Source: an uncultured Alphaproteobacteria bacterium
GTDB taxonomy: Bacteria > Pseudomonadota > Alphaproteobacteria > SP197
Direction of reading: 5' to 3'
Length of the DNA stretch: 64,000 nt
Assembly (NCBI GenBank): GCA_958295695.1
Contig: OY282363.1
Location: 1,113,156 to 1,177,155 of the forward strand
A program made the translations under genes and the position numbers. How positions within the stretch are numbered: position 1 is the stretch's first letter; each line of letters opens with the position of its first letter. This document shows positions 1 to 64,000 of this stretch, one piece after another. The notes beneath the pieces were generated by a model. The model did not search any database. It was given only the letters and a program-made list of their open reading frames with translations, and had not been told where the DNA came from.

Positions 1-2562
1 TTGGAAGAGGGGCAGGTCGTCGGCCAGCCGGACGAGCGCGCTGCCCTGCTCGCCGGATTCGACGATGCGGAGCACCTCCTCGGCGCGCTCGACCGCGGCG
101 GACGGCAGGCCCGCCAGCCGGGCGACATGGATGCCGTAGCTGCGGTCGGCGGCGCCGGCGCCGACCTCGTAGAGGAAGACGATGTTGTCGCGCCACTCCT
201 TGACCCGCATGGTGTGGGGCTCCAGTCCGTCGAGCCGGGCCGCGAGCGCGGTGAGTTCGTGATAGTGGGTGGCGAAGAGCGCGCGGCAGCGGTTCGTCTC
301 GTGCAGGTGCTCCAGCGTCGCCCAGGCGATCGAGAGGCCGTCGAAGGTCGCCGTGCCGCGGCCGATCTCGTCGAGGATGACGAGCGAGCGGTCGGTCGCC
401 TGGTTCAGGATCGCCGCCGTCTCGACCATCTCGACCATGAAGGTGGAGCGCCCGCGCGCGAGGTCGTCGGCCGCGCCGACGCGGCTGAACAGGCGGTCGA
501 CCGCGCCGATCGTCGCGCTCGCCGCGGGCACGAAGCTGCCGGCCTGCGCCATCACGGCGATGAGGGCGTTCTGGCGCAGGAAGGTCGACTTGCCCGCCAT
601 GTTGGGCCCGGTGAGAAGCCACAGGCGGCCGTCGTCCTCCAGGAGGCAGTCGTTGGCGACGAAAGTTTGTCCGGAGGCCGGGTCGGCCAGCGCCTCGACC
701 ACCGGGTGGCGGCCTCCGGCGATCCGGAAATCGAGGCCCGCCGTGACGGCCGGCCGGGCGTAACCGCGTTCCGAGGCGAGCTCGGCGAGCCCGGCGGCGA
801 CGTCGATCGCCGCCAGGGCGGCGGCGACGGCCGCGACCTGTCGACCGGCATCGAGCGCTTCCGTCACGAGGCGCTCGAAGATCTCCAGCTCCTGGGCCGT
901 CGCGCGGTCGGCGGCGCGCGCGATCCCGGCTTCGAGTTCGCCCAGCTCCACGGTGGTGAAGCGCATGGCGTTCGCCATGGTCTGGCGGTGGATGAAGACC
1001 TCCCGGTCGAGCTTGCCGGCGTGCGCCGGCGCGGTCTCGACGTAGTAGCCCAGCACATGGTTGTGCCGCACCTTGAGCGAGGCGACGCCGGTCTCGTCCT
1101 GGTAGCGCGTCTGCAACCCCGCGATGTGGCGGCGGCTGTCGTCGCGCAGGGTCCTGGCCTCGTCGAGCCCGGCCGCGTAGCCGGCGCGCACGAACCCGCC
1201 GTCCCGGGCGACGAGCGGGGGTTCGTCGATCAGCGCCCGGTCGAGATGGCCGGCCGGTTCCGGCGCGATGTCGAGGGCGTCGGCGGCGCGCGCCAGCTCG
1301 TGCGGCAGGTCCGCCACGCCGGCGAGCCGCCGCGCCAGGGCGACGCCGGCCTTCAGTCCCTCGCGGACCGAGACCAGGTCGCGCGGTCCGCCGCGGCCCA
1401 GGGCGAGACGGCCCAAGGCCCTCTCCAGGTCGGGCGTCCGGGCGAGCCCGGCGCGCAGGTCGTCGCGCAGCGCGCGGTCGCCGGCCAGCGCGTCGACCGC
1501 GTCGAGGCGTTCGGCGATGGCGGCGGGATCGGTCAGGGGCGCGGCCAGCCTCTGGCCCAGCAGGCGCGCCCCCGCGCCGGTCACCGTGCGGTCCATCACG
1601 CCCAGCAGGCTCGCCTTGCGGGCGCCGTCGAGCGCCTGCGCGAGCTCCAGGTTGCGCCGGGTCGCCGCGTCGATCGCCATGGTCTCCCAGGCGGCCTGGC
1701 GGCGCGGCGGGGCCAGCCGCGGAACGCGCCCCTTCTGGGTCAGCTCGACATAGGCGACGAGTCCTCCCATGGCGGCGAGCTCGCCGCGCCCGAAACCGCC
1801 GAAGGCGTCGAGCGAGGCGACGCCGAAGAGCTCCCGCAGCCGGCGCTCCCCGGCGCGGCTGTCGAAGCGCGCGGCCGCCTCGGGCGTCAGCCGCTCCCGC
1901 AGCGAGGCGAGCGCCTCGCCGAGCGAGGCGTCGTCGAGCAGGGTCTCCGGCAGCACGAGCTCGGCCGGCGCGACGCGCTCCAGCAGCGCGGGCAGTCCGG
2001 CGAGGTCGACCGGCTCGACCGCGAAAGCGCCGGTCGACAATTCGATCCAGGCCACGGCCATCTCCTCCCGGGCGCGGGCCAGCGCGGCCAGATGGTTCGA
2101 CCGCCGGGCGTCGAGCAGGGCGTCCTCGGTGATCGTGCCGGGCGTGACGATGCGGATGACGTCGCGCTCGACGACCGTCTTCGGTCCCCGCCTCCTGGCT
2201 TCGGCCGGGTCCTCCGTCTGCTCGCAGATGGCGACCTTGAAGCCCGCGCGGATCAGGCGCTGCAGATAGCTTTCCGCGGAATGGACCGGCACGCCGCACA
2301 TCGGCACGTCCTCGCCCAGGTGCCTGCCGCGCTTGGTGAGCGCGATGTCGAGCGTGGCGGCGGCCTTCGCGGCGTCGTCGAAGAAGAGCTCGTAGAAGTC
2401 TCCCATGCGGAAGAACAGCAGGGCCTCGGGGTATTCCCGCCGGATCCGCCAGTACTGCGCTATCATCGGACTCGTCCCGCCCGCGTCCGCGCGCGCGGAC
2501 GCCTTCGCGGCCCCGTCCCGCGGCGCGGCCCCGCGCGTCTGTGTGGCGGCGTCCTCGGACAC
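1..2562 (-). CDS. mutS: DNA mismatch repair protein MutS (C-terminus truncated by window edge; N-terminus at high coordinate)
   Basis: Minus-strand translation gives ...[37 protein letters not shown]... and the Walker A motif [14 protein letters not shown] around 560-600. GTG at 2562 or ATG at 2466 are possible starts. Not in the ORF track because the ORF is open at the edge. Confidence 0.9.
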
Positions 2563-2606
2563 GTCGTCTCGTCCCTGCCGGGTTCCGATCCGCCCGGATC
2601 CTAGAG

Positions 2607-2654
2607 CATTGTCCCGGCGTCTTGAACCGGGAGCGGCGGCGGTCCCCGAGCCCT
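2607..2654. repeat. ~48-bp dispersed intergenic repeat, copy A (core TTGAACCGGGAGCGGCG) in the mutS/maeB divergent region
   Basis: See copy B. Lies between the mutS start (2562) and the maeB start (2735). Confidence 0.5.
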
Positions 2655-2734
2655 CCGGCCCGTCGGCAAGTTCGCTTTGACGCCGGCGGGCGTCCGGCTA
2701 CGCTTGGCGCACCACGCGGCGCGGGAACGACGGC

Positions 2735-4993
2735 ATGTCAGACCAGGTCAAGGTGAGCGACGCCGAAGCGCTCCGTTTCCATGCCGAGGGGCGACCCGGA
2801 AAGCTCGCCATCGCCCCGACCAAGCCGCTCGACACCGCCCGCGACCTCTCGCTCGCCTATTCGCCGGGCGTGGCGGCGCCCTGCCTGGAGATCCACCGGG
2901 ATCCCAGTCTCGCGTTCGACTACACGTCGCGCGGCAACATCGTGGCGATCGTGTCGAACGGAAGCGCGGTCCTGGGGCTCGGAAACCTGGGCGCCCTGGG
3001 CGCCAAGCCGGTCATGGAAGGCAAGGCCGTGCTGTTCAAGCGTTTCGCCGACATCGACGGCATCGACATCGAGATCGACAGCGAGGACGTCGACGAGATC
3101 GTCGACACCGTGCGCCTGATCAGCCCGACCTTCGGCGGCGTGAACCTCGAGGACATCAAGGCGCCGGAATGCTTCGTCATCGAGCAGCGCCTGCGCGAGC
3201 TGGTCGATATCCCGATCTTCCACGACGACCAGCACGGCACCGCGATCATCTGTCTGGCGGGCGTGATCAACGCGCTCGAGATCGCCGGCAAGGACCTCAA
3301 GGACTGCAAGGTCGTGGTCAACGGCGCGGGCGCGGCCGGAGTCGCCTGTCTGGAGCTCGTCAAGGCGCGCGGGCTGCCCCACGACAACGCCGTCCTGTGC
3401 GATTCCAAGGGCGTCGTCCACCGGGACCGCGAGGAGGGCATGAACCAGTGGAAGTCGGCCCACGCGATCGACACCGCGGCCCGCACGCTCGCCGACGCCA
3501 TGGACGGCGCCGACATTTTCCTCGGCGTTTCGGTCAAGGACGCGGTCGGCCCCGACATGGTCGCGTCGATGGCCGACAGGCCGATCGTCTTCGCGATGGC
3601 CAATCCCGACCCCGAGATCATGCCCGAGGACGCCATGGCCGCGCGCGCCGACGCCATCATCGCGACCGGCCGGTCGGACTATCCGAACCAGGTCAACAAC
3701 GTGCTCGGGTTTCCCTACATCTTCCGCGGCGCGCTCGATGTGCGCGCCACGACGATCAACGACGCCATGAAGATCGCCGCGGCCGAGGCGATCGCCGCCC
3801 TCGCGCGCGAGGACGTGCCGGACGAGGTGGCCTCGGCCTACACCAGCGGGTTCCTCCGGTTCGGCCCCGACTACATCATTCCCAAGCCGTTCGATCCCCG
3901 GCTCATCAGCCAGGTGCCGCCGGCCGTCGCCAGGGCGGCCATGGACTCGGGCGTGTCGCGCCGGCCGATCATCGACATGGAAGGCTACCGCGCGCAGCTC
4001 TCGGGGCGGCTGTCCCCGGTCGCGGGCCGCATGTACGAGGTCTTCGAGGCGGCGCGCGCCAAGCAGGCGCGGGTGGTGTTCGCCGAGGGGGAGGAGGAGA
4101 AGACCATACGCGCCGCGGCGCTGTGGCGCGACCAGGGCCTGGGCCAGGCCGTCCTGGTCGGGCGCGAGCGCCGCATCCACGAACGCATGGACTCCCTCGG
4201 CGTGAGCCCGGGCGGCATCGAGGTCGCCAACGCGGCCGACACCGGCGACCGCGACCGCTACGTCGACCTGGTCTACGCCAGGATGCAGCGCCGGGGCGCC
4301 CTGTTGCGCGACTGCCAGCGCTGGATCAGCTTGGACCGCAACGTCTTCGCCGCCGCGATGCTCGCCGCGGGCGACGCCGACGCCATGGTCACGGGCCTCA
4401 CGCGCTCCTATTCCGGGGCGCTGTCCCATGTCCGGCGCGTGCTCGACGCGCGCGAGGGCCACATCGTGTTCGGCATGTCGATCCTGGTGTCGCCCGGCCG
4501 CACGCTGTTCGTCGCCGATTCCACGGTCAATCCGGAGCCGTCCGCGGAAGAGCTGGCCGGCATCGCGTCGCAGGCCGCGGCGAAGACGCGCGCCCTGGGC
4601 GTGGAGCCCCGCGTGGCGCTGATGTCGTTCTCGAATTTCGGCAGCCGGGGCGCCGGGCAGACCGCCAACCTGCGCGGCGCCATCGATATCCTCCGGGCGC
4701 GCGGGGTCGATTTCGAGGTCGACGGGGAAATGGCTCCCGACACCGCGCTCGACGTCGAGGCGCTGGCCTACTATCCGTTCGCCCGGCTGGGCGGTCCGGC
4801 CAACGTGCTCATCATGCCGAACCTCCACACCGCCAACATCTCCTACAAGCTGGTCGAGGCCATGGAAGGGGCCCATGTGATCGGGCCGATCCTGATCGGC
4901 CTCGAGAAGCCGGTGCAGATCGTGCGCCTCGGCGCCACGGTCAACGACCTGTTGAACATGGCCGCGCTGGCCGCGGTCGACGCCGGGAACTGA
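2735..4993 (+). CDS. maeB: NADP-dependent malic enzyme (malic enzyme domain fused to C-terminal phosphotransacetylase-like domain)
   Basis: 752 aa. N-terminus MSDQVKVSDAEALRFHAEGRPGKLAIAPTKPL...AYSPGVAAPC is typical of MaeB. The ~330 aa C-terminal PTA-like domain is present. Confidence 0.9.
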   Translation: MSDQVKVSDAEALRFHAEGRPGKLAIAPTKPLDTARDLSLAYSPGVAAPCLEIHRDPSLAFDYTSRGNIVAIVSNGSAVLGLGNLGALGAKPVMEGKAVLFKRFADIDGIDIEIDSEDVDEIVDTVRLISPTFGGVNLEDIKAPECFVIEQRLRELVDIPIFHDDQHGTAIICLAGVINALEIAGKDLKDCKVVVNGAGAAGVACLELVKARGLPHDNAVLCDSKGVVHRDREEGMNQWKSAHAIDTAARTLADAMDGADIFLGVSVKDAVGPDMVASMADRPIVFAMANPDPEIMPEDAMAARADAIIATGRSDYPNQVNNVLGFPYIFRGALDVRATTINDAMKIAAAEAIAALAREDVPDEVASAYTSGFLRFGPDYIIPKPFDPRLISQVPPAVARAAMDSGVSRRPIIDMEGYRAQLSGRLSPVAGRMYEVFEAARAKQARVVFAEGEEEKTIRAAALWRDQGLGQAVLVGRERRIHERMDSLGVSPGGIEVANAADTGDRDRYVDLVYARMQRRGALLRDCQRWISLDRNVFAAAMLAAGDADAMVTGLTRSYSGALSHVRRVLDAREGHIVFGMSILVSPGRTLFVADSTVNPEPSAEELAGIASQAAAKTRALGVEPRVALMSFSNFGSRGAGQTANLRGAIDILRARGVDFEVDGEMAPDTALDVEALAYYPFARLGGPANVLIMPNLHTANISYKLVEAMEGAHVIGPILIGLEKPVQIVRLGATVNDLLNMAALAAVDAGN

Positions 4994-4996
4994 ACC

Positions 4997-6424
4997 GTGG
5001 CGTGGGCCGGGGGCGCGGGCGGCGGCGTGGCCGCGCGGCGCGCCGTCGGCCGCGTCGGCCTGTGTCTCGCGGCGCCGCTCGTCGGCGTCCAGGCCTTGGT
5101 CTTCGCCGTCATGGCGGCCGCCGGCTGGATCGGGCCGGGCGCGGCGCTCGGCGGGTTCGTCGCGCTGGCGGCGGCGACGGCGGCGGTCCTCCATCCCCTG
5201 GCGCGGAACCTCCAGGCGCTGGACCGCTGGCTGGCCGGGCGCGGGACGCGCGACGCGCCCGAGCCGCCGACGCTCGCGCCGGGGCCGGCCGGCCACGCGC
5301 TGCGGGCGCTCGCCGGCGGCGTCCACGATCTCGTCCGTTCGCGCGGCGAGGCCATCGACCGCCTGACCGCCGAGACCGGGCGCATGCTCGACACCCTGCC
5401 CGATCCCCTGCTGATGCTGGCGCGCGACCGGCGGGTGGTCCGGCTCAACCGGGCCGCGCGCGGCCTGTTCGACGAAGGCGCGATCGGCCGCGACCTCTCG
5501 CGCGTCCTGCGCGACCCGGCGCTCGACGGCGCGGTCGACCGGGTCCTGGCGGGCGACGCCGGATCGAGCGTCGAGGTCGTCCTGCGGACCGGCCGGGTCG
5601 AGCGCGCGTTCGCCGTCGACGTCGCGCCCCTTCCGGTGGGCGGAAACGGCGATCCGGTCGCGATGGCGACGTTCCACGACATCACGGCGATCCGCCGCAC
5701 CGAGCGGATGCGGGTCGATTTCGTGGCCAACGCGAGCCATGAGATCCGCTCGCCTCTGGCGACGCTGATCGGCTGCATCGAGACCCTGCGCGGGCCAGCG
5801 CGCGGCGACGACGAGGCGACGGAGCGTTTCCTCGGGATGATGGACGACCAGGGCCGCCGCATGGAACGGCTGGTGGGCGACCTGCTGTCGCTGTCGCGGA
5901 TCGAGCTCAAGGAGCACGCCCAGCCGACTGGCGAGGTCGACGTCGCCGGCGTCCTCGAACGGCTCCGGACATCGCTGCGGTTCGACGCCGACGAGAGGGA
6001 CATGACGGTCGAGCTCGGCGTCGAGCCCGGTCTCGTCCCCGCGCGCGGGGACGAGGACGAGGTCGAGCAGGCCGTCTACAACCTCCTCTCGAACGCCATC
6101 AAGTACGGTTGCCGCGGGACCGCGGTGCGGGTGTCCGCCGGGAGCGGCGACCGGCCTCCCGACCATCCGCGCGTCGTTCGCGGACCGCTCGTGTGGGTCT
6201 CCGTGACGGACCGCGGGGAGGGGATCGCCGCCCACCACATCCCCCGGCTGACCGAACGGTTCTACAGGGTCGACACCGCGCGCAGCCGCGAGCTGGGCGG
6301 TACGGGCCTGGGCCTCGCCATCGTGAAGCACGTGGTGAACCGCCACCGGGGCGAGCTCCACATCGACAGCCGGGCCGGCGAGGGATCGACCTTCACGATC
6401 TGGCTCCCGGCCGCGGAGCGTTGA
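4997..6424 (+). CDS. PAS-domain sensor histidine kinase (PhoR-like), orphan (no adjacent response regulator)
   Basis: HisKA H-box HEIRSPLATLIGCIETL and HATPase G-box GTGLGLAIVKHVV are present. The N-terminus has hydrophobic TM segments. The true start may be internal (around 5110). Confidence 0.75.
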   Translation: MAWAGGAGGGVAARRAVGRVGLCLAAPLVGVQALVFAVMAAAGWIGPGAALGGFVALAAATAAVLHPLARNLQALDRWLAGRGTRDAPEPPTLAPGPAGHALRALAGGVHDLVRSRGEAIDRLTAETGRMLDTLPDPLLMLARDRRVVRLNRAARGLFDEGAIGRDLSRVLRDPALDGAVDRVLAGDAGSSVEVVLRTGRVERAFAVDVAPLPVGGNGDPVAMATFHDITAIRRTERMRVDFVANASHEIRSPLATLIGCIETLRGPARGDDEATERFLGMMDDQGRRMERLVGDLLSLSRIELKEHAQPTGEVDVAGVLERLRTSLRFDADERDMTVELGVEPGLVPARGDEDEVEQAVYNLLSNAIKYGCRGTAVRVSAGSGDRPPDHPRVVRGPLVWVSVTDRGEGIAAHHIPRLTERFYRVDTARSRELGGTGLGLAIVKHVVNRHRGELHIDSRAGEGSTFTIWLPAAER

Positions 6425-6445
6425 CTCGCCGACGCCCGCCGCGCC

Positions 6446-8155
6446 TCAGCGGAGGAGGTAGAGCTGGCCCAGGGCGACCCTGTCGACCGGCTCGCACCAC
6501 GCGCGTTCGCCGTCGATGAAGACGTCGAAGGTCTGCGGATCGACCCGGATGTCCGGCAGGGCGGCGTTGTGCAGCATGTCGCCCTTGGAGAGGTCGCGGG
6601 TGGGGCCGATGGCCGTCAGCGGCTTGGCCAGCCCGAGGCGGCCGGCGAGGTCCCGCTCGATCGCGCTGGGGTGCGCGAAGGTGGTGGAGATCGCCGGCGG
6701 CGCCGCGCCGACGGCGCCCCAGGCGCCGCGCATCCGCACGGGTTCGGCCGCGCCGACGCTGGCCGCCGCGTCGCCGATGGCGGCCCACGCCGTGAAGCCG
6801 CCCTTGATGACGGTCTGGGGCTTGAGCCCGAAGAAGGCCGGCTTCCAGAGCACGATGTCGGCCATCTTGCCGGGCTCCAGGCTGCCGACCTCGCCGTCGA
6901 TGCCGAACACGCGCGCCGCGTTGATCGTGATCTTGGCGAGATAGCGCAGGATGCGGGCGTTGTCGGCGCCGTCGAACGGCTCCTCGGGGAGGGGCCCGCG
7001 CTGGTCCTTCATCTTGCTCGCGAGCTGCCAGCAGCGCGCCACGACCTCGTTGACGCGCCCCATGCCCATGCTGTCGGAGCCGAACATCGAGATCGCGCCG
7101 ATGTCGTGCAGGATGTCCTCCGCGGCGATGGTCTGGGCGCGGATGCGGCTCTCGGCGAAGGCCACGTCCTCGGGGATGTCCGGCATCAGGTGGTGCACGG
7201 TCATGGTCATGTCGAGGTGTTCGTCGAAGGTGTTGACCGTGAACGGGTTGGTCGGGTTGGTCGAGGACGGCAGGCAGTTCTCCTCGCCGTTGCAGCGGAT
7301 GATGTCCGGCGCGTGGCCGCCGCCGGCGCCCTCGGTGTGGTACATGTGGATCGTGCGCCCGGCGATCGCCGCCATGGTCGATTCGTAGAAGCCGGACTCG
7401 TTCAGCGTGTCGGTGTGGATCTGGACCTGGAAGTCGAGCTCGTCGGCGACGGAAAGCGCGGTGTCGATCGCCGCGGGCGCCGCGCCGTAGTCCTCGTGGA
7501 TCTTCACCCCCAGGATGCCCGAGGCCGCCTGCTCGCGGATGCTCCCGGCGTCGTGGGTGCTGCCGCGGCCCAGGAAGCCGAAGTTCATCGGCATCGCCTC
7601 GACCGCCCGCAGCATGTTGGCCGTGGTCCAGCCGCCGCCCGAATCGATGGCGAAGAGCGGCCCGTGGCCGCCGCCCACCAGCGTCGTGAGGCCGGTCGAC
7701 AGGGCGTGCCGCACCAGGTCCGGCGTCTTGAAGTGGACGTGGACGTCGATGCCGCCGGGGGTGGCGATCAGCGTCTCGCCGTGGGCGACCACGGTCGAGG
7801 GCCCGCACACGAGGGCGGGGTCGACGCCGTCCATGACGTCGGGGTTGCCGGCCTTGCCGATCCCGACGACGCGCCCCTCGCGCACGCCGATGTCGCCCTT
7901 CACGACGCCGATGACGGGGTCGATCACGAGCGCGTTGTGGACGACGAGGTCGAGCGCGCCGTCGGCGTGGCGCTGGGCCGCCCGCATGCCCATCCCGTCC
8001 CGGTAGCTCTTGCCGCCGCCCGTGGCGAGCTCCTCGCCGGGGACCAGCCGGTCCTCGGCGACCTCGGCCAGGAGACTGGTGTCGCCGAGCCGCACCCGGT
8101 CGCCCTCGGTCGGGCCGAACGCCGCCGCGTAGGCGGCGCGGGTCATCTCCGCCAT
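6446..8155 (-). CDS. ureC: urease alpha subunit
   Basis: 569 aa. Conserved active-site ligands are present: [19 protein letters not shown]..., [24 protein letters not shown] (carbamyl-Lys), [47 protein letters not shown]. Confidence 0.95.
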
Positions 8156-8156
8156 G

Positions 8157-8858
8157 TCACGCTCCCCGGAAGCCGCGCGCGCGGGCGCGTTCGAGGGCCG
8201 CGGCCCTGACCCCGGGGTCGTGGATCGACCCCTCGGTCAGCCCGTGGAACCCGCTCACCGCGCCCTCGCCCCCGATCTCGACCAGCGCGACCTCGCGGCT
8301 CTCGCCGGGCTCGAAGCGGCGCGCGGCGCCCGCGGGTACGTCGAGGCGCATGCCGAAGGCGGCGGCGCGGTCGAACTCCAGCGCCGCGTTGGCTTCGAAG
8401 AAGTGGTGGTGGCTCCCGACCTGCACGGGCCGGTCGCCCGTGTTGAGGACCGTGAGCGTCGCCCCGCGCCGGCCCGCGTTCAGCGCCACCGCGCCGTCCG
8501 CCGCGACGACCTCGCCCGGGTGGATGTCGGCGCCGTCGACGGGCGTCTCGCCGCCGGGCCGGACGGGATCGTGCACCGTGATCAGCTTGGCGCCGTCGGG
8601 GAACAGGCCCTCGACCTGGACGACGGGCATCAGGCGGCGCACGCCCGGCATCACGTCGTCGGCGCTCAGGATCGTCGCGCCCCAGGCCGCGAGGTCCGCG
8701 ACCGTCCTGCCCTCCCGCGCGCCCTCCAGCAGGGCGTCGACGATCAGGGCCTGCGCCTCGGGATGGTTGAGCTTCAGCCCCTTCTCCTTCCTGCGCCGCG
8801 CCATTTCGGCGGCGGCGAAGATGACGATCCGCTCCATCTCGGTCGGTGTCAGCATCAT
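8157..8858 (-). CDS. ureAB: urease gamma-beta fused subunit (UreA-UreB fusion)
   Basis: 233 aa. The N-terminal ~100 aa match UreA ([35 protein letters not shown]...). The C-terminal ~130 aa match UreB ([40 protein letters not shown]...[10 protein letters not shown]). There is a 2-nt gap to ureC. Confidence 0.9.
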
Positions 8859-8909
8859 GGCCGCGGTCCTCCCGTCCGGGGGCGAGGATAGCGGGCGGGG
8901 GAGGGAAAA

Positions 8910-9968
8910 TCAGTCGGCCATGGCGTCTTTCCCACTCGCGCCGGCGGCGCGCGGGGAGGCCCGAGACGCCGCGGTCTTGTCGACGCCCTTGAGGTCGTGG
9001 GCGAAGACCCGGTTGAAACGTTCGAGCTGGTACTCGCCCGCGACCGTCGGTTCGTAGCGCGGCGTCTCGTCCGCCGGCAGGCCCAGGTCGCGCGGGTCGA
9101 TCACGGTGTGGAAGGCCGGGTCGTAGAACACGGCCATCGAGAACCGCTCCCGGCCCGAGCTGTTGACGACGCGGTGCCGGGTCGAGGCGAAACGGTCGTT
9201 CGACCAGCGCGCCAAGAGGTCGCCGACATTGACCAGCAGGGCGCCCTCGACCGGTGGCGCGGCGAGCCATTCGCCCTCCCGGCTCATCACCTGGAGGCCG
9301 CCGAGGCTGTCCTGGCAGACCAGGGTGAGGCAGCCGAAGTCGGTATGCGCGGCCACGCCGAACTGGTCCTTGCCGGCCTCGGCGGGCTGCGGCGGGTAGT
9401 AGATCAACTGCCCCCGCGCCATGGGCTTCTCGAAGTGCGGCGCCAGCGCGTCGGGTTCGAGGCCGAGCCCGACGCAGACGGCGCGCAGGAGCCGGGACGC
9501 GGTGGCGCACCCTTCCCGGTAGAACCCGTCGTAGATGGCCCGGCGCATCCCGGGCTGGCGCGCCGGCCACCGGTTCGGCCCCCGGAACGGCGTGCCCGCG
9601 ACGACCTCGGGGTCGTCGGGATCCAGCTCCAGCCCCCAACTGAAGAGCTCCTTGAGATCGGTCCTGGCGGCGCCGGTCATGCGCGCCTCGCCGAGCCCCA
9701 TCCAGCCGCGGTTGATGTCGTTCACCGCGATCTCGGCCTTCCTCCGTTCGTCCTGGAGGAAGAAGGCGCGGGAGGCCGCGAAGGCCCGCTCGACGGTCCC
9801 GGGCGCGACGCCGTGGTTCCCGACGTAGTAGAAGCCCAGGCCCCGGCAGGCGGCGACGATGGCGTCGGCCGTCCGTTCCAGCGCGCCGGCCTCGCCGGCC
9901 AGCAGCGGGCCGAGGTCGATCGTCGGGATCTCCTCGGCGGTGACCGGTCTGGCGTGGGCGTAGGGCAT
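8910..9968 (-). CDS. 2-oxoglutarate/Fe(II)-dependent oxygenase, IPNS/DIOX_N family
   Basis: ~352 aa starting MPYAHARPVTAEEIPTIDLG, with the GFYYVGNHGV motif and the HTDFGCLTLV...HRV His/Asp/His core. The ORF track extends it artefactually to 10493. Its stop lies 52 bp from the ureAB start on the same strand. Confidence 0.8.
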   Translation of the reverse strand: MPYAHARPVTAEEIPTIDLGPLLAGEAGALERTADAIVAACRGLGFYYVGNHGVAPGTVERAFAASRAFFLQDERRKAEIAVNDINRGWMGLGEARMTGAARTDLKELFSWGLELDPDDPEVVAGTPFRGPNRWPARQPGMRRAIYDGFYREGCATASRLLRAVCVGLGLEPDALAPHFEKPMARGQLIYYPPQPAEAGKDQFGVAAHTDFGCLTLVCQDSLGGLQVMSREGEWLAAPPVEGALLVNVGDLLARWSNDRFASTRHRVVNSSGRERFSMAVFYDPAFHTVIDPRDLGLPADETPRYEPTVAGEYQLERFNRVFAHDLKGVDKTAASRASPRAAGASGKDAMAD

Positions 9969-10262
9969 CGCGGTCTCGCTCGACGCCGCGTCATCATGGC
10001 CCGGCCGCGCCGGGCGTGTGAAGAGGCTTGTTCGACCGTGAAGCGCGGGACGAACCGCGCCGGCGCCGGTCTCGTCCGCGTCGCGGCGTTCCACGAGCCC
10101 GATGGCGGGACCCGCGCGCGTGAACTCGAGCGAGCCTTCGGCGGCCGCCCAGGGCGAGGGGATTTCGGGGCGGGTGTCGGGAGAACGCTCTTCCCCCCAT
10201 CCCGAACAGGCGCGCGGCGCCGTATCGAGGGAGCGCCCTCCTTCGCCCCGCCGCGAAGTTCC

Positions 10263-10291
10263 GGGGGGTTGACGGGGGGGTAGGGGTAGGA
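10263..10291 (+). other. G-quadruplex-forming motif (G6-N5-G7-N2-G4-N2-G2)
   Basis: ggggggttgacgggggggtaggggtagg, in the intergenic region between the 2OG oxygenase gene and the low-GC island. Confidence 0.3.
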
Positions 10292-10384
10292 GACTGCCGA
10301 AGTCCGGTTGGAAGGATCGCGGAAGCATGACGAGGTTGTTTCCCCGCAACGCCCCCCGCGCGTCGGGCTCGGCGGCCCATGGGC

Positions 10385-18363: not shown

Positions 18364-19503
18364 ATGGCGCATACGTTCGAGCGGGTTCCCCTGATGGCGC
18401 CCGGCCCCGGAACCGAGCGGTTCCTCGCGGCGCACCGCTTCGGAACGCCGGGCGCGCGGCCCAAGCTCTACTTCCACGCCGCGCTCCACGCCGACGAGCT
18501 GCCGGGCGCGCTGGTCCTCAACCGGATGCTGGGCTGGCTGAAGGAGGCCGACGCCGAAGGCGGTCTCTCCGGCGAGGTCGTCGTCGCGCCCTGCGCCAAC
18601 CCGGTCGGACTTTCCAACCGCGTCATGGGCTACCATCTCGGACGCTACGACCTGGACGGCGACGGCAACTTCAACCGCTGGTATCCGGACCTGGGCCGGA
18701 CGGTGGGCGACAGGGTCGGCGACCGGCTGGGCGACGACGAGGCGGAGAACGGCCGCCTGATCCGGGAGGCCTACCGGGAGGCCATCGAGGCGTGGGAGGC
18801 CCACGGCGAGGCCGACACCCTGCGCAAGACGCTGATGGCGCTGTCGGCCGATTGCGACTTCGTGTTCGACCTGCACTGCCACGGCGAGGCGGTCCAGTAC
18901 ATCTACATGCCGGAGAACCACTGGGAGCGCTACGGCGATCTGGCCGCCGAGCTCGGCTGCCGGACGGCGCTGCTGTTTCCGACCGACGCCGGGACCACCT
19001 TCGACACCGCGCCGACGGTCGTCTGGCATCGGCTGCGCGAATGCTTCCCCGACCGGCCGATCGCGGAGCCGCCGTTCACGACCACCCTGGAGCTGCGCGG
19101 CCAGAACGACGTGGGCGACGACATCGCGCTGCGCGACGCGCGCGGCCTGTGGCGCTTCCTGCAGCGCCACGGGATCGTCGCGGGCGATCCCGGCGACCCG
19201 CCGGAGCTGTTGTGCGAGCCGACGCCGGTCTCGGGTTCCGACAATCTCGTGGCGACCCGCGCCGGCGTCCTGTCCTACCGCGTCGATGTGGGCGGCCGGG
19301 TCGAGGCCGGCGACGTGGTGGCCGACATCGTCGATCCGGCGGAGGCGGACTTCGACGCGGCGCGCACGCCGGTGAGGAGCCGGGCGACGGGCGTTCTCTA
19401 CGGCCGGTCGATGAGCCGTCTGGTGCGGCCGGGCCAGTCGTTCGCCGTGGTGTCCGGGCGCGAGGCGCTTCCGGCCGGCGACCCGCCCGCGATCGACTAC
19501 TGA
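18364..19503 (+). CDS. succinylglutamate desuccinylase/aspartoacylase (AstE/AspA) family deacylase, paralog 1
   Basis: 379 aa with the AstE_AspA N-terminal Zn-site pattern FHAALHADELPG and DLHCHGEA. This is the family that contains DoeB (N-acetyl-diaminobutyrate deacetylase). Confidence 0.75.
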   Translation: MAHTFERVPLMAPGPGTERFLAAHRFGTPGARPKLYFHAALHADELPGALVLNRMLGWLKEADAEGGLSGEVVVAPCANPVGLSNRVMGYHLGRYDLDGDGNFNRWYPDLGRTVGDRVGDRLGDDEAENGRLIREAYREAIEAWEAHGEADTLRKTLMALSADCDFVFDLHCHGEAVQYIYMPENHWERYGDLAAELGCRTALLFPTDAGTTFDTAPTVVWHRLRECFPDRPIAEPPFTTTLELRGQNDVGDDIALRDARGLWRFLQRHGIVAGDPGDPPELLCEPTPVSGSDNLVATRAGVLSYRVDVGGRVEAGDVVADIVDPAEADFDAARTPVRSRATGVLYGRSMSRLVRPGQSFAVVSGREALPAGDPPAIDY

Positions 19504-19510
19504 GGCCGCC

Positions 19511-20614
19511 GTGACGCACCGCAAGGAGCATATCGACCTGCCCGTGGCCAGCCTCGGCACCCGGCGCCGCCTCGTCGTGCACCGCTTCGGGACGCCGGGC
19601 GCGCGGCCCAAGGCCTACCTCCACGCCGCGCTGCACGCCCAGGAGCTTCCCGGCGTCGTGGTCCTGGACCGCCTCGTCGCGCGCCTCCGGGAGGCCGACG
19701 CGGCCGGATCGGTCGCGGGCGAGGTCGTGGTCGTCCCCTTCGCCAACCCGATCGGGCTGTCCCAGCAGATCATGATGGAGGCCCAGGGCCGCCACGACCT
19801 CGATACGGGCCGCAACTACAACCGCGGGTTCCCGGATCTTATCGACGAGGTCGCCGACGCGGTCGACGGCCGCCTCGCCGGCGACGGCGCCCGCAACGTC
19901 GCGTTGATCCGCGAGGCCATGGCGTCGGCGCTCGCCGCCCGCCGCGACGCGCGCGAGGCGGACGTCCTGAAGCTCACGCTCCTGCGCCTGTCCTGCGACG
20001 CGGACCTCGTCCTCGACCTCCATTCGGCCTGGGAGGCGCTGCTCCACCTCTTCGTCACCGACCTCAACTGGCCCGGGGCGTCCGACCTCGCTCGCCAGAT
20101 GGGCGCCGAGGCGGTGCTGGTCGACCGCGGCAACCGTATGATGACGTTCAAGTCGGCCCATGCGCTCCTGTGGAAAGAGCTCGCGGCGCGCTTCCCCGAC
20201 CGTCCGGTCCCGCCGGGCAGCCTCGCCGCCGTGGTCGAGCTACGCGGACAGCGCGACGTCGACGACCGCTTCACCAAGCCGGACGCGGACAACCTGTTCC
20301 GCTGGCTGCAACGCCGCGGCGCGGTCGCCGGCGACCCCGGACCCCTGCCGCCGCCAGCGTGCGAGCCGCGCTCGGCGGACGGGCTGCGCCGCCTCTTCGC
20401 GGCGGAAGGCGGCATCGTCATCTACCGCGGCGCGCTCGGCGACCGCGTCCGGGAAGGCCGGGCCTTCGCCCACATCCTCGATCCCGACACGGGCCGCCGC
20501 ACCGCCGTCTCCGCGCCCGCCGACGGCCTGCTCTACGCCCGCCGTAGCCACCGGTTCGCCCGGAAGGGCCAGTATTTCGCCGCCATCGCGGGCGACACGT
20601 TCGTCGAGGATTAG
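19511..20614 (+). CDS. succinylglutamate desuccinylase/aspartoacylase (AstE/AspA) family deacylase, paralog 2
   Basis: 367 aa, colinear with paralog 1 (LHAALHAQELPG, DLHSAWEA). Starts 8 bp after paralog 1, so a tandem pair. Confidence 0.75.
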   Translation: MTHRKEHIDLPVASLGTRRRLVVHRFGTPGARPKAYLHAALHAQELPGVVVLDRLVARLREADAAGSVAGEVVVVPFANPIGLSQQIMMEAQGRHDLDTGRNYNRGFPDLIDEVADAVDGRLAGDGARNVALIREAMASALAARRDAREADVLKLTLLRLSCDADLVLDLHSAWEALLHLFVTDLNWPGASDLARQMGAEAVLVDRGNRMMTFKSAHALLWKELAARFPDRPVPPGSLAAVVELRGQRDVDDRFTKPDADNLFRWLQRRGAVAGDPGPLPPPACEPRSADGLRRLFAAEGGIVIYRGALGDRVREGRAFAHILDPDTGRRTAVSAPADGLLYARRSHRFARKGQYFAAIAGDTFVED

Positions 20615-20746
20615 GACGGCGGCGAGGGAACCGTCCGCGGCCCGCCGGCATCGCCGATGGGGCCGCCCGGACGACTCCGATCCGGCTCTTCCCTTTCAGT
20701 TATCCGGTTTCTCTCTTTCAGTTATACGATCTCGTCCTTTCAATGA

Positions 20747-20794
20747 ATTGTCCTATCGTTTTGAACCGGGAGCGGCGACGGTCCTTGAGTCTGT
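20747..20794. repeat. ~48-bp dispersed intergenic repeat, copy B (core TTGAACCGGGAGCGGCG), also at 2607-2654
   Basis: A 17-nt perfect core plus matching flanks (about 38/48 identity) between two intergenic regions. Confidence 0.5.
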
Positions 20795-20964
20795 CGAGGG
20801 AGACCGGTCCCGATCCAAGCCAATAGGATGACGCTCTAAACGACAGTTTTTTCAAACGGTTAACGGTCCGGAACAGCGGCGGGACAGCTGGTCGAGTCCA
20901 GCGGGAAGGCCGGACATGCCCGCCGTCCGGGCGCGCGGCTTCCGCCTCGCCCGCGCGCCCTGGA

Positions 20965-22203
20965 TCAATCGCGCGCGATCTCACGGAGCGCGGCGATCAG
21001 GCGGTCGACCTCGGCCAGCGTGTTGTAGTGCGCGAGGGAGCAGCGGACGACGCCGTCCGCGGGATCGACGCCGACCGCGTCGAGGATGCGGGGCGCGTAG
21101 AAATGCCCCGCGCCGGCGGCGACGCCCCTGGCCTCCAGGAGCGCAGGGACATCCTGGCTCCTCACGCCCGCGACCGTGAAGCTGAAGGTCGGCGCGCGGC
21201 GGTCGCGGTCGGTCGCGGTCCGGCCGATAACGCGGATCTTCGGATGATCGGCCGCGAAGCCGAGGAAGCGGGCCGAGAGGCTTTCCTCGTGACGGGCGAT
21301 GATCCCGAACACCTGCCGCATGCGGCCGTGGAGGTCGTCGGCGGGCTCGTCCAGATGGTGCGCCGCGAGCGCCTCGAAATACTCGCCGACGCCGACGCAG
21401 CCGGCCGTGAGCTCGTGGTTCGGCGCGCCGGGGTTCATCTTGAGCGGCAGGTCGTCCTCGCCGTGGAAAAAGAAATACTGGCCTTTCGCCTTCAGCAGGT
21501 GTTCGCGCTTGCCGTACATCGCGCCCAGATGCGGCCCGTAGGTCTTGTAGAGGCTGAAGAGGTAGAAATCGACGTCGAGCGCCTTCACGTCGACGCTCGC
21601 GTGCGGCGCGAAGGCCACGCCGTCGACGCAGACCCGGCCCCCCGCGTCGTGGACCGTGGCGGCGATCTCGGCCACCGGGTTCGGGCCGCCCGTGATGTTG
21701 GAACAGTGCGAGAAGGCGACCAGGCGCGTCCTCTCCGAGAGCATCGCGCGCAGCGTCTCGGGCTCCAGCTCGGCGGTCTCCGGATCGACCCGCCATTCGC
21801 GCACCGCGACGCCGGACTCCGCGAGGCGGCGCCAATGGCCGTTGTTGGCTTCGTGATCGAGGTTGGTGACGATCACCTCGCCGCCCACGAGCTCGTCGCG
21901 CAGGGCCGCGGCAAGCGCGATCGCGTTGCGCGTCGTCGAAGGCCCGACGACCACCTCGTCGGGGTCCGCGTTGATCATGGCCGCCACCGTCTCGTGGCCC
22001 TTCCTCATGCGCGCCTCGGCCTCCCGCGCGATCGCCGCGTTGGCGCCGGGCTGCACATGGCATTCGGTCATGTAGTCCCGGACCCGGTCGATCACCGTGC
22101 GGGGCGCCAGGCTGCCGCCGGCGTTCTCCATGAAGGCCCAGCCGTCGTCGAGCGCCGGAAAGAAGGCGCGGACGAAATCGAGGTCGAGCGGCTTGTCCGG
22201 CAC
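20965..22203 (-). CDS. class V-fold PLP-dependent aminotransferase (cysteine desulfurase/isopenicillin-N-epimerase-like)
   Basis: 412 aa with a PLP-lysine context SLYKTYGPHLGAMYG and HCSNITG. Stop of the upstream decarboxylase gene is 4 bp before its start. Confidence 0.75.
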   Translation of the reverse strand: MPDKPLDLDFVRAFFPALDDGWAFMENAGGSLAPRTVIDRVRDYMTECHVQPGANAAIAREAEARMRKGHETVAAMINADPDEVVVGPSTTRNAIALAAALRDELVGGEVIVTNLDHEANNGHWRRLAESGVAVREWRVDPETAELEPETLRAMLSERTRLVAFSHCSNITGGPNPVAEIAATVHDAGGRVCVDGVAFAPHASVDVKALDVDFYLFSLYKTYGPHLGAMYGKREHLLKAKGQYFFFHGEDDLPLKMNPGAPNHELTAGCVGVGEYFEALAAHHLDEPADDLHGRMRQVFGIIARHEESLSARFLGFAADHPKIRVIGRTATDRDRRAPTFSFTVAGVRSQDVPALLEARGVAAGAGHFYAPRILDAVGVDPADGVVRCSLAHYNTLAEVDRLIAALREIARD

Positions 22204-22207
22204 GGCG

Positions 22208-23638
22208 CTACTCCCGGACGCGGGCGGCGTCGCCGAACCGGACGATCCTCTCGATCGTGCCGGCGAGGTCGTCGTCGCCGATGCGGGGATTGATGGTGCA
22301 GAAGCGCAGGCAGGTGCGCCCCTTGAGTTCCGTGGAGGTCACGAAGGCGAAACCGTCGTCGAGCAGGGCCGCGACGATCCCGCGCTGCAAACCGCTCGTT
22401 TCCGCCTCGTCGAGGCCGTCGCGCAGAAGACGGAAGGTCACGACGGCCAGCGTGGGCTCCGTGACGATCTCGAAGCGGCCGCTCGCGCGCATCATCGCCG
22501 CGGCGCGTTCCGCGGTGGCGATGCCGCGCCGGACGGCCCGCCGGAAGGCCGCCGCGCCGAACACCTTGAGCGAGAGCCACAGCTTGAAGGCGCGGAGCCC
22601 GCGCGAGAGCTGGAGGCCGCGCTCGGAGAAGTTCACCTCGCCGTCGCCTTCGGCGACATCCTGGAGATATTCGGGGCTGGCCGCGAAGGCATGGTTCAGC
22701 AGGCCCGGCTCGCGCACGAAGCAGATGCCGGCCTCGTAGGGCTGGAACAGCCACTTGTGGGGGTCGATCACCACGGAATCGCCGCGCTCCATGCCGGCAA
22801 GCAGCGCGCGGCCGTCCTCGACGAGGGCGGCGGCGGCGCCATAGGCGCCGTCGATATGGACCCACAGTCCGAACTCGTCCGCCAGATCGGCGATTCCGTG
22901 GAGGTCGTCGACCGCGCCGGTGTTGGTTGTTCCGGCGTTCGCGACGATGCAGAACGGCCTGAGGCCCGCCTCGCGGTCGCGCCCGACCGCCGCGCGCAGC
23001 CGGTCGAGGTCGATACGGTAGTCGTCGCCCGTGGCGACCGTGCGAAGCTGGTTCGCGCGGAAGCCCAGGATGCGCAGGGCGCGCGCCACGCAGCTGTGGG
23101 TCTGGTCCGCGCAGTAGGCCACGGCGCCGGTCATGTCGTCGCCCAGCTTGTGGTCCCGGGCGACGGCGAGCCCGATCATGTTGGCGACCGAGCCGCCGCT
23201 GGTGAAGACGCCGTCGGCGTGGCCCTCGAGGCCCGCGAGCTCCTTCACCCACTCGAGCGTCGTGAGCTCGCATTCGACCGGCCCCGGCGTCTCGCGCCAC
23301 ATGCTGGCCGCGGCGTTGTAGCCCGACGCGAGCGCGTCGGCGACCGCCGCGACATAGTTGGACGGTCCCGGCACGAAGGCCAGGAAGCGGGGATGCGCGA
23401 TCCGCCCCATCGCGCCGAAGACATGCCGGTCGGCGAAGGCGAGCGCCTCCCTCCAGTCCCCGGCGTCCTCGGGCAGCGGCTCGCGCAGGGCGCCGCGCAA
23501 GGTCGCGAGATCGGCGTCGACGGCCGCGGGCGTCCCGGTCATGGCCGACCAGTGCTCGACCAGCCTGTCGACCGCATGGTAGCCCAGCGCCCGCATTTCC
23601 TCGGGCGAGAGCTCGAGCCGCCCCGGGTCCCTGGTCAT
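22208..23638 (-). CDS. group II pyridoxal-dependent decarboxylase (DABA/glutamate/aromatic-amino-acid/CSAD family)
   Basis: 476 aa. PLP-Lys motif SVVIDPHKWLFQPYEAG and GGSVANMIGLAVAR are typical of Pyridoxal_deC. Confidence 0.8.
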   Translation of the reverse strand: MTRDPGRLELSPEEMRALGYHAVDRLVEHWSAMTGTPAAVDADLATLRGALREPLPEDAGDWREALAFADRHVFGAMGRIAHPRFLAFVPGPSNYVAAVADALASGYNAAASMWRETPGPVECELTTLEWVKELAGLEGHADGVFTSGGSVANMIGLAVARDHKLGDDMTGAVAYCADQTHSCVARALRILGFRANQLRTVATGDDYRIDLDRLRAAVGRDREAGLRPFCIVANAGTTNTGAVDDLHGIADLADEFGLWVHIDGAYGAAAALVEDGRALLAGMERGDSVVIDPHKWLFQPYEAGICFVREPGLLNHAFAASPEYLQDVAEGDGEVNFSERGLQLSRGLRAFKLWLSLKVFGAAAFRRAVRRGIATAERAAAMMRASGRFEIVTEPTLAVVTFRLLRDGLDEAETSGLQRGIVAALLDDGFAFVTSTELKGRTCLRFCTINPRIGDDDLAGTIERIVRFGDAARVRE

Positions 23639-23678
23639 GGTCCCGCGTAGCGCGGCGGCCGCGCCGGGGCAAGGGGCT

Positions 23679-24161
23679 TCAACGGGCCGGCGACGCCTCC
23701 GCCCCTCCCAGCCAACGGGCGAGCGCCTTGTCCGGATCGGCGAGGCGCTCGACCGAATCGTACCAGTGGGTTTGCCAGCCGCGCTCCGGGAGCCCGGCGA
23801 ACAGCATCAGGTTCAGGGGATAGACCTCGCTGTCGGTGCAGCGCCTGAAGTCGTCGCGAAAGAGGAAGACCGCTTTCCCCCAGGCGATCGCCATGCCGAG
23901 CTCCACCATGACTCCCTCGTCCGGCGGGCAGCCGTTGACGACCGCGAACAGGCCGTCCGCCTCGCGCACATCGCCGAGGTCGGCCTGCCCGATCCGGTAG
24001 GCCCAGCCGGAGCTCGCCCGGTCGATCTGGTTGTTGCGGGCGAACGGCTCCCATACCTCGGCGCCGATCGCTTCCAGGGCCGAGACGAGTTCCGCCAGCG
24101 GCCCGGCGCGCTGCTGCGTCGAAAACCCGTAGGGGTTCGCCAGATAAAGGGTCCTGGTCAT
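23679..24161 (-). CDS. nucleoside 2-deoxyribosyltransferase-fold protein (NDT/DNPH1/MilB-like putative N-glycosidase)
   Basis: 160 aa MTRTLYLANPYGFS...GLFAVVNGCPPDEGVMVELGMAIAWGKAVFLF, a Rossmann-like NDT-family pattern. It sits 40 bp upstream of the decarboxylase on the same strand. The track start is overextended. Confidence 0.6.
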   Translation of the reverse strand: MTRTLYLANPYGFSTQQRAGPLAELVSALEAIGAEVWEPFARNNQIDRASSGWAYRIGQADLGDVREADGLFAVVNGCPPDEGVMVELGMAIAWGKAVFLFRDDFRRCTDSEVYPLNLMLFAGLPERGWQTHWYDSVERLADPDKALARWLGGAEASPAR

Positions 24162-24330
24162 GTTCCCGCGCCTCGATTCCCGTCGGCACCCCCGACGGAC
24201 ATTCATACACGACCTTCGGGAGTTTATGAATCTGGATGGCGCGGCTCCGAACATTCGCGATCCGGCCCGGCGCGTCTGGCGACGCGGGCGGCCTCGTGCC
24301 ATGGTCCGCCCGGATCGGAGGGAGAACGCG

Positions 24331-24876
24331 ATGACCGCCGCCGCCGAAGGCCGCCTGACGCCGCTCGCGCCCGAAGAATGGGACGCTTCGCTGGCCGGTG
24401 TCCTGGCGGGCCTCGGGGGTCCGCTCAACATCCACGGCGTCATCGCGCGCAATCCGGCGCCGATGCGAAGCTACATCGGCCTGCGCGGCCACGTGGTGGC
24501 CAGTGGCTCGCTGAGCCCGCGCCAGCGGGAGCTCGTCATCCTCCGGGTCGCGCGCCTGACGGGCTGCGCCTGCGAGTGGGGCCACCATGTGGCGCGGGGC
24601 CGCGCCGCCGGGTTCGACGACCGCGAGATCGCGCGCATCCGGGACGGATCCGGGGGCTGGCCGGCCGACGAGGCGCTCCTGATCCAGGCGGTCGACGACA
24701 TGCTGTCCGGCTGGCGGATCTCGCCCGGCACATGGTCGGCCCTGTGCGCCGCGTTCGACGACAACCGGCTTCTCGACGCCTTCTTCACCGTTGGCGTCTA
24801 CGTCACCCTGTCGGCCATCCTGAACACGGCCGGGGCGCCGCGCGAGGACGGCTTCGCGGCGGAGGGCCTGGCGTGA
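24331..24876 (+). CDS. carboxymuconolactone decarboxylase (CMD/AhpD-like) family protein
   Basis: ~181 aa containing a CxxxH-like core (LTGCACEWGHHVARG) typical of the CMD family. Confidence 0.65.
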   Translation: MTAAAEGRLTPLAPEEWDASLAGVLAGLGGPLNIHGVIARNPAPMRSYIGLRGHVVASGSLSPRQRELVILRVARLTGCACEWGHHVARGRAAGFDDREIARIRDGSGGWPADEALLIQAVDDMLSGWRISPGTWSALCAAFDDNRLLDAFFTVGVYVTLSAILNTAGAPREDGFAAEGLA

Positions 24877-25241
24877 CCGCGACGATCGCCTTTCATCTGG
24901 CGGCGGCCCTGTCGGCGCTCGCGCTCGGCGCGGCCAATCTGGCGTTCGCCAAGGGCACGCCGCGCCATCGCCTCGTGGGCTGGATGTGGCTCGCGGCGAT
25001 GGCGTGCGTGACGCTGCCGTCGTTCGCGATCCGCGAGGTCGGCCAGGGGAGCTTCAGCTGGATCCACGGCCTCTCCGTCTGGACCCTCGTCAGCATGGCG
25101 GTCGCGGTCGCAGCCATCCGGCGCAACAGGGTCCGGCTGCATGCCGGGTTCATGGTCGGAACCATGGCGGGCGTCGTCGTCGCCGGCCTGTTCGCGCTCG
25201 CGCCCGGGCGGGAGATCAGCCGGATCCTGGGCTACGGCTGA
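24873..25241 (+). CDS. small integral membrane protein (DUF2306-like, 3-4 TM)
   Basis: GTG start overlapping the CMD stop (GTGA). ~122 aa, highly hydrophobic. Confidence 0.4.
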   Translation: MTATIAFHLAAALSALALGAANLAFAKGTPRHRLVGWMWLAAMACVTLPSFAIREVGQGSFSWIHGLSVWTLVSMAVAVAAIRRNRVRLHAGFMVGTMAGVVVAGLFALAPGREISRILGYG

Positions 25242-26048
25242 GCAGGCCGGCCGGCGATGCGGGCTCCGTCTCGCGCGGGTTTCCCGTCGACCAGGATGGC
25301 GTCGACCTTCCCGGGGTAGAAGCAGAGATAGCCGGCGATCCGGCGCGCCTCGTCGAGCGGTTCGGGATAGAACCAGACCGCGTTCTCGACGGTCGCGCCA
25401 CCGGCCCGCAGATGGTGGTGGCGCGCCCGGCCCTTGTAGGGACAGCCGGTGACGCGGTCGGACGGGAGCAGGGCGGCGGCCTTCACGTCCTCGCGCGGGA
25501 TGTAGTAGCGCGGCGGGAGGCCGGTCTCGAACAGGAAACGGGCGCGGGCCGTGCGGGCGACGGTCTCGCCGCCGACGATCACCTCGACCGGCCGGCCGCT
25601 CTCCAGGATATCGACGCGCACGAACGGGTCGCGGGCGTGGACGAAGACCTCCTCGTCCTCCTCGTACCAGCGGTCCATCCGGTCCCAGGCGAAGCCGAGC
25701 CAGCCGGCGAGGGCGGCGAACTCGTCGTAGGGCGTCTCGTAGCTCCAGACGGCGTTCTCCTCCGCCCGCCCGTCCGCGGCCAGCGTGTAGTAGCTGGCGT
25801 GGCCCTTGAACGGGCACCGGGTGCGGCGGTCCGTTCGCGTCATGAGGTCCATGTCGGCGTCGTCGCGCGGGATGTAGTAGAGCGCGATGTGGCCGGTCTC
25901 GCAGACCACCGCCGCGCGCGGTGTCGAACACGGCGCGTCCCCCGAAGACGGCGCGCACGCGCTTGGCGCATGGCGCGATGTCGACCCGGTAGTCCGGGCG
26001 GGCGGCGTATCCCGGCGCGCCGTTCCGTCGCGCTTCGGCGGTCGCCAT
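25232..26048 (-). pseudogene. tandem double DUF427 protein, disrupted by an apparent 1-nt frameshift near 25935 (or sequencing error)
   Basis: Frame B begins MATAEARRNG...VRAVFGGRAVFDTAR. Frame A continues AAVVCETGHIALYYIPRDD...CPFKGHASYYTL and a second copy ...YYIPREDV...CPYKGRARHHHL. Deleting one G in gcgcgcggcggtggtc restores a continuous two-domain ORF. Confidence 0.55.
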
Positions 26049-26294
26049 GGCTCCTCCTCCCCGTCGGTGCGGCGGCCATTATGCCCGGAGCGGGCCGCGG
26101 GCGACACGATCCGGGCCTAACCGGCTTTGCCGGAATCGCTCCGGGACCGCGATTGCGGCCCCGCCGGCTTGCCGGCGCCCGCTCAAGGCGCGGCCCACGG
26201 GGCCGCTTGCCGCGGGCGACGAGCAAGCCACGGCGTTTCCGTCTTCGACGGAAACGCTGTAGGTTCCGGCGGCTCGGGCGCGACGGGGAGAGAC

Positions 26295-27302
26295 ATGAGC
26301 GACGACGACATCGACCGGGGCGTGCCCGAGGCGCGCAAGCTGGCTTGGGGCGCGGTCTACAAGCCGCGCTATTCCGGCGTGGCGACCTTCATGCGCCAGG
26401 AGTTGAGGGAAGATCCGGACGCCTGGGACGGCGTCGAGGTCGGCCTGATCGGCGCGCCCTTCGACGGCGGCGTCACCAACCGCCCGGGCGCCCGCCACGG
26501 ACCGCGCGCCCTGCGCGACCAGTCGACGCTGATGGGGCGCGTCAACCACCAGACCGGAGTCAGGCCCTACGACTGGGCGGTCTCCGCCGACCTCGGCGAC
26601 GTCCCGATCGAAGGCGTCTACGAGCTCGACCGCGCGATCGACGACATCGAGGCGTTCTACGCCAAGGTCGTGGCGGCGGGCGTCGTACCGCTCACGGCCG
26701 GCGGCGACCATTCGATCACGCTGCCCATCATGCGCGCGATCTCGAAGCACCGGGGCGGGCCGGTCGGCATGGTTCATTTCGACGCCCACTGCGACACGGG
26801 CCCGGAGCTCTTCGGCCACAAGCACCACCACGGCGGGCCCTTCCGCTGCGCCGTGGAGGACGGCGCGCTCGATCCCCGGCGCACGATCCAGATCGGCATC
26901 CGCGGGCCCGCCGAGGCGCTGTGGGACTTCAGCTACGACTCGGGCATGACCGTGATCCACATCGAGGAGCTCTACGCCATGGGGCTCGACGCGGCGGTCG
27001 CCAGGGCGCGCGATGTCGTCGGCGCCGGGCCAACCTATGTCAGCTTCGATGTCGACGGCATGGATCCGGTCTATGCGCCCGGCACCGGCACGCCCGAGGT
27101 GGGCGGCTTCACCGCCTTCGAGGCCCAGAAGATGCTGCGCGGCCTGATGGGGCTCGACATCGTCGGCGGCGACGTGGTCGAGGTCTCCCCGCCCTTCGAC
27201 ACGGCCAACATCACCGCGCTCAACGGCGTCCAGATGATGTGGGAGATGCTCTGCCTGATGGCCGACAGGATCGGCCGGGAGAAAGGACGGATCGAGACCT
27301 GA
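26295..27302 (+). CDS. agmatinase/arginase-family ureohydrolase (agmatinase, guanidinobutyrase or guanidinopropionase-like)
   Basis: 335 aa with Mn-binding motifs GGDHSIT, DAHCDT, SFDVDGMDP. The product is predicted to be urea plus an amine. Confidence 0.8.
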   Translation: MSDDDIDRGVPEARKLAWGAVYKPRYSGVATFMRQELREDPDAWDGVEVGLIGAPFDGGVTNRPGARHGPRALRDQSTLMGRVNHQTGVRPYDWAVSADLGDVPIEGVYELDRAIDDIEAFYAKVVAAGVVPLTAGGDHSITLPIMRAISKHRGGPVGMVHFDAHCDTGPELFGHKHHHGGPFRCAVEDGALDPRRTIQIGIRGPAEALWDFSYDSGMTVIHIEELYAMGLDAAVARARDVVGAGPTYVSFDVDGMDPVYAPGTGTPEVGGFTAFEAQKMLRGLMGLDIVGGDVVEVSPPFDTANITALNGVQMMWEMLCLMADRIGREKGRIET

Positions 27303-27385
27303 AGCCGGTCCGTCGTCCCCGGCGGATCGATCGCTCCTCGACTATCGATCCCCGGCGCCGTCATCGGAAGCCGGGAGCGCGGCGA

Positions 27386-28237
27386 TCAACCCTCTTCCGG
27401 ACCGATGATCGCGCAGCGTTGCTCGCCGAGGCCGTCGATCCCGAGGCGGACCTCGTCGCCGGCCCCGAGGAACGTTCTGGGAGTGCGGCCGAGGCCCACG
27501 CCGGCGGGTGTGCCGGTGCAGATGAGGTCGCCGGGCTCCAGGGTCATGAACCGGCTGATGAAATGGATCAGGTGGGCCACGCCGAAGATCATGTCGGCGG
27601 TGGCGCCGTCCTGCATGCGCCGGCCGTTGACATCGAGCCACAGGCGGAGGTCCTGCGGGTCCGGCACGTCGTCGGCGGTGACGAGCCAGGGTCCCAGCGG
27701 GCAGTAGGTGTCGCCCGATTTGCCCAGGATCCACTGGCCCGTGCCCTTGGCCTGGAACTTGCGCTCGGACACGTCGTTGGCGACGCAATAGCCGGCGACG
27801 TGGTCGAGCGCGTCGGCCTCGTCGACATACTTCGCCCGCTTGCCGATCGCGACGGCGAGCTCGACCTCCCAGTCCGTGTGGCGGCTGCCGCGCAGCAGGA
27901 CGATGGGGTCGTTGGGACCCGAAAGCGAGGTGCCGGGCTTGAAGAAGGCGATCGGTTCCTCGGGCGGCTCGCGCCCGGCCTCCCGGGCGTGGTCGATGTA
28001 GTTCAGACCGATGCAGACGATCTTCCCGACGCCGCCGACCGGCGCGCCGAGGCGCGCCTCCTCCTTCACGGCCGGGAGGCTGCCGGGCCGGATGGAGCGG
28101 ATGCGGTCGAGCGCGTCCTCCCGCAACGCCGGGCCGTGGATGTCCCGGACGCGGCCCTCCAAGGAGCGCAGCACGCCGTCGGGATCGATCAGGCCGGGCC
28201 GTTCGGCGCCGGCCGGGCCGTAGCGGACGAGTTTCAC
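27386..28237 (-). CDS. fumarylacetoacetate hydrolase (FAH) family protein
   Basis: 283 aa with a GTG start after GGAGGA. The FAH fold pattern is present (...KIVCIGLNYIDHAREAG...TPAGVG). The track ORF is overextended. Confidence 0.75.
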   Translation of the reverse strand: MKLVRYGPAGAERPGLIDPDGVLRSLEGRVRDIHGPALREDALDRIRSIRPGSLPAVKEEARLGAPVGGVGKIVCIGLNYIDHAREAGREPPEEPIAFFKPGTSLSGPNDPIVLLRGSRHTDWEVELAVAIGKRAKYVDEADALDHVAGYCVANDVSERKFQAKGTGQWILGKSGDTYCPLGPWLVTADDVPDPQDLRLWLDVNGRRMQDGATADMIFGVAHLIHFISRFMTLEPGDLICTGTPAGVGLGRTPRTFLGAGDEVRLGIDGLGEQRCAIIGPEEG

Positions 28238-28260
28238 GATCTTGTCCTCCGGGAGACGGG

Positions 28261-29022
28261 TCAGGCCGTCAGGCCGCCGTCGACATTGACGGTCTGGCCC
28301 GTGATGTAGTCGGCGCCCGCCGACAGGAACAGGATGGCCTCGCCGTAGTCGGCCGGCGTGCCGATGCGGCCCAGCGGGACGACGCCCGGCGCGTCCCTTT
28401 CCATGCCCGGGAAACGGCACATCCAGGCCGACTCGACGATGCCGGGCGCGATGGCGTTGACCCGCGTCCGGGGCGCGAGCGCCCGCGCCCATTCCTTGGT
28501 CAGGTTCACGAGGCCGGCTTTCGCCGCGCAGTAGACCGAGCTCGATCCGCCCCCGCCGTGGGCCGAGATCGAGGCCGTGTTGACGATCGCGCCGCCCGAG
28601 TCCCGCAACGCCCCGGCCGCCGCCTTGGTGCAACGGTACGGGCCGATCAGGTTGACGTTGAGCAGCAGGTTCCAGAACGCCTCGTCCTGGCGGTCGAAGT
28701 CGTCGGGCGGGATGGGCCGCCGCGTGCCGGGCGTGCCGGCGTTGTTGACGAGGTAGTCGAGGCCGCCGAGGTCGGCGATGGCCCGCGCCACCATGCGCGG
28801 GCAGTCCTCCGCGTCGCCGACATCGCCGGGCGCGGCGACGACACGATGGCCCGAGACGCCGAACTCCTCGACGACGGCGTCCAGGGTCCCGGACCCCGGC
28901 AGGTCGTTGACCGCCACGCTCGCGCCGCAACGCAGATAGGCCTTGACGGCGCCCAAGCCGATGCCCGAGGCGCCGCCCGTGACCAGCGCCCGCTTACCCT
29001 CGAGGTCGTAGGTCGCCAGCAT
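28261..29022 (-). CDS. SDR-family oxidoreductase
   Basis: 253 aa with TGGASGIG and a YxxxK-type catalytic dyad (SVYCAAK), classical SDR. Confidence 0.85.
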   Translation of the reverse strand: MLATYDLEGKRALVTGGASGIGLGAVKAYLRCGASVAVNDLPGSGTLDAVVEEFGVSGHRVVAAPGDVGDAEDCPRMVARAIADLGGLDYLVNNAGTPGTRRPIPPDDFDRQDEAFWNLLLNVNLIGPYRCTKAAAGALRDSGGAIVNTASISAHGGGGSSSVYCAAKAGLVNLTKEWARALAPRTRVNAIAPGIVESAWMCRFPGMERDAPGVVPLGRIGTPADYGEAILFLSAGADYITGQTVNVDGGLTA

Positions 29023-29130
29023 CGCCGTCTCCCGCCGGTTGTTGATCGCGTCATAGCGCCTCGCCGGCGCGCCGGGAAGCCGCCGTCGTCCGCCTGTCGC
29101 GCGTCCGTCGAGGACGGACCGGCTTCAGCG

Positions 29131-29230
29131 GGGAACTCTATCGAAAAGTCACATTGACACAACATCTTGTGTTCATTTTATCTCGTCACATCAACATGAT
29201 GTAGAAATGTGATCGTTGGATATAATCCCC
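29131..29230 (+). repeat. direct repeat DR1 (~100 bp, 38-bp perfect core) bounding a ~3-kb inserted segment; contains a TTGACA box and palindromes
   Basis: tatcgaaaagtcacattgacacaacatcttgtgttcat is identical to 32179-32216. The next ~60 bp are about 80% identical. It carries TTGACA, ACACAAcatcTTGTGT and CATCAacaTGATG. Confidence 0.7.
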
Positions 29231-30090
29231 TATCAATTGCGGGCAAGTGGAACTTCCGGGATTGGAGCCTGGACTTTTCATTCTCGGCAAGCCTCGATGG
29301 GATCGAGATCGAGGCAGAGGCAGGACCGCTCGAGTTTGGGCTCAAGGTAACGGAGAATAATATTTCTGGCAATGTCTCTACAGGAAAGGATAGCCTGAGT
29401 GTTGAATACGGCGACGACGGGGAGGTTGACGTTGAGTTGGGTCTTGGACCCGAAACTGTTACAGCTAAAAGTGTATTTGGTGAAACTACCTATCAAGCGG
29501 AACTTGATTACGGTCTGGGTAGTGTCACCGTTTTTGACAGTCCAAAATCCGATGACGGTCAGGAGTCGCCGGGAAGTGAGGTTGGCGACGACCGGTCGGG
29601 TGATCCGAAAGGCGATCCCGACGCGGGCGCGGACCATCCGGGCGGTCTGGCGGCGGACGACACGGACCTCGAGGCGTTCGCGGCGCTGCACGACGGCAAC
29701 GACGACGGGGTGTTCGACGCGAGGGACGTGGACTGGTCGAAGGCCGGGGTGTGGCGCGACGCGGACGGCGAGGCGGACGCGGGCGAGTTCCACACGCTGT
29801 CGTCGCTGGGCATAACCTTGATCGGCCTCACGTCGGACGGGGTTGCGGAGGACGTGTCGGGCAACCGTATCGCGGGCCGTTCGAGCTACACGCTAAGCGA
29901 CGGGACGACGCGCGAGCTGGCGGGCGCGGCGGGCGTGGCGCTGCTGGGCGGCGCGGGCGCGTCGAACGTCGAGGCGGCCATCGGCGGCGGCGGCGGGGGC
30001 CTCGCGGGGTGTGGACGTTCCCGGCCGGCGGGGATAGGCTGGCGTTCATGGACGCCAATCTCGCTGGCTTCGTCGCTCTCGCGGCCCTGA
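29209..30090 (+). CDS. hypothetical acidic Asp/Gly-rich protein with an EF-hand-like Ca-binding loop; possibly a gene fragment
   Basis: The first ~350 bp have atypically low GC. Motif HDGNDDGVFDARDVDW resembles a DxNxDG calcium loop. The ORF starts inside DR1. No signal peptide is evident. Confidence 0.35.
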   Translation: MIVGYNPLSIAGKWNFRDWSLDFSFSASLDGIEIEAEAGPLEFGLKVTENNISGNVSTGKDSLSVEYGDDGEVDVELGLGPETVTAKSVFGETTYQAELDYGLGSVTVFDSPKSDDGQESPGSEVGDDRSGDPKGDPDAGADHPGGLAADDTDLEAFAALHDGNDDGVFDARDVDWSKAGVWRDADGEADAGEFHTLSSLGITLIGLTSDGVAEDVSGNRIAGRSSYTLSDGTTRELAGAAGVALLGGAGASNVEAAIGGGGGGLAGCGRSRPAGIGWRSWTPISLASSLSRP

Positions 30091-30359
30091 TCCTCGGCCT
30101 GTTCGCCTGGCTGCGCCAGGACATCCGCGCCTTGCGCGGCGAGATGCACGGGCTGCGCGATGAGGTGAACGGCCGGATCGACGCCTTGCGCGACGAGATG
30201 AGCGGCCGGATCGACGCCTTGCGCGACGGGATGGGGGAGTTACGCGAACGGGTGGCGCGCATCGAGGGTCTTCTGGAGGCTGTGTTCATGCGCCGCGACC
30301 TGACGCCCCTGCCCGATCCCCCGGCCCCCGAGCCTCCGGGCAAGTCCGAAGCCGCCTGA
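30048..30359 (+). CDS. small membrane-anchored coiled-coil protein with internal tandem repeat
   Basis: 103 aa with an N-terminal TM (LAGFVALAALILGLFAWL) and a repeated RDEVNGRIDALRDEMSGRIDALRDGM segment; the 33-nt DNA unit is duplicated. Confidence 0.35.
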   Translation: MDANLAGFVALAALILGLFAWLRQDIRALRGEMHGLRDEVNGRIDALRDEMSGRIDALRDGMGELRERVARIEGLLEAVFMRRDLTPLPDPPAPEPPGKSEAA

Positions 30360-30630
30360 AGCCCTCGACGGCCTTGGCGGACCGGATCGTGCCGCGGGAT
30401 CGGTTCACGGTGGCGCGCCGGGTGGAGACCCCGGCGTTCGCCGACGGCGGACGCTGGCGACTGGCGGACTTCGTTATCGGCACGTCTTCGGCGGACACGC
30501 TGGCGTCGGGCGCGGACGTGAAGATCGCGGCCCGACAAGAGCATTGAACGCCTCCATCGCCGCCGGTAGCTTCTCGCGCGATGGGGCGACGACCGTGAGG
30601 ATCTGGATGCCGGGACGTGCGCCAGCCTTT

Positions 30631-32028
30631 ATGAAACCCCGTAACCGTCTCGCCAGCGGCATCGCTCTGCTGGCGCTGGCGCTCGCCGCGTCCCCGTCCG
30701 GGGCGGCCGGTTGCGACGATTGGAACATGATGGCTTTCTTCGCGGAGGCCACGGCGGACGAGGTGCGCGGTTGCTTGGCGGGAGGGAGCGATCCCATGGC
30801 GCACGACGATAAAGGTTGGACGCCGCTCCACAAGGCGGCCGTGCTGTCGAGCGATCCGGCCACGGTTGCCGTGCTGCTGGAAGGAGGGGCAGACCCGAAT
30901 GCGCGAGGCGACAGAGATGCGAGACCGCTTCACGTCGCCGTCCGGTACTCGGCCGATCCCGCCACGATCGCCGCGCTGCTGGGGGCGGGGGCCGATCCGA
31001 ACGCGCGAACCTCGGACCAGAGCGTGACGCCGCTTCACGTCGCTGCTCAGATATCGGCCGATCCCGCCACGATCGCCGCGCTGCTGGAGGCGGGGGCCGA
31101 TCCGAACGCGCGAACCTCGGATCAAGGCGCGACGCCGCTTCATCTCGCGGCGGAGCACTCCGACGACACTGCTGTTTTCGTCGCGCTTCTGGGGGCGGGG
31201 GCCGACCCGAATGCGCGAGCCGACGGAGATGTAGCACCACTTCATCTCGCCGCCCATCACTCGAACAATCCGGCGATGGTTACCGCGCTGTTGAGAAGCG
31301 GCGCCGATCCGAACGCGCGCGCCCGCAGGGATACGACGCCGCTTCACTTCGCCGTGCGGTACTCGGACAATCCCGCCGTGGTCGTCGCGCTTCTGGGGGC
31401 GGGGGCCGATTCGAACGCGTGGGCCGACGGAGGTGTGACGCCGCTTCACCTTGCCGCCCAGTACTCGGCCGATCCCGCCGTGGTCGTCGCGCTGCTGGAG
31501 GCGGGGGCCGATCCGAACGCGCGAGGCGACGGAGGCGTGACGCCGCTTCACCTTGCCGCCCAGCACTCGGACGATCCCACCGTGGTCGTCGCGCTGCTGG
31601 AGGCGGGGGCCGATCCGAACGCGCGAGGCGACGGAGGCGTGACGCCGCTTCACCTTGCCGCCCAGCATTCGAACGGTCCGGCGAAGCTCGTTGTCCTGCT
31701 GAGGGCGGGAGCCGATCCGAACGCTCGGATGTCGGATGAAGGCGCGATGCCGCTTCATCTCGCGGCGCAGTACTCCGACAATCCCGCCATTCTGATTGCG
31801 CTGCTGGAATCGGGAGCCGATCCGAATGCACAGGCGGGTGACAACGGTATCACGCCTCTCATGGTAGCCGCCCGGTTTGCAAGCGACCCCATGGTCCTGA
31901 CGACTTTGCTGGATGTCGGCGCGGACACAGACGTTCGGATCGCCGGAGGCTTGAGCGTTTGCGATCTGTTGGAGCGCAACCCGGCCTTGGAGGTGGCGAA
32001 TGCCGACGGGCGCCTCGGCTGCCGATGA
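30631..32028 (+). CDS. ankyrin-repeat protein (about 12 ANK repeats) with N-terminal signal peptide
   Basis: MKPRNRLASGIALLALALAASPSGAAGC is followed by repeated TPLH(L/V)AA..S.DPA.V.ALL.AGADPNAR units of 33 aa, equivalent to a 99-bp DNA periodicity. Confidence 0.8.
   Translation: MKPRNRLASGIALLALALAASPSGAAGCDDWNMMAFFAEATADEVRGCLAGGSDPMAHDDKGWTPLHKAAVLSSDPATVAVLLEGGADPNARGDRDARPLHVAVRYSADPATIAALLGAGADPNARTSDQSVTPLHVAAQISADPATIAALLEAGADPNARTSDQGATPLHLAAEHSDDTAVFVALLGAGADPNARADGDVAPLHLAAHHSNNPAMVTALLRSGADPNARARRDTTPLHFAVRYSDNPAVVVALLGAGADSNAWADGGVTPLHLAAQYSADPAVVVALLEAGADPNARGDGGVTPLHLAAQHSDDPTVVVALLEAGADPNARGDGGVTPLHLAAQHSNGPAKLVVLLRAGADPNARMSDEGAMPLHLAAQYSDNPAILIALLESGADPNAQAGDNGITPLMVAARFASDPMVLTTLLDVGADTDVRIAGGLSVCDLLERNPALEVANADGRLGCR
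30870..31780 (+). repeat. 99-bp tandem DNA repeats encoding the ankyrin units
   Basis: Units recur with high nucleotide identity, e.g. gccgatccgaacgcgcgaggcgacggaggcgtgacgccgcttcaccttgccgcccagcactcg. Confidence 0.7.
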
Positions 32029-32170
32029 CACGCTGGACAACGATTGTTGGGGTCCGAGTATGCGATCGCGGTCCATCGGACAGGCGGAGGGCGCGCCGTC
32101 GAGTAGTTGGATAAAGACGATCCCGCCACCTCAAGGTACAGCATCGGAGTGGTATGGAAGTCTATCGATA

Positions 32171-32270
32171 GGGAATTTTATCGAAAAGTCACATTGACAC
32201 AACATCTTGTGTTCATCTTGCCTCGTTACATCAATATGATGTGCAAATGTGGCCATTGGATAGAATCGCC
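32171..32270 (+). repeat. direct repeat DR2 (partner of DR1), located in the convergent intergenic region after the ankyrin gene
   Basis: Same core as DR1, offset 3040 bp. It includes a vestigial 5' ORF start (MWPLDRIALQ versus MIVGYNPLSI in DR1). Confidence 0.7.
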
Positions 32271-32272
32271 CT

Positions 32273-34360
32273 TCAACGGCCCTCCGCCCGCCAGGCCGCG
32301 GCGAGGCCGCCGACGAACAAGAGCAGCGCGAGCCAGGGCGGCAGCAGCGCGAGCGTGTCGATTCCCCGCACGAGATAGCGGCCGTGGTCGACGACGCCGA
32401 TCCAGCCGTTCCCGCTGAGGTCGCGGCCGGGCGAGACCCGGCGCACCGTCGGCAGGGGATCGTGGGCGAGCCAGAAGAGGCCGCCGCCGCTCTCGGAGAC
32501 GATCGGCCGCAAGGCCTCGGCGGTCGCCCGGGGATCGCGCCATTCCGGCGGATTGAGCGCGCCCACGCCGACGACGGCCTCGAGCTCGCCGTCGGCGATG
32601 CGGTGGAGGCCGGCCTCGCTCACGGGCGCCTCGGCGGTCGCGCGGCCGGGCAGGCCCGGCTCCAGCAGGACGGTTTCGACGACGCCCGACGGCCGCGCGA
32701 CCGAGACCTCGAAGCCGCGGTCCTCCATGGACTGGCGCACGATCGTGAGCCGGTCGCCGACCGCGACGGCCGACAGCGCGTTCTCCTCGAGGTCGGGCTC
32801 CTTCATGAGCCAGTGGGCCAGCCGGCGCAGGAGCTCCTGGCTCGGTCCTCCGCCCCCGTAGCCGCGCGACCAGAGCCAGAGATGGTCCGACAGGAGCTCG
32901 GCCACGCGGCCCTCGCCCACGCGCTGGACGACGAGGAGCGGACGCTCCTCGGCGCCGTTGAGCAGGACGTCGCCCGTTCCGGCCTCGACGCCGACCAGGC
33001 GGAACCACGGCCCCCAGGGCGGAATCTCGTTGCGGACGCCGGCGAGGTCGGCGGTGATCGGATGGCGCAGGCCCGCGTCCGTCGGGACGACCCGATAGCC
33101 CTGCTCGACGATCTCCCCGGTCGGCAAGGCGGGCATCAGATCGCCCAGCACCGTGGTGTGAAGGCCGAGCTGGGTCGCGAAATCCGGACCCGCCGAGACC
33201 ATCATCGCGCCGCCCTCGAGGACATAGCGCGCGATGTTGTGGAGATAGAGCTCGGGGATCACGCCGCGCTTGCGGTAGCGGTCGAAAACGATGAGGTCGA
33301 AATCCTCGAGCTTGACCTCGAACAATTCGCGCACCGGGAACGAGATCAGAGAGAGCTCCCGGATCGGCGTGCCGTCCTGCTTCTCGGGCGGGCGCAGGAT
33401 CGTGAAGTGGATCAGCTCGACCGAGGGGTCGGCCTTGAGCGTGTTGCGCCAGACCCGTTCGCCGGTGTGGACCTCGCCCGAGATCAGCAGGACCTTGAGG
33501 TTCTCGCGAACGCCGTTGATCGCCAGGACGGCCTCGTTGTTGACCGCGGTGAGCTCGCCCTCGCGCGGCTCGACCTCCAGCCGCACCACCGACGGGCCGG
33601 CGCGGTCCGGCAGGAAACGCATCTCGTAGCGTTCGCCGACGGGAACGCTCCGTGCGATGGGTTCGCCGCCGGGCGGCGTCAGGGTCACGGGCGCGACACC
33701 GCCGCCGGCCGCGCTGTCGTGGACGCGGAAGACCAGGGTCACGGGCTTGTCGACGATGCCGTAGCGGGGCGCCTCGATCAGTTCCAGGCGGCGGTCGGCC
33801 TCGTGGCGGGCGCCGGTCAGCAGAACGTGCACGGGCGCGTCGATCCCGAGGGCCTCGACGGATTCGGGCGCGTCGTGCACGGCGCCGTCGGTCACCATGA
33901 CGATGCCGGAGACCGCATTGCGCGGAACGTCGGCCAGCGCCCGTCGGATGGCGCCGAAGAGGTTGGTGCCCGAACCGGGGAGCGCCCTCTCTCCGGCGGC
34001 CCGCGCCGGGTCGATCTCGGCCACCCGCACCTCCAGATTGGCGAGCCGAGAGAACCGTTCGGCGAGCGCCTCGACCGCCGCGTCGGTCTGTTCCGGCCGG
34101 TTTCCCACGCTCTGGCTGGGCGACCGGTCGGCCAGGACCAGCGCCACGTCGGGCAGCGGCTCCCGGCGTTCCTCGACGACGGAGGGGTTGGCCAGCGCCA
34201 GGACCAGCGCCCCGAGCGTGAAGCAACGCCAGAAGGTTCCGGGCGCCCGGCGCAGGAAGCCGTAGCCGAGAAGAAGAAGAGCCGCGACCGCGAAGGCGAT
34301 GACGAGCCACGGCGGGAGCAGCGGATCGAGGACGAGGTCGGTGACGGCGCCCGCGTTCAT
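32273..34360 (-). CDS. large membrane-anchored protein of the moxR/DUF58 aerotolerance-like operon (N- and C-terminal TM, vWA-like central region)
   Basis: 695 aa. Its start overlaps the upstream gene stop (ATGA). Conserved position as the 4th gene of the moxR-DUF58-DUF4159-X cluster. Confidence 0.6.
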   Translation of the reverse strand: MNAGAVTDLVLDPLLPPWLVIAFAVAALLLLGYGFLRRAPGTFWRCFTLGALVLALANPSVVEERREPLPDVALVLADRSPSQSVGNRPEQTDAAVEALAERFSRLANLEVRVAEIDPARAAGERALPGSGTNLFGAIRRALADVPRNAVSGIVMVTDGAVHDAPESVEALGIDAPVHVLLTGARHEADRRLELIEAPRYGIVDKPVTLVFRVHDSAAGGGVAPVTLTPPGGEPIARSVPVGERYEMRFLPDRAGPSVVRLEVEPREGELTAVNNEAVLAINGVRENLKVLLISGEVHTGERVWRNTLKADPSVELIHFTILRPPEKQDGTPIRELSLISFPVRELFEVKLEDFDLIVFDRYRKRGVIPELYLHNIARYVLEGGAMMVSAGPDFATQLGLHTTVLGDLMPALPTGEIVEQGYRVVPTDAGLRHPITADLAGVRNEIPPWGPWFRLVGVEAGTGDVLLNGAEERPLLVVQRVGEGRVAELLSDHLWLWSRGYGGGGPSQELLRRLAHWLMKEPDLEENALSAVAVGDRLTIVRQSMEDRGFEVSVARPSGVVETVLLEPGLPGRATAEAPVSEAGLHRIADGELEAVVGVGALNPPEWRDPRATAEALRPIVSESGGGLFWLAHDPLPTVRRVSPGRDLSGNGWIGVVDHGRYLVRGIDTLALLPPWLALLLFVGGLAAAWRAEGR

Positions 34361-37097
34361 TGCCCGATCCGCTCCAGGATCGTCGGCAGGTGAACGGCGT
34401 CGGACTTGTAGTTGCCCGTCATGGCGTACATGGCGAGGTTGACGCCGAAACGAAAGGCCATCTCGCGCTGGCGCTCGCCGCCCGGCACGACCGGGTAGAG
34501 CGGCTGGAGATCGTCGTTGAGCGCCCAGGCCGAGGCCCAGTCGTTGCTGCCGATGACGATGGCCGACACGCCGTCGTTGAGGCCGCCGGGATGCCGCTCG
34601 ACCCAGACCGAGCCGCCGTCCCAGCGTCCGGGGAATCCGGTCAGCAGATAGTAGGATTGGGTCAGCACATGGCCTGGCGGCACGCGCATCAGGGCGGGGA
34701 TGTTGAGTCCGCCCAGAAGCTCGGGCAGGCGCGCCGCGTTCGGGCCGGTGCCGGTCACGCCCTGCATCTCACGGTCCGCGTCGCGGGTGTCGACGACGAG
34801 GATGCCGCCCGCGGCGAGGTAGCCGTCGAGCCGCGCCTTGGCGACGCCCGACGGCGCCGGCTGATCCTCGGTGATCGGCCAGTAGATCAGGGGGAACAGG
34901 ATCAGCTCGTCGGTCTCGACCTCGACGGCGACCGGAGCGCCGGGCTCGACCGAGGTGCGGGCGGTCAGCATCATGCCGAGGCCACGCAGGCCGGCGAACG
35001 AGACCCGGTCGACCCGGCTGTCGCCGGTTTCGATGTAGCCGAAGCGCACCTCCAGGGCGGCGACGGGAACGCCGTCCTCGTTCAGGTGCTCGTCGGCGCC
35101 CGCCGCGCCGGGATGCGCCAGCATGAAGAGCAGGGGGACGGCCGCCAGGCGCGCCCCGGTGCGCCAGCCCGGAACGAGGCCGCGCAGCGCCATGCTGACG
35201 TAGATCTCGACGAGCGCGAGCAGCGCGGCGACGCCGAGGATGAAGGGGCGGAGGTCGACCTCCTCGCGCCGCTCGAACCCGGTCGCCGTGACGTCGTCCG
35301 GCGGAACCAGCGCTTCGGGCGCATCCATCGAAGGACCGAGGTTGAGCGTGCGGCGGAGATCGAGCGCGCCGTAGACGCCGGGAGGCGTGGCGGGGCCGGG
35401 AACCGCTTCGGCGAAACCGTTGGCCGGCACGGCCGTCGCCGTGGCGGGCGGCGGGCCGAGCGCGCCGAAGCCGGTCAACGTCTGGATCGCCGGCAGGGGC
35501 CGGTCGCCGAGCTCCGCGCCGGCGCCCTGCGAGAGATCGACGAGACGTTTCATCATGCCCGCGAAGAGCCCCGAGATCGGCAGGTTCGTCCACTGCGTGT
35601 TGGCCGAGGTGTGGACCAGCACGAGCCAGCCGTCGCCGCGCCTGTCGGCGGTGACCAGCGGCGTGCCGTCGGCCAGCCGCGCCCAGGTCTTCGAACTCAG
35701 TTCGACATTGGGCTCCGCCAGCACCTGGCGGTCGATCAGCACGTCGGGCGGCGGCAGGAGACCGGCAAAGGGCGAATCGGCCTCGAACGGCGCGATGCGT
35801 TGCGCGCTCGCCCAGCTCATCGCGCCGCCGAGCGCGCGCTCGCGCCCGCGAATCTCGACCGGCACCAGATCGTCGCTTTCCTGGGAGAAGACGGGTCCGG
35901 CGAAGCGCACCAGAACGCCGCCGCCCTCCATCCAGGCCTCGAGCGCCTCGCGTTCCGTGCCGGGCACGACGCCCACGTCGGCCAGGACGATCGCGGCGGG
36001 CGGTTTTCGCAGCAGGACGCCGAGGGGCGCCGACCTCGGCTCCGCCGAGGTTTCGAGCGCCCGCTCGATGAAGAAGACCGGCGACAGCAACGGCTGCCGG
36101 TTCTCGATGTCGCCGCCGGCGACGAGGCCCACCGGAGGGCGCTTCCAGCGTCGATCGAGCAGGACGACGGCGGCGGCGGTCGGTTCGTTCTCGATCTCCA
36201 GCCGCGCGATGCGGTTGCGCATCTCCGTCGGCAGGTCGAGCGCGCCCTCGGCGCTCGACGAGCCGCTGGCGAAGACCAGTTCCCGGCGCGCCACCAGATC
36301 GCCCTCCTCGTCGTTGGCGGCCACCCAGACGCGGCGTTCGGGTCCTTCGCCGGCCCTGAGCGCGCGCAGCATCAGCGATCCTTTCGCGTCTTCGGGCGGA
36401 AGCAGCACGAGCGCGGCCGCGGACCGGCGGTTGGTCACGATCGTCAGCGTTCCCAGGGTCCGGAGCGTCTCCAGGAACCGGCTGTCGTCATCGGCGCCGA
36501 CGCCGTCGGCGATCCAGAAGACCTGGGACACGGACTCGAGGTCGGCGAGCGCCCCGGCGGCGGCGGACCTGTCGACCGGCCAGGGCGCGGGGACCATGGC
36601 TCCGACAAGCCGGTCGGCGTCGGCGGGCGTCAGCAGGCCGCTGTGCGCCATCGGCGCGTCCGTCTCCCGCGGAGCGGCGCCCAGGAGCGCGACGGAGCGG
36701 CCTTGCCGCTCGGCCAGCGCCAGAAGGTTGCGCAGCGCGGTCATCCGCTCGGGCCAGTCCCGGGCCGAGGCCCAGCCGTCATCGACCACGATCAGCATGT
36801 CGCCCGGCGCGAGCGAACGGTGCGACGGATTGAGCAGCGGGTGGGCGACCGCGAGGATCAGCAGCGTGACGAGGGCGATGCGCAACAGGATGAGCCAGAG
36901 CGGCGTCGATTCGGCGGCGCGGCGATCGGTGTCGAGTCCGAACAGCAGGCGGATCGCGGGGAACGACACGCGCCGCGGCGTCGGCGGCGCGACCTTCAGA
37001 AGCCACCAGAGCAGCGGCGCCACGACCAGCGCGATCAGGGCCCAGGGGACCGCGAAGGCGAGGGGACCGAGCGTCGCCACGGTCAGGCCGCCTGTCC
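34357..37097 (-). CDS. N-terminal double-transmembrane domain / DUF4159 family protein (BatB-like)
   Basis: The true start is probably the GTG overlapping the DUF58 stop (VATLGPLAFAVPWALIALVVAPLLWWLL...). The track ORF is overextended to 37722. Confidence 0.6.
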
Positions 37098-37964
37098 CGC
37101 GAGGTCGACGTAGAGCGGAAGGAGAGCCGTCTGGGGCGGCGCGTCGGTGTGGTGCGTGGCGAACGACCAGCGGGCCGCGCGGGCGCGGCGCGACAGTTCG
37201 GCGCGATGGGCGCCCATCCGCGCGATATAGTCGTCGCGCAGGGCCTCCGCGCGGCTTGCGAGCATGGCGCCTTCCCGCTCCAGGCCGTCGAACAGGATGC
37301 GCCCGGCATAGGGCAGGGTTTCCTCGGCCGGGTCCAGCACCTGCACCATATGCCCGGTCGCGCCGAGACCGGCGAAGTGCTTGATCGTGGCGTCGAGCCG
37401 TTCGAGCGGCTCCAGGAAGTCGCCCACCAGCACGAGCTGGGCGCGCCTGGGCAGGATCTCGTGGGGGGGCAGGCTGGGCGGCCCGCCTTCCGAATTGCGG
37501 ACCAGCCGCGTCGCGAAGCGGGTCAGCGCGGCGCTGCCGGTCCCCGGCCGGCGGTCGGCGCCCAGGAGCGCGATGTTCTCGTCGCCACGCACAAGGAGCA
37601 CGGCCAGCGCCATCAGGACCAGGCGCGCGCGCTCCAGTTTGGTGGTCTGCGCCAGACGGGAGCCGAAGCGCATGGAGGGCGAGCCGTCGGCCCAGAGCCA
37701 GACGCTTTCGGCGGCCTCCCACTCGGTCTCGCGCACATAGAGCCGGGTCGATTTCGCCGAGGCCCGCCAGTCGATCATCGCGGCGGCGTCGCCCCGCTCG
37801 TAGCGCCGGAACTGCCAGAACGTCTCGCCGGGCCCGACGCGCCTGCGGCCGTGCACGCCCTGGGCCACGATCGCGGCCACATGCTCGGCTTCGACCAGGA
37901 GCGGCGGCAGGTGCGCGACGAGCTGTTCGGCGCGCCGGCGGAAGCTGACGGCGGTTTCAGCCAC
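37083..37964 (-). CDS. DUF58 domain protein (vWA-like), MoxR partner
   Basis: 293 aa, with an arrangement typical downstream of a MoxR ATPase. Confidence 0.75.
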   Translation of the reverse strand: MAETAVSFRRRAEQLVAHLPPLLVEAEHVAAIVAQGVHGRRRVGPGETFWQFRRYERGDAAAMIDWRASAKSTRLYVRETEWEAAESVWLWADGSPSMRFGSRLAQTTKLERARLVLMALAVLLVRGDENIALLGADRRPGTGSAALTRFATRLVRNSEGGPPSLPPHEILPRRAQLVLVGDFLEPLERLDATIKHFAGLGATGHMVQVLDPAEETLPYAGRILFDGLEREGAMLASRAEALRDDYIARMGAHRAELSRRARAARWSFATHHTDAPPQTALLPLYVDLAGQAA

Positions 37965-37997
37965 GCAGCTTGCCCGTCCCGTTCGTCCCGGGGGCCG

Positions 37998-38999
37998 TCA
38001 CGCGAGCGGCGCCTTCAGCCGCTCGATCACCCGGTCGACCGTGACGCCGTCCGCGCGCGCCGCGAAGGTCAGCGCCATGCGGTGCCGCAGGACGGGACCG
38101 GCGAGCGCGATGACGTCGTCGATCGAGGGCGCGAAGCGGCCATCGAGCAGGGCGCGGGCGCGAACGGCGAGCATGAGCGCCTGGCTGGCGCGCGGACCCG
38201 GCCCCCAGGCGATCTGCGTCGCCTCGTCGCTTTCCGCCGGCCGGCCCGAGCGCACGAGCGACAGAATCGCCTCCACCACGCTCTCGCCGACCGGAATGCG
38301 CCTGACGAGCCGCTGCGCGGCCACCAGCTCGTCGCCGTCGAGCGCCTGAGCCGGCGTTTCCTCTTCCAGGCCGGTCGTCGCCACCAGCATCTCGCGCTCC
38401 GCGTCGCGGCGGGGGTAGTCGACGTCGACCTCCATCAGGAAACGGTCGAGCTGGGCCTCGGGCAGGGGATAGGTGCCCTCCAGCTCGAGCGGGTTCTGCG
38501 TGGCGAGCACGTGGAACGGCTCGGGCAGGGGGTGGCGGGTGCCGGCGACCGACACCGCGCGCTCCTGCATGGCCTGAAGCAGGGCCGATTGGGTGCGGGG
38601 GCTGGCGCGGTTCACCTCGTCGGCCATGAGGAGCTGGCTGAACACCGGACCCTGGATGAAGCGGAACGCCCGGCGTCCCGTGTCGGACTCCTCGAGCACC
38701 TCGGAGCCGAGGATGTCGGCGGGCATCAGGTCGGGCGTGAACTGCACGCGCTTCTCGTCGAGTCCCATGACCGTGCCGATCGTCTCGACCAGCTTGGTCT
38801 TTCCCAGGCCGGGCACGCCGATGAGCAGGGCGTGGCCGCCGGCGAGAAGGGTGATGAGCGTCTGTTCGACAACAATGTCCTGGCCGAAGATGACGCGCCC
38901 GACCGAGGCGCGCGCCTCGGCGAGGCGGGCGCCGACCCGGTCCATCTCCGCCGTCAGGTCGGACGCATCCTGCAGTCGCCTGTCGTGTGGTTCGGCCAT
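37998..38999 (-). CDS. MoxR-family AAA+ ATPase
   Basis: Walker A GVPGLGKT and Walker B LLMADEVNRASP, 333 aa. Confidence 0.9.
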   Translation of the reverse strand: MAEPHDRRLQDASDLTAEMDRVGARLAEARASVGRVIFGQDIVVEQTLITLLAGGHALLIGVPGLGKTKLVETIGTVMGLDEKRVQFTPDLMPADILGSEVLEESDTGRRAFRFIQGPVFSQLLMADEVNRASPRTQSALLQAMQERAVSVAGTRHPLPEPFHVLATQNPLELEGTYPLPEAQLDRFLMEVDVDYPRRDAEREMLVATTGLEEETPAQALDGDELVAAQRLVRRIPVGESVVEAILSLVRSGRPAESDEATQIAWGPGPRASQALMLAVRARALLDGRFAPSIDDVIALAGPVLRHRMALTFAARADGVTVDRVIERLKAPLA

Positions 39000-39066
39000 G
39001 CCTCTCCCCGGAACGCGATCGCGCGTATACTAACGGTCACCCTGCATTACGGTATCACGCTCCGCC

Positions 39067-39621
39067 ATGACCGATACAAATGCCCGTGAGGACGGCATCC
39101 GCGGCGACCGCGCGGAACGGAGCCGCCTGGATGGCCCCCCGGATGTGCCCGCGGGCGATATCGACATCCGGATCGCGCGCGACGGCACCTGGTATCACGA
39201 GGGCGGCGCGATCCGGCGGCGGCGGCTGGTCAAGCTCTTCGCGGGCATTCTCAAACGCGAGGACGACGGCGCCTACTGTCTCGTAACGCCGGCCGAGAAG
39301 CGGCGCATCGCGGTCGAGGACGCGCCCTTCGTTGCGGTCGAGGCCGCGATCGGCGACGGCGTGGTACGGTTCCGGACCAACGTCGACGAGGTGGTGACCG
39401 CCGACGCCGACCATCCCATCCGCGTCGAGACGGACCGGGCCAGCGGCCGGCCTTCGCCCTATGTCCACGTGCGGGACGGGCTCGACGCGCTGATCGCGCG
39501 CGCCGTCTACTACGAGCTGGTGAACGCGGGCCGCGTGGCGGAACGGGACGGACGGTCGGTTCTGGGCATCGATTCGGCGGGATGCTTCTTCGTCCTGGGC
39601 GAGATCGGCGATGACGCGTGA
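39067..39621 (+). CDS. DUF1285 family protein
   Basis: 184 aa in the conserved alphaproteobacterial neighbourhood upstream of the CoA-pyrophosphatase nudix gene. Confidence 0.6.
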   Translation: MTDTNAREDGIRGDRAERSRLDGPPDVPAGDIDIRIARDGTWYHEGGAIRRRRLVKLFAGILKREDDGAYCLVTPAEKRRIAVEDAPFVAVEAAIGDGVVRFRTNVDEVVTADADHPIRVETDRASGRPSPYVHVRDGLDALIARAVYYELVNAGRVAERDGRSVLGIDSAGCFFVLGEIGDDA

Positions 39622-40195
39622 CGAGGTGCTCCGGGCCCTGCGCGCGCCGCCGCCGCCCGTCCTGGAGCCGCCCCCCTCGGACTGGGAGGATGGCCCCGCC
39701 GACCGGCGGGCGGCCGTGCTCGTGCCCCTGGTGGACCGCGACGACGGGTTCACGGTGATCTTCGGCCAGCGGTCCCGGACGCTGAAACGCCATGCGGGAG
39801 AGGTGAGCTTTCCCGGCGGCCGGATCGAACCCGGCGAGGACGAGGTCGCCGCGGCCCTGCGCGAGGCCGAGGAGGAGGTCGGCCTCGATCCGGCCCGGGT
39901 CGAGATCGTCGCCCGGCTGGACTCCTACCGCGCCGGCTCCGGCTACGCCATCGCGCCGCATGTCGGCCTCGTCGCGCCGCCGCTGGTCCTGGTTCCCGAC
40001 GGCGTGGAGATCGAGGAGGTCTTCGAGGTGCCGCTGCGCTTTCTTCTGGACCCCGCGAACCATCGGCGCGAGAGCATGCATTGGCGCGGCGTCGACCGCT
40101 GGTACAGCGTCTTCGAGTACGGTCCGCGCACCATCTGGGGCGCGACGGCGACGGTGCTGGTGAACCTTCTGCGGATCCTGCGGGGAGAACGCTGA
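39611..40195 (+). CDS. NUDIX hydrolase, CoA pyrophosphatase-like
   Basis: Nudix box GGRIEPGEDEVAAALREAEEEVGL. Confidence 0.75.
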   Translation: MTRDEVLRALRAPPPPVLEPPPSDWEDGPADRRAAVLVPLVDRDDGFTVIFGQRSRTLKRHAGEVSFPGGRIEPGEDEVAAALREAEEEVGLDPARVEIVARLDSYRAGSGYAIAPHVGLVAPPLVLVPDGVEIEEVFEVPLRFLLDPANHRRESMHWRGVDRWYSVFEYGPRTIWGATATVLVNLLRILRGER

Positions 40196-40395
40196 TGCGC
40201 TACCTGCTGCCCGTTCTGCTGGTCGTCCTGCCGCTCATCGCCTACGTCATCTGGCTCACCCAGGCGCGCAGGGCCGCGGCGGCGAACGACGACGAGCCGC
40301 CGGGAGCGCGGGACGCGCCCTGGACCTGGATCGCCATCGGCACGCTGGCGGCCGTCTGCCTCGCCTTGGTCGTCGCCGGGCTCTTCGATGTCTGA
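40195..40395 (+). CDS. small membrane protein (66 aa, 2 TM)
   Basis: MRYLLPVLLVVLPLIAYVIWL...WIAIGTLAAVCLALVVAGLF. Translationally coupled between the nudix and cca genes. Confidence 0.35.
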   Translation: MRYLLPVLLVVLPLIAYVIWLTQARRAAAANDDEPPGARDAPWTWIAIGTLAAVCLALVVAGLFDV

Positions 40396-41602
40396 ACGCC
40401 CCGCCGGGCGAATCGTCCCGCCGGAGGCGCTGACGGGCCCCGCGGCCGGCGCGGTGGTCGCCGCGCTCGCGGCCGATGGCGCGGAGGTCCGGTTCGTGGG
40501 CGGCTGCGTTCGCGACGCCTTGCTCGGGCGCGACGTGGAGGATGTCGATATCGCCACGCCGGACCGTCCCGACGCCGTGCTGGCGCTGCTCGAACGGGCC
40601 GGAATCAAGGGCGCGCCGACGGGCCTCGCGCACGGCACGGTGACGGCCGTCGCCGACGGACGGCCATTCCAGGTCACGACCTTGCGTATCGACGTCGAGA
40701 CCGACGGACGCCATGCCGAGGTCGCGTTCACCGACAGTTTCGAGGCCGACGCCGCCCGGCGCGACTTCACGATCAACGCCATGAGCCTCGACCCGTCGGG
40801 CGACCTCTTCGACTACGTCGGCGGACGCGCCGATCTCGACGCCGGGCGCGTCCGCTTCGTCGGCGACGCCGGAGCCAGGATCGCCGAGGACTACCTGAGG
40901 GTCCTGCGCTACTTCCGTTTCCTCGCGCGCTACGGCCGCGGCCTGCCCGAGCCTTCGGCGGTCGAGGCTTGCCGGGACGCGGCGGGCAAGCTGGGCCGGC
41001 TGTCCGCCGAGCGCATCCAGACCGAGATGCTGAAGACCCTGGGAGCGCCCAATCCGGCGCCGGCCGTGGAGCTCATGCGCGAGACCGGGGTTCTGCGGGC
41101 CGTGCTTCCCGAGGCCGGACCGTCCGACGTCCTGCTGGCGCTTGTCGGGATCGACGACCGCGACCCCCTGAGACGGCTGGCCGCGCTGGCGCCTTCGGGC
41201 GGCCGGGCGCTCGCGGCGCGCCTGAAGCTCCCGAACGCCATGGCCGAACGGCTCGCCGCGCTGTCTCCGCCCCTCCTGAAGCCGCCGTCTTCCCTGTCGT
41301 CGTCCGCGCGGCGCCGGATGCTCTACGACCTCGGCGTCTCCCTCTTCCGCGACCTCGTCCTGCTGGCCTGGGCCGCCGACCGCGACGGCGCGGCCCCCCG
41401 TTGGCGCGCCATGCTCGATGAGGCCCATCGCTGGGAACGCCCGGAACTGCCGGTGCGGGGCGGCGACGTGCTGGCGGCCGGCGTGACGGAGGGCCCCGAC
41501 GTCGGCCGCCTGCTGGCGGAGATCGAAAACTGGTGGCGGGAACGGGATTTCCTGCCGGACCGGCGGGCGTGCCTCGACCGCCTGTCCGACCTCGCGCCAT
41601 AG
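40388..41602 (+). CDS. cca: CCA tRNA nucleotidyltransferase
   Basis: PolyA_pol head domain GGCVRDALLGRDVEDVDIAT...RRDFTINAM. Confidence 0.85.
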   Translation: MSERPAGRIVPPEALTGPAAGAVVAALAADGAEVRFVGGCVRDALLGRDVEDVDIATPDRPDAVLALLERAGIKGAPTGLAHGTVTAVADGRPFQVTTLRIDVETDGRHAEVAFTDSFEADAARRDFTINAMSLDPSGDLFDYVGGRADLDAGRVRFVGDAGARIAEDYLRVLRYFRFLARYGRGLPEPSAVEACRDAAGKLGRLSAERIQTEMLKTLGAPNPAPAVELMRETGVLRAVLPEAGPSDVLLALVGIDDRDPLRRLAALAPSGGRALAARLKLPNAMAERLAALSPPLLKPPSSLSSSARRRMLYDLGVSLFRDLVLLAWAADRDGAAPRWRAMLDEAHRWERPELPVRGGDVLAAGVTEGPDVGRLLAEIENWWRERDFLPDRRACLDRLSDLAP

Positions 41603-41608
41603 CCGCCT

Positions 41609-42157
41609 ATGAAGAGGTTCCGCGGGGGTAGTATGCATGACGCCATGACCGTCGTCCGCCGCGCCGGGTTCCCGGCCGTGTTCTGGGTCGCGGTCGCGGC
41701 GGCCCAGGAGGTTCCGGACGGAGGCGTCGTCCTGTCGCGGTCCTGGATCGCAGCGCCCCCGCCGGGCGCGGCGACGGCCGCGGGGTATCTCGCCATAGCA
41801 AACGACGGCGAGACGGCGGACCGGCTACTGTCGGTTTCGGCCGGCTTCGCGGGGAAGGCAGAGATCCACGGCGTCTCCATCGACGCCCACGGCGTGATGC
41901 GGATGCGCCCGGTCGAGGGCGGCCTGACGCTCGCGCCGGGCGAGACGGTCATCCTCGAGCCGGGAGGCTATCACGTGATGTTCACGGGCGTCCTGGAGCC
42001 CCTCGATGAGGGAAGCCGCTGGAGCGTCACGCTGGGCTTCGAGCATGCCGACGACATCGAGGAGGATTTCGACGTCCTGGGACGGCCGGCCGGCATGAGC
42101 CACGGCGACGCCACCGGGGACGCGACGGACGCGCATGACCCGGGGGACGGGCCGTGA
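41609..42157 (+). CDS. copper chaperone PCu(A)C (DUF461)
   Basis: H(M)x10Mx21HxM-like Cu motif region ...YHVMFTGV...; an SCO1 gene lies adjacent. Confidence 0.7.
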   Translation: MKRFRGGSMHDAMTVVRRAGFPAVFWVAVAAAQEVPDGGVVLSRSWIAAPPPGAATAAGYLAIANDGETADRLLSVSAGFAGKAEIHGVSIDAHGVMRMRPVEGGLTLAPGETVILEPGGYHVMFTGVLEPLDEGSRWSVTLGFEHADDIEEDFDVLGRPAGMSHGDATGDATDAHDPGDGP

Positions 42158-42756
42158 CGCCGCGCCGTCTCCCGACCGTGCTTCTCGCCTGCGCGATCCT
42201 CGGTCTCTCGGCCCTCGCGGCGGTCGAGTTCCAGCGATGGCGGGAAGCCGCCGTTCCGGGAGACGCGCCGGTCGACATCGGCGGCTCCTTCACCATGACC
42301 GCCCATGACGGCCGGACGGTGACCGAACGGGACCTCCTGGGGCGGCGGTCCCTGATCTTCTTCGGCTTCACCCATTGTCCCGACATCTGCCCGACGACCC
42401 TGAACGGGGTCGCGGCCTGGCTCGACGCCCTGGGCGACGAGGCGCGCCTCGTCGATCCCTACTTCGTCACGGTGGACCCGGCGCGCGACACGCCCGAGCG
42501 GCTGGCGGAGTACGTCGGTCATTTCTCCCCGCGCATCGCCGGCCTCGCCGGGACCGAAACCGAGCTCGCGCGCATGGCCGAAAGCTACAGGCTCTACTAC
42601 GCCCGCATCGATCTCGATGACGGCGACTACACGATGGACCACACCGCCGCCATCTACCTGATGGACGCCGAGGGCCGCTTCTTCGACGCCATCACCCACA
42701 CGGCGACCTTCGACGAGGCGGTCGCCAAGCTGCGCCTGCTGATCGACGAAAGCTGA
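42154..42756 (+). CDS. SCO1/SenC family copper-binding protein
   Basis: Thioredoxin-like CxxxC motif FGFTHCPDICPT and a conserved His. Confidence 0.85.
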   Translation: MTPRRLPTVLLACAILGLSALAAVEFQRWREAAVPGDAPVDIGGSFTMTAHDGRTVTERDLLGRRSLIFFGFTHCPDICPTTLNGVAAWLDALGDEARLVDPYFVTVDPARDTPERLAEYVGHFSPRIAGLAGTETELARMAESYRLYYARIDLDDGDYTMDHTAAIYLMDAEGRFFDAITHTATFDEAVAKLRLLIDES

Positions 42757-42793
42757 TCCGGCGCGCCCGCGCGGCCCCGCCCCATGCGGCGGA

Positions 42794-43651
42794 TCAGTCC
42801 TGGCTGGCGCGGCCCTCGGCGTCCAGCCGCGACCATATCTCCTCGATCCAGCCCTTGATCGCGAGACCCTCTTGCCAGCGGTCCGAGAGCTCCCAGCCGT
42901 CCCTGTCCGTAATGGCGTAGGGCGGCGGGCCGAGCTCGACGAGGAAGTTGAGCGTGGCGTCCTCCGGTTCGCGGAAGCGCCACTTGCGCATGCCGTCCTC
43001 CCACCACTGGCGGAACTTCCCGACCCAGCCCCGATGCCGGGGGAAGTCGATCTGGACTTGGACCTGCTCCCGGCTCGCCACGCGGCCCTGGAAGGCGGCC
43101 GACCGGTCGAGGACCTGCTGGATCCAGTGCTCGTCCCGGGTCGGGACCGGCCACGTGAACTCGCGGGCGACGACGAAGTGGGAAAGGTCCGCGCAGAGCT
43201 TCATCTCCGGGACCGCCGCCATGAGCCGCAGCGTGTAGAGCATGTCGGTGGTGATGCAGTCGCGGTGGGTCTCGACGGTGCAGGGCATGCCCGCCCGGTC
43301 GGCCATCTCGAGCCAGCGCCTGACGATGTCGGCTCCCTCGGCGACGGTCATCGGATACATCTGGCCGATCACGTTGAGGTGGCGCGCCTCGAGCTCCAGC
43401 GCCATGTCGATGTCGGACTGGAATCCCTCGACCGACTTGGGGAACGCGCAAGCGGTGCAGGCCAGCCCCGCCCGGTCGAGCAGCCTCTTCGCGGGCCGCG
43501 AGATCTCCGGAACGAAGCTGTAGAGATCCATGCCGTCGTAGCCGGCGTCCTTGAGCATGTCGACCTGCTCCTCGATCGGCCACTCACGGCCGTCGGGCCG
43601 ACGCCGCTCCATGCCCCAGATGGACTGGAAGATCTCGAGCGTCTGGGTCAT
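42794..43651 (-). CDS. sugar phosphate isomerase/epimerase (xylose-isomerase-like TIM barrel)
   Basis: 285 aa with an AP_endonuc_2-like pattern. Confidence 0.6.
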
Positions 43652-43664
43652 GGCGTTCTCCTTG

Positions 43665-44528
43665 TCAGGGCCATTTCGCTTCGGGGGGGAGCGACATCAG
43701 GATGGCGTCGGCGTCGCCGCCGGTCATCAGGCCGAAGCGTGTGCCGCGGTCGTAGACGAGGTTGAACTCGGCGTAGCGACCCCGGTAGACGAGTTGGCGC
43801 TCCCGCTCCTCGTCGGTCCACGGTTTCGCCATGCGGCGGCGCACGAGATCCGGATAGATCGCCCGGAAGGTCTCGCCGACGTCCCGGGTGAAGGCGAACG
43901 ACGCGCCGTCGGCGTCGATGTAGTCGTAGAAGATGCCGCCGACGCCCCGGGCCACGCCGCGGTGCCTGATGAAGAAGTAGTCGTCCGCCCATTCCCTGAA
44001 GCGCGGATAGTCGCCGCAGGGGTGGCGTCCGCAGCAGTCGCGGAGGGCGGCGTGAAAGGCGGCCGTGTCCTCGGCGACCGGGAGCGGCGGGTTGAGATCC
44101 GCGCCGCCGCCGAACCAGGCCATGGCGGCCGTGGCGATGTGGCGCGTGTTCATGTGGACGGCCGGCGCGAGCGGCGAATGCGTGTGGGCGACCAGCGACA
44201 CGCCCGACGCCCAGAACCGGCCGTCGTCCGGCGACGCGCCCGGAACTTCGCCCCGGAACGGCTCGGAAAGCTCGCCCCAGACCGTGGAGACGTTGACGCC
44301 GACCTTCTCGAACACACGGCCCTTCATGACGGCCATGACGCCGCCGCCGCCTCCCGCCCGGTCCCAGGCGGTCCGCTCGAAACGTCCGGGAGGCCGGTCC
44401 GACAAAGGCCCGGTCTGTTCGTCCTCGATCGCCTCGAGGACCGCGCAGAGTCTGTCGCGCAGCGTCTCGAACCAGGCCGAGGCCTCGGCGCGGAGGGCCG
44501 GGTCTCCCGGAAGGCGAAGGTCGCTCAT
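43665..44528 (-). CDS. hemF: oxygen-dependent coproporphyrinogen III oxidase
   Basis: 287 aa with conserved HemF blocks ([17 protein letters not shown]). Confidence 0.85.
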
Positions 44529-44858
44529 GGCGGCCCCGCGGCCGGGGCGCGGCGGTCCGGCCGAAACCGTCCGTCGCCGGGTTGGAACCCCGCCGATCCG
44601 GCGCCGCCGGCGGCCACGCCGGGACGAGCCGCCACGCGCGGCGACGCGCCCGCGTTCCGGGGAATATCGAGATCGAAAAACGCCAACCGGACCATCGCCT
44701 CACCCGCGGCGTCCGCCGCCCTTGCACCGTGGAATGGGGCAGTATATTCATGGCCCGCCTTCGGGTTGCCAAGGCGTCGCAAGGGCGACGGGAGCGTCCG
44801 CCGGACGGGCGGCGGGTCCCCTCGGCGGAGTTGTCAACAACGCAGGGGTCTCCCTCAC

Positions 44859-45383
44859 ATGGCGGAGCACGAACTCGTCGCCCCGGAAGAAACCCGGCGC
44901 GACTTCCTCTATGTGGCGACGGGCGCCGTCGCCGCGGTGGGCGCGGCTCATGCGGCCTGGCCGTTCATCGACCAGATGAATCCCGCGGCCGACGTCCTGG
45001 CGCTGTCGTCGATCGAGGTGGACCTGTCGCCGATCGAGCCGGGCCAGCAGATCACGGTCAAGTGGCGGGCCAAACCGGTTTTCATCCGCCACCGCACGGA
45101 AGCCGACATCGCCGAGGCGCGGGCCGCGCCGCTCGACGACCTCAAGGACCCGGAGGCCGACGAAGAGCGCGCCCCACGTCCCGAATGGCTGATCATGGTG
45201 GGCGTGTGCACCCATCTGGGCTGCATCCCGCTGGCCGACCAGGGCGAGTTCGGGGGCTGGTTCTGCCCGTGCCACGGCTCGCACTACGACACGTCGGGCC
45301 GCATCCGCAAAGGGCCCGCGCCCGAGAACCTGACCGTACCGGACTACGTCTTCGTCGACGACACCACCGTCGCGATCGGCTGA
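44859..45383 (+). CDS. petA: ubiquinol-cytochrome c reductase Rieske iron-sulfur subunit
   Basis: CTHLGC...CPCHGS Rieske boxes, 174 aa. Confidence 0.9.
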
Positions 45384-45399
45384 GCCCGGGACGAACGCC

Positions 45400-46662
45400 A
45401 TGGAAGGTTTTCTGAACAACGGTCTGGTGCGCTGGTTCGACAGCCGCCTGCCGGTCTTTAGCTACGTCAACGAACACCTCGTCGTCTATCCGGCGCCGCG
45501 CAACCTGAACTACGCATGGAACTTCGGTTCGCTGGCGGGCCTCGCCCTGATGATCCAGATCGCCACCGGCATCGTGCTCGCCATGCACTACACGCCGCAT
45601 GTGGACACCGCCTTCGACAGCGTCGAGCACATCATGCGCGACGTGAACTACGGCTGGTACTTCCGCTACATGCACGCCAACGGCGCGTCGTTCTTTTTCA
45701 TCGTGGTCTATCTCCATGTCTTCCGCGGCCTCTACTACGGCTCCTACAAGGCGCCGCGCGAGGTGCTGTGGTGGATCGGGCTCGCGATCCTGCTCGCCAT
45801 GATGGGCACGGCCTTCATGGGCTACGTGCTGCCCTGGGGCCAGATGAGCTTCTGGGCCGCGACCGTCATCACCAAACTGTTCGGCGCCATCCCTTGGGTC
45901 GGCGAGTCGGTCGTCAACTGGCTGTGGGGCGGCGAAGGAATCGACAACCCGACGCTCAACCGCTTCTACGCGCTGCACTTCCTGCTGCCTTTCGCGATCG
46001 TGGGCCTTGTCGTGCTGCACCTGTGGGCGTTGCACCACAAGAAGTCGAACAACCCGCTGGGCATCGACTACAAGGGTCCGCAGGACTTCATCCCGTTCCA
46101 TCCCTACTACACGATCAAGGACGCGTTCGGCGCGGGCGTGTTCCTGATCGTCTTCTCGATCTTCCTGTTCTATGCGCCCAACTACATGGGCCATCCCGAC
46201 AACTACATCCCGGCCGATCCGCTGAAGACCCCGCCGCACATCGTGCCCGAATGGTACTTCCTGCCGTTCTACGCGATCCTGCGCGCGGTCCCCGGCAAAC
46301 TCGACGGCGTGATCGTCATGGGCCTTTCCATCGGCATTCTCTTCCTGCTGCCCTGGCTCGACACCTCGCGGGTGCGTTCGGCCACCTTCCGGCCGGTGTT
46401 CAGGTGGTTCTACTGGATCCTGGTGCTCGACATCGTCGTGCTGGGCTTCTGCGGCGCCAATCCGCCCGAGGGCGCATGGATAGACATCGGCCGCGCGGCG
46501 ACGGCTTATTATTTCGTCCACTTCCTGATCCTGCTGCCGCTGATCGGCTGGTTCGAGAGGCCCCTGCCGTTGCCCGACAGCATCGCCAAGCCGGTGCTGT
46601 CCGGCGGTCCCGCTCCCGCCGCGGCCATCGCCCGCGACAAGGCCCGAGGAGAGAGGCGATGA
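45400..46662 (+). CDS. petB: cytochrome b
   Basis: 420 aa, classic cytochrome b N-terminus and haem-ligating His. Confidence 0.9.
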
Positions 46663-47405
46663 AGCGTTTCGCCCCCGCCGTGCTGGCGCTCGCCCTCTCG
46701 CTGCCGGGCGCCGCGCTGGCCGCGGGCGACGCGGCCCATCCCGAGCAGCGGTCGTGGTCGTGGGACGGCCTGTTCGGAACCTACGACCGCGAGCAGCTTC
46801 GGCGCGGTCTGGAGATCTTCACGCTCCAGTGCGTCAACTGCCACGGTCTGAAGTACATCCGCTTCCGGAATCTGACCGAGATCGGCCTCGGCGCGGACGA
46901 GGCCCAGGCCATCGCCGGACAGTACGAGGTGGCGGGCGACCCCGACGAATGGGGCGATCCGACCGTGAAGCCGGCCGAACTCCACCATCCGTTCCCCGAT
47001 CCCTACCGCAACGAGGCCGAGGCGCGGGCGCTCAACAACGGCGGCCTGCCGCCCGACCTGTCGCTCATGGCCAAGGCGCGGGCGGACGGCTCGAACTACA
47101 TCGCGGCGCTCCTGTCCGATCCCGGATACAACGAGGGCGACCCCGACGAGAGCGGCCTCTACCGCAATCCGTACTTCCCCGGCGGCTGGACCGCGATGGC
47201 CCCGCCGCTCTGGGACGACATGCTGGGCGACGGCGCGACGGTGGAGCAGGAAGCCGAGGACATCGCGGCCTTTCTCACCTGGGCGGCCGAGCCGCGCATG
47301 GAGGACCGCAAGTCCCTGGGCCTCAAGGTCGTGCTCTTCCTGCTGGCGCTGACCGGCCTGCTCTATGTCTGCAAACGCAAGATCTGGGCGAAGGTCGACC
47401 ACTAG
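46659..47405 (+). CDS. petC: cytochrome c1
   Basis: Signal peptide, CVNCHG haem motif, C-terminal TM anchor. Its ATG overlaps the petB stop. Confidence 0.9.
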
Positions 47406-47444
47406 GCCGGCGCGTCGCCCGGTTCCCGGATTGGCGAGACAACC

Positions 47445-48317
47445 ATGAACGAGACGGTTCTGGGCGTTCTGGGCGGCAGCGGCGTCTACGACATCGACGG
47501 CCTTGAGGACGCCCGCTGGGTGACCGTGGAGACGCCGTGGGGCGACCCGTCGGACCGGCTTCTCGAGGGCGGGATCGACGGCCAGCGGATCGTTTTCCTG
47601 CCGCGCCACGGCCGCGGCCATCCGGTCTCGCCCACGGGCGTCAACGCGCGCGCCAACATCGACGCCTTGAAGCGCCGGGGCGTGACCGACGTGATCTCGG
47701 TCGCGGCGGTCGGCTCCCTTCGCGAGACGCTCGCGCCGGGCGCCTTCGTGCTCTGCGACCAGTATGTCGACCGGACGACCGGCCGCGCGCGCAGCTTCTT
47801 CGGCGACGGCTGCGTCGCCCACGTCTCGCTGGCGCATCCGACCTGCGGTCGGCTCGCCGCCCGCGTCGAAGCGGCGGGCGCCGCCGCCGGGGTCGCCATG
47901 GCGCGGGGCGGAACCTATGTCTGCATCGAGGGGCCGCAGTTCTCCTCGCTGGCCGAATCGCGCCTCTACCGCTCCTGGGGCATGGACGTGATCGGCATGA
48001 CCGCCATGCCCGAGGCGCGGCTCGCCCGGGAAGCGGAGCTCTGCTACGTCACGGTCGCCATGGTGACCGACTACGACTGCTGGCATGAGGAGCACGGTGC
48101 CGTCACCGTCGACCGGGTCCTGGAAGTGCTGCAAGCCAACGCCGACAACGCCCGCGGGCTGGTGAGAGCGCTGGCGCCGCGCGTCGCGGACCGTCCCCAT
48201 CCCTGCGGCAAGGGCTGCGACAGGGCGCTCGACCTCGCCATCGTCACCGCGCCGGACCGCCGCGACCCGGCGCTTCTGGCCAAGCTCGACGCGGTCGCGG
48301 GCCGCGTCCTGTCGTGA
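47445..48317 (+). CDS. mtnP: S-methyl-5'-thioadenosine phosphorylase
   Basis: PNP/MTAP family, 290 aa. Confidence 0.85.
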
Positions 48318-48321
48318 CGCC

Positions 48322-48849
48322 ATGGACCTGAAGAGCCTGATCCGCACGATTCCGGACCATCCCCACGAGGGGATCGTGTTCCGCGACATCACCACCCTGT
48401 TCGCCGACGCCGGCGGATTTCGACGCGCCGTCGACGAACTGGTGCAGCCCTACGCCGGCCAGAAGATCGACGCGGTCGCGGGCATCGAGGCGCGCGGCTT
48501 CATCCTGGGCGGCGCGGTGGCGCACCAGCTTTCGGTGGCCTTCGTCCCGATCCGCAAGAAGGGCAGGCTGCCCTGGAGGACGATCGGCACGGACTACGTC
48601 CTGGAGTACGGCGCCGACAGGGTCGAGATCCACGAGGACGCGGTCGCCCCCGGCGCGCGCGTCCTGCTCGTCGACGATCTGATCGCCACCGGCGGGACGA
48701 CGGCGGCGGGCGTCGAGTTGCTGCGCCGGGCGGGCGCGGAGGTGGCCGGTTGCTCCTTCGTCATCGAGCTTCCCGACCTTGGCGGCGGCGGAGTGCTCGC
48801 CGGGCTCGACGCGCCCTACCACGCGCTGGTGCGGTTCGAGGGAGCCTGA
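48322..48849 (+). CDS. apt: adenine phosphoribosyltransferase
   Basis: PRPP-binding motif [13 protein letters not shown]. Confidence 0.9.
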
Positions 48850-48875
48850 AGCTCCGGCGCGGCGCCGTTCCGTCC

Positions 48876-50036
48876 TCACGGCAGCGCGTCGGGCCAAGCC
48901 TCCGAGAGCTCCAGATAGAGGTCGATGTCGGCGTCGGTCATCGGAAACGAGACGGACGGTCCCGCGGACACGACGGCCTCCCAAACGCCGCGGTTGGCCA
49001 TGAAGATCCGCCGGGAACCGGACAGTTCCACGTCCATCGCGCGCACCGCGTCGGCGCCGCTGGCCGGCTCCTCCACGCCGTGGCGCCAGCCCGACCGGCT
49101 TTCCAGGCGAAGCGCCCGCCAGGGCGGCCCCCGGGCGTCGATGAGGTCCTGGACGCCCCGGGCCAGACGTCCGCCCAGGCGGCTCGCGCGGCGATAGGCT
49201 TCCTCGGTCAGGACGTGCTCCAGCGTCGCGCGGGCCGCGGCCATCGAGAGCGCGCCGCCGTAGAGCGTTCCGCTCGACGCGAACCCCGGCTCGTCGCCGG
49301 CGTGGTCGAACAGGTTGTCGTCCATCGGCCTCGCCAGGTCCTCGCCGAAGCCGTAGGCCCCGATGGGCACGCCGCCCGCGACGTTCTTGCCGACCGTCAC
49401 GATGTGCGGCCCGAGGCCCCACAGGCGCATGAGCCCACCGTAGGCGAACATGTGCGTATGGGCCTCGTCGGCGATCATCAGGGCGCCGTGGCGGTCGCAG
49501 GCCTCGCGCGGGCCCTCGAGGAATCCGTCCCGCGGAAGGACGAGCCCCACGTCGGTCGGCGCCGGCTCGACCATCGCGCAGGCGGTGTCGCCCCGCGCGA
49601 GGACGGCTTCGGCCGCCTCCGGGTCGTTGAACGGCGTCGCCGTCGTGTCGCGGGCGTGGTCCCTGGGCAGGCCCAGGGCGTGGGACCGGGGCGTTTCGTG
49701 GGCGTAGTCCACCAGGGTCTCGCCGATATGGCCGTGGTGGCTGCCGTCGAACATCGGGCCCCCTTCGCGGCCGGTCGCCATCCTGGCGAGCCGGATGGCC
49801 TCGGCGTTCGCCGAGGAGGACGACAGCGTGTACTGCCAGTGGCTCGGCCCGAACCGGCGGCCGAGCTCCTCCGAGACGCGGACCGCGTCCTCGACCGGCA
49901 GCAGGAACCGCGCGCCGTCCCGCATGCGGCGGGCCACCGCCTCGACGACGGCCGGCGCGCAGTAGCCCGATTCGACGCAAACCGGCATGTGGTGGACAAA
50001 GCCCCGCATCCAGGCCATGGGCACGCCCGACGGCAT
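48876..50036 (-). CDS. class III-fold PLP-dependent aminotransferase/aminomutase-like enzyme
   Basis: PLP-Lys context TVGKNVAGGVPIGAYG as in GSA-aminomutase. The N-terminus may be longer than the track start. Confidence 0.55.
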   Translation of the reverse strand: MPSGVPMAWMRGFVHHMPVCVESGYCAPAVVEAVARRMRDGARFLLPVEDAVRVSEELGRRFGPSHWQYTLSSSSANAEAIRLARMATGREGGPMFDGSHHGHIGETLVDYAHETPRSHALGLPRDHARDTTATPFNDPEAAEAVLARGDTACAMVEPAPTDVGLVLPRDGFLEGPREACDRHGALMIADEAHTHMFAYGGLMRLWGLGPHIVTVGKNVAGGVPIGAYGFGEDLARPMDDNLFDHAGDEPGFASSGTLYGGALSMAAARATLEHVLTEEAYRRASRLGGRLARGVQDLIDARGPPWRALRLESRSGWRHGVEEPASGADAVRAMDVELSGSRRIFMANRGVWEAVVSAGPSVSFPMTDADIDLYLELSEAWPDALP

Positions 50037-50199
50037 GCTCGCCGCGGCCCTGCGGAGAAGCTCGGCGGAACGGGGGCGGGACCGTTCGAAGCGCGCGGTC
50101 TCGCGCGCGGTCGGGTCGGCGATCTTCTACCGGTTTATCGCGGTCCTCCATGCGTCGCGTCGCCGCGGCCGGCCGCGCCTCCGGACGGGTCCCGGGCGG

Positions 50200-50862
50200 T
50201 CAGCCGAGGTAGCGCGCGAAGATGTCGAGCGTGCGCTCGCGGGCCAGCCGCGCCGAGGGCTCGTGCCAGGAGCCCCGTTCGTCGCAGGCGAAGCCGTGGC
50301 CGGCCGGATAGGTGAAGATCGCGGTCCCGGGGTGGCGCGCGGCGATGGCCTCGATGTTGGCGGCCGGGAAGGTGGCGTCCTTCTCGCCCAGCATCATGGT
50401 CATCGGGCGCTTTGGCGTCTCGTCGACGAAGTCGATGGTCATGGAGCCGTAGTAGCCGACGGCGCAGGCGACATCGAGGCGGGCCGCCGCGAGCCAGGCC
50501 AGCGCGCCGCCCCAGCAGTAGCCGACCGCGCCGACCCCGCCCGACCCGGCGACCGCGTCGCGGGCAGCGGCGATGTCGGCCATCGTCGCGTCGACCCCGA
50601 GGCCCGAGCGCAGGTCCCGGCCTCGCGCGGCTTCGTCGTCGCCGTAGCCCAGCTCGATTCCCGGTCCGATCCGGTCGTAGAGCGCGGGCGCGACCGTGTC
50701 GTAGCCTTCGGCCGCGAAGCCCTCGACCAGCGCGCGGATGTGTCCGTTGACCCCGAAGATCTCCTGCAGCAGCACGACCGCGCCCCGCGGCGCCTCCGGC
50801 GTCGAACGCCAGGCCCGGAGCCGGTGGCCGTCGGCCGCCTCCAACTCGATCCATTCGCCCAT
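50200..50862 (-). CDS. dienelactone hydrolase family protein
   Basis: 220 aa with a nucleophile elbow GYCWGG. Confidence 0.75.
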   Translation of the reverse strand: MGEWIELEAADGHRLRAWRSTPEAPRGAVVLLQEIFGVNGHIRALVEGFAAEGYDTVAPALYDRIGPGIELGYGDDEAARGRDLRSGLGVDATMADIAAARDAVAGSGGVGAVGYCWGGALAWLAAARLDVACAVGYYGSMTIDFVDETPKRPMTMMLGEKDATFPAANIEAIAARHPGTAIFTYPAGHGFACDERGSWHEPSARLARERTLDIFARYLG

Positions 50863-50987
50863 CGTTCGCTCCCCGGCGCGGACGCCGTCCGGTCCGGACC
50901 GTCTGGCGTCCATCCTAGGCGTTCTCGCTCCGCACGGAAACGCTCCGGCCTTCCTGTCCCGAGCTTGCCGAAGGGGACGGACCCGAT

Positions 50988-52088
50988 CTAGACGTTGAAG
51001 CGGAAGAGGAACACGTCGCCGTCTCCGACGCGGTAGTCGCGGCCCTCCAGGCGCATGCGGCCCGCCTGTTTCGCGCCCTGCTCGCCGTTGTGCGCCACGT
51101 AGTCGTCGTAGCAGATGGTCTCGGCGCGGATGAAGCCGCGCTCGAAATCGGTGTGCACCTCGCCCGCGGCCTGGGGCGCGGTCGAACCCTCGGTCACGGC
51201 CCAGGCCCGCGCCTCCTTCGGCCCCACCGTGAAGAAGGTGACGAGGCCGAGCAGGCGGTAGGCGGCGCGGATGACGCGGTCGAGGCCCGGCTCGCCGAGC
51301 CCGAGGGCCTTCAGGAAGACATCCCTCTCGTCCGCGGCCTCGATCTCGGCCAGCTCCGCTTCGATGCGCGCCGAGATCGCGACCGTCCGCGCGCCCTCCC
51401 GCGCGCCGCGCTCGGCCACCGCGCGGCTGTGCCCGTTGCCCCGGGCGGCGTCGACCTCGTCGACGTTGCAGACATAGAGCACCGGCTTGGCGGTCAGGAG
51501 CCGAAGCATGGCGAAACGTCCGGCCTCGTCGCCGACGAGACCGACGCCGCGGGCGGGCCTGCCCTCGCGCAGGGCGGCCAGCGCGCGCTCCATGACGGGC
51601 AGGTCCGCCCCGGCCTCGCGGTCGCCGGCCTTCGCCCGCTTGGAGGCCGCGTCGGCGCGCCTCTCGAGGCTTTCGAGATCGGCGAGTATGAGTTCGGTCC
51701 CGACCGTCTCGATGTCGCGCAGGGGATCGACCGAACCTTCGACATGGCCGACGTCGCCTCCCTCGAAGCAGCGCACCAGATGGAGGATGGCGTCGACTTC
51801 CCGGATATGGCCCAGGAACCGGTTGCCGAGCCCTTCGCCCCTGCTGGCGCCGCGCACCAGCCCCGCGATGTCGACGAACTCGATGTGGTTCCACACGACC
51901 TTCCGGGGCGCGGCGATCCTCGCCAGGGCCTCGAGCCTGGGGTCCGGCACGTTCACGCGGCCGACGTTGGGATCGACCGTGCAGAACGGGAAGTTGCCGA
52001 CCTGGGCCGCGCCGGTCGCGGTGAGCGCGTTGAAGAGCGTCGACTTGCCGACATTCGGCAGGCCGACGATGCCGACCCTAATGCCCAT
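50988..52088 (-). CDS. ychF: redox-regulated ribosome-binding ATPase YchF
   Basis: GIVGLPNVGKSTLFNALT, 366 aa. Confidence 0.9.
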   Translation of the reverse strand: MGIRVGIVGLPNVGKSTLFNALTATGAAQVGNFPFCTVDPNVGRVNVPDPRLEALARIAAPRKVVWNHIEFVDIAGLVRGASRGEGLGNRFLGHIREVDAILHLVRCFEGGDVGHVEGSVDPLRDIETVGTELILADLESLERRADAASKRAKAGDREAGADLPVMERALAALREGRPARGVGLVGDEAGRFAMLRLLTAKPVLYVCNVDEVDAARGNGHSRAVAERGAREGARTVAISARIEAELAEIEAADERDVFLKALGLGEPGLDRVIRAAYRLLGLVTFFTVGPKEARAWAVTEGSTAPQAAGEVHTDFERGFIRAETICYDDYVAHNGEQGAKQAGRMRLEGRDYRVGDGDVFLFRFNV

Positions 52089-52692
52089 CGGCCGCGCCCT
52101 TCCTTCCGTCCCCCGCGCCGTCCGGCGGCCTCGTCAGGTAGGCCACGCGGGTCTGGAACCTGTCGTCGGCCCCCGCGGCCAGCAGGGGCGCCGCATCCGC
52201 GATGGCGTCGAGCAGCGGGCCGATCCAGTCCCTGTCGGCCGCGCGGAAGTCGCTCAGGACGTGACCGGTCACCCGGTCCTTGTCGCCGGGATGGCCGACG
52301 CCGATGCGGACCCTCCTGTAGTCCGGCCCGAGGTGGGCGTGAATGCTGCGGACGCCGTTGTGGCCCGCGTGGCCGCCGCCCGATTTGGTCCTCACCTTGC
52401 CCGACGCGAGGTCGATCTCGTCGTGGAGCACGACGATGTCCGAGGGGTCGATCTTGAAGAAACGCGCGGCCGCGCCGACCGGGCGGCCGGAGTCGTTCAT
52501 CCAGGTCAGCGGCTTGAGCAGCAGGCTTTTCCGGTCGCCCATGCGTCCCTCGGCGGCCTCGCCATGGAAGCGCCGCCGCCAAGCGCCGAAACCGTGCATT
52601 CCGGCGATGCGCTCGACCGCCATGAAGCCGATGTTGTGCCGCTGGCGCGCATGCCCGGGCCCCGGATTGCCGAGCCCGACGAGCAGGAACAT
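52078..52692 (-). CDS. pth: peptidyl-tRNA hydrolase
   Basis: MFLLVGLGNPGPGHARQRHNIGF, 204 aa. Confidence 0.9.
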   Translation of the reverse strand: MFLLVGLGNPGPGHARQRHNIGFMAVERIAGMHGFGAWRRRFHGEAAEGRMGDRKSLLLKPLTWMNDSGRPVGAAARFFKIDPSDIVVLHDEIDLASGKVRTKSGGGHAGHNGVRSIHAHLGPDYRRVRIGVGHPGDKDRVTGHVLSDFRAADRDWIGPLLDAIADAAPLLAAGADDRFQTRVAYLTRPPDGAGDGRKGAADGH

Positions 52693-52720
52693 GGACCCGA
52701 CCCCCGCGCGCGGGGCGGCT

Positions 52721-53380
52721 TCAGGACCCGCCGTCGCCCTCGTCCCGGACCTCGCCGTCGTCCCCGGCCTCGTCCGCCGCCTCATCCTCCTCGGCCTCCT
52801 CGACCTCGGTGACGACGGTCGGCGCGGCGATGGTCGCGATCGTGAAGTCGCGGTCGTCGATGGTCGGGGCGACGCCTTCGGGCAGGGCGATGTCGCTGAT
52901 GTGGACGCTGTCGCCGATGTCGAGGCCGGCGAGATCGACCCCGATCGATTCCGGAATGGCCGTCGCCGGACAGCTCACCTCGACCTCGTGGCGAACGACG
53001 TTCAGCACGCCGCCGCGGGTGAGGCCCGTGCAGTCGTCCTCGTTGAGGAAGACCACGGGGATGTTCACGGTCAGCGTCGCGCCGGCCTTCACCGCCAGGA
53101 AATCGACGTGGAGGATGGCGTCGGTGACGGGGTGGAGCTGCAGGTCGCGCGCCAGCACGTCCATGGTCTCCCCGCCCACCTTCAGCTTGTAGAGCTGGGC
53201 GAAAAAGCCCGTCCGTCCGGCTTCGCGGTCGAGCGCGGCGCGCGCCACCGAGATCATGATGTTCTCGCGGTCCGCGCCGTAGACGACGCCGGGGATCATG
53301 CCATTCCGGCGCGCGGCGCGCGCGGCGCCCGTGCCCGCGGCGACGCGCGGCTCGGCCGCGATGGTGGCCTGTTCAGCCAT
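52721..53380 (-). CDS. rplY: 50S ribosomal protein L25 / general stress protein Ctc
   Basis: Ctc-type long L25 with an acidic C-terminus. Confidence 0.85.
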   Translation of the reverse strand: MAEQATIAAEPRVAAGTGAARAARRNGMIPGVVYGADRENIMISVARAALDREAGRTGFFAQLYKLKVGGETMDVLARDLQLHPVTDAILHVDFLAVKAGATLTVNIPVVFLNEDDCTGLTRGGVLNVVRHEVEVSCPATAIPESIGVDLAGLDIGDSVHISDIALPEGVAPTIDDRDFTIATIAAPTVVTEVEEAEEDEAADEAGDDGEVRDEGDGGS

Positions 53381-53411
53381 AACCTCCACCTCCTTCAGCA
53401 TCCCGCCCGTG

Positions 53412-54344
<933 letters not shown>

Positions 54345-54469
54345 GCGATGTCCCGCGACGCCCCCGCCACAAGGCGCAGCGGACTCTTAACAAGGAGGTC
54401 GCTGGCTGTAAACGCCGCCGCCTGTGGACACGGCCCGGCGGACGCGGACCGGACGGCCCGCGCCGGGCG

Positions 54470-55618
54470 TCACCGGCGCGCCCGCGCGGCGGCGCAGGCG
54501 ATCGCGAGGACAGAGATGGCGACCAGGGTCCACGGCAGGCCGGCGGGGCCCGCCATGCTCATCGCGACGCCGACCGCGAAGGGGCCGATGACGAACCCCA
54601 CATTGAAGAAGATCTGGAACACCGTCGTCGCCGCGCCCAGATCGACGCCCCGGAAACGGGCGCCGAGCATGATCAGGCCGATCGTGTAGAGGCTCATGAT
54701 GCCGCCGCCGACGAGCAGCGCCCATGCCCAGCGCAGCAGGGGGTCGCCGATGGCCCGGTCCATGAGGGCGAAGAGGACGCCCGTCAGCGCCATCACGACG
54801 ATCCCGAGCAGGCGGCGGTTCATGCGGTCGGCCAGCCAGCCGACCGGGTATTGCAGGAGACCTCCGGCGCTCAACAGGACCAGAAGCAGATAAGCGTCGT
54901 CGCGGGTCAGGCCGACGTCGACGCCGTAGACGGCCAGGAACGAGGCGAGCGAGCCGAAGCTGACGGCGACGGTCAGGTTGATCAGCATCGGCGTCGGCGC
55001 GACGAAGGCCAGCCCGATCATCGCGTGCGATGCCTGTCCGCGGAACGGCGGCGCCGCATGGACGGCCGTGGCGACCGTCGCGATGCAGACCGCGACGAGG
55101 CCCGCGACGATCAGGAACGGGGTCCATCCCGCGTGCCCGACGGCGTAGATGATGCCGAACCCCGCCATCGAGCCCGCCGCCGCTGCGACGCCGTAGGCCG
55201 CGAGGTTCCTGCCGCGGGCAGCCTCCTCGCTGGCTTCGTTGATCCAGGCCTCGCCGGCGATCCACAGGATGCCGGTCGACACGCCCAGCAAAAGGCGGAG
55301 CGCCAGCCAGTACCAGGCGTTCTCGTAGAGCGGGCACAGGAGGATGAAGACCAGGGTCGCGGCGAACCCCCAGATCATGGGGCGGGCCGGTCCATAGCGC
55401 CGCAGGATGCGCGGCGTGAACGGGGCGACCGCGAGCAGCGCGATCGACTGGGCGGCGGTGTTGACGCCGATGACCAGTTCGGAATAGCCGCCCTCGTCGA
55501 GCCGCGTCGAGAACAGCGGCAGCGACAGGCTGAAGATCGCGGAGGTGACGCCCATGGCCACGATCGTGGCGGCGAGGCCGTGGAGCCGCTCCGAACGGGA
55601 AAGGACGCGGTCTGTCAT
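54470..55618 (-). CDS. MFS transporter
   Basis: 382 aa, 12 TM. Confidence 0.75.
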   Translation of the reverse strand: MTDRVLSRSERLHGLAATIVAMGVTSAIFSLSLPLFSTRLDEGGYSELVIGVNTAAQSIALLAVAPFTPRILRRYGPARPMIWGFAATLVFILLCPLYENAWYWLALRLLLGVSTGILWIAGEAWINEASEEAARGRNLAAYGVAAAAGSMAGFGIIYAVGHAGWTPFLIVAGLVAVCIATVATAVHAAPPFRGQASHAMIGLAFVAPTPMLINLTVAVSFGSLASFLAVYGVDVGLTRDDAYLLLVLLSAGGLLQYPVGWLADRMNRRLLGIVVMALTGVLFALMDRAIGDPLLRWAWALLVGGGIMSLYTIGLIMLGARFRGVDLGAATTVFQIFFNVGFVIGPFAVGVAMSMAGPAGLPWTLVAISVLAIACAAARARR

Positions 55619-55673
55619 GAAGGTTCTTGTCTACCAGACCCCGCGGGGCCGCGACAGCATGGCCCGGCGGGGT

Positions 55674-55742
55674 TCAGATCATGAGGCAGCCGGCCAGGAC
55701 GCCCAGCGTCGTCATCGCCAGGAAGACGATCAGGTGGGGCAT
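55674..55742 (-). CDS. candidate 22-aa hydrophobic micro-protein (MPHLIVFLAMTTLGVLAGCLMI)
   Basis: ATG...TGA frame between the M24 peptidase gene and the MFS gene, single TM-like. No homology assertion is possible. Confidence 0.2.
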   Translation of the reverse strand: MPHLIVFLAMTTLGVLAGCLMI

Positions 55743-55746
55743 CGCC

Positions 55747-56925
55747 TCAGCGCGTCACGAGGTCGAGCGGGGCGCGGTGGAGCGGCTCGCATCCCCGCCG
55801 CGTGACCGACACGCTGCGGCCCAGCGCCATGCCGTGGCCGTTCTCGCTGTTCGCCAGGATCATGTGCAGGAAGAAGACCATGTTGGGTTCGATCGCGACC
55901 GGGTTGCCATGGAAGAACATGGGCCAGTCCATCCAGTTGGGCGGGAAGGTCGCGCCCATGGAATAGCCGCAGGCGTTGAGGCGGTGATCGCGGAAGCCGT
56001 GCTCGTCCATGACGCGCGCATGGGCGTCGAAGACGTCGCCCATGGTCGATCCGGGCCTGACCGTCTCCTCGCAGGCCGAGAGCGCCTCGCGGCACGCCTC
56101 GTACATCGCCTTGTGGTCCTCGTCGGGGTCGCCGAGGAGGATCGTGAGCATCTGGGCGGTATGGTAGTGCCGGTAGGACGCGGCGTACTCCAGCATCAGT
56201 TGGTCCCTGGCCTCGAGATGGCGGCGGCCCGTGTGGTAGCGCACCAGCAGCGCCGAAGGTCCGGACCCGACGATCCAGTGGCCGGCCGGATAGTCACCGT
56301 CGCCGGAGAAGACCGCGCCCTGCATGGCCGCCAGGATATCGCCGGTAAAGACGCCCGCCCTGGCCGTGTCGCGCGCGGCCCGATGCGCCTCGTCGCCCAG
56401 TTCCGCCGCGTTCTTCATGAAGGCGAGCTCGGCCGGGCTTTTGACGAGCCGCAACCGGGTCACGAGGTCGGAGGCGTTCCGGATCTCGCAGAAGCCGTCC
56501 AGCCTCGGTTTCAACCGCTCCCAATGGGCCGCCGTCAGGCCGTAGGCGTCCGTCTCCACGCCGACGCGCTTGCCAGCGAGCCCCATCCCGGCTGCCATGT
56601 CCTTCAACTCGCCGTAGGGGTCGGCCGTGTCGCTGTCGACCCAGACGCGCACATCCTCGACGATCGAGGTGTAGGCCGCTTGGCGCAGATCCGGAGAACG
56701 GGTGAGCAGGGCGAGCCCGCCGTCTCCGGTCAGCACGAGGCACTGGAACATGACGAAACCCGTCGTGTCGTAGCCCGTGAGGTAGTACATGCTCTCTTGG
56801 CGGAACATGAGGAGGCCGTCGAACCCGTTGTCGGCCATGGCCCGCCGCGTGCGCGCGAGGCGCTCGTCGTATTCGCCGCGGGCAAAGTGCAGAACCATGA
56901 TCGCCTCCCGGGTCTCCGGCCGCAT
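55747..56925 (-). CDS. M24 family metallopeptidase (Xaa-Pro aminopeptidase/creatinase-like)
   Basis: 392 aa with a creatinase_N plus pita-bread domain. Confidence 0.75.
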   Translation of the reverse strand: MRPETREAIMVLHFARGEYDERLARTRRAMADNGFDGLLMFRQESMYYLTGYDTTGFVMFQCLVLTGDGGLALLTRSPDLRQAAYTSIVEDVRVWVDSDTADPYGELKDMAAGMGLAGKRVGVETDAYGLTAAHWERLKPRLDGFCEIRNASDLVTRLRLVKSPAELAFMKNAAELGDEAHRAARDTARAGVFTGDILAAMQGAVFSGDGDYPAGHWIVGSGPSALLVRYHTGRRHLEARDQLMLEYAASYRHYHTAQMLTILLGDPDEDHKAMYEACREALSACEETVRPGSTMGDVFDAHARVMDEHGFRDHRLNACGYSMGATFPPNWMDWPMFFHGNPVAIEPNMVFFLHMILANSENGHGMALGRSVSVTRRGCEPLHRAPLDLVTR

Positions 56926-56965
56926 CCTGCCAACACATCGCGCAAGCGGCCACCGGGAATTCAGG

Positions 56966-57394
56966 TCATGGCGAACCGCATCCAGATAAACGCGGCATAG
57001 CCCGGCAGGAAGAGGGCGCCGAGGCGCGGCCGATGCGGCGGCGCGCGACCGGCGCCACGAAACAGGCGGTCGGCGCGAGCATGGCGGCCATGGCGAAGCG
57101 CACGTCCGCTCCGCCGGCGTCGACCGGCGTCACGACGGCCACGACGCCCAGGAGGTTGAACAGGTTGCCGCCGAGGACGTTGCCAAGCGCGAGGTCGGCA
57201 TGGCCGAGCAGGGCCGTTTCGATGCTGACGAGAAGCTCCGGCGCGGACGTTCCGAACCCCACGAGGATCACGCCGACGGCGATTTCCGAGCCCCCGAGGC
57301 GACGGGCCAGGGCGGAGCCGCCGCGGACCAGGGCCTCTCCGCCGAGGAAGAGCGGGACGAATCCGGAAACGGTCGGGACGAGAGGCATGAACAT
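56966..57394 (-). pseudogene. truncated Na+/Ca2+ exchanger (CaCA, Na_Ca_ex) N-terminal fragment
   Basis: MFMPLVPTVSGFVPLFLGGEALVRGGSALARRLGGSEIAVGVILVGFGTSAPELLVSIETALLGHADLALGNVLGGNLFNLLGVVAV is an alpha-1 repeat only, after which hydrophobicity is lost. Full-length family members are about 320 aa. Confidence 0.4.
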
Positions 57395-57498
57395 TCCGGC
57401 GAAGGACCCGGTCGGTCCCTTGTAACTGGCGCGAAGGACCGCCGATGTGAAGGGTCGGCCATCGGCCCGCGCGGTGTCCCGCGACCGGAACCGGGGAT

Positions 57499-58269
57499 TC
57501 AGTCGTGTGGAGCCAGGCCGATCGTGGCGATCTGGCGGCCGTAGTCCGGTTCGCCGCGCAAGACGCCGCGGCGGTAGCTGAAGAAGCGGTCCTCCAGGGC
57601 GCAGGTGTCGTGGCCCGTCCATGCGGGATCGCCGACCCCACCGAGCTTCGCGCGTTTGAGCGCATAACCCGGCAGGTCGAAGCGGCGATGGCCGTCGCGG
57701 TCCGCCGGAACGAAGAAGCGGTCGTTGTCCGGGTCGGCGGCGACGAACCGCGCATGGAACTCCGGCCCGACCTCGTAGGACGGCTGGGCGATACAGGGCC
57801 CGACTTCGGCGACGATGCGCCGGCGGCTGGCGCCGAGGGCCTCCATCGCCGCGACGGTCGCCTCGATGACGCCGCGGAGCGCTCCGCCCCAGCCCGCGTG
57901 GGCCGCGCCCACGACGCCGGCGGCGGGATCGGCGAACAGGACCGGCGCGCAGTCGGCCGTGAGCACGCCGAGCGCCAGGTCGGGCCGGTCGGTGACCATC
58001 GCGTCCGCCCGCCGTCCCGCCGCGTCGCGGGCGCGGGTCACCGTGACCACATCGTCGCCATGGACCTGGTGGAGCGTAAGCAGGCGCTCCGCCTCGACGC
58101 CCTGGGACGCCGCGACCCGACGGCGGTTCTCGATCACGCGGTCGCGCCGGTCGCCCGAACCGAACCCGACGTTGAGGGAGGCGAAGAGGCCGCCGCTGAC
58201 CCCGCCCGTCCTGCCGAAGAAGGCATGGCGCACGCCGGGGCAGGCGGAGAGCCGGCGCGATTCGATCAC
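57499..58269 (-). CDS. pgeF: peptidoglycan editing factor PgeF (YfiH/DUF152 laccase-domain protein)
   Basis: GTG start VIESRRLSACPGVRHAFFGRTGG, 257 aa. Confidence 0.8.
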   Translation of the reverse strand: MIESRRLSACPGVRHAFFGRTGGVSGGLFASLNVGFGSGDRRDRVIENRRRVAASQGVEAERLLTLHQVHGDDVVTVTRARDAAGRRADAMVTDRPDLALGVLTADCAPVLFADPAAGVVGAAHAGWGGALRGVIEATVAAMEALGASRRRIVAEVGPCIAQPSYEVGPEFHARFVAADPDNDRFFVPADRDGHRRFDLPGYALKRAKLGGVGDPAWTGHDTCALEDRFFSYRRGVLRGEPDYGRQIATIGLAPHD

Positions 58270-59351
58270 GACGCGGCTCCCTCGAAGCCGGGCGGCGCGG
58301 GAAAGGGCGACGGCGTGAGGGCCATGACCCGGAAAGAGTCTCCCATGCCCGCGGGCGAGACAAGGCGGCGGTGGGCGGCGGAAATCGCGTCGGCCTGTCC
58401 GGAGGACGCCGACCGCGCCAGACGCCGTGCGCGACGGTCGACGCCGAGCGCCCGGAGGAAGGCGCCCTGGGCGACCGGTCCGTGGACGCCCGCGCCGGCG
58501 AGGCGGGCCTCGCGGGCGAGGTCGGCGAAGTCGACGGCCGAGGCCAGGTCCGTCTCGCCGGGCGATCCCAGCCGGTCCGCCCTGTCGTGCGCGCGCACCG
58601 CCTGCAGCGTGTCGGCAAGCGGCAGGCGCGGATCGGTGAAGTCGATCAGAAGCGCCGCTCCGCCGTCGCGGACGATGCGCCGGGCGAGGCCGGACACGAA
58701 GGTCCGGCGCGCGCGGCCGACCTCGGCGATGCGTCCGGCCGGGGCCTCGGGAAGACGGGCCACGAGCTCCCCGGCCGCCGTCGTCGCCGCGAGCGAGAAC
58801 GCAAGGCCGCCCCGCTCCGTCGCGACGAACCGCTCGCGCCATCCGCGCGACGTGGCGACGAACTGCCGGATCGGCAGGGCGTCGAGGAACTCGTTGGCGA
58901 CGACGAAGAGGGGCTCGCCCGTGGGGAGCGTCTCCGCCGTCGCATGCCAGGTCGCGTCCCGGCCGGCGAGGCTCGCGCGCTGGGCTTCCCGCAGCGCCGG
59001 GCTCGCCTCGACGAGATGGACGGCGACGGAAGGCGGCCCGTTCCCGGCCTTGCCGACGGCCCGGAGCGCGTCGGCCATCAGGGTGCCGCGTCCGGGTCCG
59101 AGCTCCGCCAGCGTCAACGGGCCGGAAACGGCCTGCGTCGTCCGGGCGGCGAGGCACCACAGGCCGATCAGCTCGCCGAACATCTGGCTGATCTCGGGCG
59201 CCGTGGTGAAGTCGCCCGCGGCGCCGAAGGGGTCGCGCGTCGTGTAGTAGCCGTGCTCGGGATCGAGCAGGCAGGCGGTCATGTAGTCTTCGACGGTCAG
59301 CGGACCCGACCGCGCGATGCGCCGGGCCAGCTTGCGCGCCAGCGCGGTCAC
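58266..59351 (-). CDS. class I SAM-dependent methyltransferase, MidA/NDUFAF7-like (DUF185)
   Basis: 361 aa ...GPLTVEDYMTACLLDPEHGYYTTRDPFGAAGDFTTAPEISQMFGEL.... The giant 1360-aa track ORF is an artefact. Confidence 0.7.
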   Translation of the reverse strand: MTALARKLARRIARSGPLTVEDYMTACLLDPEHGYYTTRDPFGAAGDFTTAPEISQMFGELIGLWCLAARTTQAVSGPLTLAELGPGRGTLMADALRAVGKAGNGPPSVAVHLVEASPALREAQRASLAGRDATWHATAETLPTGEPLFVVANEFLDALPIRQFVATSRGWRERFVATERGGLAFSLAATTAAGELVARLPEAPAGRIAEVGRARRTFVSGLARRIVRDGGAALLIDFTDPRLPLADTLQAVRAHDRADRLGSPGETDLASAVDFADLAREARLAGAGVHGPVAQGAFLRALGVDRRARRLARSASSGQADAISAAHRRLVSPAGMGDSFRVMALTPSPFPAPPGFEGAAS

Positions 59352-60172
59352 CTCCCGGCGGGCGCGCCGCGCCCGGCGTCCTCGGCCGCGGGCTTCGCCA
59401 GCGCGACCAGCGCCAGTCCGAGGGCGATCATCGGAAACGACAGAATCTGGCCCATGGTGACGCCGCCGGCGATGAAGCCCAGATGGGCGTCGGGCTCGCG
59501 GAAGATCTCGGCCAGCGAGCGGGCCGCGCCGTAACCGGCGATGAAGACGCCGGTTACGGCGCCGGGACGCCGCCTGAGCGGCGTATGCGTCCAGACGAAC
59601 CGCATCGCGGCGAGGAGCAGTGCGCCTTCGAGGGCCGCCTCGTAGAGCTGGCTGGGATGGCGCGGCGTCTCCGGATCGCCGGGAAACAGGACCGCCCAGG
59701 CGACGTCGGCCGGCCGGCCGAACAACTCGCCGTTGATGAAGTTCGCGACGCGGCCGAGGAAGAGGCCGACCGGCGCGACGCAAGCGACGACATCGCCCAG
59801 CGCCATGACCCGCAACCGCCTCTGGCGCGCGAAGAGGCAGACGGCGAGCACTACGCCCAGCAGTCCGCCGTGGAACGACATGCCGCCCTGCCAGACGTAG
59901 AGCGCCTCCACCGGGTGATGGAGGAAATAGCCGATCTTGTAGAACAGGACGTAGCCCAGCCTGCCGCCGAGCACGATGCCGAGCGTAGCCCAGACCAGGA
60001 AGTCGTCGAGCGTCCCGCGGTCGATGCCGGCGGACGACGACTTGAGCAGATGGAGCGCGTAGCGCCAACCCAGGAGGATGCCCGCGATGTAGGCCAGCGC
60101 GTACCAGCGGATGGCGAACGGCCCGATCTCGACAAGCGTGGGGTCGATGGCGGGAAAGGCGAGGGCGAACAT
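59348..60172 (-). CDS. lgt: prolipoprotein diacylglyceryl transferase
   Basis: MFALAFPAIDPTLVEIGPFAIRWYALAYIAG...GGMSFHGGLLG, 274 aa. Confidence 0.9.
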   Translation of the reverse strand: MFALAFPAIDPTLVEIGPFAIRWYALAYIAGILLGWRYALHLLKSSSAGIDRGTLDDFLVWATLGIVLGGRLGYVLFYKIGYFLHHPVEALYVWQGGMSFHGGLLGVVLAVCLFARQRRLRVMALGDVVACVAPVGLFLGRVANFINGELFGRPADVAWAVLFPGDPETPRHPSQLYEAALEGALLLAAMRFVWTHTPLRRRPGAVTGVFIAGYGAARSLAEIFREPDAHLGFIAGGVTMGQILSFPMIALGLALVALAKPAAEDAGRGAPAGR

Positions 60173-60303
60173 GCCGTGGACCCGAAGGGTTGCGGCGCGA
60201 CCATATGGCGCGGCCCTCACGCCGTCCACCGTTGCGCCGCGGCGGCTCCGACGCCATATCGGGTGGCGTGGGGCGCGCAGCCGGGACCCACGGGAGAGCC
60301 GCG

Positions 60304-60660
60304 ATGCAGACCGACAACCGTTTCCTCGACGACATGGCGCGCATGATGGCGGGCGCCATGGGCGCCGCCGGCGGCGTGAAGGAGGAGGTGGAGGCGCGCA
60401 TGCGCCAGCGGGCGGAAGCCTTTCTCGCCCGCATGGATCTGGTGCGCCGGGAGGAGTTCGAGGTCGTCCGCGACATGGCGGCGCTCGCCCGCCAGGAGAA
60501 CGAGCGTCTGGCGGCGCGCGTGGCCGAACTGGAGGCCGCGCTCGCCGGCGCGACCGCGAGGAAGCCCGCCGCGCGCAAGCGGCCCACGGCGAGGAAAACG
60601 TCATCGAGCGCGGCGAAACGGGCCGCTTCCGACAAGACGACCGATCCATCGGCCGGTTGA
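60304..60660 (+). CDS. ubiK: UbiK/YqiC (BMFP) family accessory factor
   Basis: 118 aa, coiled-coil, N-terminus MQTDNRFLDDMARMMAGAMG. Confidence 0.6.
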   Translation: MQTDNRFLDDMARMMAGAMGAAGGVKEEVEARMRQRAEAFLARMDLVRREEFEVVRDMAALARQENERLAARVAELEAALAGATARKPAARKRPTARKTSSSAAKRAASDKTTDPSAG

Positions 60661-60842
60661 GGCGGACTCCGCCCGGATCGGATCGCCCACGGCCCGGTCC
60701 GGACGGGCGGATCCGCTCCGGTCCGCGCTCTCCGCCGTCGCCTTGCAAGGCCCGTGGGTCTTTGGCAGGTTGGCCGGCGGCGGCGTCCCGAACCCTGTTC
60801 GCGTCGGCCGTCGCGCCCTTGCCTTCGGCGGAGAGGCTCCCC

Positions 60843-61346
60843 GTGACCGACCTGCAGGAACACGACGACGCGCCGGACCGGTATCCGTTGGACGCCATCC
60901 AGAGGTTCATCGCCTACAACGGCTGGAGCCACGAGCGCGTCAACGACAGCGAGCTCACGCTCGAGATCGACGGCCGCTGGTGCGTCTATCGAATCTGGTT
61001 CGGCTGGGAAGGCGAGCTTCGGTCCGTGATGATGTCGTGCGCCTACGACATGCGCGTGCCCGACCAGCGCCTGACGGCCGTGCATTCCCTGCTGGCCTAT
61101 GTCAACGAACGTCTGTGGGTGGGCCATTTCGACGTCTTCACCGAGGAGGCCGTGCCCACCTACCGTCACGCCATGCTGCTGGGCGGACAGGATTTCCCGA
61201 ACGACGAACAGCTCGCCGATCTGTTCGACATCGCGCTGTCCGAATGCGAGCGCTTCTATCCGGCGTTCCAGTACGTGATCTGGGGCGGCAAGACGGCGGC
61301 CGACGCGGTGCAGGCCGCGATCATCGATCCGGTCGGCGAAGCCTGA
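60843..61346 (+). CDS. YbjN domain-containing protein
   Basis: 167 aa, GTG start. Confidence 0.5.
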   Translation: MTDLQEHDDAPDRYPLDAIQRFIAYNGWSHERVNDSELTLEIDGRWCVYRIWFGWEGELRSVMMSCAYDMRVPDQRLTAVHSLLAYVNERLWVGHFDVFTEEAVPTYRHAMLLGGQDFPNDEQLADLFDIALSECERFYPAFQYVIWGGKTAADAVQAAIIDPVGEA

Positions 61347-61349
61347 CCG

Positions 61350-62171
61350 ATGGGCGCGGCGACCCCGGTCCTGCTGGTGGGTTGCGGCAAGATGGGCGGC
61401 GCCATGCTGTCGGGATGGCTCGCCCAGGGCGTCGCGCCGGGCGAGGTCGTCGCCGTCGAGCCGGCCGCCGCGCTGGCCGCCGCGCTGATGGAGCGGCACG
61501 GCGTCGCGGTCGCCGCGAGCCTCGACGGCGTGCCCCCGGGCTTCCGCCCCGCGACGGTGGTGCTCGCGGTGAAGCCGCAGGCGATGGACGAGGCCGCGCC
61601 CGGCTGCGCCCGGTTCATCGACGATGGCGCGATGGCGCTGTCGATCGCCGCGGGCAGGACCATCGCGTCCTTCGAGGCCATGTTCGGCGCCGAAACGGCG
61701 ATCGTCCGCTGCATGCCCAACACGCCGGCGGCCGTCGCGCGCGGCGTCACCGCGCTCACGGCCAACGCCCATGTCACGCCGGCCCAGAAAGACGCCGCCG
61801 ACCGCCTGCTCCGGGCCGTCGGCGAGACAGTGTGGCTCGACGACGAGGGCCTGATGGACGCGGTGACCGCCGTATCCGGAGGCGGCCCGGCCTATGTGTT
61901 CCTCCTGATCGAGACGATGACGAAGGCGGGAATCGCGGCGGGTCTTCCCGCCGGCGTCGCGGCGAGGCTCGCCCGCGAGACCGTGACCGGCGCCGGCGAA
62001 CTGGCGCGGCGGGCCGCCGAGCCTCCCGATGAGTTGCGCCGGAACGTGGCGAGCCCCGGAGGCTCGACGCTCGAGGCGCTCAACGTCCTGATGGCCGACG
62101 ACGGCATTCAGCCCCTGTTCGACCGCGCGATCGCCGCCGCGGCGCGGCGCTCTCGCGAACTGGCGGGCTGA
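61350..62171 (+). CDS. proC: pyrroline-5-carboxylate reductase
   Basis: VLLVGCGKMGGAML, 273 aa. Confidence 0.85.
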   Translation: MGAATPVLLVGCGKMGGAMLSGWLAQGVAPGEVVAVEPAAALAAALMERHGVAVAASLDGVPPGFRPATVVLAVKPQAMDEAAPGCARFIDDGAMALSIAAGRTIASFEAMFGAETAIVRCMPNTPAAVARGVTALTANAHVTPAQKDAADRLLRAVGETVWLDDEGLMDAVTAVSGGGPAYVFLLIETMTKAGIAAGLPAGVAARLARETVTGAGELARRAAEPPDELRRNVASPGGSTLEALNVLMADDGIQPLFDRAIAAAARRSRELAG

Positions 62172-62216
62172 CCGGGTAGACTGCGACGCAAGGACGAGAC
62201 CGGACGGAGGTTCTCC

Positions 62217-62843
62217 ATGGTCAAGAAAGCCGATATCCCCAAGGCCGGCCTGGCCGCCGCCCTGAAGCTCGCCGCCACGGTCGGATGGCGCGACGCCTCC
62301 ATGCGTGACATCGCCGAGGAAGCCGGCGTGACGCTGGCGCGGTTGCATGAGGCCTACCGCTCGAAGGGCGCGATCCTCGACGCCTTCGTCGGCCAGATCG
62401 ACGCCACGGTGCTGGCCGGCGACAGTCCCGAACTCGCGGCCGAATCAACGAAGGACCGGCTATTCGACGTGATGATGCGCCGTTTCGACGCGCTCCGCCC
62501 GCACCGCGAGGCCGTCGGCTCGATCGTGGCGGCCGCGGCGACCGACCCCCGCGCGGCTCTCGGCGGCGCCTGCCGGCTGGTCGGCTCCATGCGCTGGATG
62601 CTGGAAGCGGCCGGCGTCGGCGGCGCCGGCGTGGCGGGAGGGCTGCGCGCCAAGGCGCTCGCCGCGATCCATGCGGACGTGATGCGGATCTGGCTGAAGG
62701 ACGACAGCGAGGACATGGACAGGACCATGGCCGCGCTCGACAAGCGCCTGAGCCAGGCCGAGACGGCGATGGAGCGCCTGTGCGGCCTCGCGCGGTCGCG
62801 CCGGGGCGGCGAGGGCGCGCCGGCCGGCGAGGCGTCGGCGTGA
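62217..62843 (+). CDS. TetR-fold protein (possibly COQ9-like / TetR-family regulator)
   Basis: N-terminal HTH-like WRDASMRDIAEEAGVTLARLHEAYRSKGAIL. Confidence 0.45.
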   Translation: MVKKADIPKAGLAAALKLAATVGWRDASMRDIAEEAGVTLARLHEAYRSKGAILDAFVGQIDATVLAGDSPELAAESTKDRLFDVMMRRFDALRPHREAVGSIVAAAATDPRAALGGACRLVGSMRWMLEAAGVGGAGVAGGLRAKALAAIHADVMRIWLKDDSEDMDRTMAALDKRLSQAETAMERLCGLARSRRGGEGAPAGEASA

Positions 62844-63181
62844 GCGGCGCCCTCGCCTACGACGACTTCCTGAAGGTCGATATCCGCGTCGGCACGATCC
62901 TGCGGGCCGAGCCGTTCCCGGAGGCGCGCAAGCCCGCGATCAAGCTGTGGATCGACTTCGGGCCCGATCTCGGCACGCGCAAGAGCTCGGCCCGGATCGC
63001 CCATCGCTACGACCCCGGCCGCCTGCCGGGCCGCCAGGTGGCCGCGGTCGTGAACTTGCCGCCCCGGCAGATCGGCCCCTTCATGTCCGAGGTGCTCACC
63101 CTGGGGTTCCCCGACGGCGCCGGCGAGGTCGTGCTGGCGGCGCCGGAACGGCCGGTGCCCGACGGCGGCCGTCTCTACTAG
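62840..63181 (+). CDS. tRNA-binding protein (CsaA/EMAP-type)
   Basis: 113 aa VDIRVGTILRAEPFPEARKPAIKLWIDFG. The GTG start overlaps the preceding stop. Confidence 0.65.
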   Translation: MSGALAYDDFLKVDIRVGTILRAEPFPEARKPAIKLWIDFGPDLGTRKSSARIAHRYDPGRLPGRQVAAVVNLPPRQIGPFMSEVLTLGFPDGAGEVVLAAPERPVPDGGRLY

Positions 63182-63273
63182 GCCGGTGGACCCGTGGCGA
63201 CGGCCCGCCGCAGTTCCCCTTGGCCACGGACGCCGCCTGCGTTACCTAGCGGACACCGGATGCGGGGGAGACC

Positions 63274-64000
63274 ATGACGCGAGAGATCGGATCGGTGGCC
63301 GTGATAGGCGGCGGCACGATGGGCGCGGGCATCGCCGGAAAGTGCGCGGACGCGGGCTGCAAGGTGCTGCTGCTCGACATCGACGCGGAGGCCGTCGAGG
63401 CGTCGATGAAGCGCATCGCCGCCGGCCGTCCGCCGGCCGTCGACGATCCCGAAAGCATCCGGCGGATCGAGACCGGCGCCTTCGACGAGCTCGACCGGAT
63501 CGCCGGCTACGACTGGATCTGCGAGGCCGTCATCGAGGACCTCCAGACGAAGCGCGACCTCTTCGAGAAGCTGGAGGCGGCGCGGTCCGAGGGCTCGGTC
63601 GTCTCGACCAACACCTCGGGCATCCCGCTCCGTTCGATCGTCGAAGGCATGCCCGCGCGCCTGCGCCGCGACATCGTCGTCACGCACTTCTTCAACCCCG
63701 TGAAGGTCATGAAGCTCCTGGAGATCGTGCCGGGCGAGGAGACGACCCCCGACGTGGTCGAGGCCATGGCGGCCTTCGGCGCCGGGAAGCTCGGCAAGGG
63801 CGTGGTGCACGCCAAGGACACGGTGAATTTCATCGGCAACCGCATCGGCTGTTTCTGGATGCTCTCGGGCCTCCACAAGGCGCGCAAGGCGCGCCGCGAG
63901 GGCGGGCTCTCCATGGAGACGATCGACGCGCTCATGTCGGACCCGGTCGGCCTCCCGGCGACGGGGCTCTACGGCCTGATCGACCTCATCGGCCTCGACG
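63274..64000 (+). CDS. 3-hydroxyacyl-CoA dehydrogenase family protein (N-terminal part, continues beyond window)
   Basis: NAD-binding VAVIGGGTMGAGIA and the 3HCDH_N domain. Confidence 0.8.
   Translation, partial: MTREIGSVAVIGGGTMGAGIAGKCADAGCKVLLLDIDAEAVEASMKRIAAGRPPAVDDPESIRRIETGAFDELDRIAGYDWICEAVIEDLQTKRDLFEKLEAARSEGSVVSTNTSGIPLRSIVEGMPARLRRDIVVTHFFNPVKVMKLLEIVPGEETTPDVVEAMAAFGAGKLGKGVVHAKDTVNFIGNRIGCFWMLSGLHKARKARREGGLSMETIDALMSDPVGLPATGLYGLIDLIGLD

Follow-up and report, generated by a model that had tools for sequence, protein, structure and literature searches.

The ureAB-ureC pair found in the 64-kb stretch of alphaproteobacterial DNA that we analysed (the window) encodes a urease whose UreC is placed by sequence comparison in a monophyletic, divergent proteobacterial family of fused two-subunit ureases. 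The absence of neighbouring accessory genes is a trait of four derived clades (B to E), to one of which the window's urease belongs. Among nickel enzymes urease is the textbook case, and a dedicated set of GTP-dependent chaperones is generally considered necessary for its activation. The explanation that we favour, to which we give about an even chance, is that the pair is a genuine urease paralogue of this divergent family that would be matured in trans and recover nitrogen from internal urea. The branch is large, uncharacterised, and environmentally common.

Domain searches confirmed the predicted arrangement of a fused ureAB and a ureC behind an IPNS-type 2OG oxygenase, all three on the minus strand between 6446 and 9968. 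UreC matches the Pfam domains Urease_alpha (PF00449, 148.8 bits) and Amidohydro_1 (PF01979, 223 bits) and belongs to TIGR01792, the urease alpha subunit of EC 3.5.1.5 (752.6 bits, for a cut-off of 680). UreAB matches the NF009671/PRK13192 model for bifunctional urease subunit gamma/beta over residues 1-232, with 330.7 bits for a cut-off of 243. The ureAB gene is preceded by the Shine-Dalgarno sequence GGGAGGA and is separated from ureC by a single nucleotide.

Features of the window discussed in the text, with coordinates and basis of assignment
Feature	Coordinates	Strand	Basis or remark
PAS/HisKA/HATPase histidine kinase, PhoR-like (below cut-off), convergent	4997..6424	+	Pfam/NCBIfam
ureC, urease alpha subunit (569 aa), divergent-family clade B	6446..8155	-	Pfam and NCBIfam assignments, K. 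aerogenes alignment
ureAB, fused gamma-beta urease subunit (233 aa)	8157..8858	-	Urease_gamma residues 1-99, Urease_beta 114-210
Oxygenase-ureAB spacer, 51 nt	8859..8909	-	No terminator-like site
IPNS/EFE-family Fe(II)/2OG oxygenase (352 aa)	8910..9968	-	DIOX_N and 2OG-FeII_Oxy
Sigma-70-like promoter candidate upstream of oxygenase	9993..10022	-	Consensus match only
Low-GC insertion	10001..11800	.	GC 0.515-0.559
301-aa ORF in low-GC insertion	10327..11232	+	GC3 0.39
OpuAC-type substrate-binding protein gene remnant	11457..11705	+	tblastn, beside low-GC insertion
ABC transporter ATPase, leftover of the ancestral island's OpuA-type transporter	11842..12873	+	ABC_tran
Agmatinase-like ureohydrolase, 18 kb away	26127..27302	+	Arginase family, 296.8 bits
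Creatinase/prolidase-type M24 hydrolase, distant	55747..57129	-	Creatinase_N and Peptidase_M24

When aligned with UreC from Klebsiella aerogenes, to which it is ∼55% identical, the window's UreC retains all the metal ligands (H134, H136, K217, H246, H272, and D360, K. aerogenes numbering) and all the catalytic or substrate-binding residues (H219, D221, H320, and R336), with the motifs KIHED, VHH, and ESRIR present. Domain architecture, metal ligands, and catalytic residues are thus those of the canonical Ni-ureases UreABC of K. aerogenes and Sporosarcina pasteurii (PDB 1ejw and 4ubp), from which the window differs by the gamma-beta fusion, the lack of ureDEFG at the locus, and changes in and around the pocket. 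The active-site loop GTGPAxGTxATTCTPG, which holds Ala167, is four residues shorter, and the canonical pocket wall is not found. The motif SDSQAMGR reads GSDSMGMGR (A363G and Q362M), Trp222 is replaced by Tyr, and Cys319 by Val. Therefore, the original prediction that the active-site residues of UreC are intact holds for the metal ligands and the catalytic residues, but not for the pocket, which is not fully canonical. Because both Ala167 and Ala363, which on the basis of established structures we take to be the backbone-carbonyl positions contacting urea in canonical ureases, lie within remodelled sequence, the pocket counts against an ordinary urease. The loop deletion and A363G are, however, also found in clade A, which is linked to accessory genes, and so do not by themselves exclude urease function. 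Moreover, 28 canonical ureases share 177 invariant positions, of which only 26 are changed in clade B, none of them catalytic. On sequence grounds, with intact ORFs and a complete predicted active site, the enzyme is, as had been presumed, likely to be functional. It would convert urea into ammonia and carbamate, using a dinuclear metal centre bridged by a carbamylated lysine, the metal most likely being nickel.

In a neighbour-joining tree, the one method used for this topology, the family forms a single clade with clade A at its base. Clade A, which is annotated as urease and includes pMRAD01 of Methylobacterium radiotolerans and pAA01 of the cultured Aminobacter aminovorans, shares with the window the fused ureAB, the loop deletion, the IHMYHTEG motif, and A363G (63-66% UreC identity), but retains Trp222, Cys319, accessory genes, and transporter flanks. 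Its gene order is ureE-ureF-ureAB-ureC-ureG-ureD, together with genes for an ANTAR regulator, a binding protein, and a urea-type ABC transporter. The pAA01 cluster is flanked by urtBCDE, a HupE/UreJ nickel permease, and an ANTAR regulator, whereas pMRAD01 has urtA at the cluster and urate-catabolism genes beside it. Since clade A has both accessory and transporter genes, the loop deletion common to the whole family does not conflict with standard Ni-urease maturation. In the sister clade B' (L012 and L013), ureD and ureG adjoin the structural genes, as does ureF in L012. An SBP_bac_5 protein, whose best NCBIfam matches are NikA-type and far below cut-off, flanks clade B and B' ureases in seven loci, and the neighbours of clade B2 are housekeeping genes (a MurA-like gene, ribonucleotide reductase, and pantothenate synthesis). 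In the literature searched, we found no biochemical test of any member of the family, clade A included, and nothing on the window's own clade.

We searched for accessory genes at three scales. Precomputed Pfam calls on a 99%-identical ENA contig show no ureD, ureE, ureF, or ureG within ±10 kb. A tblastn search of the full 64 kb with every UreD/E/F/G protein of 80 related loci as query found none (best E = 0.002), nor did Pfam scans of ∼40 window ORFs, which also showed no nickel transporter or hyp gene. The predicted absence of ureDEFG within ∼10 kb is therefore correct and extends to the full window. Across loci, none of the 39 from clades B to E has an accessory gene within the available flanks (∼10 kb on both sides in 23 of them), whereas at least one is present in 39 of the 42 loci of clade A, clade B', L031, and canonical ureases. 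The locus is thus atypical, as had been proposed, and more strongly so, on account of its divergent family and this clade-wide absence. The gamma-beta fusion, which had been taken as another sign of this, is uninformative, because fused ureAB is also found beside ureF/G/D in Helicobacter, Streptomyces, and clade A.

If the favoured explanation is right, nickel insertion would depend on UreD/F/G(/E) proteins whose genes lie at another place in the 3.4-Mb genome. Maturation in trans as the norm should leave some surviving linkage, and its absence in all 39 loci counts against this explanation. It would also mean that the lack of ureDEFG nearby is a clade trait rather than an indication that genes were transferred or are decaying, and that ureC counts used as ureolysis potential in metagenomes would mix canonical ureases with paralogues. 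The same absence, with nearly all other sampled loci having adjacent accessory genes and no nickel transporter or hyp gene in the window, speaks for a different possibility, which we consider unlikely: that the metal centre of the orphan clades arises by self-assembly, perhaps with iron or another non-nickel metal. The literature searched yielded only two exceptions to accessory-dependent activation, and both serve as precedents. Helicobacter mustelae UreA2B2, an iron urease (PDB 3qga), likewise consists of a fused gamma-beta and an alpha subunit with no adjacent accessory genes. Bacillus subtilis has structural genes only, as does the window at the scale of the locus, but with three separate subunits; PMC8600894, citing Kim et al. 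2005, describes ureABC without accessory genes and with very low intrinsic activity. There is, however, no special kinship to the iron urease, since UreC scores 561.8 bits against 3qga, below the canonical Ni enzymes (625.1 bits for K. aerogenes). To our knowledge, no sequence marker of metal choice exists for ureases. Also against self-assembly, ureDFG are kept in the basal clade A, ureD and ureG in sister clade B' (with ureF in L012), and the absence in clades B to E is established at the scale of the locus rather than the genome. Were it true, the branch could provide a large collection of natural ureases that work without accessory proteins or with an alternative metal.

The pockets of the orphan clades raise another possibility, that of a neofunctionalised amidohydrolase of urease fold, with the catalytic machinery kept and the pocket changed to accept a substituted urea or small amide supplied by neighbouring catabolic enzymes. 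Pocket and flap positions that are invariant in canonical ureases vary between clades and are fixed within them: Trp222 is replaced by Tyr, Ile/Leu, or Phe, Gln362 by Met or Glu, Ser361 by Ala, and Thr159 by His, and His321 is Arg, Asn, Phe, or variable depending on the clade. Among the 177 invariant positions, 40 are altered in clade C and 42 in clade E. Several MAGs, among them PBNE01 (L002 and L048) and CALIUG01 (L004 and L052), each carry two different orphan paralogues, which argues against simple redundancy and counts against the favoured explanation. In addition, two unrelated families of Fe/2OG oxygenase are repeatedly found in the neighbourhood, the IPNS type in clade B1 and the TauD type in clade C. 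On the other hand, neighbourhoods differ widely, those of clade B2 being among housekeeping genes, which better fits a self-contained urea-hydrolysing unit, and the largest change (loop deletion plus A363G) is common to clade A, whose loci are associated with urea transporter genes. We know of no natural homologue of urease that acts physiologically on a different substrate, and we regard a change of substrate as improbable; if true, the branch could represent the first case in nature of the urease fold having diversified in function. The broader proposition that clades B to E have been freed from UreD/F/G (by self-activation or a non-nickel metal), have diversified to non-urea substrates, or both, would explain the clade-wide absence, the clade-specific pockets, and the double copies, and seems to us slightly less doubtful than either part, though still clearly less probable than a urease matured in trans.

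The surroundings of the pair bear on whether it is a decaying relic, i.e. a disused paralogue in a degrading catabolic island. Erosion is evident here, with an OpuAC remnant, a lost permease, a low-GC insertion, and a deleted AsnC regulator, and in L085 the orthologous urease has shrunk to a 52-aa fragment. In the window, however, the ORFs are intact, the catalytic residues are complete, GC3 is 0.96-0.97 in both ureAB and ureC, and dN/dS is 0.10-0.24. UreAB is also unchanged in a second assembly, the 99%-identical ENA contig. Both genes are under purifying selection, and a relic is very improbable.

We found no support for the suggestion that the urease was acquired. Its composition is native, and the syntenic island with these genes is shared by relatives with 74-86% protein identity; horizontal acquisition was rejected on these two grounds. 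The low-GC stretch predicted upstream of the oxygenase is present (51.5-55.9% GC over 10001-12000, against ∼72% elsewhere) and is a separate insertion beside the operon. Its 301-aa ORF has no significant Pfam, NCBIfam, or PADLOC match, and PADLOC found nothing among the strain-specific genes of L001. The OpuAC remnant shows 43% identity (tblastn) to residues 226-308 only of the L002 OpuAC-like protein, and in relatives an intact OpuAC-type gene adjoins the oxygenase. The ABC transporter ATPase occupies the same position as that of L082, whose 661-aa permease is missing here.

The oxygenase scores 85 bits for DIOX_N and 88.5 bits for 2OG-FeII_Oxy, and its facial triad HxD...H and RxS motif are readable (AAHTDFG, TRHRV, and RERFS), which identifies it as IPNS/EFE-like. 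These domains and motifs are shared with IPNS/EFE-family oxygenases 9ovh and 6jyv, the closest solved structures (E ∼1e-56 for both). The GC3 of its stop-to-stop ORF, which includes non-coding upstream sequence, is 0.86. The oxygenase does lie close to ureAB on the same strand, although the spacing is 51 nt and not the 52 bp first given. Comparison with relatives indicates that this adjacency is the result of a deletion in this strain. In L082 and L083, the oxygenase is separated from ureAB by a prolyl aminopeptidase, an RPE65 fragment, an AsnC/Lrp regulator, and a 64-aa ORF. The window's oxygenase has a C terminus 12 aa longer than its orthologues, and homology upstream of ureAB begins only at the last few codons of this extended ORF. 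The spacer elements ACTGATTTTC and CCGCTATCCTC are also found in the ureAB-proximal region of L082/L083, and thus mark the edge of the deletion.

Orthologues of the oxygenase occur near a urease only in the closest relatives, where they are not adjacent to it: they lie <10 kb from ureAB only in L001, L002, L004, L082, and L083 (gap of 2.7-3.9 kb) and are absent at the remaining ureAB loci (L003 and L005-L081). In L085 and L086, the oxygenase is present without a working urease. A conserved oxygenase-urease system, e.g. EFE-like oxidative release of urea or guanidine followed by hydrolysis, was therefore rejected in view of this restriction to nearest relatives, the intervening genes, and the deletion scar. 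A strain-specific deletion has set the pair directly behind this unrelated oxygenase, so that the oxygenase promoter probably drives transcription of all three genes. The promoter candidate is the sole such site in 6200-10600, where 0.1 would be expected by chance. No sigma-54 promoter match was found upstream of the oxygenase, matches in the window being fewer than expected by chance, and no riboswitch or other RNA element was found with Rfam in the window at gathering thresholds or in 8800-11900 at E ≤ 1. Co-transcription, which had been suggested, is thus plausible in this strain, with a predicted promoter, close spacing of the three genes, and no terminator-like site in the spacer, but the coupling is not conserved.

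The convergent histidine kinase predicted downstream is present, 21 nt from ureC, and we saw no evidence of a link between it and the urease. For the urease matured in trans that we favour, the likely role would be recovery of nitrogen from urea made in the cell during the breakdown of guanidino, ureido, or osmolyte compounds. Genes for such catabolism abound in the island in which the pair is found. The agmatinase-like enzyme, which scores 174.0 against TIGR01230 for a cut-off of 174.3, is a possible internal source of urea. Another candidate for urea production, a creatinase/prolidase-type M24 protein with the same Pfam domains as that of the window, lies directly upstream of the clade C orphan urease in L053, and its best NCBIfam matches are to the ectoine hydrolase DoeA, below cut-off.

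The domain assignments predicted for the oxygenase, UreAB, and UreC are unambiguous (see table). Alignment of UreC with its K. aerogenes counterpart, whose residue numbers are used here, shows that six of six metal ligands are kept, together with H219, D221, H320, and R336. The original prediction of an intact active site therefore holds for the catalytic core (ligands and catalytic residues), but not for the pocket wall, which is non-canonical. C319 is replaced by Val, HEDW by HEDY, and SDSQAMGR by GSDSMGMGR (Q362M and A363G), while the Ala167 loop (GTGPAxGTxATTCTPGPW) is reduced to 14 residues by a four-residue deletion. We found no solved structure nearer than the canonical enzymes (∼55% identity). 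UreC and UreAB are under selective constraint, with dN/dS of 0.10-0.24 against six relatives (0.13-0.35 for the oxygenase against five), and the urease fold is retained. That this urease is a relic is very improbable.

Features of the window
Feature	Position	Strand	Remarks
ureC, urease alpha subunit	6446-8155	minus	domain assignment, above NCBI curated urease cut-off
ureAB, fused gamma-beta urease subunit	8157-8858	minus	domain assignment, above NCBI curated urease cut-off
Fe(II)/2OG oxygenase	8910-9968	minus	352 aa; domain assignment
Low-GC stretch	10001-12000		51.5-55.9% GC
ORF in low-GC stretch	10327-11232	plus	301 aa; ∼41% GC, GC3 0.39
Indel versus L001 (4281-5832)	13029-13209		∼1.55 kb extra in L001: RelE-family gene and small ORFs
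Nitrogen catabolism run	14877-27302
Ankyrin-repeat protein	30544-32028	plus	494 aa; at least eight repeats
ORF	32273-34360	minus	695 aa; no Pfam match
ORF	35387-37384	plus	665 aa; no Pfam match
MoxR AAA ATPase and DUF58 gene pair	37083-39029

Scanning one genome per species with UreAB yielded 80 loci, whose ORFs were clustered and whose UreC were aligned. In the neighbour-joining tree, the UreC of L001-L053 and L056 form a single clade, common to all of which are the four-residue deletion, an IHMYHTEG motif, and A363G. Basal clade A has ureE-ureF-ureAB-ureC-ureG-ureD clusters with genes for an ANTAR regulator, a binding protein, and a urea-type ABC transporter. Cultured Methylobacterium, Aminobacter, Shinella, and Ancylobacter carry it as well, on plasmids. 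After ureD comes a HupE/UreJ nickel permease gene in the record from Aminobacter and urtA in that of Methylobacterium radiotolerans, where the cluster adjoins urate-catabolism genes. Clade B, which contains the window urease (L001-L011, L022, and L029), has no accessory genes near ureAB-ureC and displays W222Y, Q362M, and T159H. Clade B' (L012, L013, L016, and L027) displays H321R and has ureD/G adjoining where the flank is long enough (L012 also has ureF). Clades C, D, and E likewise have none near the structural genes, and their pocket and flap are changed more strongly. Of 177 positions invariant across 28 canonical ureases, 19 are changed in A, 26 in B, 25 in B', 29 in D, 40 in C, and 42 in E, none of them catalytic. 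Databases already name these proteins urease, and the full-text literature searched contained no publication on this branch. In one Burkholderiales MAG (L026, 10001-20110), a complete clade A cluster (ureE-F-AB-C-G-D) is followed after ∼5 kb by another urease, whose loop motif is canonical, so that two urease types stand side by side.

The predicted lack of nearby ureDEFG extends to the whole 64 kb, in which three concordant checks found no ureD/E/F/G: precomputed Pfam calls around the urease gene, Pfam scans of ∼40 window ORFs, and tblastn with all UreD/E/F/G harvested from the 80 loci (best E = 0.002, no gene). When all accessory proteins were searched by tblastn against the loci of each clade, there was a clean split. 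The 39 clade B-E loci (23 of which have ∼10 kb on both sides) carry no accessory gene in the flanks that could be searched, and at least one was found in 39 of the 42 clade A, clade B', L031, and canonical loci. In the three exceptions (L016, L027, and L070), the sequence stops at most ∼1.2 kb downstream of ureC, and the upstream flank of L070 is also shorter than 3 kb. The family is tied to standard nickel maturation in clades A and B'. We prefer, at roughly even chances, the reading that the window encodes a genuine urease, for which we infer activity, metal, and maturation in trans: accessory proteins encoded elsewhere in the genome would mature UreAB-UreC. Maturation that is accessory-independent or uses an alternative metal, for which H. 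mustelae UreA2B2 and B. subtilis UreABC are precedents (PMC2846917, PMC8600894), is unlikely, and a changed substrate is similarly unlikely. Both remain in contention because whole clades lack accessory genes, pocket changes are specific to clades, and single genomes contain two paralogues. Clade B and clade C copies occur together in two MAGs, PBNE01 (L002 and L048) and CALIUG01 (L004 and L052). In a third, chromosome OZ242015.1 retains an intact clade C orphan urease (L053) and a decayed clade B remnant (L085, 11869-12343), a 52-aa Urease_gamma fragment in an otherwise conserved island.

Co-transcription of the oxygenase with the urease genes, as proposed originally, is plausible in this strain. 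Spacers are 51 nt (oxygenase-ureAB) and 1 nt (ureAB-ureC), the sole sigma-70-like site within 6200-10600 immediately precedes the oxygenase, nothing resembling a terminator was found between oxygenase and ureAB, and a GGGAGGA ribosome-binding site precedes ureAB. There is, however, no conserved coupling. The oxygenase, whose best solved relatives are 9ovh and 6jyv and an identical copy of which is present on a 3,415,685-bp contig, has orthologues at 72-86% identity. In relatives these belong to a shared syntenic island with the gene order EamA, Rieske oxygenase, M19 peptidase, SDR, OpuA-type permease, ATPase, OpuAC, oxygenase, prolyl aminopeptidase, RPE65 fragment, AsnC/Lrp (opposite strand), 64-aa ORF, ureAB, ureC, SBP_bac_5, and SDR, followed by MttB-like genes in L002, L003, L085, and L086. 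The oxygenase lies 2.7-3.9 kb from ureAB in L002, L004, and L082-L083, is kept without a working urease in L085 and L086, and is absent near urease in all other loci. Because homology between the sequence preceding ureAB in the window and the ureAB-proximal region of L082/L083 begins only in the final few codons of the oxygenase ORF, which exceeds its orthologues by 12 aa, the 51-nt adjacency is a deletion scar, a strain-level accident. The same deletion also removed the AsnC/Lrp regulator.

The evidence speaks against an acquired locus: GC3 of ureC (0.97) and ureAB (0.96) is native-high, the highest among the ORFs of the window (∼72% GC; MutS and a MaeB-type malic enzyme are among its products), synteny is common to relatives, and dN/dS is low. 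GC3 of the stop-to-stop oxygenase ORF is 0.86. The MutS and malic enzyme genes mark the organism as proteobacterial, not an actinomycete. The low-GC stretch is a separate insertion adjoining an OpuAC gene remnant. For its 301-aa ORF, Pfam, NCBIfam, and PADLOC gave nothing significant; the one Pfam hit, to TPR_27, is sub-threshold. The window shares 99% identity with a 704,697-bp contig of ENA metagenome assembly ERZ19489113 (L001), which encodes an identical UreAB, and a 1.55-kb indel near the low-GC stretch separates the two assemblies; this spot varies between strains.

As predicted, a histidine kinase gene converges on ureC; it is of the PAS type and 21 nt away. The neighbourhoods of the other orphan clades differ widely. 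Clade B2 lies among housekeeping genes (MurA-like, class II ribonucleotide reductase, and pantothenate synthesis), and clade D near glutamine-synthetase-like and aminotransferase genes. Clade C is accompanied by TauD-type dioxygenases, an M24 creatinase/prolidase-type hydrolase, an M20 peptidase, acyl-CoA enzymes, an MFS transporter, a sarcosine/dimethylglycine-dehydrogenase-like gene, and MttB. On the upstream side of urease, L048, L050, and L052 have in common two TauD-family Fe/2OG dioxygenases, a polysaccharide-deacetylase-like gene, an SDR, and an M20 peptidase, while L048, L050, and L053 share the M24 gene. Orphan ureases are therefore associated with 2OG oxygenases a second time, independently of the first. 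SBP_bac_5, absent from the window, is immediately 3' of ureC in clade B1 (L002-L004 and L083), whereas in clade B' (L012, L013, and L027) it precedes ureAB by no more than ∼3-4 kb. Its best NCBIfam matches are nickel-binding NikA types (141-145 bits versus a cut-off of 600), and it may belong to an importer of nickel or peptides. In the window, an agmatinase-like ureohydrolase and a creatinase/prolidase-like gene are 18 and 47 kb from urease, respectively. These neighbourhoods fit a self-contained urea-nitrogen-recovery unit, often near urea-releasing enzymes.

The ureohydrolase belongs to a series of genes for small-molecule nitrogen catabolism, which also encodes an FlK-thioesterase/DSBA fusion, a protein with two ectoine-synthase-like cupin domains, a GbcA-like Rieske oxygenase, two AstE/AspA-family deacylases, a class-V aminotransferase, a diaminobutyrate-decarboxylase-like enzyme, a CMD-family protein, and a DUF427 protein. 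Further along, two long Pfam-less ORFs adjoin the MoxR/DUF58 pair; in the 665-aa ORF, GC is distributed unusually over the codon positions, and this ORF may not be genuine. The window also encodes an ankyrin-repeat protein, a eukaryote-like type for which there are many reports from host-associated bacteria. The MAG that contains the related locus L030 bears the name Candidatus Poriferihabitaceae, a hint of association with sponges.

Follow-up and report, generated by a model that had tools for sequence, protein, structure and literature searches.

Two adjacent hydrolase genes carry different versions of a motif at the same position; are both enzymes active, on what might they act, and do they act together? 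The genes lie in a 64,000-nucleotide stretch of DNA (~72% GC; hereafter the window) from an uncultured Alphaproteobacteria bacterium. P1 (18364..19503, + strand) encodes 379 amino acids; P2 (19511..20614, + strand) begins with a GTG start codon and encodes 367. A preliminary description had reported tandem, colinear paralogs of the AstE/AspA superfamily, and this is borne out. Both open reading frames have the codon-position GC pattern of genuine genes (GC3 0.92-0.93) and both match the Pfam family PF24827 (AstE_AspA_cat) with 56.0 bits for P1 and 56.3 bits for P2 against a gathering cut-off of 25, placing them in the superfamily. The two proteins are 45% identical across 365 residues (E 4e-100), far above chance. 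Residues 169-176 read DLHCHGEA in P1 (18868..18891, + strand) and DLHSAWEA in P2 (20015..20038, + strand).

The nearest characterised relative of both proteins is the β-Asp-Arg hydrolase CphZ/AotO (PDB 8EIN; E 6e-57 for P1 and 3e-69 for P2). AF2 models of P1 and P2 (pLDDT 93.1 and 95.4) were compared with known structures using Foldseek. Against CphZ (8EIN/8EIP) the P1 model gave a TM score of 0.92 (rmsd 1.7 Å) and the P2 model 0.96 (rmsd 1.2 Å), with rmsd values of 1.2-1.8 Å across all these superpositions. Identity to CphZ over nearly the full length is 33% for P1 and 37-38% for P2. In their bioinformatic count of the family, the CphZ authors admit a sequence when its identity to A. baylyi CphZ exceeds 30% and its coverage 70% (PMC9974463); P1 and P2 both lie above this cut-off and have the CphZ fold. 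The next-closest solved structures are the Shewanella structural-genomics proteins 3FMC and 3LWU (TM 0.82-0.87, 21-25% identity). These are putative CphZs which, according to the CphZ authors, retain the CphZ Arg and Asp pockets (PMC9974463); in P1 and P2 these pockets are not preserved.

The preliminary description had assigned the genes to the DoeB type, and this assignment does not hold. Both proteins give only partial matches to the DoeB equivalog model TIGR02994 (31.6 bits for P1 and 24.2 bits for P2), and DoeB membership was rejected on a shortfall of more than 370 bits from the cut-off of 402.7. The DoeB/EutE structure 6TWM gives TM scores of 0.63-0.68 to the two models at 16-19% identity, against 0.92-0.96 for CphZ. 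AstE and ASPA were likewise rejected as nearest relatives: the AstE/ASPA NCBIfam models match neither protein at E ≤ 0.01, and AstE (1YW4) gives TM 0.37-0.41 and 14-15% identity with the P1 model and does not appear among the P2 structure hits listed. No AST operon or ast gene is found near the pair in the window. Within the AstE/AspA (M14) superfamily, P1 and P2 are Zn amidohydrolases of the carboxypeptidase type that fall in the CphZ/AotO branch. They share fold, length and two-domain architecture with CphZ/AotO (A. baylyi 8EIN/8EIP; P. aeruginosa PA0891; CDD M14_PaAOTO_like), as well as the Zn triad H-x-x-E...H, the catalytic Glu and an Arg/Asn/Arg clamp. With DoeB/EutE (6TWL/6TWM), the Zn-dependent N-α-deacylase that deacetylates N-α-acetyl-L-2,4-diaminobutyrate, they have the superfamily in common. 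The same is true of the succinylglutamate desuccinylase AstE and of mammalian ASPA, very distant relatives that apply carboxypeptidase-like Zn chemistry to N-acyl acidic amino acids.

Residues were mapped from an alignment of 254 family members. In CphZ the zinc is bound by His-50, Glu-53 and His-179, Glu-251 is essential, and Arg-102, Asn-112 and Arg-113 bind the Arg carboxylate (PMC9974463). In P1 and P2 alike the corresponding residues are the Zn ligands His-42, Glu-45 and His-171, the catalytic Glu-243 and the carboxylate clamp Arg-94, Asn-104 and Arg-105. All seven are retained in 43 of 44 P1-clade sequences, in 46 of 46 P2-clade sequences and in all 153 canonical sequences, although overall identity within the P1 and P2 clades is only ~65%. 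With triad, Glu and clamp all kept, neither protein looks inactive; both look catalytically intact. The architecture and catalytic set shared with CphZ suggest that the hydrolytic mechanism is presumably the same. By homology, His-42, Glu-45 and His-171 would hold the zinc, Glu-243 would activate the attacking water, and the clamp would grip the free α-carboxylate of the leaving group, the amino acid that supplies the amine of the scissile amide.

The divergent motif had been described as a second metal/acid motif. Its His (His-171, equivalent to CphZ His-179) is indeed the third Zn ligand in both proteins. The acid part of the description does not stand: the trailing Glu aligns with Gln-183 of A. 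baylyi CphZ and is Glu, Ala or Gln among P1-clade sequences, and hence is not catalytic. The contrast between the two motifs is nevertheless real. H-C-H-G occurs in 43 of the 44 sequences of the P1 clade, and H-[S/T]-A-W-E in 44 of the 46 of the P2 clade, so the difference is not peculiar to the window genome. It includes the position of CphZ Asp-181 and marks a functional difference, as had been proposed. P1 represents an 'HG' subfamily and P2 an 'AWE/KS' subfamily. All members of the two come from metagenome-assembled genomes (MAGs) of uncultured Alphaproteobacteria, labelled Alphaproteobacteria, Rhodospirillaceae or Rhodospirillales.

The substrate pockets have been rebuilt. In CphZ, Asp-222 and Glu-223 form the Arg pocket, and mutating either one alone abolishes activity; Asp-181 and Lys-366 (K, H or R among CphZs) contact the β-Asp moiety (PMC9974463). 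P1 has His-173 in place of Asp-181, Asp-208 in place of Ser-216, Asp-214/Thr-215 in place of Asp-222/Glu-223 and Val-362 in place of Lys-366. At the same positions P2 has Ala-173, Asn-208, Lys-214/Ser-215 and Ala-358, with Trp-174 replacing Asn-182. These changes are characteristic of the clades. Position 181 (CphZ numbering) is Asp in 153/153 canonical sequences, His in 43/44 P1 and Ala in 46/46 P2 sequences; positions 222/223 are DE in 153/153 canonical sequences, Asp or Glu followed by a variable residue in P1, and KS in 46/46 P2 sequences; position 366 is Lys in 128/153 canonical sequences, Val or Ser in 43/44 P1 sequences, and Ala in P2. The P2 clade also has an invariant Asn at position 216 and has gained two conserved arginines, Arg-195 and Arg-287 (CphZ positions 203 and 296). 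The side-chain-pocket loop of P1, DAGTTFDT (residues 208-215; 18985..19008, + strand), is acidic at 208 and 214, and its position 215 varies within the clade. The corresponding P2 loop, GNRMMTFKS (residues 207-215; 20129..20155, + strand), is near-invariant and is the most conserved segment of the P2 clade, which points to selection on substrate binding. We note that ~39% of the 137 full-length family representatives checked have non-canonical pocket triads, so a divergent pocket alone is not unusual.

The carboxylate clamp of CphZ is present in both proteins. Of its Arg-binding pair P1 has lost Glu-223 and P2 has lost both residues (D/T in P1, K/S in P2), and the β-aspartyl contacts Asp-181 and Lys-366 are replaced by His and Val in P1 and by Ala and Ala, with the added Trp, in P2. 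Because of these replacements P1 and P2 are, as judged from sequence, not β-Asp-Arg hydrolases. The acidic pocket of P1 (Asp-208, Asp-214) suggests that the amino acid released would be cationic, of the Lys/Orn/DABA/Arg type. The charge-inverted pocket of P2 (Lys-214), together with Arg-195 and Arg-287, which may lie near it, suggests an anionic or polar one of the Asp/Glu type; such a basic pocket would give P2 an AstE/ASPA-like preference. In both enzymes the acyl group would be small or uncharged rather than β-aspartyl. These charge preferences are extrapolated from one co-crystal structure at 33-38% identity. The earlier suggestion of two different substrates gains support from the pocket residues.

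Taking these observations together with the arrangement of the genes described below, our preferred reading, with a probability of roughly 0.6, is that P1 and P2 are two active, co-translated amidohydrolases whose remodelled pockets carry opposite charge and which act together on two substrates. N-acyl-amino-acids or isodipeptides would best fit as the substrate class, and a heterodimer may be formed.

In all 15 lineages examined (each more than 3% different in DNA sequence from the others, the window included) P1 lies directly upstream of P2. Four of the 15 have the pair in unrelated, moaA-linked surroundings that lack nearby EctC, Rieske and aminotransferase genes. In this the genes differ from CphZ/AotO, which is typically a single gene, often accompanied by an aot-type ABC transporter or a cyanophycinase; P1 and P2 invariably occur side by side, with no cyanophycin genes in the vicinity. 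The P1 and P2 clades are each recovered in 200/200 neighbour-joining bootstraps. P1 and P2 proteins are 41-45% identical, and the distance of either from canonical CphZ is about the same as that between them. Recent tandem duplication is not supported by this level of identity or by the sisterhood of P1 and P2, which is recovered in 36/200 bootstraps of the neighbour-joining tree, the one type of tree built. The constant association of the two clades points most likely to two related intermediates of one route, or to one heteromeric enzyme. Among the papers searched, none deals with pairs of CphZ paralogs or with double-EctC bicupins.

At the junction (TGA-GGCCGCC-GTG; 19501..19513, + strand) 7 nt separate the two genes, and the P1 stop codon together with the two bases after it makes up a GAGG Shine-Dalgarno sequence. 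The TGAGGC layout with the 7-nt spacer recurs in seven of the ten P1-P2 loci compared, in the pattern TGAGG(N5)GTG. Such a layout is as expected for translational coupling, and P1 and P2 are likely to be expressed from one bicistronic operon, probably with coupled translation. Upstream of P1 lies an element of the form CTTGACAG-N14-CCGACAAG with the core CTTGAC-N17-GACAAG (18308..18337, + strand), 27 nt ahead of the start of P1. It is conserved in 11 of the 15 lineages and missing from the four moaA-linked ones. An additional arm in the window, CTGTCAAG (18287-18294), pairs with 18308-18315 as a perfect inverted repeat. The element was recognised by eye and is non-consensus; consensus scans of 18100-21100 for sigma-70 promoters and intrinsic terminators gave no match. 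It probably serves the P1-P2 unit as promoter, operator or both. Rfam has no match anywhere in the window, which rules out a riboswitch or another RNA of known type.

An obligate P1:P2 heterodimer, descended from a duplicated homodimeric CphZ ancestor, would refine the preferred reading. Such a complex would have two distinct active sites, or sites completed in trans, and would act, within one assembly, on a substrate containing two amide bonds or on two products. CphZ itself is a homodimer (PMC9974463). The pairing of P1 with P2 in every lineage, even where all other neighbours differ, speaks for a complex, as does the junction, where the short spacer and the Shine-Dalgarno sequence overlapping the stop codon favour 1:1 co-translation. 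Also consistent are the near-equal counts of database sequence clusters for P1 and P2 (~35 each) and the C-terminal tail, which is lost in P2 and kept in P1, P3 and canonical CphZ members. Against this, each protein has its own complete active site, so that homodimers could work, and tight operon coupling is also common for non-interacting enzymes of consecutive steps. No P1-P2 fusion protein occurs in the 150 top-ranking of 1,270 family representatives (longest match 487 aa), and these sequences thus lend no Rosetta-stone support to a physical interaction. We therefore advance the heterodimer tentatively, as a credible idea that the balance of evidence does not yet favour.

The surrounding genes bear on the pathway. 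Divergent from P1 is a gene for the alpha subunit of a Rieske non-haem-iron oxygenase, distantly GbcA-like (17071..18252, start approximate, - strand), whose orthologue adjoins the pair in the window and in lineages L001, L004, L005 and L025. Downstream of the Rieske gene lies that for a double ectoine-synthase-type (EctC-EctC) bicupin of ~276 aa (15946..16776, - strand). Convergent with P2 is a class-V aminotransferase/cysteine-desulfurase-like gene of the TIGR01976 family (20965..22203, - strand); six lineages (the window, L001, L005, L007, L008 and L025) have an orthologue of 74-80% identity close to the pair. Beyond it is a group-II PLP-dependent decarboxylase gene, distantly like L-2,4-diaminobutyrate decarboxylase (22208..23638, - strand), with orthologues near the pair in L001 and L025. 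SBP_bac_3 ABC components also occur near the pair. One to six double-EctC copies, in tandem where multiple, are found within 10 kb of the pair in seven of the 12 lineages with enough flanking sequence, and no EctC gene is near it in the other five (L001, L002, L003, L011 and L029). Three other genomes have double-EctC genes with no P1 or P2 nearby, and the EctC link is thus facultative. The genomic context of the pair is inconsistent, with double-EctC in only seven of the 12 informative lineages.

On the preferred reading of two cooperating amidohydrolases, the route appears to be one for scavenging nitrogen-rich compounds, often together with the double-EctC cupins, Rieske oxygenase, class-V aminotransferase and PLP decarboxylase. 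What the sequences show directly is the family placement, the kept catalytic residues, the pocket substitutions, their conservation within the clades and the constant adjacency; from these we infer the charge preferences, the coupling, the cooperation and the pathway. A bolder version, in which an obligate P1:P2 heterodimer, the double-EctC arrays and the Rieske oxygenase make up an unrecognised pathway through which marine and soil Alphaproteobacteria would break down cyclic-amidine or N-acyl-diamino-acid solutes, is speculative and we regard it as doubtful.

DoeB-like deacetylation is another way to read the EctC link. Here a double-EctC protein working in reverse would open an ectoine-like ring, and P1 and P2 would then deacetylate N-α- and N-γ-acetyl-2,4-diaminobutyrate. 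DoeB/EutE, of the same superfamily, is tied to ectoine-type chemistry, and the pair has an EctC-type gene nearby in the seven lineages, in up to six tandem copies. The decarboxylase and ABC components would suit such a route, and the acidic P1 pocket, with its extra Asp at 208, would fit a short side chain with a positive charge, as in DABA. DoeB, however, works as a bimodule with an adjacent M24 hydrolase (EutD/DoeA), and catabolic ectoine clusters are recognised by the juxtaposition of eutD and eutE (PMC8739950). P1 and P2 adjoin no such gene: across the flanks annotated or searched, in the window and 14 further lineages, the nearest 10 kb on either side of the pair contain no M24 gene, and the sole M24/creatinase-type gene of the window (55747-57129) is 35 kb away. 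The basic pocket of P2 is wrong for DABA, the equivalog model fails by the wide margin given above, and five lineages have the pair without EctC as other genomes have double-EctC without the pair. The preliminary description had offered N-α- versus N-γ-acetyl substrates as an example, and this is a poor fit, both proteins having retained the clamp, which binds a carboxylate on the carbon adjoining the scissile nitrogen; N-γ-acetyl-DABA has no carboxylate α to that nitrogen. All catalytic residues are kept and the subfamilies are unrelated to DoeB, which is essentially the outcome that the preliminary description had set against its own proposal. We regard DoeB-like deacetylation as unlikely.

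That P1 and P2 are ordinary CphZ isozymes, redundant or complementary (for example one for β-Asp-Arg and one for β-Asp-Lys), might be expected from their passing the family cut-off, and CphZ accepts both Arg and Lys dipeptides (PMC9974463). Yet the pair Asp-222/Glu-223, each member of which is essential in CphZ, is incomplete in P1 and absent from P2, the universally canonical Asp-181 is replaced in both, as is Lys-366, and a scan of 43 window ORFs revealed neither a cyanophycin synthetase nor a cyanophycinase domain. Isozymes of this kind are very improbable. Paralog pairs with one inactive partner are common and P2 has lost its C-terminal tail, but the near-complete retention of catalytic and clamp residues in clades of such modest identity, and a P2 pocket loop that is the best conserved part of its protein, make a pseudoenzyme with a regulatory or scaffolding role, as the preliminary description had suggested for one copy, scarcely believable.

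CphZ was reportedly described in 2023 as a highly specific family, its presence being taken as a sign of bacterial cyanophycin use. The sequences above the usual CphZ identity cut-off include two conserved subfamilies with rebuilt specificity residues, one of them charge-inverted. Given the share of non-canonical triads among the representatives (~39% of 137), counts of 'cphZ' by similarity alone over-call cyanophycin use. The practical value of the P1-P2 finding is modest until a substrate is found. The pair offers a testable case of a homodimeric hydrolase possibly splitting into two specialised partners, and the frequent linkage to multi-copy double-EctC genes provides an experimental handle on the role of orphan EctC-type proteins. 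Were the doubtful reading of a heterodimer within an unrecognised catabolic route to prove true, these long-unexplained proteins would gain a function.

The adjacent forward-strand open reading frames at 18364-19503 (P1, 379 aa) and 19511-20614 (P2, 367 aa, GTG start) each have a GC3 of about 0.92, as expected of real genes in window DNA of about 72% GC. Both score 56 bits against Pfam PF24827 (AstE_AspA_cat; cut-off 25), they share 45% identity across 365 residues (E 4e-100), and residues 169-176 read DLHCHGEA in P1 and DLHSAWEA in P2. These data bear out the preliminary description of neighbouring paralogs with a differing motif. A DoeB-type identity for the pair did not survive: the DoeB equivalog model TIGR02994 gives 31.6 bits for P1 and 24.2 bits for P2 against a cut-off of 402.7. 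The best hits in a sequence search of solved structures were 8EIN/8EIP (E 6e-57 for P1, 3e-69 for P2), which are the cyanophycin dipeptide (beta-Asp-Arg) hydrolase CphZ of Acinetobacter baylyi (PMC9974463). Confident AlphaFold2 models (pLDDT 93.1 for P1, 95.4 for P2), computed from alignments of the family, superpose on CphZ with TM-scores of 0.92-0.96 and rmsd of 1.2-1.8 Å (33-38% identity); the values fall to 0.82-0.87 for 3FMC and 3LWU (21-25% identity), 0.63-0.68 for DoeB/EutE 6TWM (16-19%) and, for the P1 model only, 0.37-0.41 for AstE 1YW4 (14-15%). The failed DoeB test, the structure search and the TM-scores of the models together show that, within the superfamily, P1 and P2 fall on the CphZ/AotO branch and not on that of DoeB.

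Related loci were gathered by exact-protein look-ups and by two scans, one through 185,579 species genomes and one through metagenomes; merging those more than 97% identical in DNA left 15 distinct lineages. A P1-type gene lies directly upstream of a P2-type gene in all 15. All members come from metagenome-assembled genomes that carry the label Alphaproteobacteria, Rhodospirillaceae or Rhodospirillales; several derive from marine (TARA) samples. When 1.84 billion representatives were searched exhaustively, 305 of them belonged to the family at E≤1e-30, and the P2 type formed essentially one 50%-identity cluster. Trees, by neighbour-joining only with 200 bootstraps, recovered the P1 and P2 clades in 200/200 replicates each and their sisterhood in 36/200. 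The clades are about 41-45% identical to one another and to canonical CphZ-type proteins; since each is about as far from the other as from the canonical type, a recent tandem duplication is not supported.

At seven of ten junctions compared, the P1 stop TGA is followed by GGC… and the P2 start with a 7-nt spacer, and the P1 stop codon with the following two bases makes a GAGG Shine-Dalgarno; this would be the layout expected for translational coupling. In 11 of the 15 lineages P1 is preceded, at a distance of 25-60 nt, by a conserved element, CTTGAC-N17-GACAAG (window 18308-18337), irrespective of the upstream gene; in the other four the pair directly follows moaA. The element has no sigma-70 consensus match and is likely a promoter and/or operator for some regulator. 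We note that in the window an additional CTGTCAAG arm forms a perfect 8-bp inverted repeat with its first half-site (18287-18337). The 350-bp gap between P2 and the convergent aminotransferase gene (20615-20964) is less GC-rich and carries two copies of a direct repeat, CTTTCAGTTAT(C/A)CG, within 30 nt (about 20686-20730); neither an Rfam match nor a hairpin resembling a terminator is present in it.

In CphZ, zinc is bound by H50, E53 and H179, E251 is the essential catalytic Glu, and the carboxylate of the Arg moiety is held by R102, N112 and R113 (PMC9974463). The side chain of Arg or Lys fits into an acidic pocket made by D222 and E223, activity being lost when either is mutated; contacts to the beta-aspartyl moiety come from D181 and K366 (a position occupied by K, H or R among CphZs), and S216 is less conserved (PMC9974463). 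Residues were mapped by sequence alignment at 33-38% identity, with the fold superposition as backing; from alignments of P1 and P2 to 8EIN/8EIP, the published numbers are PDB chain numbers plus 9. The family alignment combined 232 homologues (330-440 aa) retrieved by two database searches with 22 further proteins, translated from the related loci. The full set of seven catalytic and clamp residues is kept in 43/44 P1, 46/46 P2 and 153/153 canonical proteins, so the suggestion of a catalytically altered copy is not upheld. With a mean identity of only about 65% inside either clade, such retention is what purifying selection on active enzymes would leave, and it argues against a pseudoenzyme. 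The motif His aligns with the third zinc ligand, and two positions beyond it lies the D181 position, which is D in 153/153 canonical proteins, H in 43/44 of the P1 clade and A in 46/46 of the P2 clade. The trailing Glu of the motif is not a catalytic acid, since its counterpart in A. baylyi CphZ is Q183 and P1-clade members have E, A or Q there. The motif divergence is real and clade-conserved, but it belongs to the acyl-moiety specificity pocket and not, as first proposed, to the metal/acid machinery.

The D222/E223 pair of canonical proteins is D214/T215 in P1 (D or E at 214 across the clade; A, N, T, I or V at 215) and K214/S215 in P2 (46/46). S216, Ser in canonical members, is D208 in P1 (often Asp in the clade) and an invariant N208 in P2. 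K366 (Lys in 128/153 canonical proteins) is replaced by V362 and A358, and N182, variable in canonical members, by G174 and W174, in P1 and P2 respectively. A203 and T296 are A and T in canonical proteins and P1 and become R195 and R287 in P2, whose N208, K214 and S215 belong to a nearly invariant loop, GNxMMTFKS, and which lacks the 12-15-residue C-terminal tail present in P1, canonical members and P3, a third CphZ-like paralog. We infer a side-chain pocket that is still acidic in P1 and basic in P2. By homology with CphZ in complex with its substrate, both enzymes should cleave amides in which an alpha-amino acid bearing a free carboxylate supplies the amine, and neither should recognise the beta-aspartyl head group. 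The D181/D222/E223 triad is present in 83 and absent in 54 of the 137 full-length representatives nearest P2, thus altered specificity is by itself unremarkable in the CphZ family.

P3 (about 375-380 aa; L007 6985-8100, L008 11107-12234, L027 9847-10941, L010 15127-16269) directly follows P2 in three lineages and is 4 kb off in the fourth. Its clade (bootstrap 200/200) has all catalytic residues intact and a non-canonical pocket (A181, T216, D222/H223, H or Q at 366). Four homologues, P0036, P0037, P0040 and P0042, have the P1-like H-G motif yet are not part of the P1 clade, to which they are about 50% identical. The genomic locus was looked up for P0042 only (L019 6747-7877; L020 2397-3527; seen on 23 contigs), where a single gene precedes an aot-like polar-amino-acid ABC transporter operon; this group may be intermediate between AotO-type and P1-type enzymes.

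The explanation we favour, with a probability of about 0.6, is that P1 and P2 are active, co-translated CphZ-like amidohydrolases of complementary pocket charge, acting jointly on two related substrates other than beta-Asp-Arg. These would be N-acyl amino acids or isodipeptides. Speculatively, and on the model of the arginine succinyltransferase pathway, the P1-type substrate could be an N-acyl basic amino acid, which the adjacent aminotransferase and a dehydrogenase might convert to an N-acyl acidic amino acid, the P2-type substrate. An obligate P1:P2 heterodimer is compatible with this explanation and can be entertained tentatively: the strict co-occurrence, the junction layout and a homodimeric ancestor favour it, whereas no P1-P2 fusion protein was found among the best 150 of 1,270 family representatives.

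Upstream in the window lies a divergent operon of a Rieske oxygenase (17071-~18252), a double-EctC protein, that is a bicupin of two fused ectoine-synthase domains (15946-16776, minus strand), and, last, an FlK-type (fluoroacetyl-CoA-like) hotdog thioesterase fused to a DsbA-like thioredoxin-fold domain (14877-15890, minus strand), which matches no NCBIfam model. Of 12 informative lineages, 7 have between one and six double-EctC genes within 10 kb of the pair; five lineages (L001, L002, L003, L011, L029) have no EctC gene near the pair. This neighbourhood and the acidic pocket of P1 would suit a DoeB-like pair for N-alpha/N-gamma-acetyl-2,4-diaminobutyrate. We consider such a pair unlikely, given the failed DoeB family test, the missing eutD, the alpha-carboxylate clamp retained in both proteins and the basic pocket of P2. 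That P1 and P2 are plain CphZ isozymes is very improbable, as the essential D222/E223 pair is lost, and a pseudoenzyme is the least credible reading in view of the conserved catalytic residues.

The double-EctC family is large (about 276 aa; at least 600 clusters at E≤1e-10) and is auto-named 'L-ectoine synthase' in the sources; besides the window gene, examples lie at L013 2115-8329, L004 430-3699, L027 2031-7484 and, in each of L021, L022 and L023, 10001-10843. Its genes form tandem arrays, L013 having six consecutive copies with a GCV_T gene among them. Elsewhere, without P1/P2, they immediately adjoin genes for Rieske or 2OG oxygenases or for an M24 creatinase-like protein. Inspection by eye shows the EctC iron ligands (Glu/Tyr/His; PMC6344544) in each half of the window protein. 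A literature search found no paper on EctC bicupins, and the family may be more novel than the P1-P2 pair.

Downstream of P2 are a convergent TIGR01976-type class-V aminotransferase, a group-II PLP decarboxylase and a CMD-family protein. The longest frames of the last (24160-24876, plus strand) and a nucleoside 2-deoxyribosyltransferase-like gene (23679-24452, minus strand) overlap by about 290 nt, so their true starts are internal; L001 has a HalD/2OG-type gene in place of the latter. Farther out are urease, 2OG oxygenase, DUF427 tandem, arginase-family and SDR genes. The nitrogen-release genes among them (6446-10502, minus strand, and 25232-27302) encode urease alpha, a urease gamma/beta fusion, a DIOX_N/2OG-Fe(II) oxygenase, a two-DUF427-domain protein and an arginase-family ureohydrolase, consistent with an island for catabolism of guanidino, amidino or nitrogen-rich compounds. 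A 1.05-kb AT-rich island (10400-11450; GC 31-46% amid 70-75%) holds a 280-aa frame (10390-11232, plus strand) whose N-terminus is hydrophobic and whose sole match, to TPR/Sel1-like domains, is weak (E 7e-4, below cut-off); recent acquisition from a foreign source seems likely for this gene. A scan of 43 window ORFs found no domain of cyanophycin synthetase or cyanophycinase.

By our literature search, three features are new: the definition of two conserved subfamilies that differ in specificity residues, the pocket charge being inverted in one; the obligate and tightly coupled way in which they are paired; and the recurrent linkage of the pair to double-EctC arrays. Across lineages a Rieske gene is near the pair in five and an aminotransferase in six, and genes for ABC transporters of the Opp/Dpp or polar-amino-acid type often lie close by. 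Nothing but the P1-P2 pair itself is constant, in a setting that looks like a variable island scavenging nitrogen-rich small molecules.

Follow-up and report, generated by a model that had tools for sequence, protein, structure and literature searches.

Three genes that lie close together on one strand raise the question of whether a nucleoside 2'-deoxyribosyltransferase (NDT)-like protein, a group II PLP decarboxylase and a class V-fold PLP enzyme work in one pathway, or have merely come to be neighbours. The window -- the whole stretch of 64,000 nt that was analysed -- comes from an uncultured Alphaproteobacteria bacterium (SP197; GCA_958295695.1, contig OY282363.1, positions 1,113,156-1,177,155). 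The three genes, and both of the gaps between them, lie where an earlier note on this DNA had placed them; all are on the minus strand, which that note had left out. Third-codon-position GC is 0.87-0.98 in the matching frames of all three, supporting each of them as coding, and the NDT start at ATG 24161 agrees with the N-termini of 81 homologues, which read M-x-(K/R)-T-L-Y. The features of the locus are collected in Table 1.

Table 1. Features of the locus, in window positions.
Feature	Position	Strand	Evidence or remark
Two tandem AstE/AspA-family genes (succinylglutamate desuccinylase/aspartoacylase-like)	18364-20614	plus	PF24827, both
Low-GC 350-bp gap between the end of the minus-strand unit and the convergent AstE genes	20615-20964	none	GC 0.40-0.67
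Class V-fold PLP enzyme (412 aa)	20965-22203	minus	PF00266, 194.8 bits
Decarboxylase / class V-fold enzyme gap, 4 bp	22204-22207	minus	ORF list
Group II PLP decarboxylase (476 aa)	22208-23638	minus	PF00282, 220.6 bits
18-nt direct repeat, copy 2	23630-23647	none	spans decarboxylase start codon
NDT stop / decarboxylase start spacer, 40 bp	23639-23678	minus	ORF list
NDT-like protein (160 aa)	23679-24161	minus	PF05014, 92.4 bits
18-nt direct repeat, copy 1	24153-24170	none	spans NDT start codon
Divergent intergenic region NDT / CMD, 169 bp	24162-24330	none	presumed promoter region of minus-strand unit
CMD/AhpD-like protein gene	24331-24876	plus	PF02627, 50 bits; homology to orthologues starts at 24331

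The fold and family assigned to the first gene are borne out by a match to PF05014 that spans all 117 positions of the profile (92.4 bits, where the cut-off is 28.8). This is the sole Pfam family detected at E <= 0.01, which rules out the LOG family (PF03641), named in the earlier note, along with an unrelated Rossmann protein, as what the protein might prove to be instead. Against solved structures it matches those of CtNDT (8PQP-8PQT, 8QC0 and 8RH3) at E = 1e-68; residues 3-153 align without a gap at about 70% identity, and the two proteins are of a similar length class. CtNDT, from Chroococcidiopsis thermalis PCC 7203, has been crystallised and kinetically characterised, and its catalytic residues are Y7, D62, E88, D111 and M120 (PMC10913048). 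All five are conserved in the window protein, as Y6, D61, E87, D110 and M119, so that the nucleophile Glu that was to be looked for is present, E87 corresponding to E88 of CtNDT; Ser10 of CtNDT is replaced by Asn9, a change shared by almost every one of the 81 close homologues. Judged by these alignments, the window NDT belongs to the CtNDT clade as a genuine type II-like nucleoside 2'-deoxyribosyltransferase; it is an ordinary stand-alone salvage enzyme. The nucleotide N-glycosidases DNPH1/Rcl, MilB and BlsM, to which it had been likened, have the Pfam fold family and a Glu-based glycosyl chemistry in common with it, but their sequence similarity is marginal (BlsM, E = 0.0046; Rcl/DNPH1, 0.047-0.33; MilB-type, 0.47-0.83); it groups with the nucleoside transferases and lies outside any nucleoside-antibiotic cluster. 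An identity as a DNPH1/MilB/BlsM-type N-glycosidase is thus ruled out (E = 0.005-0.8, compared with 1e-68 for the transferase CtNDT).

The third gene had been called a SufS-like aminotransferase. Among solved structures, its product is closest to FGM3 (E = 5e-80; 41% identity over 388 aa), followed by UstD (E = 2e-52), with the desulfurases SufS and CsdA at about 1e-37. Those desulfurases share the class V fold; in the alignment with B. subtilis SufS, however, GHFYA of the window enzyme stands opposite GHHCA, placing a Tyr at the position of the catalytic Cys, so persulfide chemistry is not expected. The desulfurase equivalog models all fall far below their cut-offs, while TIGR01976, which describes the VC1184 group, is matched over positions 2-401 of 401 with 344.0 bits, 8 bits below its cut-off of 352.35. 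With the SufS cysteine replaced and the nearest solved relatives being C-C bond enzymes, the aminotransferase and cysteine desulfurase labels have both been rejected, and the gene should carry neither name. FGM3, from Fusarium graminearum, is a PLP-dependent retro-aldolase that cleaves between C-beta and C-gamma of 4-hydroxy-L-arginine, giving L-alanine and an aldehyde (PMC10967133, PMC10055224). Its YKVYGPH lies opposite YKTYGPH in the window enzyme and YKLFGPH in UstD: the PLP lysine and, two residues past it, the Tyr proposed as general base in FGM3 (PDB 9X4U and related entries) are both kept, whereas UstD has a Phe after the PLP lysine. Like the window enzyme, FGM3 lacks the desulfurase cysteine, and in the window's relatives the class V enzyme is likewise paired with an amino-acid hydroxylase gene. 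The differences are that FGM3 is fungal, that its hydroxylase partner is a P450 rather than the HalD-like Fe/2OG protein of those relatives, that a decarboxylase is also present on the bacterial side, and that the window itself has no adjacent hydroxylase partner. UstD (PDB 7MKV), which serves ustiloxin biosynthesis as a PLP-dependent decarboxylative aldol enzyme, belongs to the same Cys-less class V clade, though it is biosynthetic and forms a C-C bond. With FGM3 and UstD as its nearest characterised relatives, the window enzyme probably belongs to the VC1184/UstD/FGM3 group, as a predicted C-beta/C-gamma lyase (retro-aldolase).

For the middle gene the earlier call of a group II PLP decarboxylase stands (PF00282, 220.6 bits). 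Among solved structures chain 4obu comes first, at E = 1e-83; its deposited title is "Pyridoxal-dependent decarboxylase domain protein", and we take it to be the Ruminococcus gnavus tryptophan decarboxylase. After it come DOPA, Trp and Tyr decarboxylases (the whole series running from E = 1e-83 to 1e-50). No NCBIfam equivalog reaches its cut-off, the best being the DABA decarboxylase model with 206 bits against 900. The translation contains DPHKW, presumably the PLP-lysine motif of the group II decarboxylases. From these matches it belongs to the aromatic-amino-acid-decarboxylase-like branch of the family, sharing the group II fold of the aromatic L-amino acid, tryptophan and tyrosine decarboxylases. 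A role for the two PLP enzymes in cysteine sulfinate, taurine or other sulfur chemistry -- an idea prompted by the name SufS-like and by the neighbouring CMD/OsmC genes -- has been dropped, since the class V enzyme is without the cysteine and the decarboxylase matches the aromatic type at 1e-83, compared with 1e-31 to 1e-34 for cysteine sulfinate and glutamate decarboxylases.

The proposed linkage of the three genes was then sought in other genomes, and it was not found. When the decarboxylase, the class V enzyme, CMD and AstE were run by tblastn against 81 NDT loci of other genomes, with 8-kb flanks, only NDT itself was recovered, while NDT is present in none of 9 decarboxylase-ortholog loci and none of 80 metagenome loci holding the class V enzyme (0/81, 0/9 and 0/80). 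All-against-all clustering of the ORFs in the 81 NDT loci gave no neighbour common to more than 10 of them; the clusters consisted only of antisense shadow ORFs of NDT, and a conserved NDT partner is accordingly rejected. The NDT-decarboxylase-class V arrangement is confined to one species-level lineage, made up of the window and the near-identical strain at locus L001, whose NDT proteins are identical. (In that strain a 1.4-kb AAA_14/DUF4143 segment, with an extra gene, replaces positions 20743-20875 of the window.) A Streptomyces-type nucleoside-antibiotic cluster, guessed at from the GC content of 72%, was also discarded, the closest homologues being alphaproteobacterial or from other metagenome-assembled genomes, and no nucleoside-antibiotic or other nucleoside-pathway genes were found near the locus.

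The two PLP genes, on the other hand, do recur as a pair. Decarboxylase orthologues (59-85% identity) adjoin class V orthologues in 7 of the 9 loci, and in 5 of the 9, as well as in L094-L097, the decarboxylase operon has a CMD orthologue (47-64% identity) upstream of it in divergent orientation; a HalD-like gene is found directly upstream in 4 of the 9. The order in close relatives is a divergent CMD, then one or two HalD-like Fe/2OG hydroxylases, the decarboxylase, the FGM3/UstD-like enzyme and a polar amino-acid ABC transporter; the close class V loci L095-L097 run from CMD to HalD, decarboxylase and class V enzyme, and in L088, L091, L095 and L097 the class V gene is succeeded by ABC/SBP_bac_3 genes. 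The HalD-like proteins have no sequence match among solved structures; they carry an HxD motif, which marks them as hydroxylases rather than halogenases. In L084 and L095 AstE-AstE orthologues (72-78% identity) occupy the same convergent position as in the window and a HalD-like gene sits where the window has NDT; L084 also has the window's Rieske gene. No HalD homologue lies anywhere within the 64-kb window, and the ABC transporter of the relatives' operon is absent from it as well. As judged by gene order, the decarboxylase and FGM3-like pair is conserved as an older operon in the relatives.

What joins NDT to this pair is, we think, probably accident: a salvage NDT and an older two-gene amino-acid operon, two unrelated units, have become adjacent. 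By analogy with CtNDT, Glu87 would attack C1' of a (deoxy)nucleoside to form a covalent deoxyribosyl-enzyme, with Tyr6 and Asp61 positioning the glutamate and the sugar, and the deoxyribosyl group would then be passed to another base or to water in nucleoside/base salvage; the substrate of the decarboxylase would be the amino acid of the older operon's pathway, or a related one. The hydroxylase and the transporter would have been lost in the window's lineage and NDT would have taken the first-gene slot, a direction of events that we infer. The old divergent promoter region probably drives NDT, and read-through into the two PLP genes may occur.

Other readings have to be weighed against this one. 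That all three genes form a pathway with a (deoxy)ribosyl- or nucleotide-bearing substrate or product, of nucleoside-antibiotic or cytokinin-like type and with NDT as an N-glycosidase, is favoured by their tight packing (all on one strand, only 40 and 4 bp apart, and with no terminator-like site) and by the service of NDT-fold enzymes elsewhere as CMP or dNMP N-glycosidases, among them the weakly matching BlsM, MilB and DNPH1. We regard it as highly improbable, given the lack of co-occurrence in 81 + 9 + 80 related loci, the orthology of NDT to a nucleoside transferase (1e-68, against 0.005-0.8 for the N-glycosidases), a neighbourhood without other nucleoside-pathway genes and the hydroxylase that holds NDT's position in relatives; with NDT a transferase and the class V enzyme not SufS-like, the nucleoside-bearing product of the earlier note is left without support. 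It is quite unlikely, too, that the decarboxylase/class V pair is a decaying remnant with no pathway function, leaving NDT as the one gene of the trio that still works. The window does lack both the hydroxylase and the ABC transporter, and the operon does erode elsewhere, the decarboxylase of L094 being reduced to residues 1-28 and 409-476 and an ABC gene of L084 being truncated; against this, neither ORF of the window is shortened and both have a high third-position GC, their PLP lysine motifs (DPHKW in the decarboxylase, SLYKTYGPH in the class V enzyme) are intact, and orthologous pairs without HalD exist in L090, L093 and L086, so that hydroxylase is no requirement for the pair.

Recruitment is harder to separate from accident. 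NDT might have been kept after loss of the hydroxylase because co-expression with the two PLP enzymes was beneficial, for example by tying nucleoside salvage to amino-acid or nitrogen catabolism, with no need of a shared intermediate. The gene is intact, lies exactly in the first-gene slot, has a host-like third-position GC of 0.89 and is retained in identical form in the window and L001, and the 18-nt repeat gives both start codons one sequence context. The arrangement is nevertheless limited to a single lineage, NDT homologues elsewhere sit in unrelated contexts, and nothing separates selected from neutral co-expression; we consider recruitment unlikely.

Co-transcription of the three genes is itself plausible from their layout. 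Packed closely on a single strand, and with no terminator detected, they may be expressed together and so be coupled to some extent by selection, which counts against a purely accidental adjacency. A scan of the minus strand gave no terminator-like site, the 71-nt stretch 23630-23700 that holds the 40-bp spacer folds no better than its shuffles (z = +1.24), and Rfam has zero matches within 20000-25500; a riboswitch, other RNA element or terminator was thus sought at the locus and not found. No sigma-70-like consensus was found in 24162-24330, for which reason the promoter function of that region is presumed. The two copies of the 18-nt direct repeat are identical at 17 of 18 positions and lie 523 nt apart, and 13 of 2000 Markov-1 simulations contain any repeat like it. 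Standing at two start codons, it could be the mark of an insertion event; as proof of a target-site duplication it has been rejected, and it is kept as a hint only, since the start codons of NDT homologues and those of decarboxylase orthologues natively stand in similar contexts.

We suggest, tentatively, that the decarboxylase and FGM3-like enzyme could be what is left of a bacterial amino-acid pathway, as yet uncharacterised, which relatives have kept whole, NDT having displaced the hydroxylase in the window's lineage. In that pathway the HalD/BesD-family Fe/2OG hydroxylase would produce a gamma-hydroxy amino acid, the precursor perhaps being Arg, Lys or Orn brought in by the adjacent polar amino-acid ABC transporter, and the FGM3-like retro-aldolase would cleave the hydroxy amino acid to L-alanine and an amino- or guanidino-aldehyde; the displacing NDT would be a horizontally spreading and very strongly conserved gene. 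Arginase-family genes occur near distant class V homologues (L141, L146, L147, L150 and L151), and the window holds an arginase-family gene and a urease, all of which fits this suggestion. If true, this would be the first physiological role for the bacterial TIGR01976 (VC1184) family, and the recurrent operon, in which an FGM3-like lyase accompanies a hydroxylase, a decarboxylase and a transporter, suggests a function that can be tested for this large "cysteine desulfurase-like" family. Neither annotation nor genome mining should treat the locus as a nucleoside-linked biosynthetic cluster.

The NDT gene gave no tblastn match when 72,556 plasmids and 50,697 phage records were searched, so carriage on mobile elements has been rejected, as has recent transfer on grounds of composition, the GC of NDT genes following that of their flanks over a range of 0.45-0.74 (r = 0.89). 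Several members of the clade come from sponge-associated bacteria; a literature search on deoxyribosyltransferase in sponges or their symbionts yielded nothing relevant. CtNDT-type transferases are used in nucleoside biocatalysis, for which the clade supplies many natural variants, and its members retain about 80% identity across at least ten phyla or classes, a constraint on the protein strong enough to call for an explanation.

With a GC content of about 72%, the window yields raw ORF lists crowded with spurious frames; the genes were picked out of these lists by third-position GC, giving three on the minus strand (see the table). This and the Pfam matches bear out the arrangement proposed in the earlier note, which had described three neighbouring genes without stating their strand: the NDT and decarboxylase genes are separated by 40 bp, and the decarboxylase and class V-fold genes by 4 bp. 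The ATG at 24161 was taken as the correct NDT start because the 81 NDT homologues open with M-x-(K/R)-T-L-Y at this point or two residues earlier. The divergent CMD/AhpD-like gene (CMD) was placed at 24331, not at the first ATG of its ORF, since homology with its orthologues begins there, leaving a divergent intergenic region of 169 bp. No terminator-like site, structured spacer or Rfam element was detected between the three genes by terminator scan, folding and Rfam search, and from the sequence it is plausible that transcription would read through from the NDT into the PLP genes.

Features of the window and of homologous loci (L handles) from other genomes and metagenomes
Feature	Locus	Coordinates	Strand	Remarks
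NDT	window	23679-24161	minus	160 aa; PF05014, 92.4 bits (Pfam)
Decarboxylase	window	22208-23638	minus	476 aa; PF00282, 220.6 bits (Pfam)
Class V-fold enzyme	window	20965-22203	minus	412 aa; PF00266, 194.8 bits (Pfam)
Rieske/Ring_hydroxyl_A oxygenase	window	17071-18234	minus	
Protein with two ectoine-synthase-like cupin domains	window	15946-16830	minus	
FlK-thioesterase/DSBA fusion	window	14877-15890	minus	
Recurrent operon	L088	7132-13969		
Recurrent operon	L091	6272-15176		
Recurrent operon	L092	4472-8125		
Recurrent operon	L095	4656-9990		
Recurrent operon	L096			
Recurrent operon	L097			
Recurrent operon	L084	7089-10751		

In the Pfam search the 160-aa protein matched the NDT profile and not the LOG profile, disposing of the alternative that it is a LOG-family or unrelated Rossmann protein. 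It aligns gap-free over residues 3-153 with the crystallised Chroococcidiopsis thermalis enzyme CtNDT (E = 1e-68, ~70% identity), a tetramer that forms a covalent deoxyribosyl-Glu88 intermediate and in which Tyr7 and Asp62 adjoin the nucleophile (PMC10913048). Tyr6, Asp61, Glu87, Asp110 and Met119 of the window NDT occupy the matching positions in the alignment, and the conserved nucleophile looked for, Glu87 opposite Glu88 of CtNDT, is present. The BlsM, Rcl/DNPH1 and MilB-type hydrolases match it with E = 0.005-0.8 only, and a role as an N-glycosidase of a nucleotide-derived natural product is without sequence support.

The class V-fold protein aligns over its whole length with FGM3 (E = 5e-80, 41% identity) and UstD (E = 2e-52), followed by SufS/CsdA at about 1e-37. 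Where SufS has the motif GHHCA with its catalytic cysteine, the window protein has GHFYA and therefore lacks the persulfide-forming cysteine; on TIGR01976 ("cysteine desulfurase-like protein") it scored 344 bits, the cut-off being 352. Two residues past the PLP lysine it shares a tyrosine with FGM3, whereas UstD has a phenylalanine; given a one-residue numbering offset, this tyrosine would be the published "Y225". A tyrosine near the gamma-hydroxyl has been put forward as the base (PMC10055224). The decarboxylase comes closest to chain 4obu and to the aromatic-amino-acid decarboxylases of plants and insects, and reached no equivalog model.

Co-occurrence was examined from the side of each of the three genes. 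For the NDT, scanning one genome per species yielded 80 loci, taken with 8-kb flanks, and a protein look-up added one; the homologues are 73-84% identical to the window NDT. When the decarboxylase, class V enzyme, CMD, AstE and arginase-family proteins of the window were compared by tblastn with these 81 loci, nothing beyond the NDT was found except one arginase-family match, in L070, and when all their ORFs were clustered no neighbour family occurred in more than 10 loci; outside the arrangement of this lineage, the NDT is everywhere a stand-alone gene. Decarboxylase homologues form an ordinary identity gradient (85, 81, 72, 70 ... 59%), and nine distinct loci were read and then re-scored by tblastn. 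Seven of the nine carry a class V enzyme orthologue (62-82% identity) and five the divergent CMD gene. In four, the gene immediately upstream of the decarboxylase encodes a HalD-like Fe/2OG oxygenase; three have a polar amino-acid ABC transporter downstream, and L084 retains a truncated copy of the transporter. The NDT was found by tblastn in none of the nine, nor did it occur in any of the 80 loci returned by the metagenome scan with the class V enzyme. In L095-L097, where the latter is 73-78% identical, the order is CMD / HalD (one or two copies), decarboxylase, class V enzyme; the transporter comes next in L095 and L097, and a convergent AstE pair, as in the window, closes the L095 locus. 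The counts from all three sides therefore define the conserved unit as the decarboxylase and class V enzyme, with CMD, hydroxylase and transporter. In none of the three sets of loci is the trio linked, and the central idea of the earlier note, a nucleoside-linked pathway, finds no support in the co-occurrence analysis that the note itself suggested. Its interpretation is partly supported, in that the family calls and the arrangement stand.

L084 and L095 share the wider frame of the window. In L084 it consists of CMD, decarboxylase, class V enzyme, AstE-AstE and Rieske; its CMD protein is 58% identical to that of the window, and the other proteins named are 70-79% identical. The slot held by the NDT in the window is taken exactly, in L084 and L095, by the HalD-like gene; the window itself contains no HalD homologue, and no transporter remnant follows its class V enzyme. 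The NDT arrangement is common only to the window and L001, a 99% identical strain. The sole direct repeat between 23400 and 24500, of 18 nt (17 identical), lies at 23630-23647 and 24153-24170, exactly over the decarboxylase and NDT start codons, at a spacing of 523 nt that corresponds to the NDT gene plus spacer. Such a repeat arose in 13 of 2000 Markov-1 simulations and may be a scar or microhomology of an insertion or replacement event; it was counted as a hint only, because the native start contexts of the two families (GGGACC-ATG-xxx-ARG-AC in NDT homologues, ATG-ACx-xxx-GAy-CC in decarboxylase orthologues) account for part of it. The trio is a lineage-specific juxtaposition, neither a known nor a new system, and all three proteins belong to known kinds. 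L001 differs from the window by a strain-level insertion or deletion in the gap separating the class V enzyme from AstE: 1.4 kb in L001 (13287-14710), including a gene for an AAA_14/DUF4143 ATPase, stand in place of 133 low-GC bp in the window (20743-20875).

In relatives the operon runs, from the divergent CMD, through one or two HalD-like Fe/2OG hydroxylases, the AADC-like decarboxylase and the FGM3/UstD-like PLP enzyme to the polar amino-acid ABC transporter. The HalD-like proteins (encoded at 7132-7968 in L088) combine an HxD motif with a distal His; in this superfamily HxD marks a hydroxylase, not a halogenase, and they are accordingly predicted to be hydroxylases. Read most economically, the ancestral operon would serve to take up an amino acid, hydroxylate it and cleave it by a retro-aldol reaction, with the decarboxylase forming a branch. 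The operon is a candidate for an uncharacterised hydroxylation and retro-aldol pathway, and suggests a possible function for the TIGR01976 family. In L094 only fragments of the decarboxylase (residues 1-28 and 409-476, at 6762-6992) lie between CMD and the class V enzyme, which is itself intact, and the HalD-like gene is missing; erosion of the operon proceeds independently in several lineages.

The CtNDT-type clade is unusually conserved. The 81 sequences (loci L002-L082) represent ten phyla or classes (Acidobacteriota, Alphaproteobacteria, Gammaproteobacteria, Thermodesulfobacteriota, Nitrospirota, Binatota, Spirochaetota, Myxococcota, Chloroflexota and Dadabacteria), to whose homologues the window NDT is about 77-84% identical. 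Mean identity is 83.3% within groups and 80.9% between groups; pairs from different phyla reach 95%, and 12 of the 81 have their nearest neighbour in another group. Of the 160 alignment columns, 66 show at least 98% invariance, and gene GC tracks host GC over the range 0.45-0.74 (r = 0.89). The clade is compact, with 78 representatives at E <= 1e-30 in a 50%-clustered protein library, and had no match in plasmid and phage collections; several of the source genomes are sponge symbionts (SB06xx bins from Ircinia ramosa, APA bins from Aplysina aerophoba). The high identity across groups is probably due to horizontal spread combined with very strong constraint.

In five metagenome loci (L141, L146, L147, L150 and L151), arginase/agmatinase-family genes occur within 2-5 kb of distant class V enzyme homologues (33-36% identity). 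The window likewise has an arginase-family gene (26127-27302) at 4 kb and a urease (6446-8858) at 12 kb from its class V enzyme. This proximity hints at a link to guanidino-compound metabolism, matching the action of FGM3 on hydroxy-arginine. The Rieske oxygenase, the cupin protein and the FlK-thioesterase/DSBA fusion of the table are encoded next to the locus, and synteny with L084 extends to the Rieske gene and to the AstE pair. Elsewhere in the window, a 2-kb stretch (10001-12000) has a GC of 0.54, the rest being at about 0.70-0.75.

Follow-up and report, generated by a model that had tools for sequence, protein, structure and literature searches.

The 64-kb stretch of DNA analysed here (the window; 71% GC) contains, at its centre of interest, a ureohydrolase gene with a divergently transcribed DUF427 gene on one side and a convergent FAH gene on the other; genes for DUF2306, CMD and SDR proteins also lie in its surroundings.

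25232-26048, reverse strand: divergent tandem-DUF427 gene (PF04248 in two stretches, 195 bits)
26049-26294, no strand assigned: divergent intergenic region of 246 bp between the DUF427 and ureohydrolase genes, presumed promoter
26295-27302, forward strand: ureohydrolase coding sequence, 335 residues (PF00491, PDB phmmer, neighbour-joining tree, AlphaFold/Foldseek)

The ureohydrolase reading frame opens at ATG 26295 and closes at TGA 27300-27302 on the forward strand, with GGGGAGAG located 4-11 nt 5' of the start codon, and its GC content by codon position (0.70/0.47/0.94) is typical of coding sequence in a 71% GC window. The mechanical open reading frame runs further upstream, to a TTG at 26127; we place the start at 26295 because homologues are 333-338 residues long, Met1 is invariant in their alignment, and tblastx likeness to L001, one of the nearest related loci, begins at 26286. 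The gene looks monocistronic. An Rfam scan at gathering thresholds returned no riboswitch or other cis-acting RNA in the whole 64-kb window, a permissive scan of 25850-26400 gave chance-level matches only, and no regulator gene is recognisable within 26049-26294. Consensus scanning of 25850-27450 for sigma-70 promoters and terminators yielded zero sites, a result that is uninformative in an alphaproteobacterium of 71% GC.

At the protein level, the match to the Pfam Arginase family (PF00491) scores 297.5 bits (E 1.4e-88) and covers positions 2-280 of the 280-position profile, and membership in the arginase family is, as judged from this profile match, far beyond chance. The motifs GGDHSIT, DAHCDT and SFDVDGMDP, to which the first-pass annotation of this DNA had drawn attention, are all present, and they can be read against E. 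coli SpeB, whose binuclear metal ligands are His126, Asp149, His151, Asp153, Asp230 and Asp232 and whose active site includes the catalytic His163 and the guanidinium-binding Glu274 (PMC8125230).

26700-26720, forward strand: GGDHSIT, residues 136-142, with metal ligand His139 (SpeB His126); alignment, PMC8125230
26781-26798, forward strand: DAHCDT, residues 163-168, with metal ligands Asp163, His165 and Asp167 (SpeB Asp149, His151 and Asp153); alignment, PMC8125230
27042-27068, forward strand: SFDVDGMDP, residues 250-258, with metal ligands Asp252 and Asp254 (SpeB Asp230 and Asp232); alignment, PMC8125230
27171-27200, forward strand: DVVEVSPPFD, with Glu296, catalytic or guanidinium-binding (SpeB Glu274); alignment, PMC8125230

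All six metal ligands (His139, Asp163, His165, Asp167, Asp252 and Asp254) occur in the protein and do not vary across the homologue alignment, and the catalytic histidine, His179 (SpeB His163), lies in active-site loop A. This complete set of catalytic residues agrees with the earlier proposal of a ureohydrolase, predicted to cleave urea from a guanidino compound. The AlphaFold model of the 335-residue protein (pLDDT 81.4, pTM 0.84) finds its best Foldseek fold match in GpuA (3NIQ/3NIP, TM 0.82/0.87), and ureohydrolases account for all of the best 50 PDB matches listed; residues 168-174 fall below a pLDDT of 50, which is consistent with a flexible loop A. The gene is intact and fairly ordinary, encoding a metal enzyme that is a further member of a known ureohydrolase family.

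Within that family, phmmer comparison with PDB sequences gave 353.9 bits for GpuA (3NIP), 288.4 for GbuA (3NIO), 209.4 for PAH, 198.7 for the B. thailandensis agmatinase and 190.6 for E. coli SpeB. Identity is 55% to PaGpuA over 292 columns, 45% to GbuA, 38% to PAH and 36.6-38.4% to the agmatinases of E. coli (SpeB) and B. thailandensis. In a distance-based neighbour-joining tree of 89 homologues and five PDB references, where characterised references are few and their sequences were transcribed from PDB alignments, the window protein fell within a GpuA-like clade that has PaGpuA nested inside and excludes GbuA (100/100 bootstraps). GbuA formed the sister branch, the two together were separated from PAH and SpeB, SpeB-type sequences made up a clade of their own, and the window protein's own subclade was recovered as well, each in 100/100 bootstraps. 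Phylogenetic placement, which had been put forward as a check, thus groups the protein with GpuA and GbuA, and a tight grouping with SpeB beside speA was not seen; the suggestion of a guanidinopropionate- or guanidinobutyrate-type substrate was a reasonable call given this grouping with guanidino-acid hydrolases. By alignment and tree, then, the window gene is placed in the GpuA-like guanidino-acid ureohydrolase branch and not among SpeB-type agmatinases.

Two loops hold the positions at which substrate recognition has been described in relatives.

26529-26546, forward strand: LMGRVN loop, with Gly81 and Arg82 (alignments; PMC9772407, PMC8125230)
26799-26834, forward strand: active-site loop A, GPELFGHKHHHG, with Leu172 at the substrate-recognition position (alignments)

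In loop A of PaGpuA, Tyr157 is described as a substrate-recognition residue (Lee et al. 2011, as cited in PMC10833137); Leu172 of the window protein aligns with it and with Met161 of PaGbuA. [quoted passage not shown] In GbuA, Arg72 from the neighbouring subunit's loop caps the acid group of the substrate (PMC9772407), and aligned with this residue are an arginine in PaGpuA, residue 105 of human AGMAT and Gly81 of the window protein. Human AGMAT (GDAH) has a G105 allele that likewise places glycine at the Arg72-equivalent position, and this variant hydrolyses guanidinobutyrate and taurocyamine (PMC9772407), so a glycine here is compatible with guanidino-acid hydrolysis.

These features extend across the subclade to which the window protein belongs. 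The Tyr157-equivalent residue is Tyr in the PaGpuA-type and DDYLGS-type subclades and Leu, Ile or Val in the window-type subclade, and the LMG sequence is conserved in the latter, with other GpuA-like subclades mostly having LMR (some LIR, MMR or FIR). Loop A is conserved within the subclade as PELFGHKHHHGG, rich in His and Lys (GHKHHHGG), and serves as its signature; it is one residue shorter than the corresponding NDRYFGDNPYTHGT of PaGpuA, and the exact string DAHCDTGPELFGHKHHHG occurs in 63 of the 120 top database matches. At 65% identity or more, the subclade comprises at least 90 cluster representatives, nearly all of them from Alpha- and Gammaproteobacteria of marine or sponge-associated origin and mainly MAGs. 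The literature searched on guanidino-acid ureohydrolases, on taurocyamine and guanidinoacetate ureohydrolases and on sponge-symbiont agmatinases yielded no characterised member.

Among known enzymes PaGpuA (PA0288; 3NIP/3NIQ; EC 3.5.3.17) is the best match in both sequence and fold, with an identical catalytic set and a similar length, but the window protein stands apart from it in a separate, fully supported (100/100) subclade and carries Leu172 in place of Tyr157 and Gly81 in place of Arg. PaGbuA (PA1421; 3NIO; EC 3.5.3.7) has a loop A of equal length and, in Met161, a medium-sized hydrophobic residue where the window protein has Leu172, yet the window protein is less similar to it than to GpuA overall, lacks the capping Arg72 and differs in loop sequence. 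In P. aeruginosa, gpuA is reported (Nakada & Itoh 2005) to be neighboured by gpuR, a LysR-type gene, and gpuP, a transporter gene, whereas both are absent beside the window gene. We compared 84 related loci of the GpuA-like clade, with flanks of ±10 kb where the contig allowed. A class-III aminotransferase gene lies within 7 kb in 22 of them, and within 600 bp in 12 of those 22, which fits an omega-amino-acid product. Neither in the window nor in its subclade is there an adjacent transporter, LysR regulator or aminotransferase gene, so gene context here lends no positive support. The class-III aminotransferase gene at 48876-50036 was considered as a partner and set aside; it lies 21 kb away, and its product is 27-31% identical to aminotransferases encoded beside GpuA-like genes elsewhere.

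Together, these observations make it likely that the gene encodes a guanidino-acid hydrolase of the GpuA/GbuA branch, expressed singly and serving a scavenging role. The enzyme would be a cytoplasmic binuclear-metal ureohydrolase, most likely using Mn2+ and presumably hexameric, that would convert a linear guanidino acid, probably of the 3-guanidinopropionate, 4-guanidinobutyrate or taurocyamine class, to urea and the matching omega-amino acid. Expressed alone and outside any operon, it would help its host cell, a marine alphaproteobacterium resembling Rhodospirillales, to scavenge nitrogen, and also carbon. The urea released would enter the general cell pool, where it could be used by the urease 18 kb away or by any other urease in the cell, as a matter of generic metabolism and not as a feature of this locus.

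The replacement of Tyr157 by Leu172 and of Arg by Gly81 suggests that the preferred guanidino substrate may differ from 3-guanidinopropionate, and, as neither characterised bacterial enzyme has the same residues at these two recognition positions, the substrate could fall outside the classical guanidino acids. We tentatively raise the possibility, which we would not yet favour, that the subclade defined by Gly81, Leu172 and PELFGHKHHHGG is a distinct specificity class preferring neither 3-guanidinopropionate nor 4-guanidinobutyrate. Candidate substrates for such a class would be taurocyamine and longer or bulkier guanidino metabolites derived from a host or from algae. A well-populated marine subclade altered at both known recognition positions would hold interest as a possible new specificity and as a urea source for marine and symbiotic bacteria, and a distinct class, if real, would represent an unrecognised ocean route from guanidino compounds to urea.

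A further reading, in which the substrate lies beyond the classical linear guanidino acids (an arginine or homoarginine derivative, a bulkier marine or host metabolite, or a biosynthetic intermediate as for PAH), appears unlikely. The Tyr-to-Leu172 and Arg-to-Gly81 changes are subclade-specific and covary, the subclade occurs mainly in marine and sponge-associated MAGs, and the conserved His/Lys-rich loop recalls PAH (1GQ6), an enzyme of the same superfamily branch, basal to GpuA and GbuA, whose loop A ends in YHHG much as that of the window protein ends in HHHG. However, likeness is clearly highest to GpuA, with PAH far behind in identity; leucine is near GbuA Met161 in size; and the activity of human AGMAT with glycine at the Arg position shows that this change still permits guanidino-acid hydrolysis. 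Furthermore, PAH has its gene within a cluster for biosynthesis; this is not so for the window gene or its orthologues, and no biosynthetic cluster is conserved around members of the subclade.

It is quite improbable that the protein is a true SpeB agmatinase, converting agmatine to putrescine and urea in polyamine synthesis or agmatine catabolism. The NCBIfam agmatinase equivalog TIGR01230 is passed by the narrowest of intervals (174.7 against a cutoff of 174.3), which leads automated pipelines to name the gene agmatinase, and an 85%-identical homologue does bear that name at NCBI; the agmatinase model PRK02190, by contrast, scores 273.9, under its cutoff of 302. E. coli SpeB (7LOL) and the B. 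thailandensis agmatinase (4DZ4) share the fold, the metal ligands and the catalytic His and Glu with the window protein, but identity to E. coli SpeB, at 38%, is well below the 55% to GpuA and the SpeB clade is separate in the tree. SpeB holds the amino group of agmatine through cation-pi contacts in a pocket formed by Trp68, from the neighbouring subunit, and Tyr155 (PMC8125230); this pocket is missing from the window protein, where the aligned residues are Arg82 and Gly169, and loop A of SpeB is two residues shorter. Agmatine is not a substrate of human AGMAT, itself on the GbuA-like branch (PMC9772407). A SpeA-type decarboxylase was not found among the window's gene calls, and the PLP decarboxylase that does occur nearby is of group II, is encoded on the opposite strand and lacks synteny in relatives. 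The practical consequence is an annotation correction, in that this gene and many marine homologues labelled 'agmatinase', with its polyamine connotation, belong to the guanidino-acid hydrolase branch.

The first-pass annotation had further linked the ureohydrolase to an urease in the window and to nearby genes in a single catabolic pathway. The features concerned are these.

6446-8155, reverse strand: ureC (TIGR01792, 752.6 against a cutoff of 680)
8157-8858, reverse strand: ureAB (PRK13192, 330.7 against a cutoff of 243)
22208-23638, strand opposite to the ureohydrolase and 2.7 kb from it: PLP decarboxylase of group II (PF00282), diaminobutyrate-decarboxylase-like

Judged by their profile scores, ureAB and ureC are genuine urease subunit genes, and the distance to the ureohydrolase, given as 18 kb, measures 17.4-18.1 kb; no ureDEFG turned up in the scanned gene calls of the 64-kb window. 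A dedicated locus for catabolism of a guanidino or amidino solute, comprising AstE/AspA deacylases, the PLP decarboxylase and an ectoine-synthase-like protein, with urea channelled to urease, has in its favour that all of these genes lie within about 20 kb of each other, that the ureohydrolase is predicted to yield urea and that the urease structural genes look functional. Several lines of evidence nevertheless make such a locus very improbable. The members of the proposed locus are not all encoded on one strand and are interspersed with transporters, a thioesterase-DsbA fusion, CMD, DUF2306 and DUF427, and the ureohydrolase is separated from the urease by 14 or more genes in both orientations. 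The description of the deacylases as DoeB-like is overstated, their similarity to DoeB being negligible: on the DoeB model, with its cutoff of 402.7, the pair of AstE/AspA-family proteins reach 31.6 and 24.2 bits. Across the 84 related loci, AstE/AspA homologues and ectoine-synthase-like (EctC-like) genes occur in none (flanks up to 10 kb), and the decarboxylase has one match, a weak one (28%); ureC and ureAB likewise occur in none, within flanks of ±10 kb that leave a urease at 18 kb out of range.

Synteny points the same way. The nearest relatives (L001, L002, L005 and L009) share the DUF427, ureohydrolase and FAH genes with the window, extending to the SDR gene in L005 and L009 and to a BatA operon in L001, L002 and L005, and this shared order ends near 25232, at a point that separates the ureohydrolase block from the cluster and to the left of which nothing is in common. 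The other modules recur on their own elsewhere, a 2OG-oxygenase/ureAB/ureC module in marine contigs that have no arginase-family gene, and a module of two AstE genes, a Rieske gene and a double EctC gene with neither arginase nor urease. The ureohydrolase and urease genes are not a genetic unit, the proposed functional locus is not borne out, and a pathway reconstruction linking ureohydrolase, urease and ectoine-like cluster, tempting as it is, is now unsupported.

Next to no weight can be given to a Ni2+-dependent enzyme hydrolysing guanidine or biguanides, of the GdmH/guanidinase or metformin-hydrolase type: the protein shares their superfamily and matches the Synechocystis guanidinium hydrolase (7ESR) at 153.9 bits, the Nitrospira guanidinase (9FEK) at 153.7 and metformin hydrolase at 83.5, but these scores are far under those for GpuA and GbuA, those enzymes run to about 375-390 residues with extra N-terminal segments, and neither HypA/HypB-like Ni-insertion genes nearby nor a guanidine riboswitch was found.

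Around the ureohydrolase gene itself, conservation is confined to the closest relatives, where the DUF427 gene and the FAH/SDR pair recur; DUF427 adjoins the ureohydrolase solely in L001, L002, L005 and L009. Across the subclade, neighbourhoods vary by genome and include DUF427/FAH, NUDIX/NfeD, GST/AA-kinase, toxin-antitoxin and FAD-oxidase/cupin combinations. We considered the FAH/SDR pair as a urea-related partner and rejected it, as the best matches point to a sugar-acid pathway pair: 2,4-didehydro-3-deoxy-L-rhamnonate hydrolase for FAH (387.8 bits) and glucose 1-dehydrogenase for SDR, with L-rhamnose 1-dehydrogenase among its lower matches. The sole PDB relative of the DUF427 gene product is 3DJM, an uncharacterised protein, and the gene spans two reading frames in the window, with a frame change near 25912-25925 relative to intact orthologues.

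The reading frame at window 26295-27302 (plus strand, 335 aa) is predicted to encode an intact GpuA-like guanidino-acid amidinohydrolase, which automated pipelines mislabel as an agmatinase. Within a window of about 71% GC, codon-position GC analysis revealed a single clear gene here (GC1/2/3 of 0.70/0.47/0.94), and an end-to-end Pfam Arginase match of 297.5 bits confirmed that the ORF is real. The mechanical ORF opens at TTG 26127; we place the start at ATG 26295, with GGGGAGAG 4-11 nt 5' of it, because homologues are 333-338 aa long, all aligned sequences share Met1 and the match to the nearest relative starts at w26286. The three motifs reported by the first-pass annotation were recovered at residues 136-142, 163-168 and 250-258, and all six metal ligands (His139, Asp163, His165, Asp167, Asp252 and Asp254) are present together with the catalytic His179 and Glu296, with residue roles assigned after the structure of the E. 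coli agmatinase SpeB (PMC8125230). The protein cleared the NCBIfam agmatinase equivalog by only 0.4 bit (174.7 vs a cutoff of 174.3) and fell below the cutoff of the agmatinase subfamily model (273.9 vs 302). Ranked against all PDB sequences, it matched the P. aeruginosa 3-guanidinopropionase GpuA best (3NIP, 353.9 bits) and the 4-guanidinobutyrase GbuA second (3NIO, 288.4), followed by proclavaminate amidinohydrolase (PAH, 209.4), the B. thailandensis agmatinase (198.7) and E. coli SpeB (190.6), and then by 7ESR (Synechocystis) and 9FEK, both guanidine hydrolases, at about 154 bits. Identities over the trimmed alignment were 55.1% to GpuA, 45.1% to GbuA, 38.4% to PAH, 36.6% to the B. thailandensis agmatinase and 38.4% to SpeB, and the AlphaFold model (pLDDT 81.4, pTM 0.84) best matched 3NIQ/3NIP (TM 0.82/0.87), then 3NIO, 1GQ6 and agmatinases. 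A neighbour-joining tree of 89 homologues drawn from 84 fetched loci, plus five PDB references (100 bootstraps) placed the window protein and PaGpuA within one GpuA-like clade, with GbuA as its sister and with PAH and the SpeB-type enzymes outside; the GpuA-like clade, its grouping with GbuA, the SpeB-type clade and the window protein's subclade were each recovered in 100/100 bootstraps. Phylogenetic placement, the check proposed for the original reading, showed none of the tight grouping with housekeeping SpeB that would have counted against that reading.

The enzyme belongs to an already known kind, and its sole mildly novel aspect is a subclade-specific change at both substrate-recognition positions. 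One position of loop A with a part in recognising the substrate is held by Tyr157 in PaGpuA, Met161 in PaGbuA and Asn130 in human arginase (PMC10833137), and GbuA Arg72, equivalent to residue 105 of human AGMAT, extends from the adjacent subunit to the acid group of the substrate (PMC9772407). In our alignment the window protein carries Leu172 at the former position and Gly81 at the latter, and its loop A (GPELFGHKHHHG) is one residue shorter than that of PaGpuA. Among the 120 best database matches, sequences with about 65% identity or more have xE(L/I/V)(F/Y)G...HHG with LMG and the next group, at no more than 63%, carries DDY(L/M)GSKFHHG with LMR, while the PaGpuA-type group keeps both Tyr and Arg. 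Since the Leu/Ile/Val and Gly pattern tracks these identity groups, the two changes covary and define the subclade, whose members come mostly from marine and sponge-associated MAGs and include none that our literature searches found to be characterised. Gly81 is compatible with guanidino acids, as the human AGMAT G105 allele is still active on guanidinobutyrate and taurocyamine (PMC9772407); this activity and the likeness in size of Leu172 to GbuA Met161 suggest that linear guanidino acids are the most likely substrate class. The enzyme would most likely free urea and an omega-amino acid from such a compound as a stand-alone scavenging function, releasing urea that could feed any urease. A class-III aminotransferase lies within 7 kb of the gene in 22 of the 84 loci of the wider GpuA-like clade and within 600 bp in 12, a proximity consistent with an omega-amino acid as the product; the window's subclade contributes none of the 12 cases.

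The features that surround the gene are as follows.

6446-9968, minus strand: urease structural genes, immediately 3' of a 2OG-Fe(II) oxygenase (DIOX_N + 2OG-FeII_Oxy)
15946-20614: two AstE/AspA proteins (379 and 367 aa), a Rieske oxygenase alpha subunit and a fusion of two EctC cupins, conserved elsewhere
25232-26048, minus strand: tandem-DUF427 gene, split over two reading frames

The ureohydrolase gene is flanked on one side by the divergent tandem-DUF427 gene and on the other by a convergent FAH-family gene, beyond which lies an SDR gene, and with no co-directional neighbour it is presumably monocistronic. Scans of the window and gene region detected no riboswitch, consensus promoter or terminator near it. 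Its nearest relatives, in Rhodospirillales/Rhodospirillaceae MAGs (84-85% identity) and one alphaproteobacterial MAG (79%), share the DUF427, ureohydrolase and FAH genes, with SDR too in L005 and L009. A gene for a 695-aa protein and BatA/DUF4159 are also common to L001, L002 and L005, and in L001 and L002 the match runs on through DUF58, MoxR and DUF1285. Similarity to these relatives ends wholly at about w25232, and upstream of that point they carry different genes (FA desaturase, MlrC, ChaC and others in L001 and L002). Distant subclade members have other neighbours again (NUDIX/NfeD-Band7; GST/AA-kinase; toxin-antitoxin genes; FAD-oxidase/MFS/cupin). In the tandem-DUF427 gene, residues 1 to about 44 are read from ATG 26048, with the strong Shine-Dalgarno GGAGGAGG, and the rest in another frame; relative to the intact orthologues of L001 (260 aa) and L005 (268 aa) the frame changes at about 25912-25925, either through an assembly indel or because this is a pseudogene. 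A 3.2-kb segment at 29022-32273, missing from the otherwise syntenic L001 and only about 1.5 kb long in L005, contains an ORF (30544-32028, plus strand) whose 494-aa product has nine ankyrin repeats. Such proteins typically occur in symbionts associated with sponges and other eukaryotes, and many homologue-bearing MAGs are sponge- or symbiosis-project assemblies.

Nothing points to a functional locus comprising the ureohydrolase, the urease and the intervening cluster, which the first-pass annotation had suggested might serve catabolism of a guanidino- or amidino-containing solute. Every window protein was compared by tblastn with the 84 related loci (median flank about 9.9 kb per side, 1.33 Mb of flank in total). 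UreC, UreAB, both AstE/AspA proteins and the double ectoine-synthase-like, thioesterase-DsbA fusion and deoxyribosyltransferase-like proteins had no match in any locus within flanks of at most 10 kb, too short to reveal a urease lying 18 kb away from one of the homologues, and the PLP decarboxylase had one weak match (28% identity). The case against a conserved unit draws on the synteny break at about w25232 and on two reverse tests. The AstE x2/Rieske/double-EctC module recurs in a JGI contig of P0131, where six double-EctC paralogues stand in tandem alongside an Opp-type transporter and both arginase and urease are absent; two further double-EctC contexts likewise contain neither. Marine metagenome contigs with the 2OG oxygenase, alone or together with urease genes, lack an arginase-family gene. 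The proposed link of the ureohydrolase to the urease, the deacylases and the decarboxylase is not supported. The "DoeB-like" label is itself unjustified, as the DoeB model, with a cutoff of 402.7, gives the two AstE/AspA proteins only 31.6 and 24.2 bits. Their module is not a canonical ectoine pathway. Adjoining the double-EctC gene, 14877-15890 (minus strand) encodes an unusual fusion of an FlK-type (fluoroacetyl-CoA-specific-like) hotdog thioesterase and a DsbA-like thioredoxin domain. Elsewhere, a Creatinase_N/Peptidase_M24 protein adjoins an MFS transporter (55747-56925 and 54470-55618, both minus strand); its top NCBIfam match is the ectoine hydrolase DoeA (177.7 bits, far under the cutoff of 575), and in 2 of the 84 loci (L019 and L031) a homologue of 44-46% identity is found about 2 kb away from the GpuA-like gene. 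This enzyme family includes creatinase, which also releases urea.

Both urease structural genes, the ureAB fusion and ureC, appear fully functional: UreC clears the urease-alpha equivalog (752.6 > 680) and retains the K. aerogenes active-site motifs, GSDS among them, and UreAB, which joins the gamma and beta subunits, also scores above its cutoff (330.7 > 243). Among the scanned gene calls of the 64-kb window there was neither ureDEFG nor a urea transporter. The neighbouring oxygenase, which has no NCBIfam match, recurs in seven marine metagenome contigs (75-81% identity, best segment), four of them also with ureAB and three of those four with ureC, in the company of an OpuAC binding protein, an alpha/beta-hydrolase and an RPE65 gene. 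In marine contigs L090-L092 and L096 the oxygenase-urease association (73-84% identity) lies beside an OpuA-type ABC transporter, again with no accessory genes in the flanks covered. The pair is a conserved accessory-less urease module, in which the oxygenase may act on an imported solute to free urea or a ureido fragment. In related marine contigs an OpuAC substrate-binding gene separates the ABC ATPase from the 2OG oxygenase; in the window its place is taken by 9968-11842, a stretch of low GC (0.54 vs about 0.71) with one 301-aa ORF (10327-11232, weak TPR match only) that may be a foreign insertion or replacement.

Follow-up and report, generated by a model that had tools for sequence, protein, structure and literature searches.

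The window analyzed here, a 64-kb stretch of DNA, contains two AT-rich direct repeats, DR1 and DR2, that enclose a 3-kb gene island between a host SDR gene and a host gene encoding a 695-aa protein (Table 1). The two repeats are 86% identical over 100 bp, with mismatches at 14/100 positions (11 of the 14 being transitions), and were recovered in a repeat search of the window as a family of 106 nt at 85%. Their longest perfect run is a 38-bp core containing the dyad ATTGACAC-AACATCTT-GTGTTCAT; the 37-nt core had 0 occurrences in 100 shuffles of the window. Within copies that are otherwise 23% diverged, a perfect 38-bp stretch has a probability of ~6e-5 for that stretch and ~4e-3 for any such stretch. 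Both repeats also carry a TTGACA-type box and two palindromes, ACACAA-CATC-TTGTGT and ACATCA-AYA-TGATGT. Copies of this 100-bp unit have 34–40% GC compared to 71% for the genome, and the reading frames inside them span only 8–15 codons, with no coding capacity for a transposase. DR2 ends 2 bp before the stop codon (32273–32275) of the convergent 695-aa gene.

Table 1 Coordinates of the repeat units, their flanks, the enclosed genes and neighboring features in the window.
Feature	Position	Strand	Description
Empty site of third unit copy	20743–20872		In the sister strain, unit plus PDC-S01 candidate defense ATPase (L041 245–1665)
Host SDR gene	28261–29022	−	Left boundary of island; orthologous to SDR after M17 peptidase in relatives
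Outer flank A, left	29123–29130		CTTCAGCG
DR1	29131–29230	+	100-bp MITE-like palindromic unit, 38% GC, terminal inverted repeats
38-bp core in DR1	29139–29176	+	Perfect identity with 32179–32216
ORF1 (293 aa)	29209–30090	+	Annotated GTG start at 29209, inside DR1
Inner flank B, first	29231–29238		TATCAATT
TM and coiled-coil gene (103 aa)	30048–30359	+	Internal 33-bp repeat, variable number
Short ORF	30374–30547	+	Contains FADGGRWRLADFVIGTSSADTL; by eye like an RTX-type linker or repeat fragment
Ankyrin-repeat protein (473 aa)	30607–32028	+	Start as in the sister-strain gene call; GC3 0.76
Inner flank B, second	32163–32170		TATCGATA; 6/8 match to first copy
DR2	32171–32270	+	Second unit copy, 40% GC, orientation as DR1
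38-bp core in DR2	32179–32216	+	
Outer flank A, right	32271–32278		CTTCAACG; 7/8 match to left copy
Host 695-aa gene	32273–34360	−	MoxR/DUF58/BatA cluster; right boundary of island

The first gene of the island, ORF1, is a composite: its first seven to eight codons come from the unit, followed by an N-terminal part, orphan and low in GC, that reaches to about 29550, an SPM-type Ca-binding-like domain common to RTX proteins and a tail belonging to the array repeat described below. Its product is acidic with DxDxDG-type loops. No match was found in the local Pfam copy, while the near-identical homologue P0001 has a precomputed PF26745 'SPM' assignment; the homologues P0002 and P0003 run on into PF00353 repeats, absent from ORF1. 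Assignment of ORF1 as an RTX/SPM secreted protein was rejected, as it has no glycine-rich HemolysinCabind repeats, and it is probably a rearranged or truncated remnant of an RTX-type gene with first codons supplied by the unit. Five nonsynonymous and three synonymous differences separate it from the sister-strain gene. The 103-aa coiled-coil gene belongs to a large family in Rhodospirillaceae MAGs; the sequence that it has in common with the array repeat begins upstream of the gene, at ~29925, and is the substrate for array expansion and contraction. The ankyrin protein has about 11–12 repeats of 34 aa each and, by eye, a predicted signal-peptide-type hydrophobic leader ending ...SGAAGC.

The composition of this cargo is foreign. 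GC content is ~49% at 29100–29550 against ~71% in the window, and GC3 is 0.48 in the low-GC stretch after DR1 and 0.76 in the ankyrin gene compared to 0.92–0.94 in host genes. Literature searches turned up no description of ankyrin genes tightly paired with a small TM coiled-coil gene and RTX/SPM fragments. The initial annotation, made from the letters of the DNA, had described direct repeats with a perfect 38-bp core, a TTGACA box and two palindromes in each, low GC after DR1 and acidic EF-hand-like, coiled-coil membrane and ANK products. The repeats, their motifs (by direct reading of the sequence) and the low GC are borne out by the values above, and the three products are roughly as described.

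Each unit is an imperfect palindrome with terminal inverted repeats of ~25 nt, the arms of which match at ~70% of positions, and the unit profile matches its own reverse complement (E = 3e-6). The consensus GGG.A.T.TATC.AA....CACATT, which matches both ends of 3/3 known copies and nothing else in 362 kb, independently fixes the ends of DR1 and DR2 at exactly the positions in Table 1. Long hairpins are predicted for DR1 and DR2 (−30 and −31 kcal/mol, z = −3.3), and among the paralogues pairing is retained in 93.5% of pair cells compared to 31–47% in slid controls. The unit is thus of the size, composition and noncoding nature of MITEs (about 50–600 bp, AT-rich) and has terminal inverted repeats as they do. 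Its conservation is asymmetric, as the 5′ inverted repeat and the adjoining 21 nt are perfect between DR1 and DR2 whereas the 3′ inverted repeat has five changes. MITEs are typically best conserved in both of their inverted repeats, so this asymmetry counts against a MITE reading.

Further copies of the core, a check proposed in the initial annotation, were represented by a third, diverged unit in a sister strain with flanks 99% identical to the window (locus L041, 269–368). This copy lies in inverted orientation 9.6 kb from the island copies, adjoins a strain-variable candidate defense gene (PDC-S01 ATPase) and differs from the 38-bp core at 3/38 positions and elsewhere at 15–17/62. It is flanked on each side by TTTTCAAT, a target duplication of the MITE type with a null probability of about 0.008–0.017. 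At the corresponding site the window has a single TTTCAAT and no unit, an insertion polymorphism in which the site is filled in L041 and empty here; the alignment is not perfectly clean, ~20 bp being different because the flanks have diverged. The third copy also revises one claim about DR2, which had been taken to retain a vestigial ORF start. In the same frame the third copy reads MVIEYNPY*, and the supposed start is therefore the 3′ arm of the repeat unit.

The three known copies all fall within about 30 kb of one lineage. In the 3.4-Mb source genome and its lineage, the search covered the 64-kb window and fetched loci, with no additional copy elsewhere in the window or in ~300 kb of related loci; 185,579 GTDB representative genomes, JGI metagenomes, IMG/VR, plasmids and phages likewise yielded none. 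Neither a transposase with matching termini nor any other mobility gene was found in the window or fetched loci, the IS256- and IS1595-type genes of L044 having termini that do not match the unit. The window contains no IS, integrase, intI or tRNA gene.

Comparison with relatives places the island as a lineage-specific insertion. In relatives with 78–80% identical flanking proteins, the gene order is 695-aa gene, M17 peptidase, SDR and FAA hydrolase or, alternatively, 695-aa gene, SDR remnant and FAA hydrolase. The orthologous loci L053–L057 contain no unit and no ankyrin, coiled-coil or SPM genes, and homology with them breaks off at the stop codon of the gene for the 695-aa protein, the C terminus of which (...AAAWRAEGR*) is identical in L053 and near-identical in L055 (...WRSEGR*). 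The interval bounded by these two repeats is ~10 kb long in the sister strain and holds four ankyrin and about seven coiled-coil genes. The inserted module or cassette proposed in the initial annotation, which had suggested comparison with related strains, therefore stands as an insertion, island and repeats both being absent from the relatives, but not as a discrete 3-kb cassette.

The 8-mers abutting the repeats pair as A-unit-B...B-unit-A (Table 1) with a joint null probability of about 2e-5 (2.25e-5), while cross pairs among the four flanks reach only 2–4/8. The A and B flanks are identical in the sister strain. The right outer flank holds the working stop and last Arg codon of the 695-aa gene, and the left one resembles the ancestral Arg-codon-plus-stop of L053 (CGC TGA, other strand), for which L055 has CGC TAG. 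Around DR1 and DR2, the A and B pairs have the form of target duplications, although imperfect ones (7/8 and 6/8), and the motif nnTCnnnn is common to all four flanks, so target preference could inflate the match. Two units, both on the + strand, with outer flanks paired and inner flanks paired constitute a cointegrate-type arrangement, the pattern expected when a circular DNA fuses with the chromosome by way of the element.

With moderate confidence, we interpret DR1 and DR2 as copies of a MITE-like element through which the ankyrin gene block entered this otherwise ordinary, housekeeping part of the chromosome; the repeat-bounded island is a further instance of a known process and not a novel type of system. 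The element would be lineage-specific, noncoding, AT-rich and hairpin-shaped, 100 bp long with ~25-nt inverted repeats, and would generate 8-bp target duplications. A circle with one unit flanked by target duplication B may have fused with the chromosome at target A, the stop codon of the 695-aa gene, which could have been empty or occupied by a resident unit copy. Fusion would have proceeded by replicative (cointegrate-type) transposition, with a putative transposase acting in trans, or by homologous crossover within the 38-bp core, and either would give A-unit-B...cargo...B-unit-A with the units in direct orientation. Homologous recombination between two unit copies is an equally good route as cointegrate transposition. 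The entering block would have comprised the rearranged RTX/SPM gene remnant, small TM coiled-coil genes and ankyrin-repeat genes with predicted export. Genes for replication or transfer are absent from the cargo, which leaves the circular donor a hypothesis.

Several known systems share parts of this organization. In IS26/IS6 cointegrates and translocatable units, direct element copies flank the incoming DNA, the outer flanks carrying the duplication made at the resident or target site and the inner flanks coming from the donor circle. IS26 itself is 820 bp and encodes its own transposase; in contrast, the unit, at 100 bp, would depend on an enzyme provided in trans. Imperfect palindromes of ~100–150 bp, intergenic and often located right after stops, with possible effects on transcripts, also make up the ERIC, REP/BIME and Correia families, each present in tens to hundreds of copies in a genome. 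The unit is like them in its palindromic form, has no sequence relationship to them and could have a very low copy number. MITEAba12 of Acinetobacter is a 113-bp element with inverted repeats and 8–9-bp duplications that prefers AT-rich targets, carries outward promoters and can give a neighboring gene its first four codons, MQQS (PMC6382973). Alike in the unit are the size (~100–113 bp), AT-rich noncoding sequence, terminal inverted repeats, target duplications (8–9 bp), strain-variable presence, insertion into AT-rich or intergenic DNA, outward sigma70-like hexamers and first codons supplied to a neighbor (MIVGYNP here). Unlike MITEAba12, the unit has three known copies, no parental IS in the 64-kb window or fetched loci and conservation in 38 bp comprising one inverted repeat plus internal sequence rather than in both inverted repeats. 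It has no sequence similarity to any described element. Pairs of MITEs, such as the 439-bp elements around class 1 integrons and MITE-297 around a 76-kb region, act like composite transposons (PMC6382973). The island resembles these in that two nonautonomous copies bracket unrelated cargo within an outer target duplication, and differs in carrying a chromosomal ankyrin/coiled-coil array instead of plasmid resistance genes and in the pairing of its inner flanks, which argues for fusion of a one-copy circle rather than movement of a preformed composite.

All of the MITE-type evidence applies also if the units landed independently beside the island, or moved it as a composite transposon, and the flank pairing is partly coincidence or preference. 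We regard this as rather unlikely. The nnTCnnnn motif hints at a target preference, and L052 has the same module (an RTX stub with a coiled-coil and an ankyrin gene) beside a phage-type integrase and with no unit, so the module can move by other means. Independent insertions would be expected to have their own duplications, yet the two flanks of DR1 match at 3/8 and those of DR2 at 3/8 compared to 7/8 for the outer and 6/8 for the inner pair. Composite transposition accounts for the outer pair but not the inner one.

Alternatively, the units could be cassette or att-type recombination sites, with an unlinked tyrosine or serine recombinase reading the core dyad ATTGACAC-N8-GTGTTCAT. The perfect core inside diverged copies, its dyad symmetry with a 4–8-bp spacer, the direct units around variable cargo and the third copy beside a strain-variable defense gene are consistent with such sites, and unit-by-unit exchange would also give A-B...B-A. 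Like integron attC sites (57–141 bp), the units are imperfect palindromes in direct orientation with promoterless cargo and adjacent variable genes. However, neither the window nor L001 and L041, the annotated loci of the sister strain, yielded a recombinase, only one side of the PDC-S01 indel carries a unit, and the combination of terminal inverted repeats and 8-bp duplications speaks for transposition and is not an attC property. Canonical attC core sites (R″/R′) are not conserved, GTTRRRY being present only in DR1, and the array genes are not separated by sites. We therefore consider site-specific recombination unlikely. The repeats are not att-type, because similarity spans the whole 100 bp, each copy forms an inverted repeat of its own and no integrase is encoded in the window; an attL/attR integrase island was rejected also because there is no tRNA in the 64 kb and a third copy lies elsewhere, and an integron cassette array because of the missing intI, the single GTTRRRY and the lack of sites in the L041 array. 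Quite improbable as well is a dedicated site of an uncharacterized gene-capture system with an unlinked recombinase and a selectively maintained 38-bp core. If true, it would represent an integron-like cassette system without a linked integrase in uncultured Rhodospirillaceae, in which modules such as the ankyrin array here and the PDC-S01 defense gene elsewhere are inserted as circles.

The initial annotation had proposed a portable promoter/operator, and the units do have promoter-like features. They could be nonmobile copies of a promoter/operator recognized by a transcription factor, or of an AT-rich target for silencing, given the TTGACA box, the two palindromes, three TCACAT motifs and a 5′ half better conserved than the 3′ half. 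In DR1, TTGACA at 29155–29160 is followed by a possible −10 TTTTAT at 29177–29182. This plausible TTGACA-N16-TTTTAT pair exists only in DR1, in which three clustered transitions, relative to the TCTTGC of DR2 and the third copy, create TTTTAT with suitable spacing from TTGACA. DR1, now upstream of the array, contributes the annotated ORF1 start and a possible promoter. Nevertheless, a consensus scan reported no promoter, the −35 box is mutated in the sister-strain DR1 (TTGGCA) and in the third copy (TCGACA), and DR2 and the third copy face the 3′ ends of convergent genes with nothing to drive. A promoter/operator also leaves the inverted repeats, flank pairing and empty site unexplained and is distinctly improbable as the origin of the units, any promoter or terminator activity of which would be putative.

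It is very doubtful that the unit is a small structured RNA or a cis-acting hairpin serving as terminator or stabilizer for the gene running into it. The stable predicted hairpin in two copies, several copy differences that are G-U compatible on the + strand and one alternative stem with C-G to U-A in the third copy are in keeping with an RNA, as is the finding that DR2 and the third copy, read on the opposite strand, lie immediately behind a stop codon. Against this, the predicted fold of the third copy is no better than that of shuffled sequences (z = −0.26), covariation is not above shuffles (316 of 500), and the covariance models of Rfam 15 gave nothing at the gathering threshold in the window and nothing at E ≤ 1 in 28950–32450. 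No U-tract follows the hairpin on the + strand, and a terminator scan reported none at the units.

Local segmental duplication during array amplification, producing DR1 from DR2 or the reverse, is highly unlikely: the region is full of tandem duplications and TCAA is common to the right-hand flanks of DR1 and DR2 (4/8), but the unit lies outside the array repeat, L041 has boundary copies only across its 10 kb, the third copy is distant and inverted, and same-side flanks match at 2/8 and 4/8 compared to 7/8 and 6/8 crosswise. The initial annotation would have favored such a duplication over mobility had the core been unique and relatives carried the genes without repeats; instead, a third copy exists and the relatives have neither.

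After entry through the MITE-like element, the cargo would have evolved as a tandem array by unequal recombination between ~300-bp coiled-coil gene repeats, reaching a length of 3 kb here, with one ankyrin gene, and of 10 kb in the sister strain, with four. The window and L041 are 99.3% and 99.8% identical on the two sides of a breakpoint located inside the coiled-coil repeats. The genes of the island resemble the expanded, 'eukaryotic-like' ankyrin families of host-associated bacteria (PMC6372511) in being multiple and paralogous, apparently exported (as predicted), of codon usage unlike the host core and located in variable regions, and differ from them, as far as the literature searches showed, in being closely coupled to a small TM coiled-coil gene and RTX/SPM fragments.

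Two direct repeats of about 100 bp, described in the initial annotation as bounding a block of genes, were recovered by a repeat search of the window as a two-copy family (106 nt, 85%). DR1 and DR2, the left and right copies, differ at 14 of 100 positions, with transitions accounting for 11 of the 14 differences. The perfect 38-bp core was likewise found in both (29139–29176 in DR1 and 32179–32216 in DR2), with a 37-nt core occurring exactly twice in the window and not at all in shuffles, and the TTGACA box and two palindromes can be read directly in the unit sequence.

Repeat units, intervening genes and host boundaries (window coordinates)
Feature	Position	Description
SDR gene	28261..29022 (-)	left host boundary
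DR1	29131-29230	ends set independently by terminal inverted repeats; abutting 8-mers CTTCAGCG (left), TATCAATT (right)
ORF1	29209-30090	no match in local Pfam copy
TM + coiled-coil protein	30048-30359	103 aa; internal 33-bp repeat of variable number
Ankyrin protein	30607-32028	473 aa; N-terminal hydrophobic leader; ~11-12 repeats of 34 aa
DR2	32171-32270	ends set independently by terminal inverted repeats; abutting 8-mers TATCGATA (left), CTTCAACG (right)
695-aa protein gene	32273..34360 (-)	right host boundary

A profile built from the unit copies matched its own reverse complement (E = 3e-6). The 25-nt consensus GGG.A.T.TATC.AA....CACATT matched both ends of each copy and had no further match across 362 kb comprising the window and related loci, which defines each repeat as a 100-bp element bounded by terminal inverted repeats. 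The copies have a GC content of 34–40%. DR1 and DR2 each fold into a single long hairpin (free energies −30 and −31 kcal/mol; z = −3.3), the pairing of which is kept (93.5% of cells paired versus 31–47% in slid controls). Covariation among the three paralogues gave no signal over shuffles, and no Rfam family was matched at the gathering or permissive threshold. What had been taken for a vestigial ORF start in DR2 proved to be the 3′ arm of the unit, which in the same frame of a third copy reads MVIEYNPY*.

Judged by published descriptions of MITEs (PMC6382973), the unit has MITE anatomy, being small, AT-rich and non-coding and showing both terminal inverted repeats and target duplications. Like MITEAba12, to which it is close in size and duplication length, it has outward sigma70-like hexamers and lends its neighboring gene the first codons (PMC6382973). 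We flag DR1-like sequences as a MITE-like family not described before. A promoter role is plausible for DR1 only, judging from its TTGACA-N16-TTTTAT, where DR2 and the third copy read TCTTGC; a promoter consensus scan was negative. An att site of an integrase island was rejected, as the window has no integrase and the similarity spans the full unit, and an integron attC site was rejected in view of the unconserved core sites and the lack of intI in the window.

The 19-mer TGACACAACATCTTGTGTT was scanned against 185,579 reference genomes (GTDB representatives). None of the 39 matches was longer than 19–21 nt, so all were considered unrelated to the unit. The unit was not found in JGI metagenome scans or an IMG/VR scan using patterns restricted to invariant positions, and the unit with the low-GC stretch had no blastn match among plasmids or phages. 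A sister-strain metagenomic contig (loci L001 and L041) carries the same DR1 and DR2, with flanks 99.3–99.8% identical to those of the window, as well as another copy, the third, which is more diverged and lies 9.6 kb off in the opposite orientation. This copy adjoins an ATPase gene matching the PADLOC candidate defence family PDC-S01 (E = 8.5e-170), and the segment holding both (L041 245–1665) is wholly absent from the window. The third copy has TTTTCAAT on either side, where the homologous place in the window has a single TTTCAAT (null probability ~0.01–0.02). At this strain-variable indel, the window instead contains 130 bp of unrelated sequence (20743–20872). The ATPase itself has 412 aa (AAA_14/DUF4143). 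Tandem ~22-bp CTTTCAGTTATCCGGTTTCTCT-like repeats of iteron-like look lie nearby, directly after an AstE/AspA-type gene, in two copies in the window (~20690–20735) and three in the sister strain (L041 ~195–255).

The 38-bp core is perfect between DR1 and DR2 against 23% divergence in the rest of the unit, an improbable result (P = 6e-5 for this particular stretch and ~4e-3 for any stretch of the kind). Divergence of the third copy is lower in the core as well, with 3/38 differences versus 15–17/62 elsewhere. The core could be a crossover segment or could be kept by selection; the finding would gain interest if the core turned out to be a dedicated recombination site. A unit family with so unusually conserved a core, near a strain-variable defence gene, merits a genome-wide survey.

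That the segment between the repeats is an insertion was upheld by relatives that lack it; its description as a 3-kb segment was not, as the sister strain has ~10 kb between the same units. In three relatives (L055–L057; 78% identity in the 695-aa protein), the gene order is 695-aa protein, M17 peptidase, SDR and FAA hydrolase, all running in one direction with intergenic gaps of 55 and 23 bp. Two others (L053 and L054; 80% identity) have the 695-aa gene, a 77-aa SDR remnant and FAA hydrolase. No ankyrin, coiled-coil or SPM genes and no unit were found at these five loci. Homology with the relatives stops at the conserved stop codon of the 695-aa gene (...AAAWRAEGR* in the window and L053, ...WRSEGR* in L055), 2 bp from the end of DR2. 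No trace of an M17 peptidase remnant was seen in the window between the SDR gene and DR1. In L053, all that is left of the SDR gene is its remnant at 12247–12480, and the locus lacks an M17 peptidase gene, losses that point to a rearrangement-prone interval downstream of the 695-aa gene in several lineages.

The 8-mers flanking the units pair in a distinctive manner: the outer pair (A) matches at 7/8 positions, the inner pair (B) at 6/8 and all cross pairs at 2–4/8, with a joint null probability of 2.25e-5. The flanking 8-mers of the sister strain are identical to those of the window. The right outer flank holds the working stop codon, and the left outer flank keeps the CGC-TGA form of the relative L053. 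The explanation toward which we lean is that a circle with one MITE-like unit, flanked by its own duplication B, fused to the chromosome at target A, through either replicative transposition or crossover with a resident copy already in A. Such a fusion would yield A-unit-B...B-unit-A with the units in direct orientation. MITE pairs bracketing cargo are already known (PMC6382973), and nothing in the finding is mechanistically unprecedented. The feature is real and well delimited, and its nature is largely explained. Entry would have occurred via a tiny non-autonomous element, with the A-unit-B...B-unit-A arrangement as its legible scar. The result is a concrete account, at sequence level, of how an ankyrin-repeat gene block may enter, and then diversify in, the core chromosome of an uncultured high-GC alphaproteobacterium.

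Ankyrin-repeat ('eukaryotic-like') genes are commonly treated as factors of host interaction. The sister strain has four ankyrin genes (384, 547, 378 and 473 aa) and about seven interleaved coiled-coil genes (85–114 aa) between its units. The match between the window and L041 holds on both sides of a breakpoint within the coiled-coil repeat, which argues for a tandem array changing length by unequal recombination. Ankyrin copy number appears to have changed fast, with one gene here against four in a strain with 99% identical flanks. The 33-bp repeat of the small coiled-coil gene (window 30154–30233) encodes 11 residues, GRIDALRDEMx, and its varying number yields products of 85, 92, 103 and 114 aa across paralogues and strains (window, L041 and L001). 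Against defence and naming libraries, ORF1 and the coiled-coil protein had no match and the ankyrin protein matched only generic ankyrin models, under cut-off.

The low GC noted after DR1 was borne out (~450 bp at ~49% versus a window mean of 70.7%). The N-terminal 115 residues of ORF1 are orphan, with a GC3 of 0.48 versus 0.92–0.94 in flanking host genes, and ORF1 differs between strains by five non-synonymous and three synonymous changes. Its sole close homologue, P0001 (98%), has a precomputed match to PF26745 ('SPM'), on which no literature was found. The remoter relatives P0002 and P0003 have only a central segment in common with ORF1, which retains no more than stubs of the HemolysinCabind repeats and the '...LDLAATNMEAAFGG...' segment into which they run on. 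We read ORF1 as a putative rearranged remnant of an RTX-type gene.

The coiled-coil family comprises >190 proteins, and members with a named source are mostly labeled 'MAG: Rhodospirillaceae bacterium'. One member, P0022, is encoded by a single gene within a peptide ABC operon, unit absent; at L044–L051 (10001–10345), a 114-aa family member stands by itself, with the substrate-binding gene of such an operon on one side and the permease gene on the other, a layout repeated in 16 contigs from several samples. The small coiled-coil gene therefore also occurs without ankyrin partners. At the P0019 locus (L052 9672–13654; ERZ19489113 contig s47.ptg000049l), an RTX-repeat stub, a 92-aa coiled-coil gene and a 416-aa ankyrin gene adjoin a phage-type integrase with the unit absent, indicating that the module travels by other means too. 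A Prok-E2/JAB/ThiF/Multi_ubiq cluster with HTH and M78 peptidase genes lies further along. In a related organism of 70% GC (L042 3061–11904; ERZ21830300), ankyrin genes that have the same leader and the same C-terminal tail are interleaved with SPM/HemolysinCabind gene fragments and adjoin a type I secretion pair (C39-peptidase ABC transporter and HlyD-type adaptor). This locus suggests that the ankyrin family expansion took place inside an RTX locus.

The window is otherwise ordinary core chromosome (MutS, malic enzyme, urease, cytochrome b, L25, PRPP synthetase, YchF and Lgt), and no integrase, transposase or tRNA gene was found in its 64 kb. A 1.2-kb island of 42% GC versus 71% GC for the genome (10327–11232, AT-rich to ~11460) encodes a 301-aa orphan without a match in Pfam, NCBIfam or PADLOC, which by eye resembles Sel1/TPR-type repeats; this is probably a further 'eukaryotic-like' gene gained by acquisition. 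TATCGA-containing motifs downstream of it recall the unit terminus. Two more two-copy direct repeats (18423–18615 versus 19570–19762, 78%, 198 nt; 15988–16041 versus 16399–16452, 87%, 54 nt) lie in or near Rieske/AstE-type and ectoine-synthase-like genes and are possibly internal gene duplications; the ORF at 15949–16908 has two Ectoine_synth/Cupin stretches.
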